DNA from: Gammaproteobacteria bacterium
GTDB taxonomy: Bacteria > Pseudomonadota > Gammaproteobacteria > Pseudomonadales > Pseudohongiellaceae
Length of the DNA: 50,768 nt
Reading direction: 5' to 3'
Assembly: GCA_038148435.1 (NCBI GenBank)
Contig: JAYQVM010000002.1
Coordinates: 1 to 50,768, forward strand
The notes under the pieces: model-generated
Databases searched by the model: none
What the model was told of the DNA's origin: nothing
What the model saw: only the letters and a program-made list of their open reading frames with translations
Position numbers and translations under genes: made by a program
Part shown: positions 1 to 50,768 of the stretch, in pieces
How positions within the stretch are numbered: the first letter of the stretch is position 1
Layout of the letters: the number at the start of each line of letters is the position of its first letter

Positions 1-1
1 C

Positions 2-751
2 TCGACCGACATGCGCCGTTTTGAAAACCTGCAGATTCTGGGCAACCTGCCCAGTAGACGACTAACTTCATCGCCGGATGGCAAACTTTTCATTACTACC
101 GTCGGCTATATGGAGCTGCGCCCGGAAGTTCAGGACCTGACCAGCTTGCGTGGCAAGGTCCTGCGGATTAACGCCGATGGCTCTATCCCTGCGGATAATC
201 CCTATGTCGGTCTCAAAAATGTCCGTCCTGAAATCTATGCTATCGGGCATCGTGATTCAGATGGCACAATGCTGCATCCTCAGACTGGAGAGCTGTGGAC
301 CGTTGAGCATGGACCAATGGGCGGTGATGAACTGAATGTGGTTCGAGCGGGACAAAACAGCGGCTGGCCCTATATTACCTATGGCAAGGAATATGACGGC
401 TCGGAGATCGGTCCCACCCAGTGGCCAGGTGTGGCGCAACCTCTTTATTACTGGTTTCCTTCGCTGGCGCCATCAGGCCTGATTATGGTCGAAAGTGAAC
501 GTTTCCCCGGTTGGCAAGGCAATGTCCTGATTGGCTCATTGAGTCCGCCGCAGGGGCGCTTCCTGATTCGACTGGTCATGGATGGTGAGCGGGTGATTGG
601 CGAGGAGCACCTGCTGGTGGATTATGATCGCCGCATTCGGGATATCACTGAAGCGCCCGATGGGACAATCTATCTGCTGACTGATCCGGAAAATGATGCT
701 GATGCTGGTCGGGTCTTCCCAGGAGAAGTCATCCGCCTGCTGCCGCGCTAA
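2..751 (+). CDS. PQQ-dependent sugar (glucose/sorbosone) dehydrogenase, C-terminal part; the 5' end is cut by the window edge
   Basis: The frame is open back to position 2. The motif 'AIGHRDSDG..HPQTGELWTVEHGPMGGDELNVVRAGQNSGWPYITYG' is typical of the soluble YliI/sorbosone dehydrogenase beta-propeller family. 246 aa is too short for a complete member. Confidence 0.8.
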   Translation, partial: STDMRRFENLQILGNLPSRRLTSSPDGKLFITTVGYMELRPEVQDLTSLRGKVLRINADGSIPADNPYVGLKNVRPEIYAIGHRDSDGTMLHPQTGELWTVEHGPMGGDELNVVRAGQNSGWPYITYGKEYDGSEIGPTQWPGVAQPLYYWFPSLAPSGLIMVESERFPGWQGNVLIGSLSPPQGRFLIRLVMDGERVIGEEHLLVDYDRRIRDITEAPDGTIYLLTDPENDADAGRVFPGEVIRLLPR

Positions 752-1041
752 CTTCGCACCAAATGGATCGGCTGGGATTCATGCCAGAGATGCGCTCGCT
801 TGGCTACCGCATCGGCAGCTAGTGATTCCAGCATGGCTCCTAGCATTCTTCAGTTCAATCCCAGAGAATATCATAGAGCCTGCATTTGCCCATAACGTTT
901 GGGCTTAGAAAGCCTCGGGATGGCCTGAACAAGGGCTGAATACGGTCTGCCCAGGGGCTTGAAAGAGAGGCAGTTTCTTCATAAATACGATAATATCGAG
1001 GCTGTTCTAAAAGTACTTTAACTAGGAATCCGGCAACTATC

Positions 1042-1302
1042 ATGAAGACATTGACAGCATTTTTCCTGACCCTGTCAGTGCTGAGCCTGCTCTCAGCCTC
1101 AAGTCTTCTTGCGCAGGAGAAAAGTCCTACAGCCGACGCGGCAACGCAGCTTGATCAAAGCGCTGCCCTCGAGCCGCAAGCGGAAACCGCCCCCACACCA
1201 GCAGAGGGCGACAATGCCCCGTCCGTTACCAACAATGAAGATTTCAATCCCAGTGTACAGATATCTGAAGACCTGTCCGTCTCTTTTCCTGTTGATATCT
1301 AA
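1042..1302 (+). CDS. Small secreted acidic Pro/Ala-rich protein (86 aa); first gene of the MotA-vWA operon
   Basis: It has an N-terminal signal peptide 'MKTLTAFFLTLSVLSLLSASSLLA/QE'. The mature part is low-complexity P/A/E-rich. It ends 9 nt before the next gene. I recognise no family. Confidence 0.55.
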   Translation: MKTLTAFFLTLSVLSLLSASSLLAQEKSPTADAATQLDQSAALEPQAETAPTPAEGDNAPSVTNNEDFNPSVQISEDLSVSFPVDI

Positions 1303-1311
1303 GGAAGCCCT

Positions 1312-2127
1312 ATGAAACAACAAGGCATCATTTCCGATTTTGTCTATCAGGTCTTTGCCCTGATTATTTCGGTCATTTTTGTTCACGCTGTTTATGTTGC
1401 CGTGATCCGTCCAAGTGCCGAAGCCATCATGGCCCAACAAAGCGCTATGCAGGAAGCTAACCCTGATTATGTGCAAGAGCGCTCTTTGTATGTTGTCATG
1501 CGCGATTATGAACAGGAAACTTGTATCATCCTGATGTTCTGGGCCCTGTCTATTATCGGGCTGAAGGTATGGCGTAACCGCAAGGAAAACAACCTGCTAC
1601 AGCGCCCCTTGTTGAATGTGTCAGAAGGCATGAGCATTCTGCCTGAAGATGCTCGTAACTTCGCCCGTCCAGTTCAGGCCCTGCACCCTGAGGAACGGGA
1701 ATTCCTATTGCCTAGGGCGCTCTTGTCTGCTCTGCAGCGCTTCAATACCACACGCAGCATCCAAGATGTCTCGAGTGTGGTTAAGGATGTCTGTAACTCC
1801 GAAGCTGAACGCCTGGAAAGTGAGCTTACTATTGTGCGTTATATTGCTTGGGCCATTCCCTCCATCGGTTTTTTGGGAACCGTTCGCGGCATCGGGGAGG
1901 CGTTGGGTCAGGCACAGAGTGCTGTCAGTGGCGATATTCTTGGGGTCACCACCTCTCTGGGGGTGGCCTTCAATTCAACCTTTATTGCTCTGGTTGTCAG
2001 TATCATCATCATGTTTGTCCTTTACCAGTTACAACTTCTGCAGGACCGCCTAGTGCTTGATACCCAGGACTATTGTGACAACTATCTTATTCGGCATATG
2101 CAGGTTCCCGATCATGATGATGATTAA
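1312..2127 (+). CDS. MotA/TolQ/ExbB-family proton-channel protein (271 aa, about 4 TM)
   Basis: The C-terminal signature 'WAIPSIGFLGTVRGIGEALG...TSLGVAFNSTFIALVVSIIIM' parallels ExbB/TolQ 'APFxGLFGTVWGI...GIAEALxxTAxGLxxAIPA'. An SD 'AAGGAAG' lies 6 nt upstream. Two N-terminal TM helices, a cytoplasmic loop of about 95 aa, then two C-terminal TM helices. Confidence 0.85.
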   Translation: MKQQGIISDFVYQVFALIISVIFVHAVYVAVIRPSAEAIMAQQSAMQEANPDYVQERSLYVVMRDYEQETCIILMFWALSIIGLKVWRNRKENNLLQRPLLNVSEGMSILPEDARNFARPVQALHPEEREFLLPRALLSALQRFNTTRSIQDVSSVVKDVCNSEAERLESELTIVRYIAWAIPSIGFLGTVRGIGEALGQAQSAVSGDILGVTTSLGVAFNSTFIALVVSIIIMFVLYQLQLLQDRLVLDTQDYCDNYLIRHMQVPDHDDD

Positions 2128-2132
2128 GCCAT

Positions 2133-3398
2133 ATGACTTCGCTGATTGAACTGCATGACCGTAATATTCGCATCAGCTCGCCGCAGGGCTTATTGCTACA
2201 GAGCCCTGGCTTTGCCAACACGGCCAGCAAAGTGCCGGTCTTCGGCAAGGAGGCCCAAGAAATAACCCGATTGCACCCGCAGGAAAACTTCAATCAATTC
2301 TGGTTCCAGCTCAGCCTTGACCCTTTGGTTAACAAGAACAAACATTTTCGCCACCAGGCCGATCTGGCCTATGGCCATTTAAATAGCCTGCTCACCCAAC
2401 TGAAACTGGCAGGAGAGGCCATCTTCGCAGTACCCAGTCATTACAGTCCCAATCAACTTGCAACGCTGCTGGGTCTGGTCAAACACTGCCCGGTTGATGC
2501 CGCCGGCCTGGTGGATCTGTCCCTACTGGCATTGGCGCAATTGAAGGAGCATCAACATTCCGTATTTATGGATGTCCAGTTACATCAGATCGTCCTGACT
2601 CGCGCCTCTCGGCATGAAGGAGAAATTGTTCGTGAAAAGGTGATTTCAGTTCCAGGAGCCGGACTACTAGCTTTACAGGATGCTTGGGTCAATACCATCA
2701 CGGATGCCTTTATCAAACAAGGCCGCTTTGATCCGCTGCACAATGCCGATACCGAACAGTACATGTATAACGAGTTACAAAACTGGTTAAGCCGCCTCAA
2801 CAGCGAACAGGAAATTCTACTGGAGATTAACAACAAGGGAACTATATATCAGGCCAACCTAAGCCTGAAAAACATTGAGCAGCGCGCCCAGAATATCTAC
2901 AAGCGGGTTGCCCAGGAGCTAGACGCCATGGCTTTAGAAGACAGCGCTGTCTTTGCCCTGGCGCGATTCGCTGAAATGCCTGGTATCACTCAGGCATTAC
3001 CCGATATCCAGGCTGTGCCGGAAGAGCGCTTGGCCGAAAACGCTTATGAGCATCTAAATCTGATCAAGGCTGAGGCTGACGCCATCAAGCTGGTCGCACG
3101 GCTGCCTCTCTCTCAGGGGCAACGCCCGATGGGTTACCAGACCCCTGCCAAATCACGCCCCTCTCACTTTTTATACCAGCACAAGGCTTATGCACTGCCC
3201 AAGCTAGACCTGCCTGAATTAAAGCTCAGCACGCCGATTAGAGTAAGTTTGCAGGAGCAGTGCTATTGGCTTCATAATATTCCAGAGCTGGACTTACAGT
3301 TAAATGGCGCCCCCGTGAACGAGCCTGCCATTCTGAAAGTAGGTGACTGCCTAAAGGTAAACAATAACTTAACCATTGAGTTTATCCAGGTGCAGTAA
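2133..3398 (+). CDS. Degenerate Hsp70/actin-fold (nucleotide-binding-domain-like) protein with a C-terminal FHA-like segment (421 aa)
   Basis: By-eye alignment to the DnaK NBD gives four matches. 'VFGKEAQEITRLHPQENF' matches 'LVGQPAKRQAVTNPQNTL'. 'AIFAVPSHYSPNQLATLLGLVKHCPVDAAGLVDLSLLALA' matches '[41 protein letters not shown]'. 'VFMDVQLHQIVL' matches 'AVYDLGGGTFDI'. 'ARFAEMPGITQAL' matches 'GGQTRMPMVQKKV'. The phosphate-binding motifs are replaced (ELHDRN, DVQLHQ). The tail 'LQLNGAPVNEPAILKVGDCLKVNNNLTIEFIQV' resembles the end of an FHA domain. No signal peptide. Confidence 0.55.
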   Translation: MTSLIELHDRNIRISSPQGLLLQSPGFANTASKVPVFGKEAQEITRLHPQENFNQFWFQLSLDPLVNKNKHFRHQADLAYGHLNSLLTQLKLAGEAIFAVPSHYSPNQLATLLGLVKHCPVDAAGLVDLSLLALAQLKEHQHSVFMDVQLHQIVLTRASRHEGEIVREKVISVPGAGLLALQDAWVNTITDAFIKQGRFDPLHNADTEQYMYNELQNWLSRLNSEQEILLEINNKGTIYQANLSLKNIEQRAQNIYKRVAQELDAMALEDSAVFALARFAEMPGITQALPDIQAVPEERLAENAYEHLNLIKAEADAIKLVARLPLSQGQRPMGYQTPAKSRPSHFLYQHKAYALPKLDLPELKLSTPIRVSLQEQCYWLHNIPELDLQLNGAPVNEPAILKVGDCLKVNNNLTIEFIQVQ

Positions 3399-4498
3399 TG
3401 GCGAAGGACAAACATAGCAAACGTAATTTTAATCCGATGAGCCTAGCTTTTCTGGACGTTATGTCCTGCGGCTTTGGCGCTGTCGTACTGATCTTCCTCA
3501 TACTGGACCACAATACTCAAAATGCCACCAACGTGTTGGACCCCCGCATGGCAGCAGAAATCAACCTGCTGGAAGAACAGATCCTTAACGGTGAAGCGGG
3601 CCTGGTGAGGGTTCGCAATACCTTATCAGATGTAGACCTTCAGGTTGTAGAAGCTCAGGGTTTAGCACGCTCCATTGAAGAGGAAATTGATAATTTTATG
3701 GATCGGCTTCGGGAGCTGGAGGAGAACAACAGTTCCGGCGAAGATGAGATCATGCGCCTAGAACAAGAAATTGCCGCACTGGAAGCCGAGCTGGAAGATC
3801 TGCGAGAAGCCGAAGACCAGTTCACCGGTAATAATATCCGTCAGTTTGTTGGTGATGGTAACCGGCAATACCTGACTGGCCTGATACTGGGCGGCAATCG
3901 CATACTTCTGCTGGTAGATATGTCGACCAGTATGCTAGATGACACCATCGTTAATATTATTCGCCGTCGAAATATGTCTGATGATGCCAAGTTGAATTCC
4001 GATAAATGGCAAAGCGTCCAGAATACGATTGACTGGCTGACCACGCAATTACCTCCACCCAGCCAGTATCAAATTTATGCTTTCAGCGAAGGCGTCAGCC
4101 CGCTGATACCGGGAACGATGGGACAGTGGCTGGAAGTCGCTGACGAGGTTCAGCTAAGTGAAGCAGTGGAAAACTTGCAGCTCATGATTCCTGAGGGGGG
4201 AACCAATCTGACAGGTTTATTCCAGGCTGTACAGGGGCTCTCGCCGCTGCCTGATAATATTTTTTTGATCACGGATGGCCTGCCAACCCGAGATAATCGG
4301 GCCCCGCGCAACAACATCATTTCCGGTCGAGACCGGGAACGCCTGTTTGAGCAGTCAATGGAGTTTCTCCCCGCCGGGATTCCCGTGAATGTCATCCTGA
4401 TGCCGCTGGAGGGAGACCCCATGGCCGCATCTTATTATTGGCAGTTAGCTGTCGCTACTGGCGGATCTTTCATGAGTCCTTCGGAAGACTGGCCCTAG
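3398..4498 (+). CDS. ExbD/TolR-like TM anchor, coiled coil and vWA (MIDAS) domain protein, paralog 1 (366 aa)
   Basis: The start overlaps the previous stop (TAATG). The N-terminus 'NPMSLAFLDVMSCGFGAVVLIFLIL' resembles ExbD/TolR 'PxIDVMLVLLIIF', with a TM Asp at 3455-3457. Residues about 50-140 are heptad-like and charge-rich ('EIMRLEQEIAALEAELEDLREAEDQ'). vWA motifs are 'LLVDMSTSM' (DxSxS at 3917-3931), 'GGTNLTGL' and 'IFLITDGLPT'. Confidence 0.75.
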   Translation: MAKDKHSKRNFNPMSLAFLDVMSCGFGAVVLIFLILDHNTQNATNVLDPRMAAEINLLEEQILNGEAGLVRVRNTLSDVDLQVVEAQGLARSIEEEIDNFMDRLRELEENNSSGEDEIMRLEQEIAALEAELEDLREAEDQFTGNNIRQFVGDGNRQYLTGLILGGNRILLLVDMSTSMLDDTIVNIIRRRNMSDDAKLNSDKWQSVQNTIDWLTTQLPPPSQYQIYAFSEGVSPLIPGTMGQWLEVADEVQLSEAVENLQLMIPEGGTNLTGLFQAVQGLSPLPDNIFLITDGLPTRDNRAPRNNIISGRDRERLFEQSMEFLPAGIPVNVILMPLEGDPMAASYYWQLAVATGGSFMSPSEDWP

Positions 4499-4506
4499 GT
4501 GCAACC

Positions 4507-5505
4507 ATGGCAAAACGACGCGACAATGACTCCTTTAATATCGCTTTCCTAGATGTGATGTCCTGCGGCTTCGGGGCCATGATTCTGCTGCTGATGATTA
4601 CCCGGGTGACCTCGCCAGTTCCGCTGGAAGTCACCGAGGATAGTAGTAGCGGCTCTGTGATGGATCTACAGGAACAATTGTTCGAAATTCGCGGAGAGAC
4701 TAACATCCTCAACCGTGAACTTAATGCGAAGCATGAACAGCTGTCCGTTCATGAAGAGCAGATTGCACGCCTTCGCCGGGAGCTCAGTTCGCTGGAAGAT
4801 CAGCTGAGCAATTCTTCCGACCAGTCATCCGTCAATGCCATTCTGGAAGGACAGCTGGCACTGGCCAGACAACAGCTGACGGAGGAAATGCAACGACTTC
4901 AGGCCAATCAGGGGAACCTGCGCCTCACAGAGTCGGTCGGCGGCGTTCCTGTCGACAGTGAATATATTATTTTTATTATTGATACCTCCGGCAGTATGTA
5001 TAACTACAGCTGGTCACGCATGCTGGAGGTGTTTATTGACACCCTCGACATCTACCCTGAGGTCAAAGGCATTCAGGTGCTCAATGATATGGGTGAGTAT
5101 ATGTTCAATACCTTCCGTGGTGACTGGATTCCCGATACCCCGGCACGACGTTCTGCCATTATTCAGCGGCTGCGAACCTGGAACCCCTTTAGTAACAGCA
5201 GCCCAGTAGAAGGCATCACCTATGCCATTAATACCTTCTATGAGCCAGATAAAAAAATCAGCATTTATGTGCTCGGCGACGAATTTTCCGGCAATTCCAT
5301 TGCTGACGTTGTCGATACTGTTGACAGAATCAATCGTGCCGATGCCCGAGGCAATCGCCTGGTACGTATCCATGGAATTGGTTTCCCCGTGCAATTTGCC
5401 CAACCACGCATGTTCCAGACCACTGGTATTCGCTTTGCTGCGCTGATGAGAGAGCTAGCAAAACGCAATGGTGGAACCTTTGTCGGCCTAAGCGATTTTT
5501 ACTGA
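4507..5505 (+). CDS. ExbD/TolR-like TM anchor, coiled coil and vWA domain protein, paralog 2 (332 aa)
   Basis: I chose the ATG at 4507, which has an SD 'AGGTG' 6 nt upstream and removes the overlap of the 4438 ORF with the previous gene. The N-terminus is 'DSFNIAFLDVMSCGFGAMILLLMI' (Asp at 4552-4554). The coiled coil includes 'QIARLRRELSSLEDQLS...LTEEMQRLQANQ'. The vWA MIDAS is 'FIIDTSGSM' (DxSxS at 4981-4995). The later vWA motifs have diverged ('SSPVEG', 'VLGDEFSG'). Confidence 0.75.
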   Translation: MAKRRDNDSFNIAFLDVMSCGFGAMILLLMITRVTSPVPLEVTEDSSSGSVMDLQEQLFEIRGETNILNRELNAKHEQLSVHEEQIARLRRELSSLEDQLSNSSDQSSVNAILEGQLALARQQLTEEMQRLQANQGNLRLTESVGGVPVDSEYIIFIIDTSGSMYNYSWSRMLEVFIDTLDIYPEVKGIQVLNDMGEYMFNTFRGDWIPDTPARRSAIIQRLRTWNPFSNSSPVEGITYAINTFYEPDKKISIYVLGDEFSGNSIADVVDTVDRINRADARGNRLVRIHGIGFPVQFAQPRMFQTTGIRFAALMRELAKRNGGTFVGLSDFY

Positions 5506-5606
5506 GCCAAACCCCAACAAGTGTTGATGTATTGGTAAACTGGAGTAATATTGGAGCCTAGCGAATATCCATAGCCGCGCTTTCCTCTCCAAAAGGATCA
5601 GGCAAA

Positions 5607-6269
5607 ATGCGGGAAATGATGATTTTAATGATGAGCAGCCTTAAACACATGTTTACCGGGTTCAGGTTTTTGGCCCCTGTTGTTTTATGCAGCCTTTTGC
5701 TGGGTTGCTCTGTCAGCGTTATCGAAATCAGCGGTAACTACCCCTCACCTCTGGTGACTCAACTGCCTCTGACTCTCGGTGTGATTTACGACGACAATTT
5801 CACTAACTACAGCTTTACTGAAATTGATGAATATTCCGGCGAGGATCAGTACATCATCAATAGTGGGACGACTCAGGTTCAGCTATTCAATACTATACTG
5901 CCCGCCGTATTTTACGAGGTGGTCTTTCTTGACAATTTAGAGGATGTTGCATCCCATCCGGGACTGGACATGGTCTTTCAGCCTGCCATCGAGGAATTTC
6001 AGGTCGGCCTGCCCCAAAAAACCCGGCTGGACGTTTATGAAATTTGGGTAAAATATAACATGCGCCTGTCGGCTCCCGATGGGGCTTCGATTGCCGATTG
6101 GGTTATGACCGCCTATGGGAAGTCTCCGCAGGAAACATTTGGCTCGGTGGATGCCGGGGTTAATGAGGCGGCTGTGGAAGCTTTCCGGGATCTGGCGGGC
6201 ACGTTTTCACTGGGCTTCACAAGCATCCCTGAAGTCAACGATTGGTTACGCAGCAATAACATGCTTTAG
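5607..6269 (+). CDS. Predicted lipoprotein, no recognised family (220 aa or less)
   Basis: It has a signal peptide with the lipobox 'LLLGC|S'. Several in-frame Met codons near the start leave the exact start uncertain. Same strand as the vWA operon, 101 nt downstream of it. Confidence 0.55.
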   Translation: MREMMILMMSSLKHMFTGFRFLAPVVLCSLLLGCSVSVIEISGNYPSPLVTQLPLTLGVIYDDNFTNYSFTEIDEYSGEDQYIINSGTTQVQLFNTILPAVFYEVVFLDNLEDVASHPGLDMVFQPAIEEFQVGLPQKTRLDVYEIWVKYNMRLSAPDGASIADWVMTAYGKSPQETFGSVDAGVNEAAVEAFRDLAGTFSLGFTSIPEVNDWLRSNNML

Positions 6270-6355
6270 CTGCCAGCAGGCTCTTTGTGATCCATCACAA
6301 ATTCCTCAGCGTAAAAAATTAAGTAGTCTATTACTGCATTTGCAGGAGTGTCAGC

Positions 6356-7027
6356 ATGAAAACGGTCAATCTCTTATTGAAAGCCTTTCTGGCTGGAGGC
6401 TTACTATTGCTAATAAGCGCCTGTACTACAACCGAAATTGATGAATTCCGCCAGTCCTCAACAAAAATTGAGGAAGATTCTAGCATTGTCATTCTCGGTC
6501 GTAGACAGAGCAACGCCTATGAGACTGAGGAGAATTTTGTACAGTGTGTTGGCAATGTAGTTGCCTCAGGTTCAGATGGTATCAACGTCATCCCTGAACC
6601 GCTCTTTCTGGATGAAATGTTTCCTTTTTTCGAGCCGCGAATGGCTCCGATGCGTACCGATCATCTTGCCCAGTTAATGCAGCAGGAAGAAGCAGCCAAG
6701 AAATTTGAAGATTTTGGTGTTAAATACATTGTCTGGCTGGATGGTCAGACTCAGCGCTCCGGGGAAACAGGCTCTCTTTCCTGTGTCATTGGTCCTGGCG
6801 GTGGCGGATGCTTTGGTTTTGGCACCTGGGTCGATGACTCCAATTTTGAAGCCGAAATATGGGATTTGGATAATCTCAGCACAGCCGGCGCTATCAGTGC
6901 AGACGCCAATGGACAGTCCTATGTGCCGGCTATAGTTTTGCCTATTCCTCTGTTGGCCAGAGTTGAGACCAGCGCCTGTAGTGGTCTGGGAGAGCAGCTC
7001 AAAACCTTCCTTCGTGGCAATGCCTAA
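6356..7027 (+). CDS. Predicted lipoprotein, no recognised family (223 aa)
   Basis: 'MKTVNLLLKAFLAGGLLLLISAC|TTT' is a classic lipoprotein signal with lipobox. There is a Gly-rich segment 'GPGGGGCFGFGTW' and several Cys residues. Confidence 0.6.
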   Translation: MKTVNLLLKAFLAGGLLLLISACTTTEIDEFRQSSTKIEEDSSIVILGRRQSNAYETEENFVQCVGNVVASGSDGINVIPEPLFLDEMFPFFEPRMAPMRTDHLAQLMQQEEAAKKFEDFGVKYIVWLDGQTQRSGETGSLSCVIGPGGGGCFGFGTWVDDSNFEAEIWDLDNLSTAGAISADANGQSYVPAIVLPIPLLARVETSACSGLGEQLKTFLRGNA

Positions 7028-7097
7028 GCTTAAGCCAGCCATTAAAGTGGACTTGTTTTAAGCCAGTATTCAGCTTCAAATAAGATATAATAAAACC

Positions 7098-8558
7098 ATG
7101 AAATGCTTGGCTCGACCTCACCATATTAGCAAAGCTCTTTCCATTCATACCTTAATTGGGACCTTAACTTGCGTCATGGTCCTTAGTGCCTGTGCCGTCA
7201 ACCCAACCGGGGGAGTCGATTTCGTCACCATGAGCGAAAGTCGCGAAATTGAGCTGGGCACCGAACTGCATGAAAAAATGCAGCAAGAAACCCCTCTTTA
7301 CCGTGATCAGGGCCTACAGGAATACGTCAATGAAATCGGTCAGAAGCTGGCTGCCGTGTCTCACCGACCTGATATTAAATACACCTTTACCGTTGTCGAT
7401 AGTCCTGATATCAATGCGTTTGCCCTTCCTGGTGGTTTTATTTATATCAACCGGGGACTTATTGCCTACCTTAATTCTGAAGACCAGCTGGCTGCCGTAC
7501 TGGGACATGAAATCGGCCATGTGACTGCCCGTCATGCCGTCCGCCAGCAGGCCGCTCGACAGACGAACAGTGTAATTGCTGGCGTTGCTGTGATTGCAAC
7601 TGGAGTTGGCTCCTTGGGTGAAACAACTTCTTTAATTGGTGGTGCTCTGCTCAGCGGTTATGGCAGAGACATGGAACTCGAATCGGACGGTCTGGGAGCA
7701 GAATATCTAGCAAATGCCGGCTATGACCCGCTTGCGATGGTGGAGGTCATTGGTGTGCTGAAAAACCATGAAGATTTTACCAAGCGGACCTCATCCGGTG
7801 CTGTCAGTTATCATGGTGTGTTTGCCACGCACCCGCGCAATGATACCCGTCTTCAAGAGGTGGTCGGCCGTGCCAGCGAGTTGTCAGAACAGCAGTCCAC
7901 TGTGGTGGACCCGGCTATTTTTAGGGAAAAGGTAAACGGCCTGGTACTGGGACCAAGCCTGCAGATTGGTGGCAGTGAAGCGCGCAACCGTTATTATCAG
8001 AGCCTGCTGAACTATACGATGGTTTTTCCTGATGGCTGGCGTTGGGATGAAACAACTACCCAGTTAAATGCCCGAGATGAAGCTGAGTCTCTGGCCATCA
8101 ATGTCAGAGTACAGCGCCTGCAACAGATAAAGGAGCCTCGCCTCTTTATTCAGGAGGAGTTAGATGTCGACGAGTTGCAGAAAACGGAAGCCCTCAACCA
8201 GTTTGGCCTTCAAGGCTATACCGGGATTAACCCGGCCGACCAGACACGTCTGGCTGTCATCTATTATGGCCCCCGGGCGTTTGTTTTACAGGCCTCCCAA
8301 AGTGGCGGTGAAATATCCGAGGAAAATGATGAAATTCTCATGCAGGCAATTCGCAGCTTCCGTCCCATTGCAGCCAATGAGCGCAGTTTTGCTAACCCAG
8401 TGAGCATTGAATATGTTCGCTCAGATGGCCGCACTTATGAGCAGCTGGCAGAAGACAATATGTTCGATGAAAATGCAGTTGGTTTGCTTAGGCTCTACAA
8501 CGCCGACTATCCTCGTGGTCAGCCAGTCGCCGGAGAGTGGATCAAGATCGTTCGCTAG
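7098..8558 (+). CDS. M48-family zinc metalloprotease, lipoprotein-anchored (486 aa)
   Basis: The lipobox is 'VLSAC|AV'. The zinc motif 'LGHEIGHVTARH' follows 'NAFALPGGFIYINRGL', as in M48 (HtpX/LoiP/BepA-type) peptidases. A downstream 'ELESDGLG' likely supplies the third ligand. I do not recognise the C-terminal ~220 aa. Confidence 0.85.
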   Translation: MKCLARPHHISKALSIHTLIGTLTCVMVLSACAVNPTGGVDFVTMSESREIELGTELHEKMQQETPLYRDQGLQEYVNEIGQKLAAVSHRPDIKYTFTVVDSPDINAFALPGGFIYINRGLIAYLNSEDQLAAVLGHEIGHVTARHAVRQQAARQTNSVIAGVAVIATGVGSLGETTSLIGGALLSGYGRDMELESDGLGAEYLANAGYDPLAMVEVIGVLKNHEDFTKRTSSGAVSYHGVFATHPRNDTRLQEVVGRASELSEQQSTVVDPAIFREKVNGLVLGPSLQIGGSEARNRYYQSLLNYTMVFPDGWRWDETTTQLNARDEAESLAINVRVQRLQQIKEPRLFIQEELDVDELQKTEALNQFGLQGYTGINPADQTRLAVIYYGPRAFVLQASQSGGEISEENDEILMQAIRSFRPIAANERSFANPVSIEYVRSDGRTYEQLAEDNMFDENAVGLLRLYNADYPRGQPVAGEWIKIVR

Positions 8559-8669
8559 TTCTGCTCATGCGGCTGATGCAGGTCAAACAAGGTCTGGCGA
8601 TCTAGGTGGGTGAAATTTCCCAACACCATTAAAGCCTGCTTATAATCAAATTAACGATAGGGAAAAAAC

Positions 8670-8954
8670 ATGCATGAATGCCCACACTGCAATCAGGAAA
8701 GCATCAGCTCAATGCAAAAAGTTCTTGCCGTTTCACCGATTATGGCCACCTGCAAGGTCTGCCGTCGCAAGTCCTATATTCATATCCTTTATGGTTTGAT
8801 CGCCCTGACGGTATGGATCATCATGACCTGGGCTTTAATCGGCTTGGCTTATTTTTTTCAGATGTCATTTTTACTATTCGGTTCTGTGCCCTCTCTGATC
8901 ATTGCCATTGAACGTTATCTCATTCAGGCGCCACTATATAAAGCCCTATACTAA
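8670..8954 (+). CDS. Small membrane protein with an N-terminal CxxC...CxxC zinc-ribbon-like motif (94 aa)
   Basis: 'CPHC...CKVC' is followed by two hydrophobic helices. The gene ends 2 nt before the ubiX start. No family recognised. Confidence 0.45.
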   Translation: MHECPHCNQESISSMQKVLAVSPIMATCKVCRRKSYIHILYGLIALTVWIIMTWALIGLAYFFQMSFLLFGSVPSLIIAIERYLIQAPLYKALY

Positions 8955-8956
8955 GT

Positions 8957-9538
8957 ATGTCTCACTCCACAAAAAAACGGCTTGTAGTCGGCATCAGCGG
9001 TGCCTCAGGCGTCATTTACGGTATTGAAACCCTGAGGCAGCTAAGGCAGGTCGGGCTTGAGTCACATCTGGTTGTCAGCAAAGCCGCCATGCAGACTCTA
9101 AAACACGAGAGCGATATGAGCTTTAGCGACTTGCAGGCACTGGCCGATGTGGTTTATTCCAATCAAGATATTGGTGCCGCAATTGCCAGCGGCAGCTTTA
9201 AAACCGTAGGCATGCTTGTAGCTCCCTGTTCAATTCGCAGTCTTGCAGAAATTGCATCCGGCTTGAGCGCTTCGCTGCTCAGCCGAGCCGCAGATGTAAT
9301 TCTTAAGGAACGCCGTCGCCTGGTATTGCTCGTGAGGGAAACACCGCTGCACGCTGGCCATCTGCAAAGCATGCTAGATGTAACAAACATGGGCGGGATA
9401 ATCATGCCGCCAGTGCCGACTTTTTATACAAAGCCACAAAACATTGAAGAAATGGTAAGCCAAACAATAGCCCGCGCTCTAGATCTTTTTGATATTGAAA
9501 CCACGGCTTTGAAGCGCTGGGATGGCCAAGAGGCTTAA
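8957..9538 (+). CDS. ubiX: Flavin prenyltransferase UbiX
   Basis: 'KRLVVGISGASGVIYGIETLRQL...VAPCSIRSLAEIASG...ERRRLVLLVRETPLH' is the typical UbiX/Pad1 flavoprotein pattern. 193 aa. Confidence 0.9.
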   Translation: MSHSTKKRLVVGISGASGVIYGIETLRQLRQVGLESHLVVSKAAMQTLKHESDMSFSDLQALADVVYSNQDIGAAIASGSFKTVGMLVAPCSIRSLAEIASGLSASLLSRAADVILKERRRLVLLVRETPLHAGHLQSMLDVTNMGGIIMPPVPTFYTKPQNIEEMVSQTIARALDLFDIETTALKRWDGQEA

Positions 9539-9555
9539 ACCACTAGGACAAAAAT

Positions 9556-9584
9556 AAAACAACCGCCAGCTGGCGGGTGTTTTA
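9556..9584. terminator. Bidirectional intrinsic terminator between convergent ubiX and rpmG
   Basis: The GC-rich palindrome CCGCCAG/CTGGCGG (9563-9576) is flanked by an A-run upstream and 'GTGTTTTAT' downstream, so both strands read hairpin then T-tract. Confidence 0.55.
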
Positions 9585-9602
9585 TAAGACAGCCTATTGC
9601 GA

Positions 9603-9758
9603 TTACTTGATTTTGGCTTCCGTATAAATCACATGCTTGCGAACAACAGGATCATATTTTTTGATCTCCATCTTGTCCGGCATATTGCGTTTATTTTTAT
9701 CGGTAGTATAGAAATGACCAGTTTTGGCACTTGATACTAGTCTGATTTTATCTCGCAT
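9603..9758 (-). CDS. rpmG: 50S ribosomal protein L33
   Basis: This is not in the ORF track because it is under 60 aa. My translation of the minus strand is [51 protein letters not shown], the canonical L33 sequence. It lies directly downstream of rpmB. Confidence 0.9.
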
Positions 9759-9790
9759 GACTTTATTCCTGTTTGATGGGCAATGCCTGT

Positions 9791-10027
9791 TTAAACTTTT
9801 ACGCCTCTGCCTCGAATATCGACTAACACTGCATCAATACCTCGTTTGTCGATAACGCGCATCCCCTTGCTGGTCAGGCGTAACTTAACAAAGCGTTTTT
9901 CGGATTCAACCCAAAACCGGTGAGTATGTAGGTTTGGATTGAAACGGCGACGTGTGCGGTTTTTCGCATGAGAAACATTATTCCCGGTCACAGGTCTTTT
10001 CCCGGTTACCATGCATACTCTGGACAT
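9791..10027 (-). CDS. rpmB: 50S ribosomal protein L28
   Basis: '[65 protein letters not shown]' is canonical L28. Confidence 0.95.
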
Positions 10028-10315
10028 TGTTATGGCCTCGTTTTACCTAGTTTCACTTCGCCGGGCGAAGCGCGTTGAATTCTGTAAAAAAAAGAGCTGC
10101 GTTTTATACCAGAACGGCCCAGAAATGGCAAGAATTACGCGCAGTTAAAGCGTGCATCGTTCGGCCAGCTAGTTAACTTCCTCATCACCGACATTCAGGT
10201 GGCTATGTGTGCGAATGTCCACCAGGCTGTTTGCAACCTGAGCAAAATTGAATATTGATCATCATGCTGCTAGGCTTCTTCAACTTTTTATTGTTCTACA
10301 TTCACCTTTCCAGAC

Positions 10316-11509
10316 ATGCTGAGCCTCATTAATAAAAACATCATCCTGGGTATTACTGGCGGCATTGCGGCTTATAAAAGTGCTGAACTGTGCCGCCTTC
10401 TTATTAAGGCAGGAGCTCAGGTGAGAGTTGTGATGACGGATGCTGCCTGTGAATTTATTACCCCACTGACACTGCAGGCATTATCGGGTCATAAAGTGCA
10501 CAGAGAATTACTGGATGAAGATGTAGAGGCCGCTATGGGACATATTGAGCTGGCTCGCTGGGCCGATCTCATCCTGATTGCCCCGACCAGTGCTGACTTT
10601 ATGGCACGGCTGGCGCATGGAAAGGCTAGCGATTTGTTAAGCGCGCTTTGTCTAGCCCGGCGATGTCCTCTGGCCATTGCTCCCGCTATGAACCAGGCAA
10701 TGTGGTCAAAACAAAATACTCAGGAAAATCTCCAGACTTTACAGCAAAAACAGGTGCATATTCTGGGGCCGACTGAAGGCGATCAGGCTTGTGGTGATGT
10801 CGGTCCGGGACGTATGCTGGAAGCAGAGGAACTGTGCCAGCTTGCCGCTGGCTTTTTCCAGCAGGGCAGCCTGGCGGGATTAAGCGTCTGCATCAGTGCC
10901 GGACCCACCCGAGAAGCAATAGATCCGGTGCGTTACATTAGTAATCATAGCTCAGGCAAAATGGGCTATGCAATTGCTCAAGCTGCCGTTGAAGCAGGGG
11001 CCGCTGTCACATTGGTCAGCGGCCCCGTTTCACTGTCAGTGCCAGAATCACTCACGCTAAAGCCGGTGGAAAGTGCTGCTCAAATGCATGCGGCCTGCCT
11101 GGACAGTCCCTGCGATATTTTTATCGGCGTGGCTGCAGTCGCCGACTATCGACCTGTGAAGATACTCCCGATCAAGATCAAGAAGTCTGAGTCAAGCATG
11201 ACTATTAGACTGGAAAAAACGCCGGATATCCTGGCAGACATTGCAGGTCAAGAAAAGCCTCCTTTCTGTGTAGGCTTTGCCGCAGAAACGGAAAACCTAG
11301 AAGCGTATGCTCTGGCAAAGTTGCAGGACAAAAGGCTAGATATGATTGTTGCCAATCAGGCCACTGAGACTTTCAATCGGGAAGTGGCCAGCGTTACTGT
11401 ATACTGGCCTGGCCATAACAAGGCTTTTACAGGCCTGCGTAAAAGCCTCCTAGCGAGGAAACTCATTGAGCTGATCGCAGAATGTTATCGAACTAAAGCC
11501 CTCTTATAA
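10316..11509 (+). CDS. coaBC: Bifunctional phosphopantothenoylcysteine decarboxylase / phosphopantothenate-cysteine ligase
   Basis: It has an N-terminal flavoprotein domain ('ILGITGGIAAYKSAELCRLL', 'PAMNQAMW') and a C-terminal CoaB domain ('SAGPTREAIDPVRYISNHSSGKMGYAIA'). 397 aa. Confidence 0.95.
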   Translation: MLSLINKNIILGITGGIAAYKSAELCRLLIKAGAQVRVVMTDAACEFITPLTLQALSGHKVHRELLDEDVEAAMGHIELARWADLILIAPTSADFMARLAHGKASDLLSALCLARRCPLAIAPAMNQAMWSKQNTQENLQTLQQKQVHILGPTEGDQACGDVGPGRMLEAEELCQLAAGFFQQGSLAGLSVCISAGPTREAIDPVRYISNHSSGKMGYAIAQAAVEAGAAVTLVSGPVSLSVPESLTLKPVESAAQMHAACLDSPCDIFIGVAAVADYRPVKILPIKIKKSESSMTIRLEKTPDILADIAGQEKPPFCVGFAAETENLEAYALAKLQDKRLDMIVANQATETFNREVASVTVYWPGHNKAFTGLRKSLLARKLIELIAECYRTKALL

Positions 11510-11577
11510 GACTGTCATGCCTGAAGTGTGCAAGTGCCGCAATATTCCTTATAATTCATAAAATTCGTAGTAAGTAA

Positions 11578-12510
<933 letters not shown>

Positions 12511-12533
12511 GCGAAGACTAAAGGGAGGCACCT

Positions 12534-13130
12534 ATGGCAAAACCCGATAAAAACTCCCGCCGCGATCAGATACTTCATGTCTTGGCACAGATGCTTGAAG
12601 AAAACCCCGGGGGGAGAATCACCACGGCCACACTTGCAAGACAGGTAGGTGTTTCCGAGGCCGCACTATATCGGCATTTTCCCAGCAAGGCACGCATGTT
12701 TGAAGGCTTGACCGCCTTCATCGAAAACACACTGTTCTCCCGTATCAGCCGAATTATTGCCAATAATGGTTCAGTACTCGAGCAATGTGAGCGTATCATC
12801 TTTTTGACACTGACCTTTGCTGAAAAGAACCCTGGCATAACCCGGATCTTGAACGGAGATGCACTGGCTGGAGAGCCGGAACGATTACGTCAACAGGTGT
12901 CAAAGATTTTCGAAAGGCTGGAAACTCAGCTAAAGCAGATCATTCGGGAGGCCGAACTCAAAGAAGGCCTGCGCACGCGGGAATCCGTGACAACAACAGC
13001 AAATCTGCTGATTGCCTATACAGAAGGCAAAATTTCCCAATATGTACGCAGTGATTTTAAACGTCTGCCGACCGAGGGCTGGGCCGAGCAATGGCTCTTG
13101 CTACAAAGCCCGCTGTTCTATACGCCATAG
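12534..13130 (+). CDS. slmA: Nucleoid occlusion factor SlmA (TetR family)
   Basis: '[51 protein letters not shown]' closely parallels E. coli SlmA '[52 protein letters not shown]'. Its position next to pyrE is conserved. Confidence 0.85.
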
Positions 13131-13762
13131 GTATGCTTGTAAGCCAGCAAATCCGGCAGGTACTTACGCAAACGCTCGTCTCCGCTATCTAGGTAATCCA
13201 GAATCTGCCCCAGATTGATAATACTGAGCACCGGAATATCGTAATCCGCTTCAATTTCCTGAATAGCTGAAATTTCGCCCTGGCCTTTTTCCTGACGGTC
13301 TAGCGCCACCAAAACGCCAACTGCTTCAGCTCCCGCCTGATTAATTAGCTCCATGACTTCACGGATTGCGGTGCCCGCAGTAATGACATCATCCACGATC
13401 AGAACCCGTCCTTTGAGCTCGGCGCCGACAATGTTGCCACCTTCACCATGATCCTTGGCCTCCTTGCGGTTAAAACAGTATGGCTTGCTGATTCCGAACT
13501 CCTGGTTGAGCGCAATGGAACTGGCGGCCACCAGCGGTATGCCCTTGTATGCCGGCCCAAACAGCACATCGAAATCCAGCTTGGCATCGGCAATTGCTGC
13601 GGCATAGGAACTGCCAACCTGGGCCAGCGACGCGCCCGTATTAAACAAGCCTGCATTGAAAAAATATGGACTCTTGCGGCCCGACTTCAGGGTAAAGTTG
13701 CCAAAGCGCAGGATCTTCTCGGCGGTAACAAAGTCCAGAAACTGCAATTGATAATTTTTCAT
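13118..13762 (-). CDS. pyrE: Orotate phosphoribosyltransferase
   Basis: '[18 protein letters not shown]...[12 protein letters not shown]...[17 protein letters not shown]' contains the PRPP-binding motif. 214 aa. Confidence 0.95.
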
Positions 13763-14493
13763 GGATCTGTCTCAAGCGCTTTTTTTTGCGCATCCAGCAA
13801 CCGTTTTATGCCTGCCTGGGCGAGGCTGATCATCTTGTTCAGCTCTTCAGCATTGAACTCGCCGTCCTCCCCGGTGCCCTGGATTTCTATAAAGCCGCCC
13901 CTGTCCGTCATGACCACATTCATATCGGTCTCGGCGCTAGAATCTTCCTGGTAATCAAGATCCAGTACCGGCACTCCCCGGACTATACCGACAGAGATCG
14001 AAGCTATCATTTGTTTAAGTGGGCTTTGTTTGAGCAGGCCACGTTCCTGCATCACGCTAAGCGCATCAACCAGCGCGACATAGGCGCCGGTAATGGAGGC
14101 GGTACGTGTGCCGCCATCAGCCTGAATCACATCACAGTCCAGTTTAATGGTGTTCTCGCCCAGCAGTTTCATGTCCACTGCTGCCCGCAAGGCCCGCCCA
14201 ATCAGCCGTTGAATTTCCTGGGTTCGGCCGCTCTGTTTGCCGCGGGCAGCCTCCCTGTCCATACGACTACCGGTTGAGCGTGGCAACATTCCGTACTCAG
14301 CGGTGACCCAACCCTGACCCTTGCCTTTCAGAAAGCGTGGAACCGAATCCTCCACGCTGGCGGTGCACAGGACCTTGGTGTCTCCAAACTCAATCAGAAC
14401 CGAGCCTTCAGCATGTTTGGTGTAATGGCGGGTAATCTGTATTTCTCTTAGCTGGTCCGCTGATCTGCCGCTGGGACGAATTGATTTAGACAT
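13759..14493 (-). CDS. rph: Ribonuclease PH
   Basis: '[42 protein letters not shown]...[15 protein letters not shown]' is canonical RNase PH. There is a 4-nt overlap with pyrE. Confidence 0.95.
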
Positions 14494-14643
14494 TAACTTC
14501 TCCGTCTTTGATGAACTTCACAGGCGGGTCTTACTCCTGCTAGAGGCATTGTAAAGGCTGAGCAAATATCAGCAAATGAATTTTATAAAATACGGCAAAT
14601 CCGCTATAGTGCTTGCCTTAATTCAGACAGGTAGTACAGACCC

Positions 14644-15507
14644 ATGACGCAAAGCATGACAGCTTTTGCCCGGCAGCAGGCAAACTATGACTGGGGAACG
14701 CTGGTCTGGGAAATCCGCTCCGTCAATCACCGTTATCTTGAGGCCGGTGTCCGCCTGCCCGAATCATTTCGTGATGTGGAGATGCAGTGTCGTGAGCAGA
14801 TCCGCTCCAGTCTTAAACGCGGCAAGGTAGATGCGCAACTTAAATTCACCCCCAATCAAGGCATAAGCAAAATTAAGCTCAATGAAGAACTCTTGCTGCA
14901 ACTCAAGAAGGCTCAGCAGGATGTCTCAACACAGATTCCCGAACTGACTCAGCCGAGCAGCCTCGATGTCCTGCGTTGGCCGGGAATGATTGAGGATGCG
15001 GGCCAGGAAACTGAAGACATCAAGCCAGCCGTGATGACGCTGTTCAAGCTCTGTCTGGATGCCCTGCAGGAACAGCGCGCCAAGGAAGGGCAGCAGCTAC
15101 AGGCATTTGTTGGCCAGCGCCTGGATGCCATCTCAGAGATTATTACTGACATCAAAAAGGCCATGCCACAAATTCTCCGGGCTCAGCAGGAGCGGCTGAA
15201 AGAAACGCTCCATGAGCTGCTGGAACAGCTTGATGAAACCCGGCTGGAACAGGAAATTGTCATGCTGGCTCAAAAAGCGGACATCTCCGAGGAAACCGAC
15301 CGCCTGGAAGCGCATGTGGAAGAAGTCCGCGAGGCGCTCAAGCAAAAAGATGCCGTTGGCCGTAAGCTGGATTTCCTGATGCAGGAACTCAACCGAGAAG
15401 CCAATACCATTTGCTCCAAGGCAGTGGTGATTGATACCACGCTGAATGCTGTAGAACTAAAAGTGCTGATTGAACAGATGCGCGAGCAGGTTCAGAACAT
15501 CGAATAA
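14644..15507 (+). CDS. yicC: YicC-family stress-induced protein
   Basis: 'MTAFARQQANYDWGTLVWEIRSVNHRYLE...GRKLDFLMQELNREANTI' has the YicC N- and C-terminal signatures. Synteny with rph and gmk is conserved. Confidence 0.85.
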   Translation: MTQSMTAFARQQANYDWGTLVWEIRSVNHRYLEAGVRLPESFRDVEMQCREQIRSSLKRGKVDAQLKFTPNQGISKIKLNEELLLQLKKAQQDVSTQIPELTQPSSLDVLRWPGMIEDAGQETEDIKPAVMTLFKLCLDALQEQRAKEGQQLQAFVGQRLDAISEIITDIKKAMPQILRAQQERLKETLHELLEQLDETRLEQEIVMLAQKADISEETDRLEAHVEEVREALKQKDAVGRKLDFLMQELNREANTICSKAVVIDTTLNAVELKVLIEQMREQVQNIE

Positions 15508-15511
15508 GGAC

Positions 15512-16141
15512 ATGCAAAACGGATCCCTGTTTCTAATTTCTGCTCCCTCCGGTGCCGGCAAAACCTCTCTGGTGAAAGCTGCCCTGGATGAAGCTTCGTG
15601 TGATCCCGACAACAAGCTCTGCGTCTCAGTTTCTTACACGACTCGCCCGAAAAGGGAACTTGAAGTCGAAGGCGTCAATTATCACTTTGTCAGCAAGGAA
15701 GATTTTCAGACCATGCAGGCTCAAGGTGGTTTTCTGGAAAGCGCTCTAGTATTTGGCAATTATTACGGAACTTCCCGCGCCTGGGTGGAAGAGTGCCTGC
15801 GAACCGGTTGGCATGTCATTCTGGAAATAGACTGGCAGGGTGCTGAACAGATCAAAAAGCTTATCCCTGAAGCCGTAGGCATTTTTATTTTACCGCCCTC
15901 ACTAATCACCCTGCGCATGCGTCTGCAAAGCAGGGCTCAGGATAAGGCTGAGGTTATTGAACAACGCATGGCCGAGGCCATAAGCGAAATATCCCATTAT
16001 CAACTGGCTGATTACCTGCTGATCAACGATGATTTCGAGCAGGCCGTCAACCAGTTGCTGTGTATATTCAAGGGTAACTATCAGCCTTCAGCCGAGGACC
16101 TCAATCGCCAACAACAGCTGATTGAAAACCTGCTACCATAA
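15512..16141 (+). CDS. gmk: Guanylate kinase
   Basis: I chose the ATG at 15512, just after the yicC stop. The P-loop is 'LFLISAPSGAGKTSL', followed by 'YTTRPKRELEVEGVNYHFVS'. The 15470 extension in the track overlaps yicC. Confidence 0.93.
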   Translation: MQNGSLFLISAPSGAGKTSLVKAALDEASCDPDNKLCVSVSYTTRPKRELEVEGVNYHFVSKEDFQTMQAQGGFLESALVFGNYYGTSRAWVEECLRTGWHVILEIDWQGAEQIKKLIPEAVGIFILPPSLITLRMRLQSRAQDKAEVIEQRMAEAISEISHYQLADYLLINDDFEQAVNQLLCIFKGNYQPSAEDLNRQQQLIENLLP

Positions 16142-16240
16142 TCCCGGCAAAACTCTTATAATTGCTGAGTTTGTAACAACAGGTAAACCCTTATACAGGC
16201 GGTCTTCAATCGTCTCGATGGCCGCAACAGGATAGGAATC

Positions 16241-16615
16241 ATGGCACGTATTACTGTAGAAGATTGTTTAGATAATGTAGAAAACCGCTTTGAACTGGTC
16301 ATGGTTGCCAGCAAGCGCGCCCGCCAAATCCAGACCGGCGGCAAGGAGCCAATGGTGCCTGAGGATAATGATAAACCGACGGTTCTGGCTCTGCGTGAAA
16401 TCGCAGCAGACCTTGTAGACCGTGACATTTTGATTGATACTCACGGAGTAGAGGTGGGGCAAGGTGTTGCGCTGGCTCAGGAAGCAGAACAATTCGCTGC
16501 TCAGGACAGGCACGATATTTCCATTGAGGATGCCATGGGCGCCGAACTGGTTGCAGAAGAAATTCAGGACGATACGCCTGCTGCAGACCCAGAGGTCGAC
16601 AGCGAAGAGCAGTAA
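16241..16615 (+). CDS. rpoZ: RNA polymerase omega subunit, with an extended acidic C-terminal tail
   Basis: '[30 protein letters not shown]' is canonical omega. It is 124 aa against about 91 aa in E. coli. Confidence 0.93.
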
Positions 16616-16645
16616 GCATTCGTACAGGCCTCTGTTCCACTCTCC

Positions 16646-18775
16646 ATGGAGGCTTTTATCAGTAAGCAAACCATTGAAATGCTGGCTGAGAGCCTGGCCG
16701 AATATCTCGAACCGGCCCAGGTTAATCTCGTGCGCCGCGCCTATTTTTATGCCGAGCAAGCCCATGATGGCCAGCAGCGCATGTCTGGCGATCCCTATGT
16801 TATCCATCCTCTGGCAGTAGCCTGCATATTACGCGAAATGCATATGGACCATCAGAGTATGGCTGCTGCCATGTTGCATGATGTGATTGAAGATACAGGC
16901 ATTCCCCAGCAGGCAATAGCGAGTCAGTTTGGGCAGGCAATCGCCGACCTGGTTGATGGTGTGAGTAAACTGAACCGCATTGAATTCAGTACCCGTGCCG
17001 AAGCACAGGCTGATAATTTCCAGAAAATGGCGCTTGCCATGGCCAAGGATATTCGCGTCGTTCTGGTAAAACTAGCGGACCGCCTACACAACATGCGCAC
17101 CCTTAGCGCACTGAAGCCAGACAAACAGCGTCGAATTGCCCGGGAAACCCTTGAAATTTATGCACCAATTGCCAATCGGCTTGGCATGAACAATTCCCGT
17201 ATTGAGCTTGAGCAGCTGGGCTTTGAGGCTCTCTATCCGATGAGGGCACGACGCCTGGAAGCTGCTGTAAAAAATATTACCGGTCATCGTAAGGAAATCG
17301 TGACACAGATTGAGTCAGCCTTAAGCGCCTGTCTGCGGCGCGAGAATTTAGCCGGACGGGTTATTGGCAGGGAAAAACATATCTACAGCATTTACAAGAA
17401 AATGCGAGAAAAGCGTATCTCCTTTCGGGAAATTACCGACGTTTTTGCTTTCCGCATCGTGACCGATGAAGTCGATACCTGTTACCGGATTCTGGGTGCT
17501 GTGCATAATCTCTACAAACCGGTCCCCGGACGTTTCAAGGATTACATTGCCATTCCCAAGGTCAATGGCTATCAATCTCTACATACTACTCTGTTCAGCA
17601 TACATACCATCCCCATCGAAATCCAGATTCGCACGGAAGACATGGAGGCTATGGCCAATAATGGCATTGCCGCTCACTGGCTCTACAAATCAAGCAGTGA
17701 AATGACCAATCAAAGTCATATCCGTGCCCGCCAGTGGGTGCAGGACTTGCTGGAAATGCAGGAACAGGCTGGGAATTCGCAGGAGTTTATCGAGCATGTT
17801 AAAACCGACCTGTTTCCAGATGAAATTTATGTGTTTACCCCTAAGGGAGCTATTCTCGAGCTGCCTTCCGGATCTACAGCTGTCGACTTTGCCTATGCGG
17901 TACATACTGATGTTGGCAATACCTGCGTCGCCTGCCGTATCAATCGACAGCTTGCGCCTCTGAGCCAACCGCTGCAAAGTGGCCAGACAGTGGAAATTAT
18001 CGCGTCAGGCTCACACCCGAATCCCGCCTGGCTTAACTTCGTTGTTTCTGGCAAGGCTCGCAGCAATATTCGACACTACCTTAAAAATCAGCGCCGCTCA
18101 GAAGCCATTACATTGGGACGTCGACTGCTCAACAAAACTCTGGCTGGGTTTGGCTATAATTTGTCAAATATACCTAAAGACAAAGTCGGCGGCCTGCTGG
18201 AAGAAACTGATTTTGATGTGCTGGATGACTTGCTGGAAGATATCGGACTCGGTAATCGCATGGCCTACATAGTCGCCCGTCGTCTATTGCCCGAAGATGG
18301 CAATTCTCGGCCCTCGCTTGGCGAAAAAGATATTACCCTGGCCATCCACGGCAACGAAGGTATGGTAATGTCCTTCGCCAAATGTTGTCACCCGATTCCC
18401 GGCGACCCGATTTTAGGTTACGTTTCTTCTGGGCGCGGCATGATCGTACATGTAGAAAGCTGCAATAACGTGGCTGAAATTCTCAATGATCCGAAAAAGC
18501 ATCTGGCGCTGCGCTGGGATCCTGGACTAGAAGGCGAGTTCCCTGTTGAACTCCGGATCGAACTAGAGCATCAGCGTGGCATGATTGCCACACTGGCCAA
18601 TACCGTGACTGCCTGTGAAGCAAACATTGAAAAAATCAGTATGGCAGATCGCGATGCTCAGTTCAGTATCGTTAATCTTACTGTCAACGTTCGCAACCGT
18701 ATTCATCTAGCTCGTGTTATGAAACGGGTGCGGGTTATCCGAACTGTTAGCAAGGTAAGTCGCATCAAGAACTGA
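16646..18775 (+). CDS. spoT: Bifunctional (p)ppGpp synthetase / hydrolase (RelA/SpoT homolog)
   Basis: It has the HD hydrolase motif 'HDVIEDT', a synthetase region 'FKDYIAIPKVNGYQSLHTT', and TGS and ACT-like C-terminal regions. It lies downstream of rpoZ, as spoT does in E. coli. 709 aa. Confidence 0.9.
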   Translation: MEAFISKQTIEMLAESLAEYLEPAQVNLVRRAYFYAEQAHDGQQRMSGDPYVIHPLAVACILREMHMDHQSMAAAMLHDVIEDTGIPQQAIASQFGQAIADLVDGVSKLNRIEFSTRAEAQADNFQKMALAMAKDIRVVLVKLADRLHNMRTLSALKPDKQRRIARETLEIYAPIANRLGMNNSRIELEQLGFEALYPMRARRLEAAVKNITGHRKEIVTQIESALSACLRRENLAGRVIGREKHIYSIYKKMREKRISFREITDVFAFRIVTDEVDTCYRILGAVHNLYKPVPGRFKDYIAIPKVNGYQSLHTTLFSIHTIPIEIQIRTEDMEAMANNGIAAHWLYKSSSEMTNQSHIRARQWVQDLLEMQEQAGNSQEFIEHVKTDLFPDEIYVFTPKGAILELPSGSTAVDFAYAVHTDVGNTCVACRINRQLAPLSQPLQSGQTVEIIASGSHPNPAWLNFVVSGKARSNIRHYLKNQRRSEAITLGRRLLNKTLAGFGYNLSNIPKDKVGGLLEETDFDVLDDLLEDIGLGNRMAYIVARRLLPEDGNSRPSLGEKDITLAIHGNEGMVMSFAKCCHPIPGDPILGYVSSGRGMIVHVESCNNVAEILNDPKKHLALRWDPGLEGEFPVELRIELEHQRGMIATLANTVTACEANIEKISMADRDAQFSIVNLTVNVRNRIHLARVMKRVRVIRTVSKVSRIKN

Positions 18776-18896
18776 ATTTTTTTCTGGTCTAAATGCTACC
18801 GCGTCGACAAAATAAATTTTCTAAGCTTATTTATCGAGTGACAAAACGAGCCAGCGGTGATTAGCGCCATGTTTTCAAACCCCATAAAATATAAGT

Positions 18897-21008
18897 ATGT
18901 CATTCAAACGCTCAGTATCTCCTTCAACTGACTTACGGCGCCTGCCTTTAACAACACTGAAGGGGGTGGGTCCCTCACTTGAAAAAAAATTACACAGGTT
19001 AAATATTTTTAGCGTCCTCGACCTGGTATTTCATTTGCCCTTTCGCTATCAGGACCGTACTCGAATAAGCCGCATAGCCGCCTTACAGCCTGGTCGCGAT
19101 CTGGTCATTGAAGGCCTCATCATCGGTAGCTCCATTCTTTTAGGACGTCGTAGAAGCCTTTTGGTAAAAATTCAAGATAACAGCGGTATTGCCAATCTGC
19201 GTTTTTTTCACTTCAGCGCTACTCAACAAAAAAACCTGACTGAAGGGAAACGCCTACGCTGCTTTGGCGAGGCGCGCTGGGGGCGCAGTGGTGTAGAACT
19301 GTATCATCCGGAATACAAAATTTTAGATGAAGAAGATACGCTACCGATCTCTGCTCATCTAACTGCCATCTATCCGGCTACTGAAGGCATTCAGCAAGCC
19401 CGCCTACGTCATATTATCGAGCAGGCTTTGACTTTGTTGAAAAAATATCCAGGCTCACTAAAAGAATTGTTACCGAATGAATTATTGCAAGAATTGAGAA
19501 CCGTTGCTCTCTTAGAGGCGCTAATTTTTATTCACCGCCCCCCACATGATACAGACATCGAATTACTGGAAAGCGGCAAGCACCCCTACCAGCAGCGCTT
19601 GGCTTTTGAAGAACTGCTGGCACATTATTTGTGCCTACGAAGGCTCCGTGATCAGGCTAGAAAAGGGCAGGCCCCTCCATTAAAGTCAAGTATAAGCCTG
19701 GTGCCTAAACTGCTCGAGAGGCTGCCCTTCCGTCTGACGCGAGGACAGGAGCAAGCATTTACCGATGTCAGTCAAGACCTTGCAAGCGATGTCCCTATGC
19801 TCAGATTGATCCAGGGTGATGTCGGGTCTGGCAAGACCATGGTTGCTCTGATGGCCGCTTTGCAAAGTGTCGAGAATAACTTCCAGGTAGCCCTCATGGC
19901 TCCGACCGAAATTCTGGCCGAGCAGCACTATATTAATTTTTCAACACTTCTTGAAGGCTGCGATCTTGAGATATGCTTTTTAAGTGGCAAGGTTAAGGGC
20001 AAGAAGCGCCAGACGGCTCTTGCTGCCATAGCGTCAGCACAGGCACAAGTCCTAGTCGGCACACATGCCCTCTTTCAGGAAGACGTGCAATTCAAGCAAC
20101 TAGGTTTGATGATCGTGGATGAACAACATCGCTTTGGCGTCCATCAACGGCTGGCCCTGCTGGAAAAGGGGCAAGGTGTCGGACAGACTCCACATCAACT
20201 TATCATGACCGCCACACCGATCCCGCGCACCCTGATGATGAGCGCCTATGCTGACCTGGACTGCTCCATCATTGACGAGCTTCCCCCCGGGCGTACCCCA
20301 GTCAATACGGTTCTGATTGCCGACAATCGTCGTGAAGAGGTAATTGAAAGGATTCGCCAGGCCTGTGCTGATGGACGACAAGCCTACTGGGTTTGCAACC
20401 TGATTGAAGAGTCAGATGTTTTACAGTGCCAGGCCGCTGAAGCCACGCATACTTTGCTTAAGGAAAAGTTAGGTTCCCTCAAGGTGGGCCTGATTCACGG
20501 ACGCATGAAAGCCGCCGATAAAAGCCTCATCATGAATGCCTTCAAGCGGGGAGAGTTGAATTTGCTGGTTGCGACCACGGTGATAGAAGTTGGTGTCGAT
20601 GTTCCCAATGCTTCCCTGATGGTGATAGAAAATCCCGAGCGTCTGGGTCTTGCCCAGTTACACCAGTTGAGGGGGCGTGTCGGTCGTGGCAGCGCAGAAA
20701 GCCATTGCCTCCTACTTTACCACCAGCCACTTTCCGAGTTAAGCCAGCAACGTCTGGGCATCATGCGCCAGAGCCATGATGGCTTTTTTATCGCCCAGAA
20801 AGACTTGGAAATACGGGGCCCAGGAGAAGTGCTGGGCACGCGACAGACAGGTTTGATGAACTATAAGCTGGCGGATTTGCGTCGTGATGCTCATTTGCAG
20901 GAACAGATCAAAACCTGGGCCGAACGTATCAGACAGCACTCACCAGCTTACATTGACCCTCTGATTGACCGCTGGCTTTCTATCAATCAGCAGTACGGGA
21001 ATGTTTGA
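18897..21008 (+). CDS. recG: ATP-dependent DNA helicase RecG
   Basis: It has a wedge domain, Walker A 'QGDVGSGKT', 'DEQHRFG', and 'LHQLRGRVGRG'. 703 aa. The spoT-recG neighbourhood is conserved. Confidence 0.95.
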   Translation: MSFKRSVSPSTDLRRLPLTTLKGVGPSLEKKLHRLNIFSVLDLVFHLPFRYQDRTRISRIAALQPGRDLVIEGLIIGSSILLGRRRSLLVKIQDNSGIANLRFFHFSATQQKNLTEGKRLRCFGEARWGRSGVELYHPEYKILDEEDTLPISAHLTAIYPATEGIQQARLRHIIEQALTLLKKYPGSLKELLPNELLQELRTVALLEALIFIHRPPHDTDIELLESGKHPYQQRLAFEELLAHYLCLRRLRDQARKGQAPPLKSSISLVPKLLERLPFRLTRGQEQAFTDVSQDLASDVPMLRLIQGDVGSGKTMVALMAALQSVENNFQVALMAPTEILAEQHYINFSTLLEGCDLEICFLSGKVKGKKRQTALAAIASAQAQVLVGTHALFQEDVQFKQLGLMIVDEQHRFGVHQRLALLEKGQGVGQTPHQLIMTATPIPRTLMMSAYADLDCSIIDELPPGRTPVNTVLIADNRREEVIERIRQACADGRQAYWVCNLIEESDVLQCQAAEATHTLLKEKLGSLKVGLIHGRMKAADKSLIMNAFKRGELNLLVATTVIEVGVDVPNASLMVIENPERLGLAQLHQLRGRVGRGSAESHCLLLYHQPLSELSQQRLGIMRQSHDGFFIAQKDLEIRGPGEVLGTRQTGLMNYKLADLRRDAHLQEQIKTWAERIRQHSPAYIDPLIDRWLSINQQYGNV

Positions 21009-21015
21009 GCCTCGC

Positions 21016-22293
21016 TCAGGATTCCAGAATGCCAAGCTCACCCTGACGCTTGGCGATAATGACGGCTCCACAGGAGTCGCTGAAAATGTTAACGGCCGTC
21101 CGATACATATCCAGCACTCTATCCGTCACCATTAACAAGCCAATCGCCTCCACCGGCAAACCGATAGCAGGCAAAATAACGGCTATGGCCACCAGGCTGG
21201 CTGCCGGAATGCCGGCTACGCCTATCGAGGTCAGCAAGGCTATCAACACCACGGTAAACTGCGTGGCAAAACTGAGCTCCAGCCCGTAGGCTTGTGCCAG
21301 AAAAATTGCGGCAACACATTCATAGAGGGCTGTGCCATCCATGTTTACGGTTGCACCCAACGGCAGAACAAAACTGGTAGTCTTCTCAGAGACACCGGCC
21401 TTTTTTTCCACACATTCCATGGTTAGTGGCAAGGTTGCAGAAGAGGATGATGTCGAAAAAGCCGTCAGAACTGCTGGTGCCATAGCCCGGAAATGAGCAA
21501 GCGGGCTAACGCCACCAAGATATTTCAGCAGCAGAGGCAGCACAATAAGCATGTGCACTGTTAACGCCAGCACAACGGTCAAGAAAAAAACCAGCATCGG
21601 GGGAAAAGCGGCAAAGCCTGTCTCAGCAGCCGTCGCCGCAATAAGTCCAAATATGCCTATAGGAGCAAAACGCATAACCCACATGGTGATGCGCATCATG
21701 GTTTCTGATACGCCCTGCCAGAAATCCAGCAGCACTTCTCCCTGACGGCGAGGAATCTGCATCATGAAATATCCAAACACCAGGGAAAAGAAAATCAGCC
21801 CCAACATTTGTCCTTCGGCAGCGGCGGCTACTACATTGGTCGGAATCATCCGTAAAAAGATTGCCGCGATATCGCTGCCACCACGCCCCTCGACACTTGC
21901 CACTGCCGATGCAGCGGCTTCATTATCAATACTCAGGTTAAGCTGAGCCCCAGCCGGAACCCCATCAATGATACCGGGGGATATCAGGTTTATGAAAAAG
22001 AGTCCGACCAGAATAGCCAGAGTACTGGTCATGGCATAGTAGGACAGCGTCATACCTCCCAGCCGACCCAGGTCGCTACGGCCGCCGATATTGGCAATAC
22101 CGCAGATGATGGAAGCCATGATCAGCGGTACGATGATCATGCGCAGGGCATTGAGAAAGAGCGTACCAATAAAGTCATAGACGGCATAAAAACTGAGCCC
22201 GGCTATCCCCATTTCTGTGCCAGTGAGCCGTCCACAAATAAAGGCCAGCATAATTGCTATTAGAATCTGCCAGTGCAGTTTTAGTTTCATCAT
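21016..22293 (-). CDS. Dicarboxylate/amino acid:cation symporter (DAACS family)
   Basis: A polytopic 425-aa protein with 'TSSSSATLP' and 'GATVNMDGTALYE' motifs, characteristic of the GltP/DctA/SstT family. Confidence 0.85.
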   Translation of the reverse strand: MMKLKLHWQILIAIMLAFICGRLTGTEMGIAGLSFYAVYDFIGTLFLNALRMIIVPLIMASIICGIANIGGRSDLGRLGGMTLSYYAMTSTLAILVGLFFINLISPGIIDGVPAGAQLNLSIDNEAAASAVASVEGRGGSDIAAIFLRMIPTNVVAAAAEGQMLGLIFFSLVFGYFMMQIPRRQGEVLLDFWQGVSETMMRITMWVMRFAPIGIFGLIAATAAETGFAAFPPMLVFFLTVVLALTVHMLIVLPLLLKYLGGVSPLAHFRAMAPAVLTAFSTSSSSATLPLTMECVEKKAGVSEKTTSFVLPLGATVNMDGTALYECVAAIFLAQAYGLELSFATQFTVVLIALLTSIGVAGIPAASLVAIAVILPAIGLPVEAIGLLMVTDRVLDMYRTAVNIFSDSCGAVIIAKRQGELGILES

Positions 22294-22409
22294 TTTCGGA
22301 CTCTATATAGAAGGCTCTCGATCAAACTATTTAAACAGCGCCAATTCTTATATTCAATGCTCTGTTAAGTCTGTCTATAATCTTCGTTCAATATCCATAA
22401 GGTTCGCAC

Positions 22410-23354
22410 TTGCTTTCATCTCAACTCAACAAATATCGAGAGCGCCTGACGGCATGGCAGGTCAGGCTTTGGCAACAGACGCAAGTCCACTTTCCTGTTT
22501 TTGCGGCAAAACTGCCCCCCTACTGGCAGCTGACACGCATGCACAAACCCATTGGCACCTTTCTGGTGCTGTGGCCCACCCTTTGGTGCCTGTGGATTGC
22601 TGGCGAAGGCAGTCCGCAAATCAAGCTGGTTATCATCTTTATCCTTGGCAGTCTGCTGATGCGCTCGGCCGGCTGCTGTATCAATGACTATGCAGACCGC
22701 AAGTTTGACGGCAAGGTTGCCAGAACGAGGGAACGCCCCTTGGCTACCGGCAAAATCAGCCCCAAAGAGGCGCTATGGCTATGTGCAGCCTTGTGTTTTC
22801 TAGCCTTCCTACTGGTCTTGTTGACCAACCTGTTCACCATCTTGATGGCCTTTGCCGCACTGGCCATTGCTCTGATTTATCCCTTTATGAAGCGCTATAC
22901 CCACATGCCCCAGCTTGTTCTGGGGGCTGCATTTTCCTGGGGAGGGATGATGGCCTTTACCGCCCAGATGGATAGCCTGCCTGCACAGGCCTGGCTGCTA
23001 TATATCGCCAACCTGTTGTGGACCGTCGCCTATGATACCCAGTATGCCATGGTGGACCGCGAGGACGATTTGAAGCTTGGTATTAAATCCACAGCCATTT
23101 TGTTTGCTGAGGCGGACGTCTTCGTCATTGCTTTTTTACAGATATTTTTCCTGATTACGCTCGCTCTGAGCGCCAATTATTTTGGCCTTAGCTCGGCTTT
23201 TGAATTGGGGCTAGTGCTGGCTGGCCTGCTGTTTCTTTACCAGCATGCCCTGACTTGGAATCGGCAGGCTGATAACTGCTTCAAAGCTTTTTTGAATAAT
23301 AACTATGTCGGCCTGGTAATTTTTATGGCAACCGTCATTGATTATCTAGTCTGA
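22410..23354 (+). CDS. ubiA: 4-hydroxybenzoate polyprenyltransferase
   Basis: 'NDYADRKFDGKVARTRERPLATG', 'YPFMKRYTHMPQLVLGAAF' and 'YDTQYAMVDREDDLKLGIKSTAILF' are near-identical to E. coli UbiA motifs. The start is uncertain: TTG at 22410 or ATG at 22539. Confidence 0.9.
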   Translation: MLSSQLNKYRERLTAWQVRLWQQTQVHFPVFAAKLPPYWQLTRMHKPIGTFLVLWPTLWCLWIAGEGSPQIKLVIIFILGSLLMRSAGCCINDYADRKFDGKVARTRERPLATGKISPKEALWLCAALCFLAFLLVLLTNLFTILMAFAALAIALIYPFMKRYTHMPQLVLGAAFSWGGMMAFTAQMDSLPAQAWLLYIANLLWTVAYDTQYAMVDREDDLKLGIKSTAILFAEADVFVIAFLQIFFLITLALSANYFGLSSAFELGLVLAGLLFLYQHALTWNRQADNCFKAFLNNNYVGLVIFMATVIDYLV

Positions 23355-23357
23355 ATT

Positions 23358-24239
23358 TCAGGCCTTTGAATAATCTATCAGGGTCGGCTTTTTCCAGGCC
23401 AACGAAGCGCCAAGGTTTTGCAACACGCTCAGACCATAATCGTAATTTCTACCTACCGAAGCTAGGCCATGAGAATCGTCACCCGGCACAATGGCAATGT
23501 TTTTATCCAGCGCTAGTTTTACTATGCTTAAAGAAGGATATTGTTCAAGCGCCTTGTCAAAACCGCGCAAATTAAAATCAAGGATCAGTTTGTTGTCTGC
23601 AATAAAGTCTAGATTTCGCTCTACCCGTGCCATCACCTCAGCATCCTTGAGGGTGCTCAAATAGTCCTTGTCATAAATACGTATCAAATCAAAATGCGCG
23701 ACAACAGCTGGACAAAAAGTTTCCAGCATGGCGAACTGGGCATCGAAATAATCACAATAGAGCTGGCTTATGCTGCCGGCCTTTTGCAGGGCCTGCTCAT
23801 AAAGTTCAGCGCTATAATCAATGCCTATGGTGCCTACATGATGTAAAGAGCCAACCAGGTAATCCGGCCGATAAGTGGCGATCAATGCCTGTACATGTTC
23901 GATAGAGCCGGGGTAAAACTCGATTTCAAATGCCAGCAGCAGATCAATTTCCAGCGCATATTTTGCCTGCAGACTCCTGCCCAGCTGAAAATACTCACTG
24001 AACCGTTCCTGTAAAAAATCCGCAGACAGGCCTGCCTCAACTTCATCAGGATAACGCATGAGGTCGGAAGCAGGCGGCACATGTTCCGTAATGCCCACCC
24101 AAGTAAACCCCTGCTTGATATAAGCCTTCACAATGTCCTCAAGCCCATCACGGGCATGCTGACAAAATTGTCCGCTGTGCCCGCCATGCACCGATACTCT
24201 TTCTGCATTGGTCAGGATTTTTTCACTTGCTTTGTTCAT
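23358..24239 (-). CDS. PHP-domain histidinol-phosphatase (HisJ/HIS2 type)
   Basis: 'VSVHGGHSGQFCQHARDGLEDIVKAYIKQGFTWVGITEHVP' resembles the HisJ N-terminal metal-binding motif (HxH..C.HA ... TEH). Later His and Asp residues ('GSLHH', 'GDDSHG') are also present. 293 aa. Confidence 0.7.
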   Translation of the reverse strand: MNKASEKILTNAERVSVHGGHSGQFCQHARDGLEDIVKAYIKQGFTWVGITEHVPPASDLMRYPDEVEAGLSADFLQERFSEYFQLGRSLQAKYALEIDLLLAFEIEFYPGSIEHVQALIATYRPDYLVGSLHHVGTIGIDYSAELYEQALQKAGSISQLYCDYFDAQFAMLETFCPAVVAHFDLIRIYDKDYLSTLKDAEVMARVERNLDFIADNKLILDFNLRGFDKALEQYPSLSIVKLALDKNIAIVPGDDSHGLASVGRNYDYGLSVLQNLGASLAWKKPTLIDYSKA

Positions 24240-24330
24240 GCTCTGCTTTCTTGTAGTAAACTCAGAACCACGTAATGATTTCTTACCACACCATAACTCA
24301 AATTACTGTTTCGATAAATACTTGTTCATC

Positions 24331-25482
24331 ATGAGTGAACCCTATGAAAGTAGCTTTCTTAACAGCATTGCGGAAATTTCTGCAGCCGATTGGAATGCTC
24401 TAGTAAACAGCTCATACCCTTTTTTAAGGCACGAATTTTTACTGAGCCTTGAACGTAGTGGCTGTGTAAGTTCCCGCAATGGCTGGCAAAGCAAACACCT
24501 CATGGTCAGGAATGGCCGAGCTGAGCTGGTAGCGCTTGCGCCGCTGTATATCAAAAGTCACTCGATGGGGGAGTATGTTTTTGACTGGTCCTGGGCAGAC
24601 GCCTACCATCGCCATGGCCTGAATTATTATCCCAAGCTCTTGAGCGCCGTACCGTTTACCCCGTCAACAGGCCCCAGAATATGCCTGGCCGAAGCACAGA
24701 ATGAGCATGCGCTACTGGCTTTCATTGTCAAATCGGTAAAAGCACTGGCTCAAGAGATACAGGCATCTAGTTGGCATATCCTGTTTTCGGAAAAAACCTG
24801 TTCGGATTTGCTGGAACAAGAAGGTCTGCAGCAACGAACTGGCTGCCAGTATCAAAGGTTCAACAGGGGCTACACGGATTTTGCTAACTTTCTTGATGGT
24901 TTTAATTCCAGAAAGCGCAAAAATATCAAAAAAGAACGTCGCTCTGTTGGCCAAAATGACGTCTATTTTGAATGGCTGGAAGGGGCAGATATTAGCGCCG
25001 AACACTGGCAGCATTTTTACCGTTTTTATCAAAACACTTACCTAGTTCGTGGCCGCAGCGCTTATCTAAATTTGCCTTTTTTTCTTGAGCTTGGTCGCCT
25101 GATGCCACAACAGCTGCTGCTTGTTATGGCAAAAAAATCTAGCCGCTATCTTGCTGGCGCACTTTTTTTCAAAGATAAATCTACGCTGTATGGGCGCTAT
25201 TGGGGTTGTGATGAAGAATGGCAGTTTTTGCATTTTGAAACCTGCTATTATCAGGGGCTGGACTATTGCATCACTCATCAATTGAAGAGCTTTGATTCCG
25301 GGGCGCAGGGGGAGCATAAGATTCAGCGAGGTTTTGAGCCGGTATTTACTTATTCAAACCACTGGGTTTCGCATCCTGAATTCAGCGCTGCTATTCATCA
25401 TTTTCTTCAAGAGGAAAAACAACATATTGATCAGTATCAACAATATGCTGAAGACCTCCTGCCTTTCAAGAAGACCAATTAA
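24331..25482 (+). CDS. DUF482 / FemAB-like GNAT-fold protein
   Basis: I chose the ATG at 24331, which avoids overlap with the divergent gene. 'ISAADWNALV..YPFLRHEFLLSLERSGCVS..GWQSKHL...PLYIKSHSMGEYVFDWSWADAY...YYPKLLSAVPFTPSTG' is the pattern I associate with the DUF482 family. Confidence 0.65.
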   Translation: MSEPYESSFLNSIAEISAADWNALVNSSYPFLRHEFLLSLERSGCVSSRNGWQSKHLMVRNGRAELVALAPLYIKSHSMGEYVFDWSWADAYHRHGLNYYPKLLSAVPFTPSTGPRICLAEAQNEHALLAFIVKSVKALAQEIQASSWHILFSEKTCSDLLEQEGLQQRTGCQYQRFNRGYTDFANFLDGFNSRKRKNIKKERRSVGQNDVYFEWLEGADISAEHWQHFYRFYQNTYLVRGRSAYLNLPFFLELGRLMPQQLLLVMAKKSSRYLAGALFFKDKSTLYGRYWGCDEEWQFLHFETCYYQGLDYCITHQLKSFDSGAQGEHKIQRGFEPVFTYSNHWVSHPEFSAAIHHFLQEEKQHIDQYQQYAEDLLPFKKTN

Positions 25483-25710
25483 CTTTTTAACCCAGCACAA
25501 GTTCAGATCTTATCTAAGGGGCTTGATTTCAGATTTGTATTAGTTATTGGCCCAATGGTAGACCTACCTTAATAATTGATAGGTGTCTCAGCCGACCAAA
25601 GGCAATATATATGATGTTGCCGGAAAATTGCTTAAAAAGCTTGAGGAAAAACATCAACTAGCAGTAAGAATTTGCCTAGGAATTCTGTAGACCATTGAAA
25701 GCATTGGTCT

Positions 25711-26484
25711 TCAGTGCGAGTTGCGCAAAAATACCTGCGTGCGTTCATCCGAATCTTTGGCACTGTAACTATAAGCATCCAGATTAAATTTCTGGAGCTC
25801 GGCGGGGGTCTTTATCTTGTTACGAATGATATAGGCCGCCATCCGACCGCGGGCTTTCTTGGCGAAGAAGCTAATTATCTTGTATTGCCCATTCTTATAG
25901 TCTTTAAAAACCGGTGTCAGTATTTTTGCCTGCATTCTACTTTCGTCCAAAACTTTAAAGTACTCATTGGATGCAAGGTTTACCAGCCATTTATCTTGCT
26001 GTGCTTCCAGAGCCTGCTCAATCAGTTCACTGACTTTCGCTGACCAGTAGTCATACAGGTTGTCACCACGAATATTTTTTAGAGAGGTCCCCATTTCAAG
26101 CCGGTAAGGCTGAATTAGGTCCAGCGGCCTCAGAATGCCATAAAGGCCAGAGAGAATCCGTAGATGCTTTTGGGCAAAATTCAAATCCGCTCCTGAAAAC
26201 TTATCCGCTTCTAACCCTGTGTAGACATCGCCCTTGAATGCATAGATTGCCTGACGGGCATTGTCCGTCGTGAATCGTTTATCCCAATTCAGGAATCGGC
26301 CAAAATTCAACTCAGCAATTTTACTGCTGACATGCATCAGCTTTGCTATGTCATCAGTATTGAGTTCACGTAATTTTCTAATCAGCTTTTCCGAATCTTT
26401 AAGCAAATCAGGTTGGGTAAACTTGCTGCTGAGAACCGGACTCTCAAAGTCGAGCGTTTTGGCGGGCGAAATGACTATAAGCAT
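25711..26484 (-). CDS. yaaA: Peroxide stress protein YaaA (UPF0246/DUF328)
   Basis: I chose the internal Met start 'MLIVISPAKTLDFE', which is the canonical YaaA N-terminus. 'ILSGLYGILRPLDLIQPYRLEM' is conserved. Confidence 0.85.
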   Translation of the reverse strand: MLIVISPAKTLDFESPVLSSKFTQPDLLKDSEKLIRKLRELNTDDIAKLMHVSSKIAELNFGRFLNWDKRFTTDNARQAIYAFKGDVYTGLEADKFSGADLNFAQKHLRILSGLYGILRPLDLIQPYRLEMGTSLKNIRGDNLYDYWSAKVSELIEQALEAQQDKWLVNLASNEYFKVLDESRMQAKILTPVFKDYKNGQYKIISFFAKKARGRMAAYIIRNKIKTPAELQKFNLDAYSYSAKDSDERTQVFLRNSH

Positions 26485-26495
26485 CTTGCTCTCTT

Positions 26496-27014
26496 TTAAA
26501 TCTGATTGATAAAACTGTCCCACCAGTTAAGCGGGGTAAGCCCATCTTGCGGGTCATAGACGTTACCATAATACCAGACTGTATCTGCAAACGAAGCCAT
26601 CACATTATCAAAAAGTGCTTCAATTACGGCAAAGCCGAGGTTAACGTGCAGAGAGTAGCTCAGGGCTCTTGTTGTTTTAAGATCTAGGGAGCCGTCCAAT
26701 TTTTCCACCTCTGGTGTCAGCAAAAGCTCTAGCTTATCCAGACTAGTTTTACTGAAGACGCGAATGGCCAAGTTGCCACTGCGCTGAATTAGAGTGTAAG
26801 CATCTTGTGAATGGGGCGAAATGGCAATTACATCTCCCTTTGCAAGATTTCTTACAAGCAGGGGTGTCTGTAGGATTTCGAAATCGCTTTCTTTTTCGAG
26901 CACTCTGGCCTTAAGCTGTTCTAGTACCTGCTGACCTTTTCTGTCCTTTCCAGCCGGCAACTGCAAAAGTACAAATCTTTGTTTATTTGACAACCTCTCT
27001 CTCCCTGGCATCAT
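26496..27014 (-). CDS. Hypothetical protein (172 aa), possibly DUF4265-like
   Basis: A long ORF with no competing frame, ending 12 nt upstream of yaaA. 'FEILQTPLLVRNLAKGDVIAI' loosely recalls DUF4265. That assignment is tentative. Confidence 0.4.
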   Translation of the reverse strand: MMPGRERLSNKQRFVLLQLPAGKDRKGQQVLEQLKARVLEKESDFEILQTPLLVRNLAKGDVIAISPHSQDAYTLIQRSGNLAIRVFSKTSLDKLELLLTPEVEKLDGSLDLKTTRALSYSLHVNLGFAVIEALFDNVMASFADTVWYYGNVYDPQDGLTPLNWWDSFINQI

Positions 27015-27112
27015 GGTAACAAATTTTCACTGTTAATCTGAATTAAGTTGGCACTTAGAGTCCTAATTTCTATACACTATGAGAGGGATTAGCATAAAAC
27101 AATATATATCAA

Positions 27113-27475
27113 ATGCTTATGCACAAACTGTTGTTTTTTTTCTATCTTAGTTCGCGCTTCCTAAGGCCGCTTAAGCCTTGCCTAATTTTTCTTACGCTAT
27201 TTGCTCTACTACTGACAACATACTGCCTAATCGCTTCCTCGGATTTGGCACTTGACTTATTGGAACCCGCGATTGTTGTTTCTCTTTGGGGAATGCTGCT
27301 GCTGGCATCAACCGAGCTGTTTCATAACCAGCCACTTACCTATACTCCTGAGAAGACTTTCTGGCAGCGACTTATAATTCGTGCCAAATTGCTGATAGCT
27401 TACTTCATGGCTTTGCTGACCTTGGTGGTATTTGCTGCTCTGATCTGGCTGAGCCTTCGTCTACTGCTTATTTAG
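27113..27475 (+). CDS. Hypothetical small membrane protein (120 aa, about 3 TM)
   Basis: Three strongly hydrophobic segments. The locus is AT-rich. No family recognised. Confidence 0.4.
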   Translation: MLMHKLLFFFYLSSRFLRPLKPCLIFLTLFALLLTTYCLIASSDLALDLLEPAIVVSLWGMLLLASTELFHNQPLTYTPEKTFWQRLIIRAKLLIAYFMALLTLVVFAALIWLSLRLLLI

Positions 27476-27577
27476 CGGCGATTTCACAGGCTTTTGTGCT
27501 ATTCTTCGCTTTTTTTTCATTCCGAGATTTATGCTTGATTTAACCCACCAATAAGTTAGATATAAGCTGCTTTTTTA

Positions 27578-28132
27578 ATGAATAAACTAACACACATAAT
27601 AAGAGTTCTTGATCGTGCTTCAGAGCTACTTGGCAGGACATTCGTATATATGGCGCCTCTACTAATTCTTATTACCTGTTATGTGGTGATTACCCGCTAT
27701 ATTTTTAACACCGGCTCAATAGCCGTCCAAGAATCCGTGCTTTATGTCAATGCACTACTAGTTTTTTTCACGGCCGGTTTCACACTCAAACATAATGCCC
27801 ATGTAAGAGTCGATATCATTTATGGCCCGGCATCAGTGACATACAAAGCCTGGGTAAACCTGCTTGGCGCCATTTTATTGCTTTTGCCTGTTGCCATTTT
27901 TATATTTCTGAGCTGCTGGGACTATGTCGTGTCATCCTGGGCCATTCGAGAAGACTCCCCTGAAGCCAATGGTCTGCCTTTTGTTTATTTGCTGAAGACT
28001 ACCATTCTGGCGATGTGTGTCATCCTGGTCATTCAGGCGATGACTGAAGTTTTAAGAGGCCTGCATTTCTTCCTCGACCCTGCCAGCGCAGCAGTTGAAA
28101 TGGAGGAAGAGGAGGACCTCGGCACGCTATGA
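27578..28132 (+). CDS. TRAP transporter small permease (DctQ-like, FcbT2/COG4665 type)
   Basis: A 184-aa protein with 4 TM segments directly upstream of the large permease, overlapping it by 4 nt (ATGA). 'VITRYIFNTGSIAVQE' is DctQ-like. Confidence 0.8.
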   Translation: MNKLTHIIRVLDRASELLGRTFVYMAPLLILITCYVVITRYIFNTGSIAVQESVLYVNALLVFFTAGFTLKHNAHVRVDIIYGPASVTYKAWVNLLGAILLLLPVAIFIFLSCWDYVVSSWAIREDSPEANGLPFVYLLKTTILAMCVILVIQAMTEVLRGLHFFLDPASAAVEMEEEEDLGTL

Positions 28133-29514
28133 TGGAAGTTATGCCTTTTCTTCTTTTCATTTGTATCTGCCTAGTGCTTCTTGCGGGCTACCCTGTTGCC
28201 TTTTCCCTGGCTGGCACTTCATTGGCATTTGCCGGCATAGGCATTCTCAGCGGCACTTTTGATGGATCATTTTTAACGGCCGTTCCCAATCGAATCTATG
28301 CCGGCGTCATTACCAATACCACGCTGCTGGCAGTACCCATGTTTGTCTTTATGGGCATCATGCTTGAGAAATCCAGAATTGCCGAAGACCTTTTGGGGGG
28401 AATGTCCCTGCTTTTTGGCCGTATGCGAGGTGGGCTTGGCCTTTCGGTCATAATCGTCGGTATGCTGCTAGCTGCCAGTACGGGGATTGTGGGCGCCACA
28501 GTGGTGACCATGAGCGTCCTATCCCTACCCACCATGTTGAAAGCTGGCTATAAACCTTCACTGGCAACAGGAACCATTTGTGCCACTGGCACCTTGGGCC
28601 AGATCATTCCACCCTCCATCGCTCTAGTGCTACTAGGAGATGTTATGTCCACAGCCTACCAACAGGCCCAGATCGATATGGGAATTTTCTCCACACAAAC
28701 AGTTTCCGTCGGAGATTTGTTTACTGGCGCCATCGTCCCAGGCATGATTCTGGTATTGCTTTATTCCCTCTACATGCTGGGCATTGCTTTTCTCAAGCCC
28801 GATCATGCTCCGCCAGCAAAACAGGAGGATATTGATGCGATTATCAAAAACAGCAGCCTGTCAAAACAGCTCTTAAAAGGACTCCTGCCGCCTCTGTTAT
28901 TGATTATTGCCGTTCTGGGATCCATTCTATTCGGGCTGGCCACTCCAACTGAGGCAGCAGGCGTGGGTGGTTTTGGTGCAATATTACTAGCCCTGGCCAA
29001 GAAACAATTTAGCCTGAACATATTAAAGGAGGTTTCTGTTTCAACGGCAAAGGTTAGCTCGATGGTTTACATGATTCTGATTGGCGCAGGCATTTTCTCA
29101 CTTGTTTTTCGTGGGTTCTCTGGCGATATTCTGGTCGAGGAGCTGTTCCAAAACCTGCCAGGTGGAGCTACCACAGCGGTACTGCTAGTCATGCTGGTTA
29201 TTTTTCTTCTGGGTTTTATTCTGGATTTCATCGAAATTACCTACATGGTGGTGCCCATTGTTGGCCCCATCCTGCTGGCAATGGGCTTTGATCCTGTATG
29301 GCTTGGTATCATGCTGGCAGTAAATTTGCAGACATCCTTCCTTACGCCGCCGTTTGGCTTTGCCCTCTTTTATTTGAGAGGAGCTGCCCCCGAGGAGATT
29401 CTCACCAAAGATATTTATAAGGGCGCGGTGCCATTTATTTTGATACAAGTTTTTATGCTGGTGCTGCTTGCGATCTGGCCAGAGCTTACAACCTGGTTAC
29501 CATCCATTCTTTAA
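28129..29514 (+). CDS. TRAP transporter large permease (DctM-like)
   Basis: A 461-aa polytopic protein. 'LLAVPMFVFMGIMLEKS', 'GTLGQIIPPSI' and 'LTPPFGFALFYL' are DctM hallmarks. Confidence 0.9.
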   Translation: MMEVMPFLLFICICLVLLAGYPVAFSLAGTSLAFAGIGILSGTFDGSFLTAVPNRIYAGVITNTTLLAVPMFVFMGIMLEKSRIAEDLLGGMSLLFGRMRGGLGLSVIIVGMLLAASTGIVGATVVTMSVLSLPTMLKAGYKPSLATGTICATGTLGQIIPPSIALVLLGDVMSTAYQQAQIDMGIFSTQTVSVGDLFTGAIVPGMILVLLYSLYMLGIAFLKPDHAPPAKQEDIDAIIKNSSLSKQLLKGLLPPLLLIIAVLGSILFGLATPTEAAGVGGFGAILLALAKKQFSLNILKEVSVSTAKVSSMVYMILIGAGIFSLVFRGFSGDILVEELFQNLPGGATTAVLLVMLVIFLLGFILDFIEITYMVVPIVGPILLAMGFDPVWLGIMLAVNLQTSFLTPPFGFALFYLRGAAPEEILTKDIYKGAVPFILIQVFMLVLLAIWPELTTWLPSIL

Positions 29515-29523
29515 GGTTTCATT

Positions 29524-29946
29524 ATGAGTATAGATAACGAAAACTTGGACCTGGACCCGAATCCTAATCCGGAGGGAGAACTTGCTATCCAAACGATTGC
29601 CTTGCCCTCAGACACAAATCAGGATGGGGACATTCATGGTGGCTGGCTCGCCAGCCAGATGGACATGGCGGCTCACCTGGCCTGTTCGAAGGTCGCGAAA
29701 GGAAAAGTGGCAACCGTCGCTATTGAAGACATTTCATTTCTTTCGCCGATCTGTATTGGTTCTGTAGTCAGTTGCTATACTAAGATCATCGGTGTTGGAC
29801 GCAGTTCGATCCGGGTTTTCGTTGAAGCTTGGGTGAGCCATGTCGTCAAGGGAGAGGAATGGACCAAGGTAGCAGAAGGCACTTTTATATTTGTTGCTAT
29901 TGACGATAACGGACGCACCAGAGCCATCCCTAAGAAAACCCGCTAG
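29524..29946 (+). CDS. yciA: Acyl-CoA thioesterase, YciA-type hotdog fold
   Basis: 'GELAIQTIALPSDTNQDGDIHGGWLASQMDMAA...KVATVAIEDISFLSPICIGSVVSCY' parallels E. coli YciA 'GDLVLRTLAMPADTNANGDIFGGWLMSQMDIGG...RVVTVRVEGMTFLRPVAVGDVVCCY'. Confidence 0.85.
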   Translation: MSIDNENLDLDPNPNPEGELAIQTIALPSDTNQDGDIHGGWLASQMDMAAHLACSKVAKGKVATVAIEDISFLSPICIGSVVSCYTKIIGVGRSSIRVFVEAWVSHVVKGEEWTKVAEGTFIFVAIDDNGRTRAIPKKTR

Positions 29947-29947
29947 T

Positions 29948-29963
29948 AAGCCATGGCTTTTTT
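29948..29963. terminator. Short palindrome plus T-run between convergent yciA and the TRAP SBP gene (weak terminator candidate)
   Basis: 'AAGCCATGGCTTTTTT' gives a 4-5 bp stem followed by T6. It is a very short hairpin, so confidence is low. Confidence 0.3.
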
Positions 29964-31083
29964 ATTGTCGCTGCTGGGCCCTGATTCTATTATAGGCCTC
30001 GATGGAAATATCCTGATAAACAGAAACCCTCGATTCAAAATCACGATAAGAAGCGAGAATGCGCCGCCCTATGTCGCTACTTTGTCCCATTTCATCAATG
30101 ATGTCCTGAGAAACCCGATAAAGTTCTGCTGTTAAATCATCGGGAAATTGGCGCAGCGTCACATTATGCTCTTCAACCAGGGTCTCAAGCGCTGTGGTAT
30201 TTGTTGCAATCGACTCAATACTCATGCGGGAGCTGGAGGCTTCTACCGCTGTACGAATTATTATCTGCAAATCTACCGGTAAGGCCTCAAAAATTTCCTT
30301 GTTGAAAACAAATTCCAGTATGGTGCCAGGCTCATGCCAGCCAGGATAATAGTAGTAATCAGCAATATCATAAAACCCCAGTGCGAGGTCGTTCAAAGGG
30401 GCAACAAACTCTGTTGCATCAATCACTCCGGTCTGCAGGGAAGTATAAATTTCACTCGCTGCAAGATTGACCGGAACGCCACCTACACGCTGCAGGACCT
30501 CGCCTCCCAGTCCAGGGATACGCATTTTCAGTCCCCTGAAATCTTCTAGGCTATTTATTTCCTTATTGAACCATCCACCCATTTGAACGCCAGTATTCCC
30601 TCCCTGCATCGGGATAAGATTGAAAGGCTCATATAATTCTTCCCAGAGATCCATCCCTCCACCGTAGGTGATCCAGCTCTCCATTTCTTCACCATTCAGC
30701 CCGAAAGGCAGCGCTGAAAAAAACTGGGATTCTGGTGCTTTGCCTTTCCAGTAATACGCAGTGCCATGTCCTACTTCAGCAGTTCCTGCACTGACCGCAT
30801 CAAACACTTCCAGTGCTGGTACCAGTTCCCCCGCCCCATAAACCCGGATTCTCATGCGTCCTTCGGAGAGCTCCTCGACCATGTCTGCAAAAGTCTCAGA
30901 AACCATGCCGATGCCCGGAAAGTTTTTCGGCCATGTGGTTACCAGTTTCCATTCATAGGTCTGTTGTGACTCGACAGAATTTTGGGGTGTGCCGCCCGAG
31001 GCTATATCATCTCCGCCACAAGCCACTATTGCCATGGACATAAGGCAAAGCATCAGCGGGTTTTTCATGGTTTTTGTTATCAT
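29962..31083 (-). CDS. TRAP transporter substrate-binding protein (DctP family, FcbT1/COG4663 type), lipoprotein signal
   Basis: The lipobox is 'SMAIVAC|GG'. 'YEWKLVTTWPKNFPGIG...RIRVYGAGELVPALEVFDAVSAGTAEVGH..AYYWKGK' is typical of this DctP subfamily. Confidence 0.85.
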   Translation of the reverse strand: MITKTMKNPLMLCLMSMAIVACGGDDIASGGTPQNSVESQQTYEWKLVTTWPKNFPGIGMVSETFADMVEELSEGRMRIRVYGAGELVPALEVFDAVSAGTAEVGHGTAYYWKGKAPESQFFSALPFGLNGEEMESWITYGGGMDLWEELYEPFNLIPMQGGNTGVQMGGWFNKEINSLEDFRGLKMRIPGLGGEVLQRVGGVPVNLAASEIYTSLQTGVIDATEFVAPLNDLALGFYDIADYYYYPGWHEPGTILEFVFNKEIFEALPVDLQIIIRTAVEASSSRMSIESIATNTTALETLVEEHNVTLRQFPDDLTAELYRVSQDIIDEMGQSSDIGRRILASYRDFESRVSVYQDISIEAYNRIRAQQRQ

Positions 31084-31119
31084 GTTTATCTCACTCCAAA
31101 CGGCCTTTTTAATAGCATG

Positions 31120-33339
31120 CTAGATTGCTTCAAGCCTAGCATATGACATCACAAGCCACTTGCCACCAACATTATCAAAATTTATATGTACCCTGGCATT
31201 TTTTCCTTTGCCTTCGGAATTTAATACAACCCCTTCACCAAACTTCGGGTGCTTGACGCGCTGTCCCAGGCTAAGGAAGGCACTATCTGACTGGACCTCT
31301 AAACCCGCGATAGTAACATGCTCGTCATGATTTTGCGCTCTTTTGCCATAGTCCTGAAAATAAGTGCTGCGGCTTATTCTGCCCTGTAAACGTACTTCTT
31401 CGAGTAGCTCTTGTGGCAGCTCTCTAAGAAAACGAGAGGCTCGGGTGAGAGTTTCTTCCCCGTGCAGACGCCTAGATTCTGCATGGCTTAAATACAGCTT
31501 TTGCATGGCTCGTGTAATACCGACGTAACATAGCCGACGTTCTTCTTCCAGGCCCGACTGTGAGTCCATCGACATCTGATGCGGGAACAAACCTTCTTCC
31601 AGGCCAGCTATAAATACCAAGGGAAACTCTAGCCCCTTGGCCGAATGCAGGGTCATCAACTGTACAGCATCCTCGCCGGCGCCAGCTTGCGTATCGCCTG
31701 CATCCAGTGCTGCCTTATCAATAAAGCCAGCCAGCACTTCCCTGATGGAGCCTTCGTTCGCATCGCCCAGTTCTTCCAGCGTGAATGCCTTGGCCGCATT
31801 GACCAGCTCATCCAGGTTTTCCTGGCGAATTTTGGCTTTTTCACCGCCTTCCTTTTCGTAATGCTTGGGCAAGCCGCTACGTAGAATCGTCTGCTCACAT
31901 AGTTCATCAAGATCCTTACCTTGGGCGAAGTCATCCAGCTCATTAATGAGATTCATAAACCCATCAAGGCTGATTCGAGCGCGTGACGGCAAGAGGCTTT
32001 CTCTGAGCGCTTTCACGGCAGCTTGCCACAAAGAGAGGTTTTCATGTCGAGCGATACTTCGCAGACTATCCAGCGTCTTATTTCCGATGCCACGAACAGG
32101 CGTATTGATAACGCGTTCCAAGGCAGCATCATCATCCCGACTGGAAACCAGTCTGAGATAGGCCATAGCATTTCGAATTTCCTGTCGCTCATAGAAACGA
32201 AAGCCGCCATAAATACGATAGGGTATGCCTAGCCGCAACAAGGCTTCTTCTAGTTCGCGAGATTGGGCATTTGAGCGGTATAAAATAGCCGCCTCACTGG
32301 CCTTGTTACCCCTTTCTGACCACTGCTCAAGCTGACCACAAATGAAACGTGCCTCGTCCTGTTCGTTATAGGCTGAATAAACTGAAATCGTCTCGCCATC
32401 CTTGTCTTCAGTCCACAGCTCTTTGCCCAGCCGACCCTGATTATTAGCAATCAATGTATTGGCGGCCTTTAGTATGTTGCCTGTGGAGCGGTAATTCTGT
32501 TCAAGCCTTACAATATCTGCCCCATTGAAATCCTGGGAAAAATGCTGGATATTTTCAATTCGGGCTCCACGCCACCCATAAATAGACTGATCATCATCAC
32601 CGACAGCTGTCACATCAGCGCGTGAAGCAGCCAGTACTCTCAGCCAAGCATATTGAATAGCATTGGTGTCCTGAAATTCATCAACCAGAATATGTTTAAA
32701 GCGCGCCTGATAATGAGCCAACAGTTTGGGGTTTTTTAACCACAATTCATGTGAACGCAGTAGCAGCTCGCCAAAATCCACCATGCCACCCCGTTCACAG
32801 GCCTCTTCGTAGGCACTATAGACTTTCAGCATATTACTGATAAATTCATCGCCATAACTTTCTATGCTATTCGCACGCAGGCCTTCATCTTTCTGTTCAT
32901 TAATAAACCACTGACACTGCCTAGCTGGATATCGACTTTCATCAATGTCCAACAGCTTGTGAACTCGCTTGATCAGGCGTAGCTGATCATCTGCATCAAG
33001 AATCTGGAACTTTTCCGGCAAGCCGGCTTCTTCCCAGTGGGCGCGCAAGAGGCGATGGGCTAGTCCATGAAAAGTGCCAACCCACATACCGCCGACAGAG
33101 CCCTTTAGAAGCTCTTCTATTCGCACCCGCATCTCATTGGCTGCCTTGTTGGTAAAGGTAACCGCCAGCAAGCTGTGGGGAGAGATCCCTTCTGTGGCTA
33201 TCAACCAGGCGATGCGATGAACCAGTACGCGGGTTTTGCCACTGCCGGCACCGGCCAGCACCAGCAGGTTGCCGACATCTGCGGTAACTGCCTGGCGTTG
33301 TGCATCATTTAGAGGCTCAAGTATATGTGTAATATCCAT
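31120..33339 (-). CDS. uvrD: DNA helicase II (UvrD)
   Basis: I chose the start at 'MDITHILEPLNDAQRQAV'. It has Walker A 'AGAGSGKT' and 'VDEFQDTN'. The C-terminal 'HPKFGEGVVLNSEGKGKNARVHINFDNVGGKWLVMSYARLEAI' parallels the E. coli UvrD C-terminus. The 34-aa upstream extension in the track is probably not translated. Confidence 0.9.
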   Translation of the reverse strand: MDITHILEPLNDAQRQAVTADVGNLLVLAGAGSGKTRVLVHRIAWLIATEGISPHSLLAVTFTNKAANEMRVRIEELLKGSVGGMWVGTFHGLAHRLLRAHWEEAGLPEKFQILDADDQLRLIKRVHKLLDIDESRYPARQCQWFINEQKDEGLRANSIESYGDEFISNMLKVYSAYEEACERGGMVDFGELLLRSHELWLKNPKLLAHYQARFKHILVDEFQDTNAIQYAWLRVLAASRADVTAVGDDDQSIYGWRGARIENIQHFSQDFNGADIVRLEQNYRSTGNILKAANTLIANNQGRLGKELWTEDKDGETISVYSAYNEQDEARFICGQLEQWSERGNKASEAAILYRSNAQSRELEEALLRLGIPYRIYGGFRFYERQEIRNAMAYLRLVSSRDDDAALERVINTPVRGIGNKTLDSLRSIARHENLSLWQAAVKALRESLLPSRARISLDGFMNLINELDDFAQGKDLDELCEQTILRSGLPKHYEKEGGEKAKIRQENLDELVNAAKAFTLEELGDANEGSIREVLAGFIDKAALDAGDTQAGAGEDAVQLMTLHSAKGLEFPLVFIAGLEEGLFPHQMSMDSQSGLEEERRLCYVGITRAMQKLYLSHAESRRLHGEETLTRASRFLRELPQELLEEVRLQGRISRSTYFQDYGKRAQNHDEHVTIAGLEVQSDSAFLSLGQRVKHPKFGEGVVLNSEGKGKNARVHINFDNVGGKWLVMSYARLEAI

Positions 33340-33601
33340 CACGCATATTTTAACAAAATCTGTCGTTTTAAAATATTTCCAATAGTCATCCTGTTCTCGT
33401 ATGCAATTGTAAAAAAACTTGCTACTATCAATCGATACCAAAACGGTTAAGCAAATTTTTGCTGCCTGAATTGGTCAGAAGATTCTGATAGTCATGAGGT
33501 AATTGTGACTCTCTGAGACTTCGATATAGGTTAACGCTTTCAGGCGTTAGCAACAGGAAATATACCAAGCAATTGGTAATGCTAAGAGAGAAAAAAGAAA
33601 T

Positions 33602-33820
33602 ATGTCTGAGCAAGTTGAAGGTACCGTTAAGTGGTTCAATGACGAAAAAGGCTTTGGTTTTATTGAACAAGCTGGTGGCAAAGATGTCTTTGTTCACTAC
33701 AGCGCGATTACCGGTGAAGGTAGACGTACCTTATATGAAGGACAAAAGGTCACGATGAATGTGACTCAGGGCCAGAAAGGTCCTCAAGCAGAAAACGTAC
33801 AGCCGGCTGCTGCTGACTAA
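33602..33820 (+). CDS. Cold-shock protein (CspA family)
   Basis: '[30 protein letters not shown]' contains the RNP1 and RNP2 motifs. 72 aa. Confidence 0.93.
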
Positions 33821-33879
33821 ACCGCTTCACGCTTGTAGTTCCTGCCCGTAAGGGCGTGTAATGATATTAATATTGCTTA

Positions 33880-33917
33880 CTCCTTTTAAAAAAGGAGCTG
33901 AGGCCTTGTTTTTTATT
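33880..33917 (+). terminator. Candidate intrinsic terminator after the csp gene
   Basis: The hairpin 'CTCCTTTTaaAAAAGGAG' (33880-33897) is followed, after 10 nt, by 'GTTTTTTATT'. The spacing is not ideal. Confidence 0.35.
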
Positions 33918-34020
33918 GACTGAAAAATATTAATCCTGCTCAGAAGCATTCCTACTTTTATTGCCTAAGCTTCTAATCTGTATTACTTTTTGGATCTGAA
34001 CCCGAAAGCTGCGCTAGACC

Positions 34021-34884
34021 ATGGAAAAAGGCAACCTAATTAGAAAATTAACGCTTAACCTTGATAAGCTTCGCAGATCGGAGCGTAAAGTCGCTGAATT
34101 TGTTTTATCTGATCCGGGTCAGGTCATAAGCATGCGCATTATTGATCTGGCGAATCATGCCAACGTTAGTGAGCCCACCGTAATTCGTTTTTGCCGGGCA
34201 ATGGGCTTCGATGGCTTTCAAACCTTCAAGCTGCAATTGGCCCAGCATATTGGCAGCAGCGGGAGCTTCTCACAGTTCCGTGTCAGCTCCAAAGACTCAA
34301 TTGCTGATGTTAATAAAAAAGTCTTTGATACCACCATTGGCTCACTTATCGGCGTACGTGATGAAATCGATACCCGCGCACTAGAAAAAGCTATCAAGGC
34401 TTTACTTTCAGCCGGGCGTGTGGAGTTTTATGGCTTTGGCGCCTCTGGCTCCGTAGCTATTGATGCCCAGCATAAATTTTTTCGCCTACAGGTTTCCGCA
34501 GCTGCTTATACTGACCCACATATCCAGCACATGTCGGCCATTTCCCTGAATGACTCGGATGTAGTAGTTGCTATTTCACAAACTGGCCGCACAAAGGCGC
34601 TTATTCAAAGCGTCAAACTGGCGCGTGAAGCGGGTGCAACTGTTATAGGGCTGGTGCCGGAAAATACGCCGCTTGATGAGCTTTGTGACTTTCCCATCCA
34701 TATTAATATGGAAGAAAACCACCTGGAGTTCGCTCCGGTTTCATCTCGCATAGCCCACCTAGTAGTTATTGATGTGCTTGCGATGGGAGTTGCGCAACAT
34801 CGCAATACCGAACTCAAAGAACACCTCAAATTGCTCAGCAAAAGCCTACGTTCCTTGCGAACCGGAAAAAACAAAAAAAATTGA
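34021..34884 (+). CDS. MurR/RpiR-family transcriptional regulator (HexR-like): HTH plus SIS domain
   Basis: 'LRRSERKVAEFVLSDPGQVISMRIIDLANHANVSEPTVIRFCRAMGFDGFQTFKLQLAQ' is very like the HexR/RpiR N-terminus. A SIS domain 'FYGFGASGSVA...VVVAISQTGRTK' follows. Confidence 0.85.
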   Translation: MEKGNLIRKLTLNLDKLRRSERKVAEFVLSDPGQVISMRIIDLANHANVSEPTVIRFCRAMGFDGFQTFKLQLAQHIGSSGSFSQFRVSSKDSIADVNKKVFDTTIGSLIGVRDEIDTRALEKAIKALLSAGRVEFYGFGASGSVAIDAQHKFFRLQVSAAAYTDPHIQHMSAISLNDSDVVVAISQTGRTKALIQSVKLAREAGATVIGLVPENTPLDELCDFPIHINMEENHLEFAPVSSRIAHLVVIDVLAMGVAQHRNTELKEHLKLLSKSLRSLRTGKNKKN

Positions 34885-34885
34885 T

Positions 34886-35800
34886 TCAGTTCAATCCCAG
34901 CAAATAACGATTAAAAAACGAAAGTACTCGGCTTTCAAATTCAAGGCTACTTTGAGTATCAAAGCTGGCATGCTCCACGCCTTTAGCCAGCCAGATTTCT
35001 TTGGGCTGTCTTGCTGCAGCGAAGAGTAAATCGCCACTTTCTTCTGAGATCACAATGTCGGTAGTACTATGCAGAATTAGCACGGGGCGAGGGCTAAGCT
35101 GACTAACCCAAGTCGTTGCATCAATGTCCTCAATGCTGCCTTTAATTTCTCGCTCAGCCCAAAAGCGAATCAGTTGTGCAAAAGGAAAGGCCGGCAAGCC
35201 GGTGAAATAACGAATACTAGTGTCAATCGTATCCCGCATAGATGAAAAAGCGCTATGAAGAACCAAAGCACGAACCTCCTCATTCATGGCGGCATATTGA
35301 GCAGCCATCGTTCCCCCAAGAGAAATGCCTAGAAACCCGAAGCGCTATGGGTCAATATCATCCTGCTGGCCAAGAAAGTTAAACCAAGCATCCAGATCCG
35401 ACATTTCATGGAGCCCGAAGCCAATTAGCTCACCACTGTTTTGGTCATGCGCTCTGACTGAGCTCAACAAAACTCCATATCCTTGGCGAGACAGCATCTC
35501 AGCTTCTTCCAATAATTCGCTACGATTAGATTTATAGCCATGCTGTAAAACCACGGCGGCTCCATTTCGTGATGGGATATACCAGCCGTAAAGACGAATA
35601 CCGTCAGTTGACTGTACAAAGACATCTGCATAATCAAGGTCAAAATCAGCTGGGGTTTTTGCCAGTTCAGACCTAGCCTCTGCCGGATGATAAACTAGCT
35701 CCAGAGCCTGGTTTCTCGAAACTAGTAACAGGGTAAAGAACAGTAGCAGCATTAACCCGCCAACTACCGTCAATGGCCTTAGTAAAAAATTTTTTCTCAT
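34886..35800 (-). pseudogene. Membrane-anchored alpha/beta hydrolase interrupted by a single in-frame TAG (two track ORFs, 35345-35800 and 34886-35308, in the same frame)
   Basis: The minus strand reads '...QQDDIDP-TAG-RFGFLGISLGGT-MAAQYAAM...'. The TAG is at 35345-35347. The 12 codons between the track ORFs encode the GxSxG nucleophile elbow. The oxyanion 'HG' ('VVLQHGYKS'), the Asp ('HSTTDIV') and the His ('GVEHASF') are all intact. The ATG overlaps the glmS stop (TAATG). Confidence 0.7.
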
Positions 35801-37635
35801 TATTCTACGGTGACAGATTTGGCTAGATTTCTTGGCTGGTCCACATCTGTACCCTTGATGACAGCAACATGATAGGAAAGCAGCTGCAGAGGAATGGTAT
35901 AAATGATTGGATCCAGAAATTCACTGCTGTGCGGCATATTGATGACCTTTATAGTGTCATCATCTTCAAAGTGTGCTTCTTTGTCAGCAAAAACATATAA
36001 CTTACCTCCACGTGCACTCACTTCCTGCAGGTTGGATTTTAGTTTTTCAAGCAACTCATCATTAGGCGCGATGGCAATAACCGGCATATCTTCATCCACT
36101 AGCGCAAGCGGTCCATGTTTAAGTTCGCCAGCAGGATAAGCTTCGGCATGAATATAAGAAATTTCCTTGAGTTTTAGTGCTCCTTCCTTGGCCACTGGAT
36201 ATTGTACGCCACGTCCAAGAAACAGCGCATGATCTTTTTCAGCAAAGTCATTTGAAATTTCTAAAATCGCCTGGTCAAGTTTAAGCACTTCGTCAATTAC
36301 TTCAGGTAGGTGATGTAGTTCGTTAACGAGGTGCTTTTCATCGTATTCTGTAAGGCCCTTATGACGAGCTAATATGATGGGCAGCAGGGAAAGTATGCAC
36401 AACTGTGTAGTAAAGGCCTTGGTAGAAGCTACTCCTATTTCTCTACCCGCCTGGGTCATAATCATCAGATCAGATTCCCTCACCAGTGAGCTGTTGGAAA
36501 CATTACATATAGCTAGTGTCGCCAGGTAGTTAGACTCATTGGCATAGCGCAAAGCGGCCAAAGTGTCTGCGGTTTCTCCGGACTGTGAAATGGTCACGAA
36601 GAGGCAGTTTTCCGGCACAATAATATTGCGGTAGCGATACTCACTTGCGATATCAACAGAACAAGACATGCGGGCAATATTTTCAAACCAGAATTTGGCA
36701 ATCATACCAGCATGGTAACTTGTGCCGCAGGCAACAATTTGAATACTTTGTGTTTTTTCAAAGACCTCCTGTGCTGCCACTCCAAAGGCTTGTTCCAACA
36801 CATGAGTATGACTTAACTTTTCGGCAAGTGTATTTCGAATTACTCTTGGCTGTTCAAAAATTTCCTTCAGCATGAAGTGCCGAAACGCCCCTTTGGAGCT
36901 GTCTGCCATCTCTTCACTTAAACGAACAATATGACGGTTGATTTCTTTACCATCATTCCAGATGCGAATTTTCTTGATGGTAATTTCTGCAATATCACCT
37001 TCTTCCAGATAGATAAATCTATCTGTGACCTGGCCCAGCGCCCCGGGGTCCGAGGCAATAAAGTTTTCCCCCATTCCCACGCCAATAACCAGCGGACTGC
37101 CACTACGTGCAACGACTATTCGATCCGGAAACTCTTTTTTAATAACAGCAAGGCCATAAGCCCCTTCAAGTCGGCCAACGACGTCTTTAACAGACTGAGT
37201 TAAATCGCCTTGTTTTTTGACAAACTCGGCATGAATCATGTGCACGATGACTTCGGTATCAGTCTGCGTCAAAAATTCATAACCCTGCGCAAGAAGCTCC
37301 TGTTTGAGTTCTTGGTGGTTTTCGATGATTCCGTTATGAACCAAGGCTAGGCTATCACCGGAACAGTGTGGATGTGCGTTGACTTGTGTCGGTTTTCCGT
37401 GGGTAGCCCAGCGAGTATGCGCGATACCTATAGTACCTTTGATATCGCTGTTTTGAACTTTTTCCTCTAGGGCGGCAACTTTGCCAACTGTTTTTATACA
37501 GTCAATACTGCCATGCTTTTTATTGATCAAGGCAAGCCCTGCAGAATCATACCCTCGGTATTCCAGGCGACGAAGCCCTTCCAGCAAGATATCTGTTACC
37601 TTTCTCTGGCCGATAGCACCAACAATGCCACACAT
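35800..37635 (-). CDS. glmS: Glutamine--fructose-6-phosphate aminotransferase
   Basis: I chose the start at 'MCGIVGAIG', which gives the obligatory N-terminal Cys after Met. Two SIS domains follow, and the C-terminus '...AKSVTVE' is canonical. The 23-aa upstream extension in the track overlaps glmU. Confidence 0.95.
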   Translation of the reverse strand: MCGIVGAIGQRKVTDILLEGLRRLEYRGYDSAGLALINKKHGSIDCIKTVGKVAALEEKVQNSDIKGTIGIAHTRWATHGKPTQVNAHPHCSGDSLALVHNGIIENHQELKQELLAQGYEFLTQTDTEVIVHMIHAEFVKKQGDLTQSVKDVVGRLEGAYGLAVIKKEFPDRIVVARSGSPLVIGVGMGENFIASDPGALGQVTDRFIYLEEGDIAEITIKKIRIWNDGKEINRHIVRLSEEMADSSKGAFRHFMLKEIFEQPRVIRNTLAEKLSHTHVLEQAFGVAAQEVFEKTQSIQIVACGTSYHAGMIAKFWFENIARMSCSVDIASEYRYRNIIVPENCLFVTISQSGETADTLAALRYANESNYLATLAICNVSNSSLVRESDLMIMTQAGREIGVASTKAFTTQLCILSLLPIILARHKGLTEYDEKHLVNELHHLPEVIDEVLKLDQAILEISNDFAEKDHALFLGRGVQYPVAKEGALKLKEISYIHAEAYPAGELKHGPLALVDEDMPVIAIAPNDELLEKLKSNLQEVSARGGKLYVFADKEAHFEDDDTIKVINMPHSSEFLDPIIYTIPLQLLSYHVAVIKGTDVDQPRNLAKSVTVE

Positions 37636-37639
37636 GGTT

Positions 37640-39016
37640 TTACTTCCTGTTATTTTTTTGCGGCCTCTTCCAGCCGTCAATATTTGTTTGCTTGCTGCGT
37701 GCAATCACTAATTGCCCCGTCTCAGCATTTTTGGTAACAATCGAGCCAGCGCCAACCGTAACGCCATTTGCTATTTTTACTGGCGCAATCAGAGCAGAGT
37801 TAGAACCTATAAAAACATTATCACCAATAATTGTCTGGAACTTATTAACTCCATCATAATTGCAGGTTATTGTTCCTGCTCCGATATTCACACCTGAACC
37901 CATTTGGGTGTCGCCAACATAGCTGAGATGATTAACCTTGCTGCCTTTACCGATATGAGCTTTTTTGGTTTCAACAAAATTACCAATTTTTGCTTCATCA
38001 TCTACCAGGGTTCCCGGGCGAATACGGGCAAAGGGGCCAATGCTGCATTTGCTTCCAATGCTAGCATCTTCTATAACGCTGTTTGCTTCAATTCGGGTTT
38101 CCTTCTCAATAGAGCAATTTTTAATTATACAGTTTGGCCCTATACAAACACCCTTTCCTAGCTTAACCTTGCCTTCTATAATCACATTGATATCTATCTG
38201 TACTTCTGTATCCGCTTCTAATTCACCCCGACAGTCAAAGCGTGAAGGGTCAAAAAGTTTTACCCCCTGAATCATAAGTTGATGTGCCTGATCTATCTGG
38301 TGTGCTCTTTCAAGTGTAGCTAGTTGTAACATATTGTTGACGCCGCTGGCCTCTAGTTCATTATCGCAGCTGACATCATTTACTTTACAACCATCCTTTA
38401 TACAAAGCTCGACAATATCCGTTAAATAATATTCTTTCTGTGCATTACTGTTTTGAATTCTAGGAAGCCACTGTTTTAATTTTTCTACCGGAAATGCCAT
38501 GATGCCCGTATTAATTTCTGTAATTTTTCGTTGTTCCGCATCTGCATCTTTTTCTTCGACAATGGACCTGATCTGACCGTCTATATCGCGTATTATTCGG
38601 CCAAGTCCCTCTGGGCATGAAACGTCACAAGTTAATACTGCCATGGATTGCTCATCAGTTTTATCCAGCAGCTTCTTCAGAGTTGATGTCTTAATAAGTG
38701 GCACATCTCCGTAAAGGACCAGCACTTTGGCCTTCTCATCAAGCATTGGAAAAGCCTGCTCAACAGCATGAGCCGTCCCTTTTTGTTCGGCTTGGAAGAC
38801 AAAATTTAGCGGCAGATATGACAGCTTTTTCTGAATCTTTTCGGCCTGATGACCAATAACCAATGTCGTATTTTGGGATTTAAGTTTTGCTGCCGTTGCA
38901 ATGACATGCTCAACCAAGCTCCGACCAGCAAGCTCATGTAAAACTTTTGGGGTCTGCGAATACATCCTTGTACCCTTGCCAGCCGCTAGAATAACAACAT
39001 TTAATTTACTACTCAT
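37640..39016 (-). CDS. glmU: Bifunctional UDP-N-acetylglucosamine pyrophosphorylase / GlcN-1-P acetyltransferase
   Basis: 'VVILAAGKGTRMYS..PKVLH' marks the N-terminal nucleotidyltransferase. C-terminal left-handed beta-helix hexapeptide repeats follow. 458 aa. Confidence 0.95.
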   Translation of the reverse strand: MSSKLNVVILAAGKGTRMYSQTPKVLHELAGRSLVEHVIATAAKLKSQNTTLVIGHQAEKIQKKLSYLPLNFVFQAEQKGTAHAVEQAFPMLDEKAKVLVLYGDVPLIKTSTLKKLLDKTDEQSMAVLTCDVSCPEGLGRIIRDIDGQIRSIVEEKDADAEQRKITEINTGIMAFPVEKLKQWLPRIQNSNAQKEYYLTDIVELCIKDGCKVNDVSCDNELEASGVNNMLQLATLERAHQIDQAHQLMIQGVKLFDPSRFDCRGELEADTEVQIDINVIIEGKVKLGKGVCIGPNCIIKNCSIEKETRIEANSVIEDASIGSKCSIGPFARIRPGTLVDDEAKIGNFVETKKAHIGKGSKVNHLSYVGDTQMGSGVNIGAGTITCNYDGVNKFQTIIGDNVFIGSNSALIAPVKIANGVTVGAGSIVTKNAETGQLVIARSKQTNIDGWKRPQKNNRK

Positions 39017-39066
39017 GCTTGCCTTCCGTCCTCTAAGCTAGAGTTAGCTATAACCACAAGAATAGC

Positions 39067-39090
39067 AAAAAAAAAAGCAGCTAACGCTAC
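39067..39090 (-). terminator. Candidate intrinsic terminator after atpC
   Basis: The minus strand reads 'GTAGC-GTTA-GCTGC' (5-bp stem including one G-U pair) followed by T10. It lies 41 nt downstream of the atpC stop and upstream of glmU. Confidence 0.45.
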
Positions 39091-39130
39091 TTTTTCGTAA
39101 TTCACATTATAGCCTTGCCCTAGCCCTGTT

Positions 39131-39556
39131 TCAGGATCCGGTCTTTCTGCGCAACTGTTGCAGAGTGCGAATCTGAGCTGCTGCTTCAGCAAGTTGGGCT
39201 GCTGCTCTAGAGTATTCAAATTCTGCATCCTGATTGGCAATCGCAGCCTCAGCTTCTTGGCGAGCTTTTTCAGCTGTCGCTTCGTCAACATCGCGGGCGC
39301 GGATAGCTGTGTCAGCCAGAATATTGACAGTACCGGGCTGTACTTCTAGAAAGCCGCCAGAGACGTAAAAGATTTCTTCCTCGCCTCCTTCTTTAACCAC
39401 ACGAACTGGACCCGGAATCAGGGCAGTCAGAAGTGGGGCATGTCCTGGATAGATACCCAGATCTCCGAAACTACCAGCTGCGGTCAATGATTCAACATCA
39501 CCTGAGTAAATTCTGTCTTCAGCGCTAGCAATATCACAATAAAAGGTTCTAGCCAT
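39131..39556 (-). CDS. atpC: F1 ATP synthase epsilon subunit
   Basis: '[20 protein letters not shown]...[15 protein letters not shown]'. Last gene of the atp operon. Confidence 0.93.
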
Positions 39557-39577
39557 AATGATTTCCGGTTAGCTTAC

Positions 39578-40996
<1,419 letters not shown>

Positions 40997-41018
40997 TCAA
41001 ACTCTTCTAAATTTTTTA

Positions 41019-41879
41019 CTAGACTGCTGCTGCACCACCAACGATCTCGGAGAGCTCCTGGGTGATGGCTGCCTGTCGAGCCTTGTTATAGATAAGCTGC
41101 AACTCATTAATAAGTTCACCGGCATTATCTGTGGCATTTTTCATGGCTATCATTCGTGCTGCCTGCTCACAGGCGTTATTCTCTACAATAGCCTGATAAA
41201 CCTGAGACTCGATATAACGAGTCAGCAGGCCGTCCAGCAGTTCTTTTGCATCCGGTTCATATATATAGTCCCAGTGATGCTTCATTCCATCTTCTTCTGA
41301 CATCGGCAAGGGGAGGAGCTGTTCAATGGTTGGTTTCTGTGTCATCGTATTGACAAACTCATTGCCCACCAAGAACAGTCTGTCTATCTGTCCTTCTTCA
41401 AAACTCTCGAGCATGACTTTTACCGCACCAACGACATCCTCTGTGGTAGGTTGATCACCGATATTACGAATAGCAGCAACCACGTTTCCGCCAAAGCTAT
41501 TAAAAAAACTCGAGCCTTTTGCGCCAACCGTGCAAATATCTACTCCAACGCCCTGATCATGCCAACTCTTCATATTGATAATCATGTTCTTGAACAGGTT
41601 AATGTTCAGGCCGCCGCAAAGCCCCCGGTCAGTCGAAACCACGATATAACCAACCCGTTTGACTTCACGCTCATCCATAAACTCATGTTTATATTCTGGC
41701 GTTGATGCCGCAATATGGCTGACGACGCTACGGATATTACGCGCATAAGGTTTCCCCAACTCCATACGATCCTGCGCCTTGCGCATCTTGCTGGCTGCCA
41801 CCATTTCCATGGCGCTAGTAATCTTCTGCGTATTCTTAATACTGCCAATCTGATTACGAATTTCTTTTCCGGCTGCCAT
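41019..41879 (-). CDS. atpG: F1 ATP synthase gamma subunit
   Basis: '[36 protein letters not shown]...[15 protein letters not shown]' is canonical gamma. Confidence 0.96.
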
Positions 41880-41885
41880 GCTTAA

Positions 41886-43430
41886 TTACCAGGTCTGTGT
41901 CTCAATGAATTTATCCAGGGCTGCCTTGAAGCTAGCTTCCGTATCATCAGTGTAATCACCCGTGTCATTGATTGCCTTCATGAGTGCAGCCTGTTCGCTG
42001 TTCATGTAGGAAAGCAACGAGCTTTCGAAATCCTGGATCTTGTTGATTTCAACCTGTTTCAGATAGCCGTTGTTAGCGGCATAAATTACCACCGCCATTT
42101 CAGCAACGGTAAGGGGAGAATACTGAGGCTGTTTCATCAGCTCGGTGACGCGCTGTCCATGTTCGAGCTGAGCTCGTGTTGCGTCATCCAGGTCAGAGGC
42201 GAACTGGGCAAAAGCTGCCAGCTCCCGATACTGTGCCAAGGCAAGTCGGATGCCTCCCCCTAGCTTTTTGATAATCTTGGTCTGTGCTGCACCACCCACT
42301 CGACTGACTGAAATGCCTGCGTTCATGGCCGGACGGATGCCAGCATTGAAGAGAGAAGTTTCCAGGAAGATCTGACCATCTGTGATTGAAATCACGTTGG
42401 TCGGTACGAAAGCTGAAACATCTCCCGCCTGGGTTTCGATAATCGGCAGCGCTGTTAGTGAGCCGGTCTGGCCTTTAACTTCACCATTAGTAAATTTTTC
42501 TACATAGTCAGCATTTACACGTGCGGCTCTCTCCAGCAGACGTGAGTGCAAGTAGAAAACGTCACCAGGGTAAGCTTCACGGCCTGGAGGACGACGCAAC
42601 AGCAATGAAATCTGACGATAGGCCCAGGCCTGTTTGGTCAGGTCATCATAAATAATCAGCGCATCCTGTCCACGGTCGCGGTAGTACTCCCCCATGGTAC
42701 AGCCTGCGTAGGGAGCAATGAATTGCATGGCGGCTGGATCAGAGGCGCTAGCAGCTACTACGATAGTATGGTCCATAGCACCATGCTCTTCGAGTTTGCG
42801 AACCACAGAGGCAATGGATGACTGTTTCTGTCCCACCGCTACATAAATACATTTTACGCCGGTGCCTTTCTGGTTGATGATGGCATCAACTGCTACGGCG
42901 GTTTTACCCACCTGACGGTCGCCAATAATTAGCTCACGCTGACCGCGGCCAACTGGCACCATGGCGTCGATTGCTTTAAGTCCTGTCTGAACCGGTTGGG
43001 ATACACCCTGTCTGGCAATTACCCCAGGAGCCACTTTTTCAATAGCGTCGGTTTTTTTGGCATTGATAGGCCCTTTGCCGTCAATTGGATTTCCCAGCGC
43101 ATCGACCACTCGGCCTTCCAGCTCCGGACCAATTGGGACCTCAAGAATACGTTTGGTACAACGGCAAGTCTGGCCTTCAGCGAGACTTTGATAGTCACCC
43201 AAAACAACAGCTCCAACTGAGTCTCTTTCCAGGTTGAGCGCCATACCATATAGGCCGCCTTCAAACTCAATCATTTCTCCATACATCACATCGGCAAGGC
43301 CATGAATACGTATAATGCCGTCGGACACAGACACGATCGTGCCCTCGTTTTGTGCCTGAGCACTAACATCTAGCTTATCAATCCGATGTTTAATAATTTC
43401 GCTTATTTCTGAAGGGTTCAGTTGCTGCAT
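41886..43430 (-). CDS. atpA: F1 ATP synthase alpha subunit
   Basis: '[11 protein letters not shown]' and '[22 protein letters not shown]'. 514 aa. Confidence 0.97.
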
Positions 43431-43446
43431 TCTCTATTTTCCTCTA

Positions 43447-43983
43447 CTAGGATCCCATTGCCTCTGCAAGACGGTGGAGTTTGCCTCTTACGGAATCATC
43501 AATGACTAGATCACCGGCACGAATAACAATGCCGCCAATCAGATCCTTGTTAATTTCACTGTGAATTTTTACATCCCGATTCAGTTTTGCCTTGATCGCC
43601 TGTGCCAGTTTCTTTTCCTGCTCACTGGCCAGCGGAAATGCTGTGATGATTGCTACATCAACGGTTTTTTCCTTTTCTGCCTTGAGCCGATCAAACAATT
43701 CAAGAATTTCCGGCAACAATCCAAGGCGCTTGTTTTCTGACAACACTTTTACAAAGTTATGTAGCGACGCATTGATCTCATCCTTGCACAAATCAATAAC
43801 TATCTGTGCCTGCTGTTCACTCGTCAGCGATGGTGAAGAAAGCGCGGAGGCTACGGTTTTATGGCTGACGACATTTGCCAGCAAGGCCAGCATGTCAGAC
43901 CAGGTCTGCAAGTTGCCATTATGCACAGCCACTTCAAAAGCTGCTTTGGCATAAGGTCTTGCTAGGGTTGTGAGCTCTGCCAT
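43447..43983 (-). CDS. atpH: F1 ATP synthase delta subunit
   Basis: 'LTTLARPYAKAAFEVA...GGIVIRAGDLVIDDSVRGKL' is the OSCP/delta pattern. Confidence 0.93.
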   Translation of the reverse strand: MAELTTLARPYAKAAFEVAVHNGNLQTWSDMLALLANVVSHKTVASALSSPSLTSEQQAQIVIDLCKDEINASLHNFVKVLSENKRLGLLPEILELFDRLKAEKEKTVDVAIITAFPLASEQEKKLAQAIKAKLNRDVKIHSEINKDLIGGIVIRAGDLVIDDSVRGKLHRLAEAMGS

Positions 43984-43998
43984 AGTCGGTCGCTTTCC

Positions 43999-44469
43999 TT
44001 ACAGGGATTCCGCCAGTTTTTCAGTTAACTTGGCATGCGCAGCTTCATCAATGGATGCTTCCAGTATTTTTTCCGCTCCACTGATAGCAATTTTTGCTAC
44101 CTGCGCGCGAAGCTGCTCCTTTGCACGATTGACTTCCTGTTCAATCTCGGCCTGAGCCCCCGCAATCATGCGCTGGCCTTCTTCACGGCCCTGCTCTTTG
44201 GCTTCCTCAACTATCTGGCTTGCGCGCTTGTTAGCCTGGTCGATAATGCTGGCAGCCTGAGCTTTGGCTTCCTTCAGCTGCTCCGCAACATTTTCCTGTG
44301 CCTGCTCCAGATCCCTGCTGGCTTTATCGGCTGCTTCCAGACCATCAGCAATGCGTTTCTGTCTTTCTGCCAGAGCAGCAGTCAGTGGCGGCCAGACATA
44401 TTTCATGCAGAACCACACGAAAAATGCAAAAGCGATCATCTGACCGAGCATCGTTGCATTAATGTTCAC
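43999..44469 (-). CDS. atpF: Fo ATP synthase b subunit
   Basis: One N-terminal TM segment followed by a long charged helix. The operon position between atpE and atpH fits. Confidence 0.93.
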
Positions 44470-44515
44470 AGTGTTACCTCTTGGTAATAGCGTTCAATAT
44501 CTAGCGTGTTGGTGA

Positions 44516-44788
<273 letters not shown>

Positions 44789-44836
44789 TTAAAGGTCTTG
44801 CCTAATGTTAAAAAGTGAATCGTTACACGTAATATA

Positions 44837-46136
<1,300 letters not shown>

Positions 46137-46217
46137 CCTGGCGTATTGAACTTCGGTGCTTTTCGACGGGGCGGGATTATAAAGATTTTCATGCAAACAG
46201 GCAATGACCTGTCTACC

Positions 46218-47129
46218 CTACTTGATATGCTCTAGTATGCCATCTAGCTGATCCAGCGAAGAATACTTAACCACTAGCTTCCCTTTGCCTTTTGCAGAGT
46301 GTTGAATCTGTACTTCGGCACCTAGCTTTTCTGCTAATGTGTCCTGTAAGTGCCTGATGTCAGGATCCAGGCCTTTTGGGTGTGCTTTGCCAGCGGGTTG
46401 TTTTTGCAGGCGCCTAACCAAAGCCTCTGTCTGCCGAACTGACATTCCTTTCCCGACCACGGTTTTAGCAGCTCTTGATTGCTGCTCTCCATTCAAAGCC
46501 AACAGTGCTCTGGCGTGTCCCATCTCCAGATCACCGTGCTCCAGTGACAACCGAACATCCGAATTTAGGCTCATCAGTCGAATTAAGTTGCTCACCGTGG
46601 TCCGTGATTTGCCTACCGCATCAGCGACCTCCTGCTGGGTGAGTTCAAATTCGTCTTGCAGGCGCTTCAAAGCCATTGCTTCTTCAATCGAGTTGAGGTC
46701 TTCTCGCTGAATATTTTCAATCAGCGCCATGGCGATCGCTGCCTCATCAGGGACATCCTTGATGATGACGGGAATACTGTCCAACCCGGCCATCTGCGAG
46801 GCCCGCCAGCGTCTCTCTCCCGCAATGATTTCATAATGCTTATCACTGATGGGGCGAACGACGATAGGTTGCATCAGTCCCTGCGCCTTGATAGAAGCCG
46901 CCAGATCCTCAAGCGCTTCTGGCCGCATATCCAGTCGAGGTTGATAGCGCCCCGCCTGAATAAATTCAATCGGCAGTTTCAATAAATCATTAGCTATTGC
47001 CACAGAGGGGCTTGGGTCATTTCTCTCTAGATGGCGCTTCTCTTCAGGGCCTGGGTCCGCAGTGATTTTAGTCTGTGATCCCAGCAGGGCATCAAGCCCT
47101 CTGCCTAGACCTCGTTTTTTTAAAGGCAT
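46218..47129 (-). CDS. parB: Chromosome partitioning protein ParB
   Basis: 'KKRGLGRGLDALLG' and 'IIAGERRWRASQMAGL', with an HTH 'TQQEVADAVGKSRTTVSNLIRL'. 303 aa. Confidence 0.95.
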   Translation of the reverse strand: MPLKKRGLGRGLDALLGSQTKITADPGPEEKRHLERNDPSPSVAIANDLLKLPIEFIQAGRYQPRLDMRPEALEDLAASIKAQGLMQPIVVRPISDKHYEIIAGERRWRASQMAGLDSIPVIIKDVPDEAAIAMALIENIQREDLNSIEEAMALKRLQDEFELTQQEVADAVGKSRTTVSNLIRLMSLNSDVRLSLEHGDLEMGHARALLALNGEQQSRAAKTVVGKGMSVRQTEALVRRLQKQPAGKAHPKGLDPDIRHLQDTLAEKLGAEVQIQHSAKGKGKLVVKYSSLDQLDGILEHIK

Positions 47130-47134
47130 GTTGC

Positions 47135-47947
47135 TTACTCTTTGCTTTCTTCTGATTGGGATGTGGCGTTTTCCACTTTTGCTGGGGCTGCTTTTCGCAG
47201 TATTTCTCCAGCAAGTGCTATATACGCCAGCGCTCCTCGGGAGCTAATGTCATAAGCCATGACAGGCAAACCATAACTCGGCGCTTCGGCTAGGCGTATA
47301 TTCCGGGGAATTACCGTCCGATAAACCTTGTCGCCGAAATAATCTTTTAATTGCTCAGAAACATCAAGTGTCAGGCGATTTCTGGGATCAAACATAGTAC
47401 GTAGAATACCCTCTATTTCCAGCTTTGGGTTCAAATTATCAGCAATTGCTTGGATAGTATTGCTCAGGGCGCTGAGGCCTTCCAAAGCATAGTACTCACA
47501 TTGCATCGGTATCAGCACACTATCCGCTGCCACCAGTGCATTTACCGTCAGCATATTCAAAGAAGGAGGGCAGTCTATCAGCACAAAATCAAACTCCAGG
47601 CTGTTTTCGTTGAAAATCTTTTTCAGCGTTCCCTCTCTCTTGTCGGAGCTCAGCAAGAATACTTCAGCTGCCGTCAGGTCACTGTTTGCCGGCAAGACTT
47701 CATAACCTGCCTGATCAGCATATGTTACAACGTCTGAAAATGTGGCTTCACTGGTCAAAAGATCATAAACCGAGCACTCCACCTCGTTTTTTTCTATGCC
47801 GCTACCCATGGTAGCGTTACCCTGAGGATCCAGGTCCACCATCAGCACATTTCGGCCAGCTCTAGCAAGCGATGCGGCCAGATTGACAGTGGTTGTGGTT
47901 TTACCTACTCCGCCTTTCTGGTTTGCTATGGCAATAATTCGTGTCAT
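47135..47947 (-). CDS. parA: Chromosome partitioning ATPase ParA/Soj
   Basis: It has the deviant Walker A 'IAIANQKGGVGKTTT'. I prefer the ATG at 47947; the track's 47956 start is a TTG. Confidence 0.93.
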   Translation of the reverse strand: MTRIIAIANQKGGVGKTTTTVNLAASLARAGRNVLMVDLDPQGNATMGSGIEKNEVECSVYDLLTSEATFSDVVTYADQAGYEVLPANSDLTAAEVFLLSSDKREGTLKKIFNENSLEFDFVLIDCPPSLNMLTVNALVAADSVLIPMQCEYYALEGLSALSNTIQAIADNLNPKLEIEGILRTMFDPRNRLTLDVSEQLKDYFGDKVYRTVIPRNIRLAEAPSYGLPVMAYDISSRGALAYIALAGEILRKAAPAKVENATSQSEESKE

Positions 47948-47952
47948 TTTTA

Positions 47953-48609
47953 TCAATCAGTTTTTCCCAACTCCAGTAAGTGTCTGGAGCCTGGTTCTCC
48001 CGGTAAACTCAACTCATGTAGCGCGAGTACCCGAAAGGTTGTCGGCATCTCTGCAATTTCCTGCTCAGGGTACTGCCCTTTCATTGCTAGTAGCCTGCCC
48101 CTTGTTGCCAGCAGGTGTTGGCTTTGTTCAATAAACTGCTTCAGTGTCGAAAAAGCCCTGCTAAGGACAGTATCAAATGCCTCCTGACTTTGATAGCTTT
48201 CAACTCGCTGCTGGACAATATCAACATTTTCCAGCTTGAGCTTTACCACACTTTGGTAAACGAAGCGCATCTTTTTGCCGTTGCTGTCCAGTAGACTGAA
48301 ACGGGATTGCGGCAGGCAAATGGCCAGCAACAAGCCGGGAATCCCGGCTCCGGTCCCGACATCCAGAATTTTTTTTCCGCGTATATAGGGCAGAATACTC
48401 AAACTGTCCAGAAGGTGCAGCCTCAGCATTGCTTGCGGCTCTTTGATGCCAGAAAGGTTGTAGGCCTGGTTCCACTTCACCAGTAGTTCCAGAAAATCAA
48501 GCATTTTTTCCTGCTTGGCCATATCAATATCCAGCTTTAAATAACTGATACCGTCACTTAATTCGGCACTTAGCGAGGTGTAATCAAACTGCCGCATTAC
48601 CTGCTTCAA
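47953..48609 (-). CDS. rsmG: 16S rRNA (guanine527-N7)-methyltransferase RsmG (GidB)
   Basis: '[23 protein letters not shown]' and the SAM motif '[13 protein letters not shown]'. It sits between mnmG and parA. Confidence 0.93.
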
Positions 48610-50519
48610 GCTGACTGACTTTCCTGTAAAGCCTGTTTTTTACCGACCTGCTGCTTTTTCAGATAAATCAGTAACAGCGAAATAGCCGCTGGAGTCACTC
48701 CTGGAATGCGTGATGCCTTGGCAATGCTGACTGGTTTTGCCTGTGACAGTTTCTGCTTCAGCTCATTGGATAAACCGGAAATTCCCTGATAATCAAAATC
48801 CTCTGGCAAACGGGTCGCTTCCTGGGTTTTGAGTTTTTCTATTTCACCCTGCTGGCGATCTATATAACCCTGATACTTGAGTTTTATCTCTACTTGTTCA
48901 CTGACAGCTGGTAGCGGCAGCTCTGTTAATACGCCCGCATCCACACAAGCCTCATTTAGCTGATTCACATTGACACGTGGACGAGCCAGAATATCTGATA
49001 GGCGATATTCGTGAGCCAATGGTTTGTCCAGTAGGGGATTTATAAAACCGGCCAGATCAGAGTCTGCCTGCACCCAGGTCTGCCGCATTCGCTGTTCTTC
49101 CAATTCCACTGCTTCCCGCTTGGCATTGAAAGCCTCCCAACGCCGCTCATCTACCAGCCCAAGCTCCCTGCCAAACTCCGTCAAGCGTAAATCTGCGTTA
49201 TCCTGTCGCAGCATCAGCCGGAATTCTGCCCGGCTGGTAAACATACGATAGGGTTCCTGTGTGCCCTGACAGATTAAATCATCGACCAATACGCCCAGAT
49301 AGGCCTGATCCCGTGCCGGGCACCAGGCTTCCTTTTCTTGCACTGCAAGAGCAGCGTTGATGCCGGCCAGCAAACCTTGCGCTCCTGCTTCCTCATAGCC
49401 TGTTGTTCCATTAATCTGTCCGGCGAAATATAGGCCACTGATAAATTTCGTTTCCAGCGAATACTTAAGATCCCTAGGGTCAAAATAGTCATATTCGATG
49501 GCATAGCCAGGACGGATGATGTGAGCCTTCTCAAAACCCTTGATATTAGCGATCAGTTCCTGTTGCACTTCAAAAGGCAGGCTGGTGGAAATACCATTGG
49601 GATACAGTTCGTGTGTGTTAAGCCCTTCAGGCTCGACAAAAATCTGATGGCTGTTGCGATCTGAAAATCGTACTACTTTGTCTTCTATCGAAGGACAGTA
49701 GCGTGGTCCTACACCCTCTATTTCTCCAGTATACATCGGTGAATGCTTGAGCCCTGCTCTAATAATGTCATGGCAGCGCTCATTGGTCTGAGTGATATAA
49801 CAGGAAATTTGAGGGGGATGATCTTCCTCTAAACCCAGGTAAGACATCACCGGTAATGGTTTATCGCCTGGCTGCTCCTGCATCTGGGAAAAATCGACAG
49901 TCCTAGCATCAAGGCGTGGCGGTGTTCCCGTTTTCAGTCGACCTACCCGAAAAGGAAGTTCCCGCAGACGATGAGCCAGCGCGATGGAGGGTGCATCACC
50001 TGCCCGACCTCCAGCGTAATTCTTCAAACCGATATGAATTTTTCCGCCCAGAAAGGTGCCTGTGGTCAAAATGACCTTATCGGCAAAAAATTTCTGGCCC
50101 ATCTGGGTAACCACACCTCGTACAAACTCTCCCTCGATAATGAGGTCATCAATTGCCTGCTGGAAAATATTGAGATTAGGCTGGCTTTCCAGAGTCTGCC
50201 GAATAGCCGCTTTATATAGAACTCGATCTGCCTGTGCCCTAGTTGCCCGAACTGCCGGGCCTTTGCTCGCATTAAGGGTTCTAAACTGAATTCCGGCTTT
50301 GTCTGCTGCCAGAGCCATGGCACCACCAAGGGCATCGATTTCTTTAACCAAATGAGTTTTACCAATCCCGCCTATAGCCGGATTACAAGACATCTGTCCT
50401 AGGGTCTCAACACTGTGACTTACCAACAGGGAGCTGACCCCCATGCGCGCAGCGGCCAGTGCTGCTTCTGTACCGGCATGCCCTCCGCCAATGATGATGA
50501 CACCAAACCTGTCTTGCAT
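48606..50519 (-). CDS. mnmG: tRNA uridine 5-carboxymethylaminomethyl modification enzyme MnmG (GidA)
   Basis: The FAD motif is '[21 protein letters not shown]', followed by '[24 protein letters not shown]'. 637 aa. Confidence 0.96.
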
Positions 50520-50768
50520 AGTGTTTTTTCTGCCCTTGTCTCTAAAAGGGCGCTAAGTATACGGTAAGACTAAATTTTTTATAGCTTTACATAAAAGAAT
50601 ATATAAGTAGAGTGTTTTATATAGTTAGTATTTATTCTAATGTTATTGTTGTTATTAGTAAGAGAAATTTTGTGGAAAACATAAAATTTTTAATTTAAAT
50701 CATAATCTTACGAATTTATATCTTTGTGGGAAGGCTGCCATTATCCTGCCTGTAACGCATGGATAGCC
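50520..50768. other. AT-rich non-coding region upstream of mnmG. It contains the mnmG promoter and is a possible oriC-proximal or DUE-like sequence, cut by the window edge
   Basis: AT content rises sharply from about 50560 to 50730. One 9-mer, TGTGGAAAA (50671-50679), fits the relaxed DnaA-box consensus TGTGNAWAA. No ORF. Confidence 0.35.

Follow-up and report, generated by a model that had tools for sequence, protein, structure and literature searches.

A family of TolQ-like genes, each accompanied by two vWA proteins with an Asp-bearing helix and by neither TolR nor ExbD, was predicted in 2025 (PMC12204202, Mol Biol Evol). The accessible part of that paper reports this family as widespread in Proteobacteria and presents AlphaFold3 complexes in which the Asp helices lie within a TolQ-like pentamer; its survey saw no tolR or exbD gene adjoining the family. 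The evidence given there is prediction, without phenotype or structure. The gene cluster analysed here appears to belong to this family, a comparison made by description, since the published seed is from Idiomarina loihiensis. In both cases a TolQ-like gene tightly adjoins two different membrane-tethered vWA genes, and no tolR, exbD or motB gene is present. In both, the SHLS motif of TonB/TolA is missing from the vWA proteins, whose helix has a conserved Asp instead, and the same mechanism is proposed. The paper makes no mention of an Hsp70-fold/FHA protein, and its accessible part does not describe lipoproteins or a small secreted protein whose C-terminus is invariant; nor does it give a PEGA/FGE-sulfatase or TPR/kinase module for its second family, i.e., the present one. 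Compared with that text, the universal partner g3, the g1 motif, the lipoproteins d1 and d2 and an upstream TPR and PEGA/FGE module are additions of this analysis. The initial annotation had announced a candidate new machine. This is half right: the cluster is a new member of a predicted, uncharacterised motor class, yet the concept was published in 2025 as a computer prediction (PMC12204202).

The window, i.e., the whole stretch of 50,768 nucleotides that was analysed, contains the features listed in Table 1. From g1 to g5, successive genes are separated by 9 nt and 5 nt, overlap by one base (TAATG) and are again separated by 8 nt; the coordinates, spacing and motifs given by the initial annotation were all verified in the sequence. 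The order g2-g3-g4-g5 is constant in essentially all of 81 related loci from about 80 species-level genomes. g4 and g5 are present in all 81, g3 in 80 and g2 in 78, and the few missing genes are mostly due to contig ends. Thus, genes 2 to 5 are strictly co-conserved in other genomes, a point which had been put forward for checking, and their arrangement is far beyond chance. Relatives are found in at least 592 species genomes, and the extended cluster is retained in distant loci in which g3 is only about 25% identical. The operon of five genes stands as described, but the unit extends beyond these five. The locus is situated near mnmG, the atp operon and glmS, GC content is uniform around it, and no mobile or defence genes are found nearby. 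It is a vertically inherited locus of the core chromosome.

Table 1. Features of the cluster and of its downstream neighbours (positions in the window).
Feature	Position	Strand	Length (aa)	Description
g1	1042-1302	+	86	small secreted acidic protein
g2	1312-2127	+	271	MotA/TolQ/ExbB-family ion-channel subunit (Pfam)
g3	2133-3398	+	421	Hsp70-type nucleotide-binding-domain fold and C-terminal FHA-like domain
g4	3398-4498	+	366	putative axle subunit A: Asp helix, stalk, vWA head
g5	4507-5505	+	332	putative axle subunit B, ATG at 4507; paralog of g4
d1	5607-6269	+	220	predicted lipoprotein, lipobox LLLGC
d2	6356-7027	+	223	predicted lipoprotein, lipobox LISAC
M48	7098-8558	+		metalloprotease lipoprotein, BepA-like; Pfam Peptidase_M48 3.8e-38

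The assignment of g2 to the MotA/ExbB family of channel proteins is borne out by Pfam (PF01618 MotA_ExbB, E=3.1e-15, 56.5 bits, cutoff 22.9). The NCBIfam TolQ model matches at 5.7e-8, which is under its cutoff, and MotA is the weakest match among the family models (E=0.023). The closest solved relative is TolQ (8odt), with a weak E=0.034 in a single-sequence search. T190 and T223 of g2 align to T145 and T178 of TolQ, and these pore threonines are invariant in 79 of 79 g2 orthologs. Four membrane segments rather than three are possible, a borderline call. PADLOC returned nothing besides a weak match of g2 to the ZorA channel core (E=1.7e-4); a long cytoplasmic tail of the ZorA type is not present in the 271 residues of g2.

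The two proteins g4 and g5 share 22% identity and the motif [FY]LD[VIC][MI]xCGFGA. The Asp of the membrane helix is Asp20 in g4 (codon GAC, 3455-3457, within 'AFLDVMSCGFGA') and Asp16 in g5 (codon GAT, 4552-4554, within 'AFLDVMSCGFGA'). Among 169 distinct N-terminal sequences from both paralogs it does not vary. The helix with its Asp had been seen correctly, though not its place: it does not form the very start of the proteins but follows a basic tail of 13-17 residues. An N-in, C-out topology fits the distribution of charge, which is basic in the tail ahead of the helix and acidic behind it. If the Asp is taken as anchor, the motif aligns to D23 of E. coli TolR and D25 of ExbD, and hhalign finds the same Asp register in a weak match (7% probability, P=0.005). 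A search of the PDB with the Asp-helix profile found no ExbD, TolR or MotB chain. Profile searches likewise gave no match of any cluster protein to the ExbD/TolR/MotB or OmpA-like families, nor to TonB/TolA, Pal/TolB or ZorC/ZorD, whose absence had been claimed earlier.

Behind the membrane helix both proteins continue with a helical stalk of about 110 residues. In g4 it is helical or coiled-coil at about residues 49-150, with coiled-coil-type matches over 55-142; in g5 AlphaFold2 places helices at residues 51-102 and 108-137. Stalk length is tightly fixed. In 76 loci the distance from the Asp to the MIDAS is 146-156 residues in g4 and 139-147 in g5, and it is held though protein identity drops to 47%. 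The C-terminal heads are vWA domains as proposed, for g4 by Pfam VWA_2 (27.9 bits, cutoff 27) and for g5 by predicted fold, the Pfam vWA match of the latter being weak (E=0.023). The AlphaFold2 model of the g5 head (pLDDT 80-91) matches solved vWA domains in Foldseek with E values of 5e-8 to 1e-5 and probability 1.0, viz., those of ITIH1, ANTXR2, LapA, vWF-A3 and integrin I domains. The MIDAS reads DMSTS in g4 (3917-3931) and DTSGS in g5 (4981-4995). D20, D174, S176, S178 and D293 are invariant in g4, and the D, S and S of the MIDAS together with the later D are invariant across both paralogs.

For g3, searches of Pfam, NCBIfam and PADLOC gave no match. Its AlphaFold2 model (pLDDT 90.8) matches in Foldseek the nucleotide-binding domains of Hsp110, DnaK and BiP in the PDB (E about 1e-14, probability 1.0). 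The phosphate loops are degenerate and a membrane segment is absent, in agreement with the cytoplasmic, degenerate Hsp70-like protein of the initial annotation; g3 probably lacks ATPase activity. About residues 345-420 form a C-terminal FHA-like beta domain which is degenerate in this lineage. This domain had been missed earlier. PF00498 FHA is present in distant homologs, where the SRxH and HSTxGT motifs are canonical; g3 of the window has neither of the two. The g3 family comprises 2344 clusters at 50% identity (E<=1e-3), and in 80 of 81 loci the gene has the MotA-like gene on one side and the first vWA gene on the other.

The small protein g1 is secreted and acidic, as was suggested, with a hydrophobic, signal-like N-terminus and a net charge of -10. 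An acidic linker of low complexity leads to an invariant C-terminal motif of about 18 residues, F-x-P-S-x-Q-I-S-E-D-L-S-V-S-F-P-V-D-I (...SEDLSVSFPVDI). In the 72 loci from which a short ORF could be extracted, this motif is present on the ORF directly 5' of the MotA-like gene; thus g1 is co-conserved in position and in motif. Even L084 and L082, two distant loci with a g3 of only about 25% identity, have the motif.

Downstream, d1 and d2 have no family match in profile searches. d1 directly follows g5 in 70 of 81 loci, and a homolog also follows g5 in L084 (E=3e-18). d2 is conserved in 67 of 81 loci; its homolog in L084 (E=2e-35) is located at the upstream end of the cluster, a relocation which argues for a functional link and not for inherited synteny alone. 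Both lipoproteins are probably part of the system. The M48 gene is downstream in 62 of 81 close loci and was not found in L082 and L084. Its product scores 135 bits against the NCBIfam BepA model, under the cutoff of 570. The protease is a conserved neighbour whose membership in the system is doubtful. Upstream, 66 of the 81 relatives have a module with a TPR protein and a membrane protein of four PEGA repeats and an FGE-sulfatase domain. The latter is encoded directly 5' of g1-g5, in distant loci as well, and its best NCBIfam match is GldK/PorK (E=1.4e-30, 107 bits, cutoff 350). In one distant locus pair, L084/L085, the TPR protein also contains a fused Ser/Thr kinase. The PEGA/FGE gene is absent from the 50-kb window and the closest relatives, and the TPR partner is absent from the window; this lineage may therefore have a reduced or differently wired version.

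We propose, with a probability of roughly 60%, that the cluster encodes an ion-driven inner-membrane motor of the 5:2 type in which a g4/g5 heterodimer replaces ExbD, TolR or MotB. g2, a member of the channel family, would form the ring, a pentamer if it follows its family. The N-terminal helices of g4 and g5 would lie inside the ring pore, with the invariant Asp near the cytoplasmic end of each helix opposite T190 and T223. This 5:2 placement draws on analogy and on the published AlphaFold3 model for another seed protein, which supports it (PMC12204202). As in the solved MotAB, ExbBD and TolQR motors, ion flow would rotate the ring against the axle. The stalks of g4 and g5 may come together as a rod about 15 nm long which carries two vWA heads across the periplasm. 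There the MIDAS heads would take hold of an acidic ligand. This might be the C-terminal peptide that is invariant in g1, or one of the lipoproteins d1 and d2, or the GldK-like PEGA/FGE-sulfatase protein that most relatives have. On the cytoplasmic side g3 could serve as a clutch or regulator that binds either the ring or the basic tails of the two axle proteins. The canonical FHA domain of g3 and the kinase-fused TPR neighbour in L084/L085 suggest phospho-control.

With the Tol-Pal and Ton systems the cluster shares the ring subunit family, the pore threonines and a partner with a single helix, a basic tail before it and an Asp at equal depth. Likely the purpose is shared as well, namely to pass the ion energy of the inner membrane on to the outer envelope. 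In contrast to these systems, the cluster has no ExbD/TolR periplasmic domain, no TolA/TonB-type third subunit and no Pal, TolB or TonB-dependent receptor. Its putative force-bearing arm is fused to the axle as coiled coil and vWA head, and g2 may have one membrane segment more. The A-subunit family and a B subunit with Asp helix and periplasmic extension are common to MotA-MotB and PomA-PomB, yet an OmpA-like cell-wall-binding domain is missing, flagellar genes are not found near the cluster, and MotA is the family model that g2 matches least. GldLM and PorLM are built similarly, from a ring and a dimer that extends through the periplasm by a long arm as far as an outer complex. The Zorya proteins ZorA-ZorB are also a MotAB-like ring and axle outside motility; here the cluster differs by the absence of the ZorA tail, of the ZorB cell-wall-binding domain and of ZorC, D or E, and by its position in the core chromosome rather than in a defence island.

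In the motors of flagella and of Zorya it is the ring that moves and delivers the output. In the cluster, too, the axle of g4 and g5 might be fastened by its vWA heads to an immobile part of the envelope, as the cell-wall domain of MotB anchors the flagellar stator, with the lipoproteins or the cell-wall-associated PEGA protein as possible anchors, and the turning g2 ring would act on g3 and convert an envelope event into a cytoplasmic signal or response. A dedicated cytoplasmic protein of a large family, encoded between ring and axle genes in all but one locus, agrees with such an inverted output, as do the typical signalling parts of distant loci (canonical FHA, TPR-fused Ser/Thr kinase) and the ZorA core as sole PADLOC match of g2. 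Yet a nuclease or ZorC/D-like effector and a defence-island context are lacking, the locus is vertically inherited in the core chromosome, and g2 ends without a ZorA-type tail. Further, the FHA motifs of the window are degenerate and the kinase is absent, so phospho-signalling cannot be essential to the core function. We consider this explanation unlikely.

More improbable is an apparatus for secretion or surface movement like the GldKLMN/PorKLMN core of Bacteroidota, in which a dimer spanning the periplasm, driven by a 5:2 motor, would act on an outer ring of FGE-sulfatase fold to move or export surface proteins. The PEGA/FGE-sulfatase gene next to g1-g5 in relatives, with GldK/PorK as its top match, would be the ring component; lipoproteins and a TPR protein accompany it, and the constrained stalk length is what a periplasmic ruler would require. 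However, the GldK score is far under its cutoff, no GldL, GldM, GldN or SprA/Sov-type family was matched by any protein scanned, and the window and its closest relatives lack the FGE/PEGA gene. Gliding is not known from these planktonic marine gammaproteobacteria. Finally, motor coupling might be absent altogether. Membrane-anchored vWA pairs are known from aerotolerance (Bat) operons; g4 and g5 could be periplasmic proteins of this BatA/BatB kind, their Asp helix a family-specific anchor, and g2 an unrelated TolQ paralog which uses an ExbD/TolR encoded elsewhere. Indeed, the sequence statistics of the Asp helix do not prove homology to ExbD/TolR. But the adjacency of g2 to g4 and g5 is strict, both in about 80 genomes and in distant loci; a charged Asp is kept in the membrane helix of both paralogs throughout, and neither MoxR nor DUF58, the usual partners in Bat operons, was found in the cluster. 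The published survey, in its accessible part, also saw no tolR or exbD beside the family (PMC12204202). This explanation is very improbable.

The proposed 5:2-type motor likely tethers a partner in the outer envelope or does mechanical work on it, comparable to Tol-Pal, Ton and GldLM. The cluster is real and widely conserved, and it is likely part of the housekeeping biology of the envelope.

Five genes, g1 to g5, run on one strand exactly where the initial annotation had placed them, separated by 9 nt, 5 nt, a one-base TAATG overlap and 8 nt. The same exact agreement holds for the codons of the two aspartates embedded in N-terminal helices, GAC at 3455-3457 in g4 and GAT at 4552-4554 in g5, both inside AFLDVMSCGFGA, and for the DxSxS motifs, i.e., DMSTS at 3917-3931 in g4 and DTSGS at 4981-4995 in g5. 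The GC content of the cluster is ordinary relative to the window. A promoter and terminator scan stayed at chance level and does not define the ends of the operon. From 10316 to 50519 the window is housekeeping core chromosome. The surroundings of the cluster are not an island, and the window probably lies near the replication origin.

Coordinates of the cluster, its downstream genes and landmark genes of the surrounding chromosome (positions in the window)
Feature	Position	Strand	Remarks
g1	1042-1302	+	gene call
g2	1312-2127	+	gene call; 271 aa
g3	2133-3398	+	gene call
g4	3398-4498	+	gene call
g5	4507-5505	+	gene call
d1	5607-6269		predicted lipoprotein; kept in 70/81 loci
d2	6356-7027		predicted lipoprotein; kept in 67/81 loci
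BepA-like M48 metalloprotease lipoprotein	7098-8558		Pfam 3.8e-38; NCBIfam BepA 135 bits, below cutoff 570
coaBC	10316-11509
spoT/relA-type	16646-18775
recG	18897-21008
uvrD	31120-33441	-
glmS	35800-37704	-
ATP synthase alpha/beta-family subunit gene (atp operon)	41886-43430	-
mnmG/gidA	48606-50519	-

The g2 protein is a member of the MotA_ExbB family, PF01618 (E=3.1e-15, 56.5 bits against a cutoff of 22.9 in Pfam), which bears out its first description as a MotA/TolQ/ExbB-like channel protein. It stays under the cutoff of all named NCBIfam equivalogs, i.e., TolQ (E=5.7e-8, 32.8 bits against 221), ExbB (E=4.2e-5) and MotA (E=0.023, 13.6 bits against 340). A single-sequence search of the PDB gave TolQ 8odt as the closest solved relative, a weak match (E=0.034), and in this same weak alignment T190 and T223 of g2 align with T145 and T178 of E. 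coli TolQ. Without exception, 79/79 orthologs keep both of these pore-lining threonines, which lie in the last two membrane helices. Residues 69-87 (window 1516-1572, ETCIILMFWALSIIGLKVW), located after the first helix and before the conserved channel helices, form a borderline hydrophobic segment. It could give g2 a MotA-like four-helix topology although TolQ is nearest by sequence.

The g4 and g5 proteins are paralogs of the same plan with 22% identity. Each begins with a basic tail followed by one hydrophobic helix with an embedded Asp. These residues, D20 of g4 and D16 of g5, are invariant in 169 distinct sequences comprising both paralogs. They are located near the cytoplasmic end of the helix, and alignment puts them level with TolR D23 and ExbD D25. 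An hhalign comparison of the Asp helix with the N-termini of E. coli TolR and ExbD returned the right register but did not reach significance (P=0.005, 7% probability), the segment being too short for firm statistics; a homology of the helices is thus no more than putative. A profile of this short segment against all PDB sequences yielded chance matches to NDUFB4 and no ExbD, TolR or MotB chain. The SHLS motif is absent from both N-termini, and Pfam has no match for an OmpA-like domain in either protein or elsewhere in the cluster. In one g4 homolog, P0116, the Asp-helix segment is tandemly duplicated (residues about 20-50, SMSFLDVISCGFGAV twice); this is either a real variant or an assembly artefact.

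Coiled-coil-type Pfam matches cover residues 55-142 of g4, and AlphaFold2 predicts helices at 51-102 and 108-137 of g5. The head of g4 matches Pfam VWA_2 with 27.9 bits, barely over the cutoff of 27; that of g5 remains below this cutoff. The AlphaFold2 model of the g5 head (pLDDT 80-91) matches ITIH1, ANTXR2, LapA, vWF-A3 and integrin I domains in Foldseek with E from 5e-8 to 1e-5. Both g4 and g5 invariably keep the D-x-S-x-S of the metal site and a later Asp. Thus, the Asp-bearing helix and the vWA head initially attributed to these proteins are both upheld, the helix by the invariance of its Asp and the head by Pfam for g4 and Foldseek for g5. The distance between the helix Asp and the metal-site Asp is tightly kept in 76 loci, at 146-156 residues for g4 and 139-147 for g5, with protein identities down to 47%. 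In one related locus, L071, the g4-type and the g5-type stalks are shortened together. The constrained distance and the joint shortening fit a predicted rod of two paired stalks whose length is fixed, at roughly 15 nm if they are helical. The charges of the tail and of the helix flanks would, by the positive-inside rule, place stalk and heads in the periplasm.

No family match for g3 exists in Pfam, NCBIfam or PADLOC. A g3 profile retrieves 2344 clusters at 50% identity, 1185 of them with E<=1e-30; thus g3 represents a large and unnamed family. In a structure comparison the first ~325 residues of the predicted fold (pLDDT 90.8) match the nucleotide-binding domains of Hsp70, Hsp110 and DnaK (E about 1e-14, probability 1.0). 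Where Hsp70 has its glycine-rich phosphate loops, g3 has ELHDRN and DVQLHQ, and an ATPase activity of g3 therefore appears doubtful. Fold and altered loops agree with the initial annotation, which had called g3 degenerate Hsp70-like; what it had missed is an FHA-like C-terminal domain. The last ~80 residues are a beta sandwich at which Pfam FHA is matched in distant homologs. The canonical FHA motifs SRxH and HSTxGT are present in those distant homologs and lost from g3 of the window (3165-3395).

A scan of one genome per species, seeded with a g4/g5 alignment, identified relatives of g4 or g5 in at least 592 genomes. The top 80 all belong to Pseudomonadales-type gammaproteobacteria (Pseudohongiellaceae, Halieaceae, Porticoccaceae, SAR86-like bins). 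Among the carriers in culture are Pseudohongiella sp. O18, Pseudohalioglobus lutimaris HF004 and Litorirhabdus singularis IMCC14734. The unit that had been read from a single genome is co-conserved: the order g2-g3-g4-g5 is kept in essentially all of the 81 loci (g2 in 78, g3 in 80, g4 and g5 in 81 each, always both), and missing genes are mostly explained by contig ends. A tblastn search with g5 against 72,556 plasmids gave no match. The database titles of the cluster-bearing metagenome bins L002, L006, L010, L013, L026, L038, L043, L061, L068 and L080 read 'uncultured Enterobacteriaceae', 'uncultured Klebsiella sp.' or 'Klebsiella pneumoniae'. These titles look wrong because the sequences group with Pseudohongiellaceae- and Halieaceae-type genomes.

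The unit exceeds five genes. Four genes directly 5' of the cluster form an upstream module in 66 of the 81 loci and in distant loci (2004-7577 in L001; 2346-8922 in the distant L084). Their products are an acidic protein of 207 aa, a lipoprotein of 397 aa and two membrane proteins, one a TPR protein, the other with four PEGA domains and an FGE-sulfatase domain. The best NCBIfam match of the latter is GldK/PorK, with 107 bits against a cutoff of 350. In two distant loci, L084 and L085, a Ser/Thr kinase and the TPR protein form a single fusion protein (L084 4226-6517), and the FHA domain of the g3 homolog is canonical (L084 10001-11413). The upstream module is absent from the entire 50-kb window and from its nearest relatives, L002-L007; no kinase is present in the window, and the FHA-like domain of its g3 is degenerate. 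From the missing module and the degenerate FHA domain we infer that the window lineage carries a reduced version of a larger ancestral cluster.

At the 5' end of the cluster g1 has a signal-like N-terminus followed by an acidic low-complexity middle. Its C-terminal ~18 residues (window 1246-1302, …NPSVQISEDLSVSFPVDI) are almost invariant in 72 loci, the remainder being of low complexity and variable. The motif, F-x-P-S-x-Q-I-S-E-D-L-S-V-S-F-P-V-D-I, is kept even in very distant loci; the version in L084 is RFIPSEQVRADFDVSFPVDI. This C-terminal peptide could be a ligand of the vWA metal site. Homologs of both downstream lipoproteins, d1 and d2, are present in L084 (d1 at 13663-14202, d2 at 717-1406), where g3 is 27% identical. 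There d2 sits at the upstream, i.e., the opposite, end of the cluster, which argues for a functional link rather than for inherited gene order alone. Thus, d1 and d2 are probably components of the system. The M48 metalloprotease gene follows in 62 of 81 close relatives and was not found in the distant loci; it is therefore likely just a neighbour. Neither Pfam nor NCBIfam has a match for g1, g3, d1 or d2, nor for the acidic 207-aa protein and the 397-aa lipoprotein encoded upstream in the relatives.

Ion-driven 5:2 motors power flagella, Ton nutrient import, Tol-Pal outer-membrane maintenance, GldLM gliding and type 9 secretion, and Zorya phage defence. Membership in the Ton system is rejected since g1-g5, d1 and d2 have no match to PF02472 (the ExbD domain) or of TonB type. 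Tol-Pal is rejected as well, with TolR, TolA, TolB and Pal all missing from the cluster. A flagellar MotAB stator is dismissed by the lack of an OmpA-like domain in g4 and g5 and by a MotA model score far below cutoff. Zorya combines a ZorA with a long cytoplasmic tail, a ZorB with a cell-wall-binding domain, and ZorC/D or ZorE effectors. It is rejected on a weak PADLOC match to the ZorA core only (E=1.7e-4), no other Zor protein and a g2 of 271 aa. Defence systems at large are likewise rejected: PADLOC returned only the generic MotA core and coiled-coil noise (LmuB, JetC), and the site is conserved core chromosome.

The cluster appears to belong to a motor class which was recently predicted, without experiment (PMC12204202). 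In the part of that work which deals with this class, membrane-tethered vWA genes co-occur tightly with tolQ homologs and lack tolR or exbD. The vWA proteins are described as devoid of the SHLS motif, as carrying an Asp-bearing 'transpore helix', and as occurring in heterologous pairs, with a wide distribution among Proteobacteria and Verrucomicrobia; AF3 models put the Asp residues inside a threonine ring. The function of the vWA pair is given as unknown there, with no phenotype reported. The window cluster has every defining property given in that part of the paper: tolQ adjacency, no tolR, exbD or motB, no SHLS, an Asp helix and a heterologous vWA pair (PMC12204202). The Hsp70-fold/FHA partner is not mentioned in that paper, and its section on the second, i.e., the vWA-pair, family has no mention of the g1 peptide, the lipoproteins, the PEGA/FGE protein or the kinase module. 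A literature search beyond this paper found no other description and no experiment. What is added here is a fuller parts list and the evolutionary picture of a larger ancestral cluster; the central idea is already published.

The best-supported reading is that of an ion-driven motor of the 5:2 type, in which ExbD, TolR or MotB would have given way to g4 and g5. It is based on the ring family of g2 with its pore threonines, the lack of ExbD, TolR and MotB in the cluster, the invariant helix Asp at the depth of TolR D23 and ExbD D25, and strict co-occurrence. The initial annotation had proposed this mechanism, a ring with g4 and g5 as B-type subunits and vWA domains in the periplasm, as new. Ring family, invariant Asp and co-occurrence speak in its favour; the claim of novelty holds only in part, the central idea having been published. 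All motor steps past domain identity and conservation are steps we infer. The g2 ring and a heterodimeric coiled-coil/vWA axle of g4 and g5 would form a 5:2 assembly, with the two Asp helices inside a g2 pentamer, and would couple ion flow to rotation. Candidate partners of the vWA heads would be the acidic C-terminal peptide of g1, d1, d2 and, in relatives, the PEGA/FGE protein. On the cytoplasmic face g3 would most likely dock as a regulator or clutch, and the kinase and canonical FHA of L084 and L085 may point to a phospho-control of g3.

The same parts can be read differently. The output might be inverted, i.e., the vWA heads would anchor and the ring would act on g3, so that the system senses instead of pulling. 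Signalling-type parts are indeed at hand, yet there is no effector, and the FHA motifs are lost in the window lineage. A secretion or gliding core resembling GldKLMN is suggested by the GldK-like neighbour in relatives. This neighbour scores below cutoff, however, and is absent from the window, and no homology to GldL, GldM or GldN is found; an assignment to the type 9 secretion or gliding machinery is rejected accordingly. Finally, there might be no coupling at all, g4 and g5 being Bat-like vWA anchors. Bat operons encode a MoxR AAA+ ATPase and a DUF58 protein together with the vWA proteins BatA and BatB. Neither MoxR nor DUF58 is matched by Pfam in g1-g5, d1, d2, the M48 gene and the four upstream-module proteins of L001, nor is either among the precomputed Pfam matches for the called genes of L001, L082 and L084. 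This, together with the invariant Asp and the strict adjacency, speaks against uncoupled anchors, and a Bat/aerotolerance operon is rejected.

Taking the ion-driven motor further, g1-g5 may be the reduced core of a vertically inherited, envelope-spanning machine of about 11 genes. In it a TolQ-like ring would turn a fixed-length heterodimeric coiled-coil/vWA axle against lipoproteins and a GldK-like PEGA/FGE-sulfatase protein, with the g1 peptide as ligand of the vWA metal site. The pseudo-Hsp70/FHA protein would serve as a clutch; at least one deeper branch would control it through a Ser/Thr kinase, and in the streamlined marine lineage of the window it would be hard-wired. We give this tentative proposal a chance of roughly one in four. 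Such a machine has so far not been described as a whole.

If the cluster encodes a motor, its working arm would be part of the axle, in the form of a coiled coil with a metal-dependent adhesion domain at its tip. This is a large family: relatives occur in at least 592 genomes at the species level, and its protein clusters number in the thousands. The partners, i.e., the pseudo-Hsp70/FHA protein, the g1 peptide, the lipoproteins and the GldK-like PEGA/FGE protein, give concrete hypotheses on input, output and regulation which are testable in cultured carriers. The carriers are abundant gammaproteobacteria of marine and fresh waters, and the location of the cluster in their core chromosome indicates that it probably serves a basic, as yet unstudied part of their envelope biology.
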